Below are positions 1 through 29,731 of a stretch of DNA of 29,731 nt, one piece after another. The stretch lies in the IMG/VR virus record IMGVR_UViG_2908572912_000004; one strand, 5' to 3'. A program made the position numbers and the translations under genes. Source of the DNA: a virus. Its lineage: Duplodnaviria > Heunggongvirae > Uroviricota > Caudoviricetes. Under the pieces are notes generated by a model, which was not told the DNA's origin, did not search any database, and worked only from the letters and a program-made list of their open reading frames with translations. Position 1 is the stretch's first letter. Every line of letters starts with the position of its first letter.

Positions 1-19
1 CTATTTGATAAATATTAAA

Positions 20-1315
20 TTAATTTTTCATTGCTTCGTTATGGGGCATGGTTGGGGCAAACTCGCTTAACTGTGTATTTAACAAAGCTACCTGTGCATT
101 ATTGTTTTCAGACATCCATTTTCCGTATACCTGAAATACCATTTGCGCATCTGCATGGCCCATCTGGTTTGCTATAAATGCCGGGTTAGCACCAGCTGTC
201 AGCGACCAGCAGGCATAAGTATGTCTCGACTGATATGATTTTCGATGGCGGAGTCCGGCACGTTTTATCGCTGCGTCCCACATCTGCCTTATTGAGTCAA
301 CGGTAAAATGGTCACCATAATTTTTTACTCTCGCTGACACTTCAGGTTGAAAAACAAAGGTGCATTTTTGTTTTTCTGTTCTGCCATACTCTCTGAGGTG
401 AACATCAATGATATGCTCTTTGCTCAGTCTCGTTAATGTCATCTGACTCCGGAGAGCGTCGATTGCTGGCTTAATAAGATGAATGACCCGATTGGTTCCC
501 GCCTGTGTTTTTGGTACCGTGAAACGGTCTTTTGCTAAATTTCTCCTGATCATCATTGTTCCATTTTTCAGATCTATGTCCTCCCATCCAAGTGCACACA
601 GCTCACCAGGGCGAACGCCAGTATAAACAGAAACACACCATAAATTTTTTGCTTGCTGATTTCTGCACGCATCGATAAGACGGATAAATTCCTCCCGCGC
701 AAGAGGATCCGGAATGGTTCTTGATTCCTTTAATGGCGAGATCCCCTTAAACGGATTATCTGCCAGGTAACCGTTATCAACACCAAACTGGAACACGGCG
801 TTAAGATTTGTCATGTAATTATTTACAGTTACAGCCGATCTCCCTGGTTGTGTAACAATATAGTTACTTTTGGGGATCTGGTATCCAGTCAGTAGCTCTT
901 TACGAACCTCCAGTAATTTTTCTTTATTAATCGATGAGGCAAGATTTTTTTCACCGATTATGCTCAGGATATTTTTGATGACGGCACGGTATGTGTTGAG
1001 TGATGTTTTGGCGACTTCAGTTTCTTTCAGTGCCAGAAATTTTTCAGCCAGTTCTTTTATGGTTAAATCTTGTCGGGCCTCACCAAATTTTTCCAGATTG
1101 CGTGAGGAGGGAAACTGTTTTGCATAGTCGAAAACACCAGTTTTTATTGCGTAACAAACAGAGGAGCGTAGTTCACCTGCAACGCGCCTGTTTTTTGCTG
1201 TGTCAGGAACCCCCAGATTTTCCCTGACTCTTACGCCTTTATAAACAAACCAGATACGTAATTTCCCTCCATGGTTTTCCACGCCTGTCGGATATTTCAT
1301 TTCAACTTCTCTCAT
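20..1315 (-). CDS. Phage tyrosine integrase (site-specific recombinase)
   Basis: 431-aa ORF; C-terminal catalytic region with HxxR-like and terminal Tyr-containing segment (RHTYACW). Start may instead be the Met at 1300 (MKYPTG), which has a weak SD. Confidence 0.85.
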   Translation of the reverse strand: MREVEMKYPTGVENHGGKLRIWFVYKGVRVRENLGVPDTAKNRRVAGELRSSVCYAIKTGVFDYAKQFPSSRNLEKFGEARQDLTIKELAEKFLALKETEVAKTSLNTYRAVIKNILSIIGEKNLASSINKEKLLEVRKELLTGYQIPKSNYIVTQPGRSAVTVNNYMTNLNAVFQFGVDNGYLADNPFKGISPLKESRTIPDPLAREEFIRLIDACRNQQAKNLWCVSVYTGVRPGELCALGWEDIDLKNGTMMIRRNLAKDRFTVPKTQAGTNRVIHLIKPAIDALRSQMTLTRLSKEHIIDVHLREYGRTEKQKCTFVFQPEVSARVKNYGDHFTVDSIRQMWDAAIKRAGLRHRKSYQSRHTYACWSLTAGANPAFIANQMGHADAQMVFQVYGKWMSENNNAQVALLNTQLSEFAPTMPHNEAMKN

Positions 1316-1334
1316 TAGTTAGTGTGGCTTTTAG

Positions 1335-1586
1335 TCAAGTAAGATGACGTCTTGGTCTCGCTGATGCCTGGCGCTCAATCCAGCGATCAATTTCTTCCAG
1401 GTTGTAAAAGCATGGACTGTTATCCCATGGCATACCGTCATGAGCGACATGCTTATATTCCCTTCCTTCCATAAACGATTTTTCCCGGGCCTTTTTTAAC
1501 GTACCTTTTTTTATTCCTTTCAGCGCAATTAACTGCTCTTCGGATACCCATTTGCCGGGAGAGACAATCATGATTACTTCGCTCAT
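1335..1586 (-). CDS. Excisionase-like (Xis) DNA-binding protein
   Basis: 83-aa ORF immediately upstream of int on the same strand; contains a GREY segment resembling the lambda Xis winged-helix core. Assignment by position and motif only. Confidence 0.6.
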   Translation of the reverse strand: MSEVIMIVSPGKWVSEEQLIALKGIKKGTLKKAREKSFMEGREYKHVAHDGMPWDNSPCFYNLEEIDRWIERQASARPRRHLT

Positions 1587-1658
1587 CGATTTCTTTATCT
1601 CTTACATCAGACGAGCGCCGGTTGCAGAATACCAGTCACAACCGGCGACAGTTGAACA

Positions 1659-4130
1659 TTAAGAATCAGCCTGACTCGGGATCAGTTTTTGCCAGATAAC
1701 TGAAACGTATTTTGCCTGGTAACGGGCGTCATCAAGTGCATTATGGCGCTCACCTTCGAATGGAATAGCCGTTCTGGCATCGAAGTCTATGGCTTTCCCC
1801 AGCTCAACGATTGTGCGTACATCGCGATCGTTGTAGTAACGCCACGGGCAGGGGATCCCCTGCCGTTCGTATGAACGGCGCAAAATCGTGTTGTCGAAGT
1901 TGGCTCCATTTCCCCAAACCTGAACAAAAAATTCACCGGAGTTTTCGTCGATAAATTCCCGCAATTGTAACAGTGCATCATCTAACGGGATTTCATCGGT
2001 CATAATGGCAGATTGCGCTTCGCGTGATTGCTTAAGCCACCATTTAATGGTGTCCCGATCAATGACTCCGCCAGCAGTTTCCAGATCGATAGTCTTACTA
2101 AATTCCGGTCCCATATCTCCGGTTTGCGGATCGAAAAATATTGCACCTATTGAGATGATCGGGGCATCAGGATTTTTTCCCATGGTTTCAAGGTCGATCA
2201 TTAGATGGTCACACGTCCTGCTGGTGGATGTGATTTCGTGATGACCGTTCACCTTAATTGGGTGATCTGCCGTCTCGCCAGTTTCATTATCGCTATTGTG
2301 ATGCTGATTGCCGCCAGTGTTCTCCTTGTGTGGATGTTCAGCGCCTTCCATTTCCTCCGGATCATCTTCCTGAACTTCAACCTGATACTCTTCATCGAAT
2401 GTTTCTTGGTATGTTGCGTCGCCCATCACCGCGCCACAATCAGGGCAGTTGCCGCCGCCGGTCTGACCGCAGGCGGTGCAGGCTTTTTCCACTTCCTGTT
2501 GCGCCACTGGTTCAGGCTGTTTCGTTTCTGGCTCGTTTTGTAACGCATTTGGACTGTTTTGTTCCGCTTTTTGGTAGTTCCGTTCCGATTCATGCTGGTT
2601 CTGGTTCACAGAATCGCGGGTCTGGATCCCCTTAACCCATTTCGGATCATTCGGGTCACTAATCCCTTCAACAAATTCACCACGTGATGCAGCAAGCAAC
2701 TTATCGGCGTCAGGCTGGCTGATATTGGCTGCCTGCATAATTTTGTTTACTTCGTCAGCGGTAACTTTTATCGGCTCTGGTTGTTCTGAATCTTCAGCGG
2801 TATCTACATTTTGCGGTAAGCCCGTGTATGTGCCATTTTTTCGGGCAAAATATTCTTCTTTTGTGATTTCAGTGGCGCCAGCAGCCAGTGCCTTATCCAG
2901 ACCAGAAAGTTTGTTTGCGCGACCGTATTTTTCTCCGTCCTTATCTGCGAAGAGGAAATAGAACGGCCCCTCACGCTCTACAGATGGTTCAGCTTCCGGC
3001 GCGGTTTCATTTTTTGGGATATCAGATACCTCAGTTTCCACTGCATCAGTTTGTGTTTCTGATGACTGGAGAACATCAACAGTGCCCAGGTCTGTTTCTT
3101 CATTCTCAAACACGCCCTTTGTCGTCAGGTATTCGCAGATATATTTGTTCAGTGCTACGGGATCTTTGTGAATGTCGATCGGACGCTCACGGACAAGGCC
3201 AAAAATAGTTTGGCGGTCGTAGCGAAGGGCATCAGGCTGTTTGCGCATTGATGCCGAGATACGCTTCCAGTCTTCGCGGTCGTTGTCGATAACTTCTTTT
3301 TTTGCCCAGCGATGGATGCTGCCGTCAATGTTTCCGGCATCCACATCACCAGGCCAGAGAGCGTAGGCCAGTTCGTCATCCAGTGTTTTCCATGTCTGCT
3401 TGTATTCGCGATGAATGGCAGCAATGACCGGGCTGATTTTTCCTGTTGAATTTTCAGTGTACTGTTGATTGGCTCTGGCGCGGGCGAGATCAACAACAGA
3501 CGTGTATTTTCCGGTTTCCTTGCGTTCACCTTCGCGACGTTTTTTCCAGATGCGCATCTCTGCCTGAATTTCGGGCCATTTAGCACCAGGAATACATTTA
3601 TGCTTAACCCACCCAATGGCGTGCAACTTAAGCTCCGGATACATGGCGTTAACTTCTGGCATTTTCATCAACGCTTCAACGATATGTCCGTCGAATGTTG
3701 CCATGTCTTCCTGCAACAATTCCTGTGCGCTAATAACCATATCAACGGTGATGTTTTCACATGTGTCGAACTTAACCATGACAGCGTTCTGTACTTCAGG
3801 GGCCAGCTTGTCAAAAGTGACGTTCATCGGATCGGATTCAGTCTCAACCGGGACAAAAGAAGCAGACTCCTCATCCCAGCGGTTTTCCTGCATATATTCA
3901 GCATCCCATGAATCGAGGGCAGGGCGGGGTATGCCAGGTTTATCCTCGCAGACAATAAATTTATAAGCGCAGTCCTGAGCAGCCGGATAATGTTCCAGGA
4001 ACTGCCAGTGAAATTTTGCTCGAGCACGGCGTTCGTCGCCAGCTTCAATGGCTGTGGCTACAGCCACAGCGCCTTCTTCCCTTGTTGCCAGTTCGTCAGG
4101 AATAGCGGCGCAAATAAAGACTTTACTCAT
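1659..4130 (-). CDS. Large prophage exonuclease: RecE-like N-terminal/central region with a C-terminal DnaQ-like DEDDh 3'-5' exonuclease domain
   Basis: 823-aa ORF. C-terminal ~180 aa carries three DEDDh motifs (MIDLETMG; VWGNGANFDNTIL; HNALDDARYQAKY). Central CxxC...CxxC (CTACGQ...CPDCG) and acidic low-complexity linker. KLLAASRGEFVEGISDPNDPKWVKGIQTRD resembles a segment I recall from RecE (Exo VIII). Confidence 0.75.
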   Translation of the reverse strand: MSKVFICAAIPDELATREEGAVAVATAIEAGDERRARAKFHWQFLEHYPAAQDCAYKFIVCEDKPGIPRPALDSWDAEYMQENRWDEESASFVPVETESDPMNVTFDKLAPEVQNAVMVKFDTCENITVDMVISAQELLQEDMATFDGHIVEALMKMPEVNAMYPELKLHAIGWVKHKCIPGAKWPEIQAEMRIWKKRREGERKETGKYTSVVDLARARANQQYTENSTGKISPVIAAIHREYKQTWKTLDDELAYALWPGDVDAGNIDGSIHRWAKKEVIDNDREDWKRISASMRKQPDALRYDRQTIFGLVRERPIDIHKDPVALNKYICEYLTTKGVFENEETDLGTVDVLQSSETQTDAVETEVSDIPKNETAPEAEPSVEREGPFYFLFADKDGEKYGRANKLSGLDKALAAGATEITKEEYFARKNGTYTGLPQNVDTAEDSEQPEPIKVTADEVNKIMQAANISQPDADKLLAASRGEFVEGISDPNDPKWVKGIQTRDSVNQNQHESERNYQKAEQNSPNALQNEPETKQPEPVAQQEVEKACTACGQTGGGNCPDCGAVMGDATYQETFDEEYQVEVQEDDPEEMEGAEHPHKENTGGNQHHNSDNETGETADHPIKVNGHHEITSTSRTCDHLMIDLETMGKNPDAPIISIGAIFFDPQTGDMGPEFSKTIDLETAGGVIDRDTIKWWLKQSREAQSAIMTDEIPLDDALLQLREFIDENSGEFFVQVWGNGANFDNTILRRSYERQGIPCPWRYYNDRDVRTIVELGKAIDFDARTAIPFEGERHNALDDARYQAKYVSVIWQKLIPSQADS

Positions 4131-4223
4131 TTTGTTTTAACCTCATGACAGATTTAAGGATGAACAAATCCCTGCCATTGCTGGCATATAAGAATGAAAC
4201 CGGATATTTATTACGGAACTGTT

Positions 4224-4415
4224 TTAAAGACCTGCCGGGATTTCGATATTATCCTGGTGAATAACTTTATCGACCGGGTAACAGTTACCGGGAATTTTCT
4301 GTTCGGTTGCTGCAGTCATACACTCCTGCATTGTCCTGTGAACACTGACTGCAATATCAACTGGCACTCCGGAAACAAGAAAAACTGTCAGAACAAGCGC
4401 AAATGCTGAATTCAT
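4224..4415 (-). CDS. ydfD: YdfD-like small membrane/lysis protein (63 aa)
   Basis: Internal Met start (MNSAFALVLTVFLVSG...) gives 63 aa with an N-terminal hydrophobic segment; ATGA overlap with the dicB stop; position downstream of dicB as in Qin. Confidence 0.75.
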   Translation of the reverse strand: MNSAFALVLTVFLVSGVPVDIAVSVHRTMQECMTAATEQKIPGNCYPVDKVIHQDNIEIPAGL

Positions 4416-4600
4416 TGTGCACATCCTTTTGGCATCAGACGTAAACGAGCCAGCATTGAAACAATGCATATTTTATTTAATAGCTCCCGTTCTTGTTTTC
4501 TCTTGTTAATGGCATCTTCAGTAAATACAGGGTTACTGATAGTGACACCAATTTCAAAACAACCTTCAGACGTATTAACGTTTGGTAATAACGTTTTCAT
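4412..4600 (-). CDS. dicB: Cell division inhibitor DicB (62 aa)
   Basis: Internal Met start gives MKTLLPNVNTSEGCFEIGVTISNPVFTEDAINKRKQERELLNKICIVSMLARLRLMPKGCAQ, which I recognise as DicB; lies directly downstream of DicF. Confidence 0.85.
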   Translation of the reverse strand: MKTLLPNVNTSEGCFEIGVTISNPVFTEDAINKRKQERELLNKICIVSMLARLRLMPKGCAQ

Positions 4601-4774
4601 TATCGCGTCCTCAACAATGAATTTTGTGATGCAGTGCCTGGTGCCTCCAGGTGACGTTAACCAGTTAACAATTAACGTCGGATACAGAGAATCCACCCAT
4701 AACACTGTTTTTGGTTTTAACTGTTCCGCGTGCGCTTAGCCGTATTCACCGCATCACAAAATTCACTTTAAAAA

Positions 4775-4827
4775 GGGCGGCAGAGCAGTCACGGAGTAAA
4801 ACTGATACCGCCAAACGTCACCAGAAA
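4775..4827 (-). ncRNA. dicF: DicF small regulatory RNA (ftsZ-targeting antisense sRNA)
   Basis: Reverse complement of 4775-4827 reads TTTCTGGTGACGTTTGGCGGTATCAGTTTTACTCCGTGACTGCTCTGCCGCCC, identical to the 53-nt DicF sequence as I recall it; followed by a U-run (to 4770) forming an intrinsic terminator. Confidence 0.9.
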
Positions 4828-5086
4828 ATTGATAACAGAGGGCGTTGCAGCGGGGTTGTCACTTAAGCGTATGGTCAACCTGACAACCCGGTGTCCTCAA
4901 CGGGGAAGGAATAACCCCGCCATACTTACCGCCGCGCCATTTTGCGGGTTGCCACAACCGGAAGCGCACGGTCGAATTAAATTTAACGACACCGTACAGT
5001 GAGACGAACTTCGCCGTGCGCTTTCGTGTTGTGTGCCTGCTTTTAACCACGTCAGGCGAGGTGGTATCCTTAAAATCACCACAGTT

Positions 5087-5662
5087 TTAAGGATTCATTA
5101 AGCAATGTCGCAACCACCAATAAATCCGCTTAAGAACATGAAAATTGATTACTGGTATAAAGCTCTTACAGTTGTTGGCGCTGCGTTGTTTGTCTTTAAT
5201 GGAACGTCTTTTTTTGACAGATATCCCGTTGTTCCATTGGGTTTTTTGTCCTCCGGCATCTTTTTTATTGGTTTGGGGGAGTGGATTAATCACCCTCTCA
5301 TAGTGAGATTTATTGGTCCTGGAGTTTGGACTCGTGGATATAATCGTTCTTCGTGCGCACTCGGTATCATCTTCGACATACTTGGTTGTTTCCTGATTGT
5401 TACAGGAGTCGTCAAGTTCTTCTGATGTAAAACCGCAAATGGGGCACGTAACGGGAATTTTGAAAAGCGTTTCTCCGGGTTCCAGAACAAAATTTTCTGC
5501 GGTCTGATTTTGCTTCTCATATTTGTGCTCCGCGTCATTGTGAGAGCACATTCTTATTCTGAGTGCCTGTTTAAACTCACTGAAGCTGAGAGCTTCTTCG
5601 CCTTCGGCAAGGCCTTCGAAGTATTCTTCGTAAGCCTTTTCCATGATTGTGTCGAAATCCAT
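5087..5662 (-). CDS. Hypothetical acidic protein with CxxC motif (early-left operon, ydfB/ydfC position)
   Basis: Start at the MDFDTIMEKAYEEYFEG Met with SD AGGTGA 5 nt upstream, 1 nt after the ydfA-like stop. N-terminal ~95 aa looks protein-like; C-terminal half is K/N/Q/R-rich and fully overlaps an antisense membrane-like ORF (5105..5425), so the true extent is uncertain. Confidence 0.45.
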   Translation of the reverse strand: MDFDTIMEKAYEEYFEGLAEGEEALSFSEFKQALRIRMCSHNDAEHKYEKQNQTAENFVLEPGETLFKIPVTCPICGFTSEELDDSCNNQETTKYVEDDTECARRTIISTSPNSRTNKSHYERVINPLPQTNKKDAGGQKTQWNNGISVKKRRSIKDKQRSANNCKSFIPVINFHVLKRIYWWLRHCLMNP

Positions 5663-5663
5663 A

Positions 5664-5819
5664 TCACTCACCTGAGTTTCTTTCCAGCCAGCGACGGGCA
5701 CCATTTTCGGTTTTAAACGTTTTGCTTTTGGTATACGTCATCGCGGTGAACGTGCCGTCCTGGTTGGGGAACACGCCACATACCAGAGATTCGCTGTTGC
5801 CAAGATCGATAGTATCCAT
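5664..5819 (-). CDS. ydfA: YdfA-like small protein (51 aa)
   Basis: Internal Met start MDTIDLGNSESLVCGVFPNQDGTFTAMTYTKSKTFKTENGARRWLERNSGE (51 aa) with SD GAGG; directly downstream of the dicA-like repressor as in Qin. Confidence 0.7.
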   Translation of the reverse strand: MDTIDLGNSESLVCGVFPNQDGTFTAMTYTKSKTFKTENGARRWLERNSGE

Positions 5820-6011
5820 GCTGACCTCATTTCCCCTTAACGCCGGGGTAGCGGAACTGTTTGCTGAGAACACCGTGCGGTGTCTTGATGGAGGTAATTT
5901 AGTTTTCTCATTATTTTTCGTCAAGGTTTTTTGATGAGAAAACTCAAGTGTTGGCGCAAGATAAAGCCAATACATTGAAATGTAAGGCTTTAAAATTTTG
6001 TGAAGGGATGA

Positions 6012-6419
6012 TTATTGATGCTTGTTGCGTTTGCGAGCCTCTAATAGCTCGGTGAACAGGCGATTAAAATTCTCAACGCGGGCGCGGAGTTCGCTGAGTT
6101 GTGCTTGTTGCTCTGATTTAGGAAGTGCGCGATACAAACGCAGCATCTCTAACTCATCTTCCGATAAGTCTAAGGCACTATCGAGTGAAACAGGGGGAGC
6201 TGGTGTTTTGTCCTCGTCGCCAAACAGTATCCAAGTTGGTGAACATTGCAATACCTCGGCGAGGCGATGCAAATTTTGCCCGCGCGGGGCTGTATGGTCA
6301 CTTTCCCATAATGAAATTGATGAGCCAGATACGCCAGCAGCTTTGCTTAAACCGTTTTGACTTAAGCCTACCTGCTTACGTCTTTCTCTAATGCGTTGAC
6401 CTAAAGTTTTCTCGTTCAT
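6012..6419 (-). CDS. dicA: DicA-like HTH (XRE-family) prophage repressor, 135 aa
   Basis: Start at MNEKTLGQRIRERR...; N-terminal HTH; contains VLQCSPTWILFGDEDK, which I recall from DicA; divergent to a cro/DicC-like gene. Confidence 0.8.
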   Translation of the reverse strand: MNEKTLGQRIRERRKQVGLSQNGLSKAAGVSGSSISLWESDHTAPRGQNLHRLAEVLQCSPTWILFGDEDKTPAPPVSLDSALDLSEDELEMLRLYRALPKSEQQAQLSELRARVENFNRLFTELLEARKRNKHQ

Positions 6420-6496
6420 ATTTAGATATCTTAATAACCCTTGACTTGAGATTCCTTGAGTGATTAACATTGAGAAAACTCAATATTGGAGGTGCG
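6420..6496. promoter_or_regulatory. Divergent dicA/dicC control region (promoters and operators)
   Basis: 77-bp intergenic region between divergent repressor genes; TTGACT -35-like hexamer near 6441; repeats CCTTGACTTGAG / CCTTGAGTGATT; perfect palindrome TTGAGaaaaCTCAA at about 6471-6484. Operator assignment is inference. Confidence 0.5.
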
Positions 6497-6724
6497 ATGT
6501 TTAAATCAGACGTAATTAATTTTTACGGTACGAAAGCCAAAGTAGCGAAAGCTGCTGGCGTTGACCCATCTGCTGTTTCTCAATGGCAAGAGCTGGTTCC
6601 TGAAGGTCGCGCGATGCGTCTACAGGAGGCATCTGGCGGCGAGCTTCTGTATGATCCCAAGGTTTATGACGAATATCGTAAGACGAAGCGGGCGGGGCGG
6701 TTGAACAATGAAAATCACTCCTGA
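6497..6724 (+). CDS. dicC: DicC-like / Cro-like small regulator (75 aa)
   Basis: ATG at 6497 preceded by SD GGAGG (spacing 5); the track ORF begins at an upstream TTG. C-terminal ...LQEASGGELLYDPKVYDEYRKTKRAGRLNNENHS; divergent from the repressor. Confidence 0.7.
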   Translation: MFKSDVINFYGTKAKVAKAAGVDPSAVSQWQELVPEGRAMRLQEASGGELLYDPKVYDEYRKTKRAGRLNNENHS

Positions 6725-7229
6725 ACAGGCTCGTGAGGCTCTGGATGCCTGGATATGTCGACCAGGAATGACACAGGAGCAGGCGACGATATTAATCACT
6801 GAAGCATTCTGGGCTTTGAAAGAGCGCCCGAACATCGATGTTCAGCGTGTCACAGATGAAGGTGGCGCGGTTGATCAGCGAGCACTTGGCGTTAATCGAG
6901 TGAAGATATTCGAACGCTGGAAGGCTATCGACACCAGGGATAAGCGTGAAAAGTTCACGGCGCTAGTGCCTGCAATTATGGAGGCTATTCGGATTAATGA
7001 TTTCAGGTTGTATCGTGAAATTAGTGACGGAAAAAGCATCACGTACATGATCGCCGGGTTAAACAAAGAATATGGCGATGTGGTGGAGTCCGGACTGCTT
7101 TTTGCTGATCCTGCCGTAGTGGATCGTGAAACTGACGAACTTATAGAAAAAGCAATTGCTTTCAAACTTGCGTATCGACAGCAATACCAACAAAAAGCTG
7201 GATGGAATTATGAGCCTTCTTTTTGCTGA
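6708..7229 (+). CDS. Hypothetical early-region protein (cII position; possibly YdaT-like)
   Basis: 173-aa ORF overlapping the end of dicC-like and the start of the replication gene (operon-like coupling). Family assignment uncertain. Confidence 0.55.
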   Translation: MKITPEQAREALDAWICRPGMTQEQATILITEAFWALKERPNIDVQRVTDEGGAVDQRALGVNRVKIFERWKAIDTRDKREKFTALVPAIMEAIRINDFRLYREISDGKSITYMIAGLNKEYGDVVESGLLFADPAVVDRETDELIEKAIAFKLAYRQQYQQKAGWNYEPSFC

Positions 7230-8175
7230 ACGCCCACTGGTTATAAACACACAGCTTGCGATGAAGATTGGCTTAAATGAAGCCATTGTGTTGCAGCAGT
7301 TGCATTACTGGTTGAGAGATACCAATTCCGGCATGGAATGTGATGGTGTTCGCTGGATTTACAACACAACGGAACAATGGCTGGAACAGTTCCCATTCTG
7401 GTCAGAGTCAACGTTAAAGCGCGCGTTTGCAAGTCTGAAAACGCTGGGGCTTTTGCGTTGTGAAAAGCTCAATAAATCAAAGCGCGATATGACCAATTTC
7501 TACACGATCAACTACGGGAGCGAGCTTTTAGATGGTGGCAAATTGAGCGAATCCATCGGTTTAAAATGCGCCGCTCCATCAGGTCAAAATGACACGATGG
7601 AAGAGGTCAAAATGAAACGCTCCATTGGTTCAAAACGACCCAATGTCATCGGGTCAAAATGGCCTGATGATCTTACAGAGAATACAACAGAGATTACTAC
7701 AGAGAATAAAAACACTTTTCGTCCGGAAGCTTCGCAACCGGACCCGCAGACCGCTGAACAGGATTTTTTAACCCGGAACCCCGACGCGGTTGTGTTTAGT
7801 GCGAAAAAACGCCAGTGGGGTAGCAGGGAGGATTTGGCGTGTGCGCAGTGGATTTGGGGGCGGATCGTGAACCTTTACGAACAGGCTGCCAGCGACGATG
7901 GAGAGATCATGCGACCAAAAGAGCCTAACTGGACAGCCTGGGCCAATGACGTGCGCACAATGCGGATGCTGGATGGCAGAAGCCACAGACAAATTTGCGA
8001 AATGTTTGGTCGGGTACAGCGAGATCAATTCTGGGTAAAAAACATCATGAGCCCGTCAAAACTCCGCGAAAAATGGGACGAACTGGTCATCCGCCTGGGA
8101 CGTTCACCTGTAAAGCGTTGTGTGAATCATATTTCTGAACCGGATACAGAAATTCCGCCTGGTTTCAGGGGATAA
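7210..8175 (+). CDS. Phage replication initiation / replisome-organizer protein (O-like)
   Basis: Start at MSLLFAERPLV (ATG 7210); N-terminal region resembles phage replisome-organizer HTH domains (LQQLHYWL...); acidic/Thr-rich linker; position after cro/cII-like genes. Confidence 0.6.
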   Translation: MSLLFAERPLVINTQLAMKIGLNEAIVLQQLHYWLRDTNSGMECDGVRWIYNTTEQWLEQFPFWSESTLKRAFASLKTLGLLRCEKLNKSKRDMTNFYTINYGSELLDGGKLSESIGLKCAAPSGQNDTMEEVKMKRSIGSKRPNVIGSKWPDDLTENTTEITTENKNTFRPEASQPDPQTAEQDFLTRNPDAVVFSAKKRQWGSREDLACAQWIWGRIVNLYEQAASDDGEIMRPKEPNWTAWANDVRTMRMLDGRSHRQICEMFGRVQRDQFWVKNIMSPSKLREKWDELVIRLGRSPVKRCVNHISEPDTEIPPGFRG

Positions 8176-8215
8176 GTGTTGATTTTAGGGTATAAAGTAA
8201 TGTTCAGGAGGACTT

Positions 8216-8635
8216 GTGGCAAAAGTTTTTACACAAGAAGAGCGGGAAAAAATTAAAGGGCAGGTGGTGGAACTCGTACGCCAGAGTGGGCGCGAGACGT
8301 TACGACAACTGGAAGCTAAAACTGGGGCAACAAGATATCTGATGAGCGTTCTGGCCAGAGAGCTGGTTGCCAGTGGCGATGTATACAGCTCTGGTTACGG
8401 GTTATTCCCGTCTGAACAGGCGCGTAAGGACTGGCAAAACGCCCGCAAAAAACTCTCGAGGGCAAAGGTGAAGAAACCTGCTGTGGTTGATCCGGACCTT
8501 ATCTGGTCATTACCTGACGGAGAAATACGTCGCTACGACAGTCGTCTAAACATAATCTGTCGCGAGTGCCGGAAGGCAAGGAGAAGCAGGCTATTGTTAA
8601 CATCAAGCTGTAATGTCCCCTTTGAACCATTCTAA
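8216..8635 (+). CDS. Hypothetical protein (139 aa, GTG start, strong SD)
   Basis: GTG start 4 nt after AGGAGG; C-terminal CxxC (ICRECRK); followed within 6 nt by a terminator-like hairpin. May be intact or C-terminally altered by the adjacent transposase element. Confidence 0.45.
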   Translation: MAKVFTQEEREKIKGQVVELVRQSGRETLRQLEAKTGATRYLMSVLARELVASGDVYSSGYGLFPSEQARKDWQNARKKLSRAKVKKPAVVDPDLIWSLPDGEIRRYDSRLNIICRECRKARRSRLLLTSSCNVPFEPF

Positions 8636-8640
8636 AATGT

Positions 8641-8667
8641 CCCCAGACAATTCTCTGGGGGATTTTT
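8641..8667 (+). terminator. Intrinsic terminator-like hairpin immediately upstream of the transposase start
   Basis: CCCCAGA-caattc-TCTGGGG stem-loop followed by GATTTTT; the 3' arm contains the GGGGGA Shine-Dalgarno-like sequence of the transposase gene. Confidence 0.5.
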
Positions 8668-8668
8668 C

Positions 8669-10009
8669 ATGATCAAAGAGACTGTTACGATGAGTCATAA
8701 GGAACTCCACCGACTTCAGATTATTCAGGAGTCAATTAATCGACATATTACTCAGGAACAAGCTGCGGCACGCATTGGCATTTCTATTCGGCAGGTTAAA
8801 CGTCTGGTGCAACGGTATAGAAATGAAGGGCCTTCTGGTCTGGTTTCCCACCGACGTGGAAAGCGTCCTAATAATTCCTTTTCTACTGAATTCAGAGCAA
8901 CAGTAATTTCACTCCTCAAAGGCCGTTACGCTGATTTTGGACCTACGTTTGCGTGCGAAAAATTGCGCGAGATACACGGTTTATCTTTATCCGTTGAAAC
9001 TCTCAGAAAGTGGATGATAGAAGAGGGGTTATGGCGTGAACGCCGTCGTAAAATTGCCCGTATATATCAACGCCGCATGCGACGACCATCTTACGGTGAA
9101 CTGATCCAGATTGATGGCTCACCTCATGACTGGTTTGAAAATCGAGGCCCCAGATGTACACTGATCGTTTTCATTGATGATGCCACCAGTGCGTTGATGG
9201 CGTTGCGTTTTGTGCCTGCTGAAACAACCCGGGCTTACATGGAAACCCTCCGGGGTTACCTTAATGATCATGGCGTACCGCTCGCTCTCTACTCTGATAG
9301 ACACAGTATATTCAGGGTAAATAACCCAGAGCGGGAAGGTGAGCTGACCCAGTTCACTCGTGCGATAAAGACACTGGGCATCGAGCCAATCCATGCCAAC
9401 AGCCCGCAGGCAAAAGGGCGGGTAGAGCGCGCCAATCAGACACTACAGGACAGGCTGGTCAAAGAAATGCGGCTTCAGAATATCAGTGATATTGAAACAG
9501 CAAATGCATGGTTGCCGACCTTTATTGAAGCCTATAACAACCGGTTCGCTACGTCGCCTCGTACTACTGATAATGCTCATCTTGATGTGCACCATTCTGA
9601 AGAGGAACTGGGTTATATCTTCAGCCTACAGGCGAAGCGCGTTCTGTCTAAAAATCTCACTTTCCAGTACAAAAGCAGTGCGTTTCAGGTACGCAGTGAG
9701 GGCCGGGGATATCGACTTAGGCATTCGGTTGTTACTGTATGTGAGAACTTTGACGGTGAAATTAACGTTCTGTATGACGGGAAAGCGCTGGGCTGGGAAA
9801 AGTATGTTGATGGCCCGGAGCCTATACCACTGGATGATGAAAAGAGTGTCCATGAACGAGTGGATAATGCCCGTATTGATTTACGCTCAAAATACTATGT
9901 TAAATCTAAAGCTGACCATCCCTGGCTTACGCGCCGAACGCAAAGTCATCAGCAAGTTAAGCCCCCGAAGTTACCTAAAAAGAAGCCTGATCCCGATAAA
10001 ATAGATTGA
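8669..10009 (+). CDS. DDE transposase with N-terminal HTH and integrase-core (rve-like) domain (IS481/ISNCY-like)
   Basis: 446-aa ORF; N-terminal HTH (AARIGISIRQVKRLVQRY); D...D...E-type core segments (IQIDGSPHDW, VFIDDATS, HANSPQAKGRVERANQTLQD). Family call by recall only. Confidence 0.85.
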   Translation: MIKETVTMSHKELHRLQIIQESINRHITQEQAAARIGISIRQVKRLVQRYRNEGPSGLVSHRRGKRPNNSFSTEFRATVISLLKGRYADFGPTFACEKLREIHGLSLSVETLRKWMIEEGLWRERRRKIARIYQRRMRRPSYGELIQIDGSPHDWFENRGPRCTLIVFIDDATSALMALRFVPAETTRAYMETLRGYLNDHGVPLALYSDRHSIFRVNNPEREGELTQFTRAIKTLGIEPIHANSPQAKGRVERANQTLQDRLVKEMRLQNISDIETANAWLPTFIEAYNNRFATSPRTTDNAHLDVHHSEEELGYIFSLQAKRVLSKNLTFQYKSSAFQVRSEGRGYRLRHSVVTVCENFDGEINVLYDGKALGWEKYVDGPEPIPLDDEKSVHERVDNARIDLRSKYYVKSKADHPWLTRRTQSHQQVKPPKLPKKKPDPDKID

Positions 10010-10403
10010 AACCAAGATCGATTCGGTTGAGTGCATATCCATTCATAGGGTAGATTCTTAAGTCGCGTTTCTGGTGTTCATTTTCGGGTGGTTTGTTACT
10101 TGTTTTACCGGGGATATGCCAGAAACGCGCTGAGTCAGTCTGGGCGGTGCGCGTAATGAGGCGTTATGGTAAATAGCCTATGCTAATGTCCGCTAAGAGC
10201 AAGAAGCGGAAGTTGGCAGTTTTGTGGACTGTCCCCACAAAAGTGACTACAGAAATAGTTGCAATTCATAATTGATCATGGGTTGTCAGTTAAACTCGTG
10301 GCGATTTAAATAGACTAATTGGGAGTGCGTCCATTACTTATATCTTGTAATGTTAACTATCAGAAATGATACAAAGATAATATGTCTTTAAAGAAAAGGC
10401 TGA

Positions 10404-10431
10404 TGGCGAAAAGTGGCCCGATGAGGGCCAC
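10404..10431 (-). terminator. Intrinsic terminator downstream of flxA
   Basis: Inverted repeat GTGGCCC-gatga-GGGCCAC with an adjacent plus-strand A-run (T-run on the minus strand), about 15 nt beyond the flxA stop. Confidence 0.55.
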
Positions 10432-10445
10432 AATACGGCTGTCAC

Positions 10446-10778
10446 TTAGACGTAAATATCAATGGTGCCAGCGGTATTTGTATCGTCTTTTTTCTCTTCT
10501 TTTTTATCAGGCTGAACTGTCGCGTCTTTATTCTTTTTCTCTGCCTGCTGCCTTAACAACTGCTCCAGTTGAGCCCTGAGGCTTTCAATTTGCTTCTGTA
10601 CCAATGCAGCCATTTCTTTTTTCTGCTGTGTCGTCATCCCCTCTTCCGATGAGATTTTCCCAAGCTTTTCAGTCAGCACCTGAATTTGTCTTGTGATTTT
10701 GGCTATTTCTGATGTTCCTTCCGGGGCGGAGTTGTTTGAAATAACGGTTGAGGTATTTCCCTGAATTGTGACAGACAT
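10446..10778 (-). CDS. flxA: FlxA (FliA-regulated prophage protein), 110 aa
   Basis: Sequence MSVTIQGNTSTVISNNSAPEGTSEIAKITRQIQVLTEKLGK... recognised as FlxA; coiled-coil-like Q/E/K-rich region; SD AAGGAG upstream. Confidence 0.85.
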   Translation of the reverse strand: MSVTIQGNTSTVISNNSAPEGTSEIAKITRQIQVLTEKLGKISSEEGMTTQQKKEMAALVQKQIESLRAQLEQLLRQQAEKKNKDATVQPDKKEEKKDDTNTAGTIDIYV

Positions 10779-10801
10779 AGATTTCTCCTTTTAAAAAAGC
10801 A

Positions 10802-10828
10802 CTATCGGCATGCACAAAAAAATCTTTA
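10802..10828 (-). promoter_or_regulatory. Sigma-28 (FliA) promoter for flxA
   Basis: Minus strand reads TAAAGATT-N11-GCCGATAG, matching the sigma-28 consensus TAAAGTTT-N11-GCCGATAA at 14 of 16 positions, about 25 nt upstream of the flxA start. Confidence 0.7.
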
Positions 10829-10980
10829 ATCGTATTTCTTGTGTCATTAATTGTTTGATGTTCAGATTGTTTTCCTCGCGGGCTGGCGCGCCTCAGAAAG
10901 TAAAGCTTGTTGACAGGGGTAAACGTTCGGCAATAATTTTCTGCCGCATGCGGGTGTTGCATAAAACGTGCTACGTTCCT

Positions 10981-11286
10981 TTATCGACAGGTCAGGTCAC
11001 CGCTCACCCGCCGACGAGAAAGCAACACTGACATGCTAAAGCAAAAAATAGATGAATAAGTTGAGTTGTGCATATGTAGCCTGACCGTCACAAAGTATAT
11101 GGTGTCTGTACCAGTAAGATGATGGCCGGACTCTTTAAAAGCGAGCTGACCTGCACAATACAGGATGGACTTAGCAATGGCTGCTCCTGGCACAAAGCGG
11201 ACAGTGATCACCGTTCTTACGACTACTTTCTGACTTCCTTCGTGACTTGCCCTAAGCATGTTGTAGTGCGATACTTGTAATGACAT
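10981..11286 (-). CDS. ydfV: YdfV-like hypothetical ORF (101 aa)
   Basis: 101-aa ORF in the position and length of Qin ydfV; low-complexity, overlaps the relB promoter/operator on the opposite strand, so coding status is doubtful. Confidence 0.35.
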   Translation of the reverse strand: MSLQVSHYNMLRASHEGSQKVVVRTVITVRFVPGAAIAKSILYCAGQLAFKESGHHLTGTDTIYFVTVRLHMHNSTYSSIFCFSMSVLLSRRRVSGDLTCR

Positions 11287-11299
11287 TTGTAATTACAAG
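11274..11299 (+). promoter_or_regulatory. relBE operator (relO) within the relB promoter
   Basis: Inverted repeat CTTGTAAT (11274-11281) / ATTACAAG (11292-11299) with TTGTAAT repeated at 11287-11293, immediately upstream of the relB SD (GAGG) and ATG at 11311. Confidence 0.75.
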
Positions 11300-11310
11300 A
11301 GGTGTAAGAC

Positions 11311-11550
11311 ATGGGTAGCATTAACCTGCGTATTGACGATGAACTTAAAGCGCGTTCTTACGCCGCGCTTGAAAAAATGGGTGTAACTCCTTCTGAAGCG
11401 CTTCGTCTCATGCTCGAGTATATCGCTGACAATGAACGCTTGCCGTTCAAACAGACACTCCTGAGTGATGAAGATGCTGAACTTGTGGAGATAGTGAAAG
11501 AACGGCTTCGTAATCCTAAGCCAGTACGTGTGACGCTGGATGAACTCTGA
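11311..11550 (+). CDS. relB: RelB antitoxin (79 aa)
   Basis: MGSINLRIDDELKARSYAALEKMGVTPSEALRLMLEYIADNERLPFKQ... recognised as RelB; stop overlaps the relE start (ATGA). Confidence 0.9.
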   Translation: MGSINLRIDDELKARSYAALEKMGVTPSEALRLMLEYIADNERLPFKQTLLSDEDAELVEIVKERLRNPKPVRVTLDEL

Positions 11551-11837
11551 TGGCGTATTTTCTGGATTTTGACGAGCGGGCACTAAAGGAATGGCGAAAG
11601 CTGGGCTCGACGGTACGTGAACAGTTGAAAAAGAAGCTGGTTGAAGTACTTGAGTCACCCCGGATTGAAGCAAACAAGCTCCGTGGTATGCCTGATTGTT
11701 ACAAGATTAAGCTCCGGTCTTCAGGCTATCGCCTTGTATACCAGGTTATAGACGAGAAAGTTGTCGTTTTCGTGATTTCTGTTGGGAAAAGAGAACGCTC
11801 GGAAGTATATAGCGAGGCGGTCAAACGCATTCTCTGA
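11550..11837 (+). CDS. relE: RelE mRNA interferase toxin (95 aa)
   Basis: MAYFLDFDERALKEWRKLGSTVREQLKKKLVEVLESPRIEANKLRGMPDCYKIKLRSSGYRLVYQVIDEKVVVFVISVGKRERSEVY... recognised as RelE. Confidence 0.9.
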   Translation: MAYFLDFDERALKEWRKLGSTVREQLKKKLVEVLESPRIEANKLRGMPDCYKIKLRSSGYRLVYQVIDEKVVVFVISVGKRERSEVYSEAVKRIL

Positions 11838-11908
11838 ACCAAAGCATGACATCTCTGTTTCGCACCGAAGGTGACACTTCTGCTTTGCGTTGACAGGAGA
11901 AGCAGGCT

Positions 11909-12064
11909 ATGAAGCAGCAAAAGGCGATGTTAATCGCCCTGATCGTCATCTGTTTAACCGTCATAGTGACGGCACTGGTAACGAGGAAAGACCTCTGCGA
12001 GGTACGAATCCGAACCGGCCAGACGGAGGTCGCTGTCTTCACAGCTTACGAACCTGAGGAGTAA
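11909..12064 (+). CDS. hokD: HokD (RelF) Hok-family membrane toxin (51 aa)
   Basis: Not in the ORF track (below its length cut-off). ATG at 11909 encodes MKQQKAMLIALIVICLTVIVTALVTRKDLCEVRIRTGQTEVAVFTAYEPEE: single TM helix plus conserved Hok C-terminal domain; third gene of the relBE operon. Confidence 0.85.
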   Translation: MKQQKAMLIALIVICLTVIVTALVTRKDLCEVRIRTGQTEVAVFTAYEPEE

Positions 12065-12132
12065 GAGACCCGGCGGGGGAGAAATCCCTCGCCACCTCTG
12101 ATGTGGCAGGCATCCTCAACGCACCCGCACTT

Positions 12133-12159
12133 AACCCGCTTCGGCGGGTTTTTGTTTTT
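12133..12159 (+). terminator. Intrinsic terminator after the relB-relE-hokD operon
   Basis: AACCCGC-ttcg-GCGGGTT hairpin followed by TTTTGTTTTT. Confidence 0.75.
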
Positions 12160-12280
12160 ATTTTCAACGCGTTTGAAGTTCTGGACGGTGCCGGAATAGA
12201 ATCAAAAATACTTAAGTAGCGCGCAGGGATAAGAGGGATGGTCCCTTAAAGGGGAGAGCTAATTATCCGGAAGGATTCTG

Positions 12281-12532
12281 ATGATGAACATCGAAGAACT
12301 GCGTAAAATTTTTTGTGAAGATGGCCTCTATGCTGTGTGCGTTGAAAATGGAAATCTTGTTAGTCATTACCGCATTATGTGTTTGCGAAAGAATGGGGCT
12401 GCGTTAATTAATTTTGTGGATGCTCGGGTCACGGACGGATTTATCTTGCGCGAAGGTGAGTTTGTCACTTCATTACAGGCATTGAAAGAGATCGGAATAA
12501 AAGCTGGCTTTTCTGCTTTTTCAGGAGAATAA
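12281..12532 (+). CDS. rem: Rem-like small protein (83 aa)
   Basis: 83-aa ORF in the Qin rem position between hokD and ydfU; identity by length, position and recall. Confidence 0.7.
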   Translation: MMNIEELRKIFCEDGLYAVCVENGNLVSHYRIMCLRKNGAALINFVDARVTDGFILREGEFVTSLQALKEIGIKAGFSAFSGE

Positions 12533-12598
12533 ACTCATCTACAATCTTGCGCGGGGCTGAACTCCCGCTGAGTAACACCGTGCCACCGGAGAAAACCG

Positions 12599-12877
12599 AT
12601 GGCACGCAACGCAAAATATTACAATTCTGATAATTCGCCCGTTCTTGCCTGCACGCACGGGCGGTATTCTCACGCATTCAAGTCTGAATGGTTCCAGCAC
12701 CCTCCATGCACTGCAGAACAGGCCGAATGGCTGATTCATTCTTACCGCAGGCGCGGGTTCGAGGTTAAGAAAGCTCTCAGTCTCGACTATCGGCACTGGA
12801 TAATCTCTGTCAGGCTGCCTTATTCCGAACGCCCACCACGTGCGTCCCGCACTTTCCAGCAACGGATCTGGAGGTAA
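12599..12877 (+). CDS. Hypothetical nin-region protein (92 aa)
   Basis: ATG with SD GGAG 8 nt upstream; stop at 12875-12877 abuts the ydfU GTG start at 12879 (translational coupling). Function unknown. Confidence 0.5.
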   Translation: MARNAKYYNSDNSPVLACTHGRYSHAFKSEWFQHPPCTAEQAEWLIHSYRRRGFEVKKALSLDYRHWIISVRLPYSERPPRASRTFQQRIWR

Positions 12878-12878
12878 C

Positions 12879-13928
12879 GTGCGGGTATTACTTAGACCTG
12901 TTCTGGTGCCTGAGCTTGGGCTGGTGGTCCTTAAGCCGGGCCGTGAATCCATACAGATATTTCATAATCCTCGAGTGCTGGTGGAACCGGAACCAAAAAG
13001 CATGCGTAATCTGCCATCCGGAGTCGTTCCTGCCGTTCGCCAGCCGCTGGCGGAAGACAAAACATTGCTGCCGTTTTTTAGTAACGAACGGGTGATTCGT
13101 GCTGCTGGCGGCGTTGGCGCATTGTCCGACTGGCTATTACGTCATGTTACATCCTGCCAGTGGCCTAATGGCGATTACCATCACACTGAAACAGTCATTC
13201 ACCGTTATGGTACCGGCGCAATGGTGTTGTGCTGGCACTGCGACAACCAACTGCGTGACCAGACATCGGAATCACTGGAGCTGCTTGCTCAACAAAATCT
13301 GACAGCATGGGTGATTGACGTCATCCGTCACGCAATAAGCGGTACGCAGGAGCGGGAATTATCTTTGGCTGAATTATCCTGGTGGGCGGTCTGCAATCAG
13401 GTGGTGGATGCACTACCTGAGGCTGTATCGCGTCGTTCGCTGGGATTACCAGCGGAAAAAATCTGCTCGGTGTACCGCGAAAGCGACATCGTACCGGGAG
13501 AGCAGACCGCCACCAGCATATTGAAACAACGCACAAAAAATCTTGCACCGTTGCCTTACGCCCACCAGCAACAAAAATCACCACAGGAAAAGACGGTGGT
13601 AAGCATCACCGTTGATCCAGAGTCTCCGGAATCTTTCATGAAGCTGCCTAAACGTCGCCGCTGGGTTAAGGAGAAATACACACGTTGGGTTAAGACACAG
13701 CCGTGTGCTTGCTGCGGTATGCCAGCCGACGATCCGCATCATCTGATTGGTCACGGGCAGGGCGGAATGGGAACAAAAGCACATGATCTCTTTGTGTTGC
13801 CTTTGTGCAGAAAGCATCACAACGAGCTGCATACGGATACAGTGGCATTTGAAGATAAGTATGGCTCCCAACTGGAGCTGATATTTCGTTTTATCGATCG
13901 CGCGCTGGCAATTGGCGTACTGGCGTAA
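12879..13928 (+). CDS. ydfU: YdfU-like DUF968 protein with C-terminal Cys/His (HNH-like) motif
   Basis: GTG start at 12879 with SD GGAGG gives 349 aa (the track ORF extends upstream to 12840); C-terminal CACCG...DPHHLIGHGQGG...CRKHHNELH motif. Confidence 0.7.
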   Translation: MRVLLRPVLVPELGLVVLKPGRESIQIFHNPRVLVEPEPKSMRNLPSGVVPAVRQPLAEDKTLLPFFSNERVIRAAGGVGALSDWLLRHVTSCQWPNGDYHHTETVIHRYGTGAMVLCWHCDNQLRDQTSESLELLAQQNLTAWVIDVIRHAISGTQERELSLAELSWWAVCNQVVDALPEAVSRRSLGLPAEKICSVYRESDIVPGEQTATSILKQRTKNLAPLPYAHQQQKSPQEKTVVSITVDPESPESFMKLPKRRRWVKEKYTRWVKTQPCACCGMPADDPHHLIGHGQGGMGTKAHDLFVLPLCRKHHNELHTDTVAFEDKYGSQLELIFRFIDRALAIGVLA

Positions 13929-13941
13929 GTGGAGAACGAGC

Positions 13942-14694
13942 ATGAACCTTGAAGCCTTACCAAAATATTACTCCCCAAAATCTCCAAAATTGAGCGATGA
14001 CGCTCCAGCGACAGGCACCGGTTGTTTAACAATTACGGATGTAATGGCAGCGCAGGGGATGGTGCAGTCGAAAGCACCACTTGGGTTGGCCTTATTTCTG
14101 GCAAAAGTTGGTGTTCAGGACCCTCAGTTTGCGATTGAAGGCCTGCTAAATTACGCGATGGCACTGGATAACCCGACATTGAACAAATTGAGTGAAGAAA
14201 TCCGGTTACAGATTATTCCTTACCTCGTGAGTTTTGCCTTTGCTGATTACTCCAGGTCTGCGGCAAGTAAGGCTCGCTGTGAGCATTGTTCAGGTACGGG
14301 ATTTTATAATGTATTGCGCGAAGTGGTGAAACACTACAGACGCGGGGAATCTGTAATCAAGGAAGAATGGGTGAAGGAACTATGTCAGCATTGCCATGGT
14401 AAGGGCGAAGCCAGCACAGCGTGCAGAGGGTGTAAGGGTAAAGGGATTGTTCTGGATGAAAAAAGAACCCGGTTTCATGGCGTACCGGTATATAAGATTT
14501 GTGGGCGTTGTAATGGAAACCGGTTTAGTCGTTTACCGACCACGCTGGCACGACGTCATGTCCAGAAGCTGGTACCAGACCTGACCGATTATCAGTGGTA
14601 TAAGGGGTATGCGGACGTCATTGGTAAACTGGTAACAAAGTGCTGGCAGGAAGAAGCATACGCGGAAGCGCAATTGAGGAAGGTGACGAGATAA
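13942..14694 (+). CDS. quuQ: Late-gene antiterminator Q (250 aa)
   Basis: ATG at 13942 with SD GGAG 7 nt upstream; Cys-rich zinc-binding region (CEHCSGTG...CQHCHGKG...CRGCKGKG...CGRCNG); followed by a late promoter and terminator. Confidence 0.8.
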   Translation: MNLEALPKYYSPKSPKLSDDAPATGTGCLTITDVMAAQGMVQSKAPLGLALFLAKVGVQDPQFAIEGLLNYAMALDNPTLNKLSEEIRLQIIPYLVSFAFADYSRSAASKARCEHCSGTGFYNVLREVVKHYRRGESVIKEEWVKELCQHCHGKGEASTACRGCKGKGIVLDEKRTRFHGVPVYKICGRCNGNRFSRLPTTLARRHVQKLVPDLTDYQWYKGYADVIGKLVTKCWQEEAYAEAQLRKVTR

Positions 14695-14725
14695 ATGATT
14701 TTTGCTGAAGATGGCGACATGATGT

Positions 14726-14754
14726 TTGCATTCTTCAAAAAATATGGATAAAAT
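14726..14754 (+). promoter_or_regulatory. Late promoter pR'-like (sigma-70) downstream of Q
   Basis: TTGCAT (14726-14731), 17-bp spacer, TAAAAT (14749-14754); 32 nt after the Q stop codon; the expected qut region overlaps it. Confidence 0.65.
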
Positions 14755-14801
14755 TTTTTCAACGATGGGCTTTGTATACCCGACGTTAAGAAAAAGTAGA
14801 A

Positions 14802-14830
14802 AACCCGCTGATGAGCGGGTTTTGTGCTTT
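14802..14830 (+). terminator. tR'-like intrinsic terminator of the short late leader transcript
   Basis: AACCCGCT-gatg-AGCGGGTT hairpin followed by TTTGTGCTTT, about 45-70 nt downstream of the predicted pR' start. Confidence 0.75.
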
Positions 14831-15115
14831 AAATGGGGCAATGGTAATGTTGAATCTCATCCCGGGACTCATGTCTGTTAACTTATTATTTAGCTGGTGA
14901 CTTGGTTATTTGCCTGATGTTTAAAATGTTTTCTTCCAGTACAATGTCCCTAAACACAATGAGTCTGCTTATTATATTATTAGCAGAGCTATTACGGCCA
15001 AAGTACAGCATAAGCTTTTAAAGCCAATCAACCAGTCATCAAGACAGACGGGGTTATTCATAAAAACTCTCCATGTGTGATCCGATGGGGCCTGAAATTA
15101 AAGCTTTAATATAGC

Positions 15116-15328
15116 TCATGAAAGGTAAACATTGGCAGCTGAAGGGCCACGCAGACCATTTATCCGGCAAAATTCCACGCGTAATCCGGTGGTAATTTCT
15201 TCTGCATCGCGGAGATTGAGCGCTGAAACATGAAGCTGGACATCGATACGACCATCGGATGGGGTGATAAGACCCTTGCCGCTTTTGCCGTCAAAGGTTT
15301 TGACAATTCCTGTCATTTTACGGGACAA
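15116..15328 (-). CDS. cspF: Cold-shock protein paralog CspF (70 aa)
   Basis: [26 protein letters not shown]... CspA-family fold lacking the canonical RNP motifs, as in CspF/CspH; Qin position next to cspB. Confidence 0.85.
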
Positions 15329-15628
15329 AAAAATTCCTTAATACTGATAACTTGGCGCACTATACACACGTTCCTGAAGAAAGCTATAGTTTTTTGATGG
15401 GGTTGAAGATGGCTGGATGTCTAAAATAAACATTGCTTCATATGTTCAACTATGCGTTAATGATTGCGTCGGTTTGAAGAACAGACGATATACGAAGTAG
15501 TTTACTAAAGCAGTTCTCATTTCAGGTGTTATTCACTTATTCCTTCTTTGAGTCTCTCCAATTAAGTACGAAGTCGTTTCTGTTATGCAAACCATTTATG
15601 CCGAAAGGCTCAAGTTAAGGAATGTAGA

Positions 15629-15844
15629 ATGTCAAATAAAATGACTGGTTTAGTAAAATGGTTTAACGCTGATAAAGGTTTCGGCTTTATTTCTCCTGTT
15701 GATGGTAGTAAAGATGTGTTTGTGCATTTTTCTGCGATTCAGAATGATAATTATCGAACCTTATTTGAAGGTCAAAAGGTTAGCTTCTCTATAGAGAGTG
15801 GTGCTAAAGGTCCTGCAGCAGCAAATGTCATCATTACTGATTAA
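15629..15844 (+). CDS. cspB: Cold-shock protein CspB (71 aa)
   Basis: [51 protein letters not shown]... with RNP1/RNP2 motifs (KGFGFI, VFVHF); about 300-nt AT-rich 5' leader typical of cold-shock genes. Confidence 0.9.
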
Positions 15845-16125
15845 AATTCATCGCTCGTCTGTATACGATAACGAAGAAGGCTGATGCCTGAGTAGAGATA
15901 CGGACAGAGTAGTGAATATTGGATCTCTTTAATAAAAAGTAAGGAGGTCCAATACATGAAACAATGGCTAGCATATTTGGCAAAATCTTAATCAGGAAAA
16001 GTATGCTAACCATTGTGGTGAAGTGCAGGTTTGCTGCATGAATAGTTTTACAGCAGAAGCTAACTGCTGGCATGGCAAAACAAAGTGCGTAAGTGGATGA
16101 CTCCCACAAAAAGCACCACAATCTC

Positions 16126-16148
16126 AAACCCGCTCAGGCGGGTTTTTT
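16126..16148 (+). terminator. Intrinsic terminator about 280 nt downstream of cspB
   Basis: AAACCCGC-tcag-GCGGGTTT hairpin followed by a T-run (to 16148). Confidence 0.7.
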
Positions 16149-16207
16149 ATTATCTGCTTTAAATATATTATTAAAATATAAAAAATACTTGTTACTAATA
16201 AAATCAA

Positions 16208-16378
16208 TCAGGCTACAGCTTTAAGATTTGTCTGGAATACTTTGTTGCAATGAGGGCAGATCAAAAGGGCACCTTTTTGTACTCTTGAAAAACTGTGTTC
16301 TGACTCTTGGGTGCAGTTTGGGCAGGAACATTTAACGAGATAATTACGGCGTGATTTTGAGTTTTTACGTTCTGACAT
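16208..16378 (-). CDS. Small zinc-ribbon protein (56 aa from internal Met)
   Basis: MSERKNSKSRRNYLVKCSCPNCTQESEHSFSRVQKGALLICPHCNKVFQTNLKAVA with two CxxC pairs; SD AGGA 7 nt upstream of the internal ATG. Confidence 0.5.
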   Translation of the reverse strand: MSERKNSKSRRNYLVKCSCPNCTQESEHSFSRVQKGALLICPHCNKVFQTNLKAVA

Positions 16379-16597
16379 AGGCTTTTCCTGTATAAATGGC
16401 CGTATACAGTACACTAAATATGAAAACATTTCTCGTATTATTATTTTATATATGACTTTCTTTCAAAATAATTACCCACATTTTTAATGTGTATGTTTTT
16501 TTAGCGCCGTTGAGAACAACGTGTGCTGTCAAAACTACCCCGTAGACTCCGATCTTTTCAAACATATTGCACCATCCGTGTACATCGGGGTGAGGAT

Positions 16598-16813
16598 ATG
16601 AAATCAATGGATAAGTTAACAACAGGTGTTGCCTATGGCACATCGGCGGGTAATGCTGGTTTCTGGGCATTGCAGTTACTCGATAAAGTAACTCCGTCAC
16701 AGTGGGCTGCAATCGGTGTGCTGGGTAGCCTGGTTTTTGGCCTGCTGACGTATCTGACAAATCTTTATTTCAAGATTAAAGAAGACAGGCGTAAGGCTGC
16801 GAGAGGAGAGTAA
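16598..16813 (+). CDS. essQ: Phage-21-type pinholin (class II holin S21-like), dual-start motif
   Basis: ATG at 16598 (SD GAGGA) gives the 71-aa [71 protein letters not shown]: two TM segments, Met-Lys-Ser-Met dual start, charged C-terminus. Confidence 0.85.
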
Positions 16814-16817
16814 TCCA

Positions 16818-17125
16818 ATGACTCAAGACTATGAACTGGTTGTGAAAGGAGTCCGTAATTTTGAGAATAAAGTTACGGTAACTGTAGCCTTACAGGACAA
16901 AGAACGCTTTGACGGTGAAATTTTTGACCTGGATGTCGCCATGGACCGTGTTGAAGGAGCTGCGCTGGAGTTTTATGAGGCAGCAGCCAGAAGGAGCGTC
17001 CGGCAAGTCTTCCTGGAAGTAGCAGAAAAATTGTCAGAAAAAGTTGAGTCTTATCTGCAGCATCAGTACTCCTTTAAGATTGAAAATCCTGCCAATAAGC
17101 ACGAGCGTCCTCATCATAAATATCT

Positions 17126-17129
<4 letters not shown>
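16818..17129 (+). CDS. ydfR: YdfR-like protein (103 aa) between holin and endolysin
   Basis: 103-aa ORF at the Qin ydfR position; overlaps the endolysin start (ATGA). Confidence 0.7.
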
Positions 17130-18153
<1,024 letters not shown>

Positions 18154-18515
18154 GGTAATATTAAATCGGAACATTTACATCGCGGAATGTAAAATTTGAA
18201 TAAAAAGGACTCTTCCATGAGCCAAAATTCCTGAAATCTTAAGGGTAAGATAAAAGGTCTTAATCAGAATGACACGTTTTATTAATAAATAAAGCTATTC
18301 TTTCATTGCTGTGTTTTTCTTTACAAAAGTAATCCTTGCTATGGGTGGTTAATCATGCGTTAATGGTGTTCTGGTTTGTTACAAATTTATCTGAAGCAGT
18401 CATTGTTATAATTTTATTATTTGTACCTCTTGAGATTTCCTTGTTGGTTTTTCTCTCTGATATTTTTTTTCGGACCATTCTGCCCAAGGGCTAATTTCTT
18501 CAAAAGGTAATAATT

Positions 18516-18728
18516 ATGTCTAACAAAATGACTGGTTTAGTGAAATGGTTTAACCCTGAAAAAGGTTTTGGTTTCATCACGCCGAAAGATGGCAGCAAAG
18601 ATGTGTTTGTCCATTTCTCAGCAATTCAGAGCAACGATTTCAAAACATTAACTGAGAATCAGGAAGTTGAATTTGGTATTGAGAACGGACCTAAAGGTCC
18701 TGCCGCTGTTCATGTAGTGGCGCTTTGA
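18516..18728 (+). CDS. cspI: Cold-shock protein CspI (70 aa)
   Basis: [70 protein letters not shown] recognised as CspI; RNP1/RNP2 motifs present. Confidence 0.9.
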
Positions 18729-18932
18729 GGTAGACAATATTACAAACCATATTCACTTTAGATGCCCGTGTTGTCATGGTTCCCAGTATAGAACATCATC
18801 TTTTGATGTTTCTGACATGAATCCTTTCGGGGCAAAATGTATCTTTTGTAAATCAATGATGATTACATTTGATAATATTTCACAATACTTAAATGCCAGC
18901 CGTCTGTCGTTGGATTTAAAAAAGTGAAAATG

Positions 18933-18956
18933 AAGGCTCCTTCGGGAGCTTTTTTG
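18933..18956 (+). terminator. Intrinsic terminator about 200 nt downstream of cspI
   Basis: GGCTCC-ttcg-GGAGC hairpin followed by TTTTTT (18950-18955). Confidence 0.7.
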
Positions 18957-18999
18957 CTTGGTGTCTATTCGATGGATACTCACATACTACGGTAACATC

Positions 19000-19230
19000 A
19001 TGAAAAAAATCATAGTTTTTTTTAACTCTGAACCAGCAGTGGTAGTGCCAGCGATGACTGGAGTTAACACCATCATGCGTGAATATCCAAATGGCGAAAA
19101 AACACACCTTACTGTAATGGCCGCAGGGTTTCCATCTCTGACCGGAGATCATAAAGTCATTTATGTAGCCGCGGATCGACATGTTACTTCAGAAGAAATT
19201 CTGGAAGCAGCAATAAGGCTCTTGAGTTGA
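19000..19230 (+). CDS. Hypothetical small protein (76 aa from first ATG)
   Basis: Track ORF 18958..19230 begins at TTG; first ATG at 19000 (MKKIIVFFNSEPAVVVPAMTG...). Weak SD; coding status uncertain. Confidence 0.45.
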   Translation: MKKIIVFFNSEPAVVVPAMTGVNTIMREYPNGEKTHLTVMAAGFPSLTGDHKVIYVAADRHVTSEEILEAAIRLLS

Positions 19231-19401
19231 TTTGATGCTATTGCATTGATAATTCAGGAAAATTCTCTTTGTCTGTTTGTGTAAAATTTAGACTATCGTA
19301 TGTTGATTATTGCGATGTTTCATCTTATCTTTTACACGTTTGCACCATATAATCGACTTACTGTGTAACTGGAAAGTCATAACAGACTAAAAGAGGAAAT
19401 G

Positions 19402-19575
19402 ATGAATATTGAAGACTTAAAAACAAAAGCAGAAGCAGATATTTCTGAATATATAACAAAAAAAATTATTGAACTTAAGAAAAAGACCGGGAAAGAAGTT
19501 ACCAGTATTCAGTTTACCGCACGGGAAAAAATGACGGGTCTTGAAAGCTATGATGTCAAGATTAATTTAATCTGA
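19402..19575 (+). CDS. gnsB: GnsB-like small protein (57 aa)
   Basis: Not in the ORF track. SD AAGAGGA then MNIEDLKTKAEADISEYITKKIIELKKKTGKEVTSIQFTAREKMTGLESYDVKINLI, close to GnsA/GnsB as I recall them; TATAAT -10 hexamer about 50 nt upstream. Confidence 0.75.
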   Translation: MNIEDLKTKAEADISEYITKKIIELKKKTGKEVTSIQFTAREKMTGLESYDVKINLI

Positions 19576-19726
19576 TGTATTCAATAATAAAATTTATCCA
19601 TAAACCTCGTTTTTACGGGGTTTTGTTATATTTGAATGGTTCCGAATATCTAAATCACAATTGTTGATGGTTTTTATTAAACCAATGCAGTCCGGCTCAG
19701 GAGTGAGAGAAGCCGGACGTTATGGT

Positions 19727-20158
19727 TTAGCGTGGTAAGATCTGTGTAGTTTTCTGGATGCTTTCAGTAATTTTCTGGATGCTTTCAGTAAATAGTAATG
19801 AGTTATCAAAGGCATAGTAATATCTTTGGTGTTCCTGGATATTTGTAACCCATCGGAAAACTCCTGCTTTAGCAAGATTTTCCCTGTATTGTTGAAATGT
19901 GATTTCTTTTGATTTCAACTTATTATAGGAGGTCTCTATAAGATGTTTGTTTCTGGAGAATTTAACATTTACAACCTTTTTGAGTCCTTTTACTAACACT
20001 ATGTTGTCGTTTTCTAACACAATGTGAATATTATCTGTGGCTAAATAGTAAATATAAAGTGAGACATTGTGACGTTTTAGCTCAGAATAAAATAATTCAC
20101 AGTTTAAATCTTTACGCACTTGATCGAATATTTCTTTAAAAATGGCAGCCTGAGCCAT
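19727..20158 (-). CDS. ydfO: YdfO-like DUF1398-family prophage protein
   Basis: Start at the [11 protein letters not shown] Met (SD GAAGG 7 nt upstream); the C-terminus carries a tandem 7-aa duplication (ESIQKIT x2) from a perfect 21-bp DNA duplication. Confidence 0.65.
19750..19791. repeat. Perfect 21-bp tandem duplication (x2) inside the ydfO-like coding sequence
   Basis: TTTTCTGGATGCTTTCAGTAA occurs twice back to back (19750-19770 and 19771-19791), in frame. Confidence 0.9.
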
Positions 20159-20458
20159 TGGTAAACCTTCCATGTGATACGATGGCGCGTAGTTAGCATT
20201 ATCGTGTTTATTGTTTCAATCTGGTCTGACCTCTTTGTGTTTTGTTGATGATTTATGTCAAATATTAAGCCTGTTTTTAATGAATAGTGTTGATTGCGTA
20301 ACAAAATTGAGCCTTGCTGGCATCCAGGAGGGATATGCAACCGACAGATGTATGTAAGGTCGATGTACTCAAACTTTCATACTTTTCCTCTTTTATGCAG
20401 TAAGATTTGAAGTAATATTTTAACCGCTAGATGACGAGCAAACGCATGGAGCGACAAA

Positions 20459-20665
20459 ATGAATAAAGAACAATCTGCTGATGAACTCTCGTTGGATCTG
20501 ATTCGTGTAAAAAATATGCTTAATAGCACCATTTCTATGAGTTACCCGGATGTTGTAATTGCATGTATAGAACATCAGGTGTCTCTGGAAGCATTCAGGG
20601 CAATTGAGGCAGCGTTGGTGAAGCACGATAAGAATTCGAAGGATTATTCCCTGGTGGTTGACTGA
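20459..20665 (+). CDS. Hypothetical small protein (68 aa)
   Basis: ATG with SD GGAG 7 nt upstream; [68 protein letters not shown]; a fully antisense ORF of equal length (20420..20626) is probably its shadow. Confidence 0.5.
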
Positions 20666-20990
20666 GCACCATAACTGCTAATCATTCAAACTATTTCACC
20701 TGTGACAGAGTCAATATCGCATTCTGTCACTGTCAGGCTAATACAGAGCTGCAATTCAACTACTGCAATGTCCTCGTAATTAGGTGAATTTACAATATCG
20801 TCCTGTTCGGATGCCGGTTGCATTGCTGAAGATGAGGCATTTATGGTTCGCATATTTTCCCCTCATGCTCGTCAGTCCTGTGCGTAGGAAGAAACAGGAC
20901 ACTCACACTAATTTGTGTGGGCATGCTGTGATGTCCTTCTGAATTATTCCTATGCCATTATGTAAAGCGCTGTATCAGATGCTCATCACG

Positions 20991-21014
20991 GCTGTCAGGC
21001 TGTCAGGCTGTCGG
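20991..21014. repeat. 8-bp tandem repeat x3 (GGCTGTCA GGCTGTCA GGCTGTCG) at the edge of a GC-rich island upstream of the terminase genes
   Basis: Direct reading; followed by GC-rich partially symmetric sequence (GGTGGGGGCCCCTGCCACGGGG) and then an AT-rich block; candidate packaging (cos-like) region. Confidence 0.8.
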
Positions 21015-21207
21015 GTCCTCCCGGTGGGGGCCCCTGCCACGGGGCGGGAGCGTCGCGGAAAAAGGCTAGTTTTTGCATTTCCATGGCGGCGGCAGCATGT
21101 TTGGTAATTTATTGATAATTAAAAGTTATTTATCTTTTTACCTGTACAATATTTTTTTCTCCCTGTCATTAGACCAGTTTACAATTAATTGAAATATATA
21201 AATAAAC

Positions 21208-21765
21208 ATGATTTTCACCTGCCAGATGGAGTTGCTTATGTCAAATGTGAGCGGGATCGGTGATGCTTATTACTGGAGTGTTTTTAAAATCGCTGAGGCC
21301 TTTGGGCTTCACCGGGACACAGTAAAAAAACGGCTTCTCGCGGCCAACACTCCTGTGGCTGCGACTGTCAGGGGGAACCCCGTTTACGCCCTGCAGCATG
21401 TCGGGCCAGCCCTGTTTAGTGTGAAGCATGAGGCAGCAGACTCTGTTCATGATCCATCCCGTATGGAGCCGAAAGAGAGAAAGGACTGGTACCAGTCTGA
21501 AAATGAAAGGATCAAGCTGGAAAAGGAGCAGCGAAAACTCATCCCCGTTGATGAAGTAGTCATCGTCTATTCGTCCATGAGAAAGGCTGTCGTCCAGGTT
21601 CTGGAGACAATTCCGGATGTTCTTGAACGCGATTGCGCCCTGACTCCTCAGGCCGTCGGCGTTGTACAGCAGGCAATTGATGACCTGCGATACACTCTTC
21701 AGGAAAAATCCTACGAGGCTTGTGCTGCTGAATTAATTCCTGATGAGGAAGGAGAGAGTCTCTAG
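21208..21765 (+). CDS. Putative terminase small subunit (DNA-packaging, HTH-containing)
   Basis: 185-aa ORF (alternative start at MSNVSGIGDAYYW, 21238) immediately upstream of the terminase-large-like ORF; N-terminal HTH-like segment, acidic C-terminus. Family assignment by position and general resemblance. Confidence 0.6.
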   Translation: MIFTCQMELLMSNVSGIGDAYYWSVFKIAEAFGLHRDTVKKRLLAANTPVAATVRGNPVYALQHVGPALFSVKHEAADSVHDPSRMEPKERKDWYQSENERIKLEKEQRKLIPVDEVVIVYSSMRKAVVQVLETIPDVLERDCALTPQAVGVVQQAIDDLRYTLQEKSYEACAAELIPDEEGESL

Positions 21766-21773
21766 GAGGAATA

Positions 21774-24700
21774 ATGGGTTTTTCATCAGCCCGAAATTTG
21801 GGAAGGGACATATCGGCAGGATTTTCCCCACCACGTCGCATGCCGATTTCGGAGGCTGTTAAAAAATTCATGCGTGTTCCCAAGGGGGCTGGTAACTCGG
21901 TGCCATGGGATCCTGAACTGACACCCTACATCATTGAGCCCATGAACTGCCTGGCATCGCGTGAATACGATGCGGTGATTTTTGTTGGTCCTGCGCGAAC
22001 AGGGAAGACCATTGGTCTGATCGATGGATGGATTGTCTATACCATCGTTTGCGATCCTTCGGACATGCTCGTTGTGCAGATGACCGAAGATAAGGCCCGC
22101 GAGCATTCTAAAAAGCGCCTCGACAGAACGTTTAGAAGCAGTGCGGCGGTAAAGAAAAGAATGAGTCCACGTCGTAACGACAATAATGTCCATGATAAGA
22201 CGTTCAGGGATGGCTCGTTCCTTAAAATTGGTTGGCCCTCGGTCAACATTATGTCGTCGTCGGATTACCGGTTTGTCGCCTTAACCGATTACGACCGTTT
22301 TCCGGAGAATATCGACAGCGAGGGTGATGGTTTCTCCCTGGCCTCAAAACGTACCACCACATTTATGTCCGCCGGGATGACTCTGGTGGAGAGCTCGCCG
22401 GGACGTGACATCTGCGACAGCAAATGGCGACGTAAGTCGCCTCATGAAGCGCCACCGACGACTGGTATTCTTTCCCTTTACAATCGTGGTGACCGCCGCC
22501 GCTGGTACTGGTCATGTCCGCACTGCGGTGAATATTTTCAGCCAGCCATGGATGCCATGACCGGCTACCGTAATGAACCGGATCCCTTTAAAGCCAGTGA
22601 GGCGGCGTATCTACTTTGCCCGCACTGCAGCGGCATTATCACTGCGGAGAAAAAGCGTGAGCTCAATAGTGCAGGAGTCTGGTTGGGTGAAGGTCAGGTC
22701 ATTGATCGTAACGGCAACGTTTCCGGTGAACCGCGCCGCTCCCGTATCGCCAGTTTCTGGATGGAAGGCTTCCCGCCATCGCATGCCGGGACCATCACCG
22801 TGTATGAAGACTCACAACCGGGTACGCTGAATGATTTTCTCGGTGCCATGACGGAGGATGATGCCCGTCCGGAGGCACTGCGCCGCTTTGAACTGATGGT
22901 GGAAGAGGTGGCGCGTAACGCGTCCGCAGTGGCACAGAACACGGCAGCCGCGAAGAAGTCAGCCAGCGATGCCGGCACATCAGCCCGTGAGGCGGCAACC
23001 CATGCGACTGATGCTGCAGGCTCAGCACGTGCAGCCAGCACATCAGCCGGGCAGGCCGCTTCGTCGGCTCAGTCAGCGTCTTCCAGCGCAGGAACGGCAT
23101 CAACAAAGGCCACTGAAGCATCAAAAAGTGCTGCCGCTGCAGAGTCCTCAAAAAGCGCGGCGGCTACCAGTGCCGGTGCGGCGAAAACGTCAGAAACGAA
23201 TGCTGCAGCGTCACAAAAATCTGCAGCCACTTCTGCATCCACCGCGACCACGAAAGCGTCAGAAGCTGCCACCTCAGCCCGGGATGCGGCGGCCTCAAAA
23301 GAGGCAGCGAAATCATCAGAAACGAGCGCAGCCTCGAGCGCCAGTAGTGCAGCCTCTTCGGCAACGGCGGCAGGAAATTCCGCGAAGGCCGCAAAAACGT
23401 CTGAGACGAATGCGGATAACAGCGCACAGGCGGCAGCGGCCTCACAAACTGCATCGGCAAACTCCGCGACAGCAGCCAAAAAATCAGAAACCAACGCGAA
23501 AAATAGCGAGGCAGCAGCAAAGAGCAGCGAAACTAATGCTAAATCCAGTGAAACAAACGCGGCGAAATCTGCAGCGGACGCACTTAATTATCGCAACCAG
23601 GCACAATCCGTTGTTGGTAACAATATTGGTCTTGGTGAAGTTGCCATGACCTGCACTGATATCTCTGTTGAGCCATCAGGTTATATTGGATTTATCAGGA
23701 TTTACATCTCAGCGAAAGGTTATCCATCAGTAGCGTCTAGTGCCGGGGATAATCTTATTTCTGGTTATATAGTTAGATCAGAAGTGTCAACAAAAAGATA
23801 TTCCGGTCTATTTGTTGGTTCAGATACAAAATCATTGTATTCGTACATTTACAGCCAAAGTTCTGGCCCGCAATGGATACGTCATACCCGCAGAGATGAA
23901 TTAAGCCGCTTTGGTCAAAATGAATCAACAACTCGTATGTATGGTCCAACTGGTGATCGTTTCTTTGAAATCCATACTAACGGGAGTTGGGGGGTTTATG
24001 ATTCTTCTTCTGGACAATGGTCTCCGTTAGGTTTAGCCCAGGGCGGTACTGGTGGAAGAACTATCGAGCAAGCACGTGCGAACTTGCGGGTAATGTATGA
24101 GCAAAAAGCTGGCCTTGCTAATACTGACCTAAACACCCTTACCGGTGAATATTCTGGTTTCTATCAACAACCAACGAGCGCTTACGCAACAGAAGAATTA
24201 AATTACCCAATCGGTCTGGCGGGCGCTTTAATAGTGCTCCAAACGAGAGCCAACACTGCTTCTTCCTGCGTTCAGGTGTACTACCCTTATAATAATCCGG
24301 GAATTACTTATAGACGAATATATGAAGGAGGTAGCGGTACCTGGTCTGAATGGAAGAGAGATGTATCAACAGAAAGGGTTGAAGAGGGAAAAGAAACAAC
24401 TTACGTATATTCTACGTATTCTTCAGGCGCACCACGCTTACAGGTTTCCAAATCTGGTTTGTGGGGTTGTCATAATGGCACTGGCTGGTTGCCATTAGCT
24501 GTTGGGCAAGGAGGTACAGGTGCGACAACAGTAGAAGATGCGCGAAACAACTTAAGTCTTGGCGAAAGTAGCGCAGTTAAATTTAAAAACCTTACTTTAA
24601 CCGAAGCGCTCGACACGACATTAGGACTGCTTACAAAAACAGGACGAGACTGGAACACGCAGCATACTGATAACATTAATAAATTTATACCAATTGCAGG

Positions 24701-25856
24701 CAGTACAAACGGCCCGGCAGGTTCTATGGTTCTTGGTGGCATTCATGTTCAATTTAGTAAAAATTATGCTGTGCAGTTCGGAGGCCGCAATTCCGGTTTT
24801 TGGGGAAGAACAATTGAAAATGGAACGACGCAGGAATGGAAGAAATTACTAACAGTAGACGATCTCAATTCATCTACCGATCTTGCTGTCAGGTCATTAA
24901 CCACATCTAACCCGGTAAAATCTGGCGGAGGGCGAATTGATGTCCTTGGAAGCACGTCAGACTATAGCAAAATGGATTGCTTTGTACGTGGGTTTGATAG
25001 CACCGGTAATTCTCTCGCGTGGGCGTTGGGTTCATCAGTCGGCGTAAGTAAGATGCTGTCGCTAAAAAATTTCTTTAGCGGAGCTGAGATACTGTTAAAT
25101 GGTAATGACGGCGCGGTTCAACTCAAAACAGGTGCTGTTAACGGGGCTAAAGCGCAGGCGCTCACTATCAACAAGGATGAGGTTAACTCAACTGTTGATT
25201 TAACTCTTACAAAACAAACAGGGACTGGAAATCGTTTTGTTTTACAGAACTTAGGTAATACAGAACTATCATTTGCCGCAAAAGTATGGGGATCAAGTGA
25301 TCGACAAAACGTTTTTGAGGTTGGAACGTCTGCTGCGTATCTGTTTTATGCGCAAAAAACGTCAGCAGGCCAGTTGTTTGATGTAAATGGCGCTATTAAT
25401 TGCACAACGCTGAATCAGTCATCAGACCGCGACCTTAAAGACGATATTCTCGTTATCAGCGACGCGACGAAAGCAATCCGTAAAATGAACGGATACACCT
25501 ACACGCTCAGGGAAAACGGGATGCCTTATGCTGGCGTTATTGCACAGGAAGTAATGGAGGCGATACCAGAAGCTGTGGGATCGTTTACTCATTACGGTGA
25601 AGAGTTGCAGGGACCAACGGTTGACGGCAATGAATTACGTGAAGAAACACGTTATCTGAATGTTGACTACGCCGCCGTGACGGGGTTACTTGTTCAGGTC
25701 GCCCGTGAAACAGATGGTCGCGTTACCGCGCTGGAAGAGGAAAACATAACGCTACGTAAAAATCTGGCAACAGCAGGCACCCGGATCAGCACTCTGGAAA
25801 ATCAGGTAAGCGAACTGGTTGCACTTGTCGGGCAGTTAACAGGAAGCGAACATTGA
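21774..25856 (+). CDS. In-frame fusion ORF (1360 aa): terminase large subunit N-terminal ATPase region (aa 1 to ~331) joined to a side tail fibre protein with C-terminal intramolecular-chaperone (peptidase S74-like) domain
   Basis: N-terminal part: Walker A GPARTGKT, CPHCGEYF and LLCPHCSG motifs paralleling lambda gpA-type terminases. From about nt 22767: FPPSHAGTITVYEDSQPGTLNDFL..., which I recall as the N-proximal conserved segment of lambdoid Stf proteins, then long Ala/Ser/Thr-rich KSxETNA-type repeats. C-terminal ~145 aa (from nt 25419): SSDRDLKDDI...GVIAQEVMEAIPEAV, typical of self-cleaving tail-fibre chaperone domains. Confidence 0.85.
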   Translation: MGFSSARNLGRDISAGFSPPRRMPISEAVKKFMRVPKGAGNSVPWDPELTPYIIEPMNCLASREYDAVIFVGPARTGKTIGLIDGWIVYTIVCDPSDMLVVQMTEDKAREHSKKRLDRTFRSSAAVKKRMSPRRNDNNVHDKTFRDGSFLKIGWPSVNIMSSSDYRFVALTDYDRFPENIDSEGDGFSLASKRTTTFMSAGMTLVESSPGRDICDSKWRRKSPHEAPPTTGILSLYNRGDRRRWYWSCPHCGEYFQPAMDAMTGYRNEPDPFKASEAAYLLCPHCSGIITAEKKRELNSAGVWLGEGQVIDRNGNVSGEPRRSRIASFWMEGFPPSHAGTITVYEDSQPGTLNDFLGAMTEDDARPEALRRFELMVEEVARNASAVAQNTAAAKKSASDAGTSAREAATHATDAAGSARAASTSAGQAASSAQSASSSAGTASTKATEASKSAAAAESSKSAAATSAGAAKTSETNAAASQKSAATSASTATTKASEAATSARDAAASKEAAKSSETSAASSASSAASSATAAGNSAKAAKTSETNADNSAQAAAASQTASANSATAAKKSETNAKNSEAAAKSSETNAKSSETNAAKSAADALNYRNQAQSVVGNNIGLGEVAMTCTDISVEPSGYIGFIRIYISAKGYPSVASSAGDNLISGYIVRSEVSTKRYSGLFVGSDTKSLYSYIYSQSSGPQWIRHTRRDELSRFGQNESTTRMYGPTGDRFFEIHTNGSWGVYDSSSGQWSPLGLAQGGTGGRTIEQARANLRVMYEQKAGLANTDLNTLTGEYSGFYQQPTSAYATEELNYPIGLAGALIVLQTRANTASSCVQVYYPYNNPGITYRRIYEGGSGTWSEWKRDVSTERVEEGKETTYVYSTYSSGAPRLQVSKSGLWGCHNGTGWLPLAVGQGGTGATTVEDARNNLSLGESSAVKFKNLTLTEALDTTLGLLTKTGRDWNTQHTDNINKFIPIAGSTNGPAGSMVLGGIHVQFSKNYAVQFGGRNSGFWGRTIENGTTQEWKKLLTVDDLNSSTDLAVRSLTTSNPVKSGGGRIDVLGSTSDYSKMDCFVRGFDSTGNSLAWALGSSVGVSKMLSLKNFFSGAEILLNGNDGAVQLKTGAVNGAKAQALTINKDEVNSTVDLTLTKQTGTGNRFVLQNLGNTELSFAAKVWGSSDRQNVFEVGTSAAYLFYAQKTSAGQLFDVNGAINCTTLNQSSDRDLKDDILVISDATKAIRKMNGYTYTLRENGMPYAGVIAQEVMEAIPEAVGSFTHYGEELQGPTVDGNELREETRYLNVDYAAVTGLLVQVARETDGRVTALEEENITLRKNLATAGTRISTLENQVSELVALVGQLTGSEH

Positions 25857-26030
25857 TATCCTTCAAGCCCTGAAGGAGGCTGTTCCTGGTACGTTCAGAC
25901 TGTTGTTGAGCTGGAAATCGCAACGGAGGAAGAAACTTCGTTGCTGGAAGTCTGGAAAAAGTATCGGGTGTTGCTGAACCGTGTTAATACATCAGTAGTA
26001 CCGGATATTGAATGGCCAGCACTGCCGTAG
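25857..26030 (+). pseudogene. Tail fibre assembly (Tfa) gene 3' remnant, in frame directly after the stf stop codon
   Basis: 57 codons with no start codon: ...[40 protein letters not shown], matching the conserved C-terminus of Tfa chaperones as I recall it. Confidence 0.6.
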
Positions 26031-26127
26031 GGTAAAACATATAAATTCTATAATTAGATGTATCTTTCCATTTACGGCAAGGAAGGGGGCTTGGAAGACG
26101 TAAAGCATCTCACACCGAGATTATTTT

Positions 26128-26718
26128 TTATATGTCAGGTGTCTGAAGTTTTGCTTTGGCTCTTAAAATGGTTTGCCGCGAGGTTTTGAATTCCCGGGCA
26201 ATGGCACTTATACTTACACCTGACTTAATTCGTTCGAATACCACCTGTTTCTGTTCTTCATTTAACACAGGTGGTCGACCAAAACGTTTCCCTGCGCCGC
26301 GGGCTCTTACTATCCCGGAATGAATGCGTTCAAGTAAAAGGTCTCGTTCAAATTCAGCGACTGCTGAAATTACTTGCATCATCATTTTTCCTGTTGGACT
26401 GGTCAGGTCAATGCCACCCAATGCTAAGCAATGCACTCTGATACCTGTTTCGGTCAGTTGTTCCACTGTTTTCCTGATATCCATTGCATTACAACCAAGG
26501 CGATCCAGTTTTGTCACAATCAATTGATCACCACATTTCAGGCGAGTAAGCAACCGGTTAAAACCAGGACGCTCACTGGTTGCTGCTGAGCCGCTAATGT
26601 GTTCTTCGATTATTTGCTGAGGTTTGATTTTAAAACCTGCACTTTCGATTTCCCGGCGTTGATTTTCGGTGGTCTGATCCAGCGTTGATATCCGACAGTA
26701 AGCAAAAATTCGAGACAT
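26128..26718 (-). CDS. pinQ: Small serine recombinase (invertase/resolvase family, Pin-like), 196 aa
   Basis: N-terminal catalytic motif YCRISTLDQ (catalytic Ser), resolvase-type core, C-terminal HTH ([18 protein letters not shown]). Confidence 0.9.
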
Positions 26719-27034
26719 AGTGAGACTCTATACGAAATTGGTGTTCATATCATAATGCATCTCAGAAAATAATTATGATTATTTTTGTGCATATTTGTAT
26801 GTACACGTTCGAAAATAAACGAATGCGTATGCAACCCCGTAATTTTGGTGAGACCCAAAATCGATTTTGTGAAAAATGGCTTTAACTCGGTTTGTTTTTC
26901 GAGTTCCGGGCGGACTCAAGGAAGAAGAATAGTGTTGCGTGTTATTTTAACCAGATTTCAAGTTGTTTGGTCGTGGAAAAGTGGAGCAAAATGTTGTTAA
27001 AGTGGAAAAATGATAAAAAAGTAAGTTTATTATA

Positions 27035-27268
27035 TTACATTTTACCATTTAAATTTTGGTTGTCTTTAAGAACTGATATCGCTGTTTGTAATAATTCTTT
27101 GTTATCCAGCCATGATTTTTTCTTTATGTTTCCTTCAATGTAATCAAGCAATGTTCTGGTATTGATAGGTCTTCCCTGTTTTGCTACTTCCACTACAGCA
27201 TCGCCTAGGATAATTCTTACTTCAGGAAGCTGCGCAGGGAACCACTTTAGGGTGTCTTTTGATTTCAT
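27035..27268 (-). CDS. ydfK: YdfK-like small protein (77 aa)
   Basis: Internal Met start (MKSKDTLKWFPAQLPEVRIILGDAVVEVAKQGRPINTRTLLDYIEGNIKK...) with SD AAGGA 8 nt upstream; track ORF extends 11 codons further upstream. Confidence 0.7.
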   Translation of the reverse strand: MKSKDTLKWFPAQLPEVRIILGDAVVEVAKQGRPINTRTLLDYIEGNIKKKSWLDNKELLQTAISVLKDNQNLNGKM

Positions 27269-28053
27269 GAAGATATTCCTTAAAATATTATTGATTTTCA
27301 TTGCGATATTGTATGTCTGATTCAGGATATGTTGACTTATACATCGGTTTTGTCTGGGTTATTGGATATGCCAATCCCTAATTTTATTAGGGCATGACTA
27401 AAAATGCTGAATATGATAAGGAGAGATGTGATTATCAGTATGCTGTTCATATAGCCTCGAATTAGTAATGTGTTATATATGATATAGTTGACAATTTTTA
27501 TCCTGGGTGTTCTTAAAGTTCGTAGATAAACATTGTCGTTTCAGGTATACAAGAATGCTAACAGGTGGCAGCAAAAATCAGGCGGTTTATGGCGCAAGCT
27601 GAAGCGGCAACTGCAAACTATCTTATGCAGAGACTCTACACGGATTGGGTTTAAAAGTATACATAGATAACAGTTTTTATCTGAAAAAGAAAAATATCAA
27701 GGTGATATAGCCTATATGCCTTTGATGCGGAGGAATGAATGTGATGGGAGTGATGTATCTGAATAGTTGAAAAACCGCAGACACGCCTTATGCAAGAACG
27801 TGCTGCGGTTGGCTGGTAAATTTTTCGATAGTGTGAGTATTGAATGATTTCCAGCCGTTCTTGATTTTACGCATAAATCCATGAAAAAACTACTTATCTG
27901 TTGGGGAGTTTTTTTGGGGCATATATGGGACAGAAATAGGCCCCAGATAGACACTGAGATCGAACTTAGGATGCTTTTTAAAAAATGCAACTATCTGAAA
28001 AAACCTAGAAAACGCCAAGGAAACCACAGGATGGGAAAAAACACCTGTGAATT

Positions 28054-29337
28054 ATGGATTTCCAGTTATATTCGCTCGGCGCAGCGTTAGTGTTTCATGA
28101 AATATTTTTTCCTGAATCATCAACGGCAATGGCGTTAATTCTGGCAATGGGAACCTACGGTGCAGGTTATGTGGCGCGTATTGTCGGAGCATTTATTTTC
28201 GGCAAAATGGGCGACAGAATAGGGCGTAAAAAAGTGCTCTTTATTACCATCACCATGATGGGGATCTGTACCACCTTAATTGGTGTGTTACCGACCTATG
28301 CACAGATTGGTGTTTTTGCACCCATCTTGCTGGTGACGTTGCGTATTATTCAGGGGTTGGGTGCAGGTGCGGAAATTTCCGGTGCCGGTACGATGCTGGC
28401 GGAATATGCGCCAAAAGGTAAGCGCGGAATTATCTCCTCATTTGTGGCTATGGGAACTAACTGCGGAACCTTGAGCGCAACGGCAATCTGGGCCTTTATG
28501 TTCTTCATTCTCAGTAAAGAGGAACTGCTGGCGTGGGGATGGCGTATACCGTTCCTGGCGAGCGTTGTCGTGATGGTCTTTGCTATCTGGTTGCGTATGA
28601 ATCTGAAAGAAAGCCCGGTCTTTGAGAAGGTTAACGACAGTAACCAACCGACAGCAAAACCTGCACCTGCTGGTAGCATGTTCCAGAGCAAATCCTTCTG
28701 GCTGGCAACAGGGCTGCGTTTTGGTCAGGCGGGTAACTCCGGGTTAATTCAGACTTTCCTTGCAGGCTATTTAGTGCAGACGTTATTGTTTAACAAAGCA
28801 ATTCCAACAGATGCATTGATGATCAGTTCGATTCTCGGCTTTATGACCATTCCGTTCCTTGGTTGGTTATCCGATAAAATTGGTCGCCGGATCCCGTATA
28901 TTATTATGAATACCTCCGCGATTGTGCTGGCATGGCCAATGCTTTCTATCATTGTAGATAAAAGCTATGCCCCGAGCACCATTATGGTTGCACTGATTGT
29001 GATTCATAACTGTGCGGTGCTGGGATTATTTGCTCTGGAAAACATTACCATGGCAGAAATGTTCGGCTGTAAAAACCGCTTTACCCGGATGGCTATTTCT
29101 AAAGAAATTGGTGGTCTTATCGCTTCCGGTTTTGGTCCTATCCTGGCGGGTATTTTCTGCACCATGACGGAATCCTGGTATCCGATCGCCATTATGATCA
29201 TGGCATATTCAGTGATTGGTTTAATCTCTGCGCTGAAAATGCCAGAGGTGAAAGACCGTGATTTAAGTGCGCTGGAAGACGCTGCGGAAGATCAACCGCG
29301 TGTTGTAAGAGCTGCGCAACCTTCCAGAAGTCTGTAA
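28054..29337 (+). pseudogene. ydfJ: MFS (metabolite:H+ symporter-type) transporter gene lacking its 5' end, split by the prophage insertion
   Basis: 427-aa ORF with multiple TM helices and the MFS loop motif GKMGDRIGRKK; expected first TM and N-terminus are absent, so the phage-host junction lies just upstream (about 28000-28055). Confidence 0.7.
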
Positions 29338-29425
29338 ACCCTTAATCCCTTCTCTTACCGGAGAGGGGATTTTTATTCATATAACAAAACATATAGCTTG
29401 CCATATTTATATTTAAGGAATTGTT

Positions 29426-29731
29426 ATGGGAAATAATTTGTTATCAGCAAAAGCGACACTCCCTGTTTATGATCGTAATAACCTGGCCCCAAGAATTGTT
29501 CATTTAGGCTTTGGTGCATTTCACCGTGCGCATCAGGGCGTGTATGCCGATATTCTTGCTACGGAACATTTCAGTGACTGGGGATATTATGAGGTCAACT
29601 TAATCGGCGGCGAACAGCAAATTGCCGATTTACAACAGCAAGATAATCTTTATACCGTTGCGGAAATGTCGGCCGACGCGTGGACGGCTCGCGTCGTTGG
29701 CGTCGTTAAAAAGCCTTGCACGTACAAATAG
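29426..29731 (+). CDS. ydfI: Mannitol-dehydrogenase-family oxidoreductase, 5' part (runs off the window end)
   Basis: N-terminal Rossmann motif [12 protein letters not shown] typical of mannitol/mannonate dehydrogenase family; no stop codon before the window end. Confidence 0.8.

Follow-up and report, generated by a model that had tools for sequence, protein, structure and literature searches.

An in-frame terminase–side tail fibre fusion in a defective Qin-type prophage, probably the scar of one recent deletion

How does a defective prophage come to carry an unbroken reading frame that begins as a large terminase subunit and ends as a side tail fibre, and is such a frame kept for its function? 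We addressed this question in a window of 29,731 nt (the whole stretch of DNA that was analysed; IMG/VR record IMGVR_UViG_2908572912_000004), which is a defective Qin-type prophage of E. coli. We conclude that the frame is very probably what a single deletion, recent and neutral, left behind in a Qin-type lambdoid prophage at the ydfJ site. The fusion is ordinary prophage decay, is known only from this genome and bears no sign of selection.

The chimeric reading frame and its neighbours

The ORF (21774-25856, plus strand) is single and unbroken, with 1360 codons and a stop, and its 1360-aa product has a predicted mass of 144.9 kDa. Its ATG follows a native AGGAGG Shine-Dalgarno sequence at a distance of 5 nt. 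The initial annotation had read the first ~331 codons as a gpA-type terminase ATPase that continues in the same frame as a side tail fibre, and domain searches bore out both halves. PHROGs assigned aa 1-331 to the terminase large subunit (E 6e-156) and aa 332-1360 to tail fibres. The terL-derived part (codons 1-332, 21774-22768, plus strand) aligns with terL of the intact locus L003 up to L003 position 2257 and holds the full GpA ATPase domain (PF05876 at aa 40-303, profile positions 2-247 of 247, E 9e-80). The Walker A motif expected in the N-terminal ATPase domain of a GpA-type TerL is present (21987-22010, plus strand; GPARTGKT, aa 72-79), as are CPHCG (aa 248-252), CPHCS (aa 282-286) and, further on, FWMEG|FPPSH (aa 328-337). 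The doubt that the N terminus might not be terminase-like can therefore be set aside, as this is a bona fide TerL ATPase domain. In intact TerL the ATPase domain (aa 40-303) is accompanied by a PF20454 nuclease domain at aa 325-643; Pfam gave no match to this endonuclease domain in the fusion, and the C-terminal, portal-binding end of TerL is missing.

The product switches to Stf sequence at aa 334. By Pfam, PHROGs and alignment with intact stf, the stf-derived part (22769-25856, plus strand) runs from about Stf residue 66 to the end. It consists of a collar-domain remnant, an Ala/Ser/Thr-rich coiled-coil shaft (about 22959-23648, plus strand), the distal fibre and an S74 intramolecular chaperone domain (25422-25577, plus strand; Peptidase_S74, PF13884, aa 1217-1268, E 1e-11). 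Ala makes up 35% of residues 396-625, Ser 22% and Thr 10%, and the shaft repeats are families D1-D3. Thus the repeat-rich shaft and the C-terminal folding/receptor module of an Stf are both found, as had been predicted. The complete N-terminal collar domain is not in the fusion: phage_tail_N (PF08400) matches aa 330-400 over profile positions 64-134 of 134 only (E 2e-32), whereas the parental Stf matches positions 1-134. Caution is called for before the product is annotated as either a terminase or a tail fibre.

The ORF lies downstream of Q, as the initial annotation had noted. The antiterminator gene, of the quuQ/ydfT type and at the head of the late operon (13912-14694, plus strand; Antiterm, PF03589, E 4e-54), has an orthologue annotated as ydfT 'antitermination protein' in the collinear locus L001. 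The lysis cassette (essD holin, ydfR, rrrQ lysozyme and rzpQ; 16598-18153, plus strand) is also upstream of the fusion in the same orientation, in a region 99.93% identical to L001. An intact small terminase gene of the DUF1441 type (21208-21765, plus strand; DUF1441 E 2e-44, phrog_141 E 2e-65), which in relatives is annotated with a start corresponding to window position 21238, ends 8 nt ahead of the chimeric ORF. Beyond the fusion are a 126-nt 3' remnant of the tail fibre assembly gene tfa (25905-26030, plus strand), which both collinear loci, L001 and L003, have annotated as an N-terminally truncated pseudogene, and the serine invertase gene pinQ (26128-26718, minus strand; Resolvase and HTH_7 domains), so annotated in relatives. 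A truncated MFS transporter gene, ydfJ' (28054-29337, plus strand), annotated in collinear loci as ydfJ without its N-terminus, is the right-end chromosomal flank of the Qin integration site. The integration in ydfJ, the ydfK-pinQ right end, the cspI-gnsB-rzpQ-rrrQ late region and the collinearity with annotated Qin loci, including that of K-12, identify the prophage as Qin-type. No portal, capsid, tail or J gene lies between the small terminase gene and the fusion, as had been observed, or elsewhere in the window; the tail genes V, M and J, which in L003 are within the deleted block, are absent beside the stf part. A search for invertase crossover sites near pinQ with the motif AAACCNNGGTTT returned one off-target match, which is at chance level and is weak evidence of absence.

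The junction and the missing block

Intact prophages at the same chromosomal site confirm that a single deletion, from inside terL to inside stf, separates the window from its relatives. Window positions 20502-22768 align with positions 1-2257 of L003, an intact Qin-type locus at ydfJ, and positions 22758/22762-29726 with its positions 20001/20004-26990; integration site and gene order agree. Between these collinear flanks one contiguous block is missing, which measures 17,753 bp against the intact Qin-type prophage of strain Bongo (also at ydfJ). This size is given in proxy coordinates because the true parent was a mosaic, with a left arm like that of 08-00022 and a right arm like those of 67-1 and Bongo, and was not found as one genome. 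The block comprises the nuclease half of terL, 17 complete head and tail genes (the head-tail joining gene, portal, protease/capsid, tail tube, chaperones, tape measure, the tip genes M/L/K/I/J, and lom) and the first ~65 codons of stf.

A base-by-base comparison with the terL and stf genes of L003 placed the junction at 22762-22768 (plus strand), in agreement with the switch near nt 22767 read from the frame itself. These positions hold the single kept copy of a 7-nt microhomology, TGGAAGG, which occurs at both parental breakpoints and encodes Glu-Gly in each. In terL it covers codons Glu332-Gly333 (...FWMEG|PAAAY) and in stf codons Glu64-Gly65 (...LLVEG|FPPSH). Because the two repeats share a codon phase, the fusion is in frame; and as each half-gene was intact, one long ORF results automatically. 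The parental structure, the breakpoints with their microhomology and the domains lost are established by these comparisons. We propose that illegitimate recombination, of the RecA-independent type, between the terL and stf copies of TGGAAGG would have removed the 17,753 bp (Bongo coordinates). Among all 7-mers shared by terL and stf there are 662 position pairs, and 298 of these (45%) are in frame. BLAST extension through chimeric queries hinted at extended similarity between the breakpoints; the real junction ranked only 292nd of the 662 pairs, and this idea was rejected. A Chi-like reading of GTTGGTGG / CTGGATGG was dropped as weak.

It could be argued that the junction was produced by assembly or by a chimeric read and that the prophage is really intact, as the junction is unique in all public data searched. 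We consider this very unlikely. A 7-nt overlap is not enough for assemblers to join contigs, each flank runs collinear with this locus in relatives, strand and order are unchanged across the join, and the microhomology is of the kind seen at other, independently sequenced scars. An assembly artefact had been raised at the outset as a way in which the deletion reading might fail; the join instead bears the signature of a microhomology-mediated deletion.

In other strains, helper-embedded satellites of a known kind insert at a site no more than 2 nt from the window breakpoint; we found nothing to show that one took part in this deletion. In 83 of 5,426 complete genomes an element of ~10.4 kb, which carries int, Bro-N, an icd-like gene, a D5 primase, SSB, its own capsid/protease and terS, splits GpA-type terL at codon 331, with CTGGATG(T/G)AGGGT as its att core. 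The window has CTGGATG at 22757-22763. The left breakpoint (microhomology start 22762) overlaps CTGGATG by 2 nt, an overlap that would arise by coincidence in ~0.5% of cases if breakpoints were uniform along terS-terL and that was noticed post hoc. The integrase of such a satellite, akin to the helper-embedded PICIs (HE-PICIs), might have made the deletion, either by aberrant excision from the terL att site with a pseudo-site in stf as partner or by excision after a second copy had entered stf, each leaving a hybrid attB. Besides the att core next to the breakpoint, the right arms resemble each other, as terL and stf each carry GAAGG, and off-target integration has been reported for HE-PICI integrases (Mageeney et al., 2023, PMC10111431). 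However, no IS or satellite DNA is present at the junction, and no satellite DNA in the window. The would-be overlap in stf, GTTGGTG, mismatches CTGGATG at 3 of 7 positions, and the satellite-bearing terL alleles compared (L007-L010) belong to a lineage ~68% identical in protein to the terL of the window. In an unbiased sample the endpoints of terL truncations are scattered, with no deletion hotspot at the att site. We searched for recombination intermediates with two chimeric queries, one of the satellite right end and stf and the other of the left part of stf and the satellite left end. Neither was spanned in the 5,426 complete genomes: there were no satellite-stf junctions in either orientation, and the satellite left end was always in terL. 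On this ground we keep a satellite origin only as a rival of low probability. Were it true, satellites would be agents that cripple helper prophages. The microhomology deletion remains our preferred account, and no observation speaks directly against it.

Age, selection and fate of the fusion

The nearest relative, 08-00022, is 100.0% identical over window positions 1-21179 and 99.8% identical over terS-terL', and it keeps terL (699 aa), portal, capsid, tail, J, lom and stf. That so close a relative still has the whole virion module marks the deletion as very recent. The N-terminal 331 aa of the fusion differ from the 699-aa TerL of 08-00022 by one synonymous and one nonsynonymous change, and, set against four intact alleles, terL' has R305G and 1-2 synonymous changes as its sole differences. 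R305G is private, and the Arg is conserved across TerL lineages that are 68% identical to each other. Against the 1094-aa Stf allele of 67-1, stf' has 16 synonymous and 3 nonsynonymous codon changes over the shared region. There are no stops or indels in terL' or stf' relative to the intact alleles. These counts, taken against the nearest intact alleles, measure how far intact phages have diverged rather than any change since the deletion.

The fusion allele is private to this genome. The junction was absent from the 5,426 complete E. coli genomes, and among 50,697 phage records none spanned it, so the architecture is not native to complete phages; cdtI and Tritos carry the two halves as separate genes. 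Nor was it found in three contig collections (GTDB species representatives, IMG/VR and JGI metagenomes), and the fusion protein was absent from an exact-protein index. A protein query with the junction segment gave mostly short fragments, which cannot exclude long fusions, and the full-length sequence was used instead. Its best matches among 5.8 billion protein clusters were 1101-aa Stf proteins at 76% query coverage, and none of the top matches paired PF05876 with PF08400. The conservation across lineages that marks a domesticated gene is thus lacking, the fusion being found in no other genome or cluster, and there is no post-deletion divergence to measure.

Whether the fusion is expressed or selected, the question raised with the initial annotation, is answered mostly in the negative. 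An intact frame needs no selection here, as the allele is private, a relative keeps the whole virion module, the chance of an in-frame join is between 1/3 and 45%, and other terL-stf joins in Qin do not keep one frame. One could still suppose that the long frame persists because the chimera, or its ATPase-only TerL part, benefits the host, perhaps by acting as a dominant-negative terminase against packaging by superinfecting lambdoid phages. The intact frame and native ribosome-binding site agree with this, as does the retention of terS and an ATPase-only terL remnant in the widespread scar of the P0002 type, recorded from 121 blocks of the collection. Against it, the allele is private and essentially undiverged from its intact parents, which leaves no time for selection to act or show, and its sole private change, R305G, hits the conserved Arg. 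How much of terL survives varies widely among other scars, from none to about 1519 nt; other terL-stf joins lack a single frame; and expression would need Q, which turns on the lysis genes too. We regard a host benefit as very unlikely. Equally slim, in our judgement, is the chance that the chimera is not inert, with a trimeric fibre bearing three TerL ATPase domains, or an ATPase-only TerL beside terS, poisoning the packaging of superinfecting or co-resident lambdoid phages, and, separately, that a satellite integrase caused the deletion. Retention of terS and terL' in several Qin scars could in that case reflect a dominant-negative terminase role.

The prophage would no longer be able to cut cos DNA or to build heads or tails. 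With the terL ribosome-binding site kept and the late operon dependent on Q, the fusion would be made only when late transcription is on. The fibre shaft and S74 domain would probably make its product a trimer, with ATPase domains where the tail-binding collar should be. With no virion to join, it would be expected to be functionless and to decay with time. Were the fusion expressed and active against other phages it would represent a new route to a defence gene, and nothing here points to that. The locus is of value as a clean, resolved case of the origin of a defective prophage, in which both parents, the 7-nt crossover and the deleted gene set are defined. A long chimeric ORF can arise by chance, with ~45% of the possible terL/stf microhomology joins preserving frame, which calls for caution before an intact long frame is taken as evidence of selection.

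Comparison with other Qin loci, satellites and side tail fibres

Intact Qin-type prophages at ydfJ (Bongo, 08-00022 and MEI2BO-21) and the free phages cdtI and Tritos, which have the same terL, are 97.7-100% identical in nucleotides on both sides of the junction and show the parental order terS-terL-portal...J-lom-stf-(tfa)-pinQ. They keep the 17.75-kb block and encode TerL (699 aa) and Stf (1101 aa) in separate genes, whereas the fusion genome lacks the block.

Seven other Qin scars, including nohA-stfQ of K-12, all have different breakpoints, with junction overlaps of 1-5 nt where measured, and in two further terL-stf joins one continuous frame is lost. The terL remnant ranges from none, in the 67-1 scar with its break in terS, to about 1519 nt. 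The first scars found, at L003 2188-2364, suggested a breakpoint hotspot at the ATPase/nuclease boundary, but those queries caught nearby scars only; an unbiased sample with full-length terL gave scattered truncation endpoints (nt 128, 497, 1519 and 2032), and the hotspot was rejected. Together with the fusion, these seven independent scars show that the Qin head-tail block has been lost repeatedly through unrelated deletions.

Qin of K-12 MG1655 (nohA-stfQ-tfaQ-pinQ, b1545-b1548) shares with the window the ydfJ integration site and the flanks on one side (ynfT, ydfK and pinQ) and the other (ydfO, gnsB, ynfN, cspI, rzpQ, rrrQ and essQ). In both, the entire head-tail block is gone and a terminase gene abuts an N-terminally truncated stf. 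However, the small terminase of K-12 is of the Nu1 type and nothing of terL remains there, whereas the packaging genes of the window are of the DUF1441/GpA type. StfQ of K-12 is a 320-aa C-terminal fragment with tfaQ, while the window keeps about 94% of Stf, with its S74 end; and the two K-12 ORFs overlap by 50 nt unfused, in contrast to the in-frame join. The P0002-type scar (e.g. CP091016.1) is at the same site, in the same terL lineage (99% identical), and ends in the same arrangement, with terS, an ATPase-only TerL' and an Stf fragment followed by pinQ. Its terL break is 21 nt earlier (codon 325) and its stf break far deeper (codon ~722) than in the window, and its join, with a 3-nt overlap, is out of frame, giving ORFs of 328 aa and 266-301 aa. 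It is widespread, whereas the window fusion is private.

The helper-embedded PICI-like element is seen at terL codon 331 in relatives of the window prophage and is absent from the window. The HE-PICI terminase sites that Mageeney et al. (2023, PMC10111431) describe belong to genes of the Terminase_1 type, and 'GpA' is nowhere mentioned in the supplementary text consulted.

A structural counterpart of the fibre half is gpStf of Ur-lambda (PDB 9e7m, 9mgh), whose N-terminal 94 residues are near-identical to those of the parental Stf (E 1.5e-53). Both share a general layout of collar, linker and coiled-coil shaft (PMC12617516), and in Ur-lambda residues 1-91/94 form the collar domain that binds gpV/gpM (PMC12617516). 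About residues 1-65 are missing from the fusion, and with them most of the collar's six-strand beta-sheet, which clamps gpV/gpM. The distal ends also differ, that of the fusion being of the S74 self-cleaving chaperone type and that of lambda of the Tfa-assisted type.

The terL-stf junction and its parent prophage

By the gene content of both flanks, the window is a lambdoid prophage of the Qin type, located at ydfJ in an E. coli chromosome. To the right lie pinQ, ydfK, a truncated ydfJ and ydfI. To the left is the late region of the cryptic prophage Qin (Q/ydfT, cspF/B, essD, ydfR, rrrQ, rzpQ, cspI, ynfN, gnsB and ydfO), and farther left are an intact integrase, an exonuclease, an HTH repressor, YdaT and one ISEsa1 copy.

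At ydfJ strain Bongo has a prophage that is still intact (L003), with terS, terL (699 aa), 17 head/tail/lom genes, stf (1101 aa), a tfa remnant and pinQ. Two blocks of the window align to it, 20502-22768 with L003 1-2257 (97.7%) and 22758/22762-29726 with L003 20001/20004-26990 (99.0%), and 17,753 bp are missing relative to Bongo coordinates. Base by base, parental terL reads ...TTCTGGA-TGGAAGG-GCCAGC at the breakpoint, parental stf reads ...CTGTTGG-TGGAAGG-ATTCCC, and the window reads ...TTCTGGA-TGGAAGG-CTTCCC, with a single copy of the 7-nt direct repeat TGGAAGG left at 22762-22768. Because terL and stf both read the repeat in one phase, as Glu-Gly, the join is in frame (FWMEG/FPPSH). The scar can be screened for with the 25-mer GTTTCTGGATGGAAGGCTTCCCGCC. 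The initial annotation had proposed a single deletion from terL to stf; its observation was confirmed, and the two-block alignment and the one retained repeat copy support its interpretation as a deletion scar.

The single long terL-stf ORF that had been claimed was also borne out (21774-25856, plus strand, 1360 codons in the ORF listing). Pfam places at aa 40-303 a complete GpA terminase ATPase domain (E 9e-80; profile positions 2-247 of 247). At aa 330-400 it finds no more than the C-terminal half of a 'prophage tail fibre N-terminal' domain (profile positions 64-134 of 134); at aa 1217-1268, as predicted, is a C-terminal intramolecular chaperone domain (S74). PHROGs concurs, assigning aa 1-331 to a terminase large subunit and the remainder to a tail fibre. 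The GPARTGKT Walker A motif, the CPHCG motif and the Ala/Ser/Thr-rich stretch all lie where they had been placed, and CPHCS and the FWMEG/FPPSH switch are present as well. As the nuclease domain of intact TerL starts at aa 325, the ATPase domain survives entire in the fusion and the nuclease is lost. The small terminase gene (DUF1441 type) ends 8 nt upstream of the fusion ORF, which keeps the AGGAGG ribosome-binding site of native terL.

The ISEsa1 transposase gene (IS1202-like, 8669-10009) is in the early/replication region and adjoins, or perhaps interrupts, an O-like gene; this copy is common to a near-identical left arm in 624 complete genomes, some still with all virion genes. Two relatives carry ISCro1 (IS66 family) about 40 nt apart, upstream of or inside the terS start, at window equivalents 21169-21179 (strain 08-00022) and 21212-21219 (the group of ETEC strain 67-1). 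The window has no IS at about 21169-21219, a possible local hotspot for insertion. Between the fibre gene, which ends in its S74 self-chaperone domain, and pinQ there is only a tfa 3' remnant of 126 nt (25905-26030). In this region (25857-26718), pinQ has the look of an orphan invertase: searches near it turned up neither inverted repeats that bound a segment nor, in a weak test, a crossover-like motif.

A satellite in terL of other strains

P0086, a 331-aa TerL fragment ending in SFWM and a stop, led us to a satellite in GpA-type terL. This element of ~10.4 kb is inserted at terL codon 331 in E. coli IMT16316 (NZ_CP023815.1; L010 2214-12611), and the same satellite is present at L007-L009 from 4996 onward and at L019 from 2528 onward; beyond its far end terL continues with the nuclease half. 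The element's genes are int, Bro-N, icd-like, DUF4222, D5 primase and SSB, plus a ClpP-protease/capsid fusion and a DUF1441 terS, both its own. Its att core is CTGGATG(T/G)AGGGT, with CATTCTGGATG joined to TAGGGTACAT at attL and CTTCCTGGATG joined to GAGGGTCCGG at attR. The arrangement of attL and int occurs in 83 of 5,426 complete E. coli genomes.

Could the satellite integrase have made the deletion in the window? We consider this very improbable. The equivalent of the satellite att site, CTGGATG at 22757-22763, does overlap the deletion junction by 2 nt, but chimeric queries found no recombination intermediates in 5,426 genomes, and at the candidate site for the integrase in stf (…CTGTTGGTGGAAGG…) the would-be overlap mismatches the satellite core at 3 of 7 positions.

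The satellite itself fits the 'helper-embedded PICI' configuration described in PMC10111431. That paper's terminase sites are in genes of Terminase_1 type, and the accessible supplement text makes no mention of 'GpA'. GpA-type terL may be an unlisted target site of helper-embedded PICIs.

Product, reading frame and age of the fusion

The deletion from terL to stf should leave the prophage unable to package DNA or build particles because the nuclease domain and the portal, capsid and tail genes are gone. In Ur-lambda the gpV/gpM junction is clamped by a collar domain, a six-strand beta-sheet made of Stf residues 1-91 (PMC12617516); as the fusion starts at about Stf residue 66, this collar would be destroyed. 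Upstream of the fusion ORF are Q, the lysis genes and several insert genes, and terminator-like hairpins are found at 16126 and 19602. The ORF would be transcribed solely under Q antitermination, i.e. during induction. Its 145-kDa product, if made, would probably trimerise through the shaft and S74 domain, and it has no apparent role; self-cleavage by S74 would be expected to give smaller species as well.

Between L003 terL (1263-3362) and stf (19814-23119) there are 662 shared 7-mer position pairs, and 298 of these (45%) would give in-frame joins. In flanking similarity, the actual junction ranks 292 of 662. The same codon phase is thus found for 45% of shared 7-mers instead of 33%, an excess presumably due to codon-usage periodicity. 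Microhomology deletions between same-strand coding regions are therefore biased towards in-frame fusions. Three joins lie inside both terL and stf, and the window's alone stays open as one frame; that of P0002, a widespread terL-stf scar, is out of frame and the fibre remnant of strain APEC-O117H42 is annotated as frameshifted. To the question of whether the fusion is selected, these in-frame pairs, the privacy of the allele and the other terL-stf joins without a single frame answer that selection is not needed. The long open frame needs no explanation.

The closest genome, 08-00022 (100.0% identity over 1-21179, 99.8% over terS and the terL-derived part), retains a complete virion block. Compared with four intact alleles, the terL-derived part has 1-2 synonymous changes and one private substitution, R305G (CGT to GGT, codon 305, 22686-22688). 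The arginine is conserved in every intact allele compared and even in TerL lineages with only 68% identity; R305G may mark the onset of relaxed constraint, or be an error in sequencing. The nearest allele to the stf-derived part is that of ETEC 67-1 (16 synonymous, 3 nonsynonymous changes). Because the two parts have different nearest alleles, the deletion parent was a mosaic of known alleles.

The junction query was spanned in only 6-7 of 5,426 complete genomes, and all those examined were different scars. The junction was absent from 50,697 phage records and from GTDB species representatives, IMG/VR and JGI metagenomes, and the fusion protein from an exact-match protein index. The best hits of a full-length search of 5.8 billion protein clusters were ordinary Stf proteins that cover 76% of the query, and none of the top hits combined PF05876 with PF08400. 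The deletion event is private and recent, and most simply neutral.

Other scars at the Qin locus

Besides the window's, we found seven head-tail deletions at ydfJ. Qin-type prophages there have had at least eight independent head-tail block deletions, all with different breakpoints (other strains: L001, L004, L005, L006, L020 and L014). On the intact L003 map, the scars run from terS 980 to lom 19198 in the 67-1 group, from terL 2188 to 19784 in the EH01-18-02 group, from terL 2364 to 19759 in TB06052, and from terL 2362 to lom 19505 in AST19. The P0002 type, mapped on 08-00022 and MEI2BO-21, joins terL codon 325 to stf codon ~722 and is found in 121 blocks of the collection. Two scars are placed above base level: APEC-O117H42, from terL nt ~497-507 to an internal stf point (match end and annotation), and K-12, from nohA to stfQ (annotation and domain content). 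Junction overlaps are 1-5 nt in the five of these seven that were mapped to the base, and terL truncation endpoints are scattered in an unbiased sample. All six ydfJ scars with DUF1441/GpA packaging genes retain terS at least in part. In the full set of eight, pinQ and at least part of stf remain, and retention of this stf-pinQ end may be ascertainment.

The widespread P0002-type scar is located at L015-L018 6001-7834 (e.g. CP091016.1). Its TerL remnant is 328 aa long, ending ...RSRI/RGV before the stop, and is overlapped by a C-terminal Stf fragment of 266-301 aa, after which come tfaQ and pinQ. This scar differs from the window's in that it breaks 21 nt upstream of the window's junction, with a 3-nt overlap, and out of frame. 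Qin is a textbook case of prophage decay, and the window's scar is a new allele of this well-known kind.

Follow-up and report, generated by a model that had tools for sequence, protein, structure and literature searches.

A probable exchange of the tail-fibre tip module in a Qin-type lambdoid prophage, with a remnant of tfa left beside pinQ

In the Din-family inversion switches, such as the G segment of Mu with Gin, the C segment of P1 with Cin and the P segment of e14 with PinE, a small serine recombinase adjoins the tail-fibre and Tfa genes, and Gin, Cin, Hin and PinE share about 60% identity or more with one another and can replace each other functionally. Among endosialidases and tail fibres with a C-terminal S74 chaperone, it is established for endoNF and T5 pb1 that the catalytic Ser and Lys lie five residues apart at the domain boundary. 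The E. coli K-12 prophages Qin (stfQ'-tfaQ-pinQ-ydfK-ynfT, in ydfJ) and Rac (stfR-tfaR-pinR-ydfK-ynaM) carry a Tfa-dependent fibre tip with an intact Tfa of 191 aa. PinQ and PinR have been reported by one laboratory, largely upon overexpression, to act in trans by inverting the P segment of e14; in the same study PinQ is 38% identical to PinE, BLAST revealed no inversions in Qin or Rac and PinQ is documented to lack a segment in cis (Kirigo et al. 2025, PMC12529663). In a published experiment, recombinants of lambda with Rac and Qin through the stf/tfa homology arose at about 2e-6, and one third of those with Rac had their crossover point in tfa (De Paepe et al. 2014, PMC3945230).

The window analysed here is a whole stretch of 29,731 nt of a Caudoviricetes record (IMGVR_UViG_2908572912_000004), which very probably represents the right arm of a defective Qin-type lambdoid prophage of E. 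coli inserted in ydfJ. It shares with K-12 Qin and Rac the insertion site (ydfJ/ydfI), the presence of DicF, a pinQ that is 98-99% identical, a tfa-pin gap of 97 nt and a right arm that is 99.4% identical from position 26003. It also carries ydfK and ynfT, the usual right-arm genes of Qin/Rac-type elements, which precede the interrupted ydfJ (28054-29337). Unlike Qin and Rac, it has an S74 cassette, its tfa is reduced to the final 44 or so codons, and the internal deletions differ too. Head and tail genes are all missing and the prophage is hence defective. The right-hand features are as follows.

26031-26127, no strand assigned: convergent intergenic spacer of 97 nt, from the tfa stop to the pinQ stop, equal in length at loci with an intact tfa.
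26128-26718, minus strand: pinQ, an intact gene for a small serine recombinase of 196 aa with Pfam Resolvase and HTH_7 domains, annotated as pinQ in locus L001.
27035-27268, minus strand: ydfK, placed by ORF calls and by mapping the annotation of L001 and L004 onto the window.
27337-27450, minus strand: ynfT, which follows ydfK and was mapped from the same two annotations.

On the fibre side, the features are these.

21774-25856, plus strand: fibre ORF of 1360 aa, an in-frame fusion of the N-terminal part of terminase GpA to Stf, with an S74 chaperone domain as its C-terminus.
22762-22768, plus strand: gpA-stf deletion junction, a 7-nt microhomology (TGGAAGG) where BLAST segments 20001-22768 and 22762-23413 against L009 overlap.
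23414-25893, plus strand: cassette exchanged relative to Rac/Qin-type loci, comprising distal shaft, receptor-binding tip, S74 domain, stop and spacer, with no match to L008, L009 or L004.
25422-25853, plus strand: C-terminal intramolecular chaperone domain of 144 aa, from the predicted autocleavage residue Ser1217 to a heptad-rich helical tail.
25857-25895, plus strand: spacer of 39 nt (13 codons), not derived from tfa, lacking a start codon and present as two haplotypes; the Pfam alignment begins after it, at residue 14.
25896-26030, plus strand: Tfa 3' remnant, the last 44 codons and stop of a tail-fibre assembly gene, a pseudogene with the conserved C-terminal domain and a missing N-terminus.
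25986-26002, plus strand: right-hand crossover interval between mEp460-type cassette and Qin-type flank, within the Tfa remnant, placed by the distribution of mismatches against mEp460 and Qin.

Along the fibre ORF, Pfam recognizes GpA_ATPase (aa 40-303), phage_tail_N (profile positions 64-134 at aa 330-400) and Peptidase_S74, and the Stf portion begins at about Stf codon 64, as judged by Pfam and by BLAST against L001 and L009. Since the deletion fused gpA to stf, the fibre cannot now belong to a virion; the exact junction, as a single piece, was found in none of 5426 complete E. coli genomes. The assignment of the stf C-terminus to a peptidase-S74-type chaperone, made in the first-pass annotation, is borne out by a Peptidase_S74 match (PF13884) at aa 1217-1268 (nt 25422-25577) that scores 45.3 bits against a gathering score of 22, with the Ser-x4-Lys motif SDRDLK opening the domain at nt 25422 (aa 1217-1222, Ser1217/Lys1222). 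In an alignment with the chaperone part of phage S16 gp37 (PDB 6f45), SDRRIK stands opposite SDRDLK, and the last 150 aa of the ORF are identical to mEp460 Stf. It resembles the chaperones of K1F endoNF, T5 pb1 and S16 gp37 in its above-threshold Pfam match, in the Ser-x4-Lys at the domain start and in its C-terminal place with a helical tail, but sequence similarity to the solved examples is limited to about 70 residues, and autoproteolysis at Ser1217 is a prediction from sequence. An NCBIfam search returned no family for the fibre or for the Tfa remnant.

Beyond the TGA that ends the fibre ORF (25854-25856), 57 in-frame codons remain open up to a TAG (26028-26030). All 57 had been ascribed to Tfa; the open frame and the lack of a usable start hold, but only about 44-46 of these codons are Tfa-derived, the first 13 being spacer. 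Residues 14-57 match Pfam Caudo_TAP (PF02413) at positions 87-130 of 131 (E 8.5e-18, 65.2 bits, cut-off 22.1). A complete gene would have a start codon and an N-terminal fibre-binding domain; because the start and the N-terminal 86 profile positions are absent (intact TfaQ has 191 aa), the remnant is a pseudogene, and its counterpart in L001, L002 and L003 is labelled by PGAP 'tail fiber assembly protein, incomplete, missing N-terminus'. No ORF of at least 30 aa was called in the post-stop region, where no in-frame start-type codon precedes a TTG at codon 29. An extension of Tfa upstream in a shifted frame ('ILQALKEAV') was rejected, as the Tfa motif lines up from codon 14 onwards in the main frame. 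An AAGGAGG can be read directly from the spacer at about 25877-25884. Scanning of 25700-27000 revealed no terminator and only weak promoter-like matches without evident meaning, and Rfam and tRNA scans gave nothing in the fibre-tip/remnant region.

The frame shared by fibre and remnant looks accidental, since the chance of such sharing is one in three and all three polymorphisms between the two spacer haplotypes are non-synonymous in the fibre frame. In total 36 distinct post-stop sequences were found, whose differences consist of multi-nucleotide haplotypes resembling Tfa alleles and of alternative Tfa C-terminal endings. Over 47 codons the frame is open in 31 of 32 remnant haplotypes, the other one being frameshifted, and the variable sites are distributed over codon positions as 9:9:14, which in a codon-position selection test is only weakly like imported coding diversity. 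The haplotype pattern fits repeated crossovers with resident tfa genes. In L002, decayed and stacked Tfa remnants are present.

The proposal that a tail-fibre tip module was exchanged, with a Tfa remnant left behind, is supported by the course of homology along the locus. Relative to Rac (L008) and Qin-type loci (L004 and L009), about 2.5 kb is replaced: homology ends at 23413 and returns at 25894 inside the tfa 3' end, with the cassette occupying the place of distal stfR and most of tfaR in Rac (about 2.96 kb there). This cassette is matched by mEp460, CD09 and strain 504239. Against mEp460, positions 25400-25985 are 99.8% identical with a single mismatch, followed by divergence; against K-12-type Qin, there are 19 mismatches in 25894-26002 and 11 in 26003-27808. 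The cassette is accordingly of mEp460 type and the flank of Qin type.

The junction is not peculiar to this locus. Distal fibre, S74 domain, stop, spacer and Tfa remnant recur with an identical junction in the viable phages mEp460 (Stf F853_gp20, NC_019716), Ayreon and PhiR70_1, mEp460 being 98.7% identical over 25400-26016. In mEp460, the fibre is full-length, and dinI and a tyrosine integrase, not pinQ, come after the remnant; the window has a fibre joined to a terminase fragment, in a defective prophage. The identical junction also occurs in 802 of the 5426 complete E. coli genomes, at 1381 places with at most 5 per genome, annotated as a partial tfa pseudogene, and in 50 IMG/VR contigs, where the downstream contexts are of at least 5 kinds. 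For 44 of the IMG/VR loci the flank downstream could be matched to a reference context, and pinQ follows in only 12 of these. The S74 tip and remnant lack a downstream pinQ in mEp460, Ayreon and CD09, the last having only a frameshifted recombinase-family pseudogene about 1.7 kb from the remnant. Since tip and remnant travel independently of pin, the junction is older than the window locus and unrelated to pinQ. An exact 24-mer scan of the GTDB set with one genome per species, in which an exact match was required, found none, and the junction has thus not been seen outside E. coli-type collections. In Tritos-type phages the Tfa remnant is shorter, stands behind an unrelated gene and has another 5' junction, which shows that the same arm served in an independent replacement; the idea that the post-stop spacer is a relic of a downstream donor gene common to both arrangements was rejected, as the two spacers are unrelated. 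In mEp460_ev081, a Rac-type stf-tfa-pinR-int block stands in place of the mEp460-type block.

PinQ of the window differs from K-12 PinR by 2 and from K-12 PinQ by 4 of 196 aa, and its Ser11 lies within the conserved R-I-S-T-x-D-Q motif. With at least 98% identity, an orientation convergent with tfa and a position upstream of ydfK, it belongs to the PinQ/PinR proteins of Qin/Rac-type elements. By tblastn, PinQ is found at 98-99% identity in 11 phage records representing 10 distinct phages, and the layout of tfa 3' end, pin and ydfK is shared by most of the 4498 matching genomes and also by viable phages such as Tritos. NCBIfam gave only sub-threshold matches for PinQ. The distance between remnant and recombinase gene, noted as about 100 bp, is measured as 97 nt, and precisely this gap separates the tfa and pin stops at the intact stf-tfa loci tfaR-pinR of Rac and tfaQ-pinQ of Qin, where there is no invertible segment. 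The 97-nt spacer contains no terminator-like or crossover-like site.

The recombinase had been noted to lack an obvious invertible segment, and this observation stands. In 21000-28100, inverted repeats occur only as chance-level pairs, as they do at the Rac and Tritos loci, which have no flanking inverted crossover-site pair either. The gix/hix-type core (AAACCNNGGTTT-type) at 2 mismatches gave 13 matches against 18 expected, and the e14 pix 16-mer a single chance-level match with 3 mismatches at 5268; neither has a match in or near the region from the stf tip to pinQ. A 20-nt repeat of 80% between pinQ and ydfK recurs in the window, Rac and Tritos, which reflects nothing more than the 98% identity of these three loci throughout the region. 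The locus thus has the small serine recombinase of a Din-type inversion system adjoining tail-fibre and Tfa genes, but unlike the Din-family switches it has neither adjacent paired inverted crossover sites of about 26 bp nor a duplicated inverted Sv/U set, and the reported action of PinQ is in trans, on another prophage (e14).

It had been suggested that an ancestral Mu/P1/e14-like invertible Sv/U segment lay between stf and pin and was replaced by the S74 cassette, orphaning pinQ without a substrate. The best PDB match of PinQ is indeed Gin (E 1.9e-28, against 1.7e-21 for gamma-delta resolvase), pinQ adjoins tail-fibre genes as do gin, cin and pinE, and local inverted sites are absent. Against this stand the unchanged gap at intact loci without any invertible segment, the many contexts in which S74 tip and remnant occur without pinQ downstream, and an identity of only about 35-38% to Gin-type invertases (Mu, D108 and other gin genes), which places PinQ outside the close kinship of Gin, Cin, Hin and PinE. 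As the flank from 26003 onwards is 99.4% identical to that of intact loci, nothing was removed on the pin side. Replacement of an invertible segment is hence very improbable, and pinQ, which keeps its usual position, most probably had no local invertible segment and was unaffected by the swap.

Retention of the remnant as an expressed or functional element, be it a Tfa oligomerisation domain made by TGA read-through or internal initiation or an element acting in cis, would draw on the frame shared with stf, on the near-universal openness of that frame among haplotypes and on the AAGGAGG in the spacer. This motif is followed by no in-frame ATG, GTG or TTG before codon 29, however, and any extension made by read-through would be attached to a domain that would be lost by cleavage in any case. 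Diversity imported from live tfa alleles would leave the frame open even without selection, and the non-synonymous spacer polymorphisms, the frameshifted haplotype, the decayed stacked remnants of L002 and the lack of a notable promoter, terminator or Rfam element speak against a function as well, which we regard as very unlikely. A purely local decay, in which, after the prophage had gained an S74 tip, deletions trimmed its own tfa in place, independently of other elements, would suit a prophage that is clearly decaying, as the gpA::stf fusion deletion attests, but is hardly credible given that the stop-spacer-remnant junction is base-for-base alike in viable phages, 802 genomes and 50 viral contigs of unrelated contexts. 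The junction was thus inherited and not made at the window locus, and the remnant is, on the comparative evidence, a mosaic recombination joint and not a local accident.

We therefore favour, with considerable confidence, a history in which an mEp460-type S74 cassette was swapped in via the tfa 3' end with pinQ left untouched, followed by the gpA-stf deletion. The S74 domain, as an intramolecular chaperone, would bring the fibre to its trimeric state and then release itself by cleavage at Ser1217, so that no separate Tfa chaperone would be needed. In an ancestral lambdoid phage, the cassette would have been joined once, probably by an illegitimate join, to the last 45 or so codons of tfa, a single origin that we infer from the identity of the stop-spacer-remnant junction. 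The resulting unit, which runs from distal Stf through the S74 domain, the stop and the 39-nt spacer to the tfa 3' remnant, would then spread among lambdoid phages and prophages by homologous recombination, with conserved proximal stf as the left arm and the conserved tfa 3' end as the right arm. At the window locus, the right crossover fell at 25986-26002, beyond which all is ordinary Qin DNA, and in this phage group pinQ would never have had a local invertible segment. A later deletion at the 7-nt microhomology would have fused terminase gpA to stf. It is conceivable, although rather doubtful, that the conserved tfa 3' end persists, also where Tfa can be dispensed with, as a portable right-hand docking homology through which lambdoid phages and prophages could exchange tip cassettes, owing to lineage-level selection for evolvability and not to simple recency; the 36 mosaic haplotypes, the at least two independent 5' junctions (window-type and Tritos-type) and the stacked remnants in L002 fit such a reading.

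The arrangement is ordinary, and its sequence, pseudogene annotation, carrier phages and the behaviour of PinQ are already public; its importance goes little beyond housekeeping. For annotation, it cautions that a serine recombinase beside tail-fibre genes does not imply a local invertible switch. The mapped boundaries, with the left arm in proximal stf and the right arm of about 130 nt in the tfa 3' end, offer natural places to splice when the host range of lambdoid side fibres is engineered. As a textbook case of modular phage evolution, the locus would illustrate how a self-chaperoning tip displaced a chaperone-dependent one, with the conserved end of the chaperone gene serving as the recombination arm.

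The S74-tipped fibre of the window and the Tfa remnant behind it lie in E. coli chromosomal DNA, within a defective prophage, a lambdoid element of the Qin type inserted in ydfJ, in which no head and tail genes are left. Features of this setting are as follows:

Left part of the window: tyrosine integrase, exonuclease-VIII-like gene, DicF, Q antiterminator, lysis genes and two cspA-type leaders
4775-4826, minus strand: DicF sRNA
15468-15860, plus strand: cspA-type thermoregulator leader
18370-18755, plus strand: cspA-type thermoregulator leader
26128-26718, minus strand: pinQ, with Resolvase and HTH_7 domains
Right end of the window, in order: pinQ, ydfK, ynfT, truncated ydfJ, ydfI

DicF and the cspA-type leaders are as expected where a prophage of the Qin type carries cold-shock gene morons. 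The fibre is part of a 1360-aa chimera (21774-25856), in which the N-terminal ~330 residues of terminase GpA are fused in frame to Stf from about codon 64, and comparison with related loci places the join at a 7-nt microhomology, TGGAAGG (22762-22768). This exact junction was found as a single piece in none of 5426 complete E. coli genomes. The gpA'/stf junction of strain TB06052 differs from it and keeps 347 nt more. Strain 504239 is 99.6% identical to the window over 22762-27931 apart from insertion elements; it carries two elements that the window lacks, an IS2 between ynfT and ydfJ' (window 27932-28053, positions 9133-10463 of its locus L001) and, upstream of lom, one of the IS66 family.

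A Peptidase_S74 domain closes the fibre (aa 1217-1268; Pfam profile score 45 bits, cut-off 22), and the Ser-x4-Lys motif SDRDLK, starting at nt 25422, gives a C-terminal domain of 144 aa, confirming the S74 type assigned in the first-pass annotation; the S74 domain can be aligned to gp37 of phage S16 (PDB 6f45), in the chaperone region of that protein. That annotation also described 57 in-frame Tfa residues after the TGA, lacking a start codon and lying about 100 bp from the recombinase gene. Indeed, 57 open codons follow the TGA (25854-25856) in the fibre frame, ORF calls and sequence inspection found no usable start codon for the remnant, and the gap from its stop to pinQ measures 97 nt. However, only some 45 of these codons derive from Tfa: residues 14-57 align with the final 44 positions of the Tfa profile, which has 131 (E 8.5e-18), whereas the first 13 codons are a spacer unrelated to Tfa. 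The frame common to fibre and remnant is best read as accidental, given its one-in-three chance. Three polymorphisms occur in the spacer, each of them non-synonymous in the fibre frame, and a read-through product would only lengthen the domain that is predicted to be cleaved off.

The proposed exchange of the tip module, with a Tfa remnant left behind, is supported and can be delimited more sharply. Proximal stf (22762-23413) retains ~94% homology to Rac and to two Qin-type loci with intact tfaQ, and from 23413 no homology to these three is found until 25894, inside the tfa 3' end; a 2.5-kb cassette (23414-25893) thus occupies the place of distal stfR and most of tfaR in Rac. Only one position differs from phage mEp460 in 25400-25985, with divergence beyond, while comparison with K-12-type Qin shows 19 differences in 25894-26002 but only 11 in 26003-27808. 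Since the sequence is mEp460-like through 25985 and Qin-like from 26003, the right crossover falls in 25986-26002, within the last 45 nt of the remnant. Inheritance of the S74/remnant junction from an mEp460-type phage lineage is supported by these comparisons.

The stop-spacer-remnant junction is base-for-base identical in the viable phages mEp460 (98.7% identity over 25400-26016), Ayreon and PhiR70_1. In the set of 5426 genomes, a probe of 261 nt spanning the junction matched 1381 places in 802 genomes, up to five per genome, and only 143 genomes hold the whole S74-remnant-pinQ-ydfK stretch. Among 50 IMG/VR contigs with the exact junction 24-mer, the downstream context was assignable in 44, being pinQ in 12 and one of four other contexts in 32; of the remaining six, five had too little downstream sequence and one resembled no reference context. 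By this distribution, the junction was evidently not created at the window locus. PGAP names the fibre 'S74 family peptidase' and treats the remnant as a partial pseudogene for tail-fibre assembly. This is a common arrangement, present in sequenced viable phages and annotated before, and an ordinary case of a known kind.

The suggestion that an invertible cassette was lost in the swap, leaving pinQ orphaned, does not hold, since Qin and Rac loci with intact tfa have the same 97-nt tfa-pin gap and no invertible segment. Viable phages, Tritos among them, share this layout, and 11 phage records, representing 10 distinct phages, gave tblastn matches to PinQ at 98-99% identity. Inverted-repeat and site searches for the paired crossover sites that the suggestion called for found no such repeats in the window region, Rac or Tritos. 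A 20-nt inverted pair, 80% complementary, joins 26281-26300 (inside pinQ) and 27229-27248 (inside ydfK); it is most likely due to chance, recurring in Rac and Tritos only because the entire region is ~98% identical. Window PinQ is 98-99% identical to K-12 PinQ/PinR, but only 35-38% to Gin-type invertases. According to one group, working largely with overexpression, the 1797-bp P segment of prophage e14 is inverted in trans by PinQ and PinR, and their BLAST surveys are reported to have revealed inversions only in e14 and none in Qin or Rac (Kirigo et al. 2025, PMC12529663). Absence of a segment in cis is hence a documented property of PinQ.

The 50 contigs carry 36 distinct post-stop sequences, differing in blocks that resemble alternative Tfa alleles and in alternative Tfa C-terminal endings, and only one of 32 remnant haplotypes is frameshifted. 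In Tritos-type phages, a separate S74 fibre gene is followed by a small membrane-protein gene, a Tfa remnant that is shorter and differs in its 5' junction, and PinR, an independent replacement via the same arm, the tfa 3' end. At the Qin site of strain WCHEC115106 (L002, NZ_CP043334.1), three Tfa C-terminal remnants lie on one strand within 1.5 kb, suggesting serial cassette replacements that each left one remnant:

Tritos, 1160-5430: 790-aa Stf, 93-aa ORF, separate 346-aa S74-tipped fibre, 97-aa predicted membrane protein, short Tfa remnant, PinR
L002, 7106-7237: Tfa remnant
L002, about 7822-7926: Tfa remnant, decayed
L002, about 8564-8658: Tfa remnant, decayed (decayed sequence including TTLLALWIKYRVLLNCVDT*)

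Some 1.1 kb past the S74 stop, on the remnant's strand, two further loci (L013, L041) have a second, apparently full Tfa C-terminal coding stretch, and may carry an extra tfa, or a tip with tfa, downstream.

In experiments, lambda captures Rac and Qin markers by homologous recombination in exactly these stf/tfa homologies, with the crossover in tfa for one third of Rac recombinants (De Paepe et al. 2014, PMC3945230). In mEp460_ev081 (LR597641.1), Rac-type distal stf, intact tfa, pinR, ydfK, int, xis and exoVIII replace the mEp460-type block, unlike its parent mEp460 with an S74 tip, remnant, dinI and a different integrase; comparison of the two shows that the whole arm was exchanged with an element of the Rac type. 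Tfa reportedly combines a variable N-terminal fibre-binding domain with a conserved C-terminal domain, which would explain why the conserved DNA is the tfa 3' end. As judged from these sequence patterns, the remnant fits the role of a working recombination joint.
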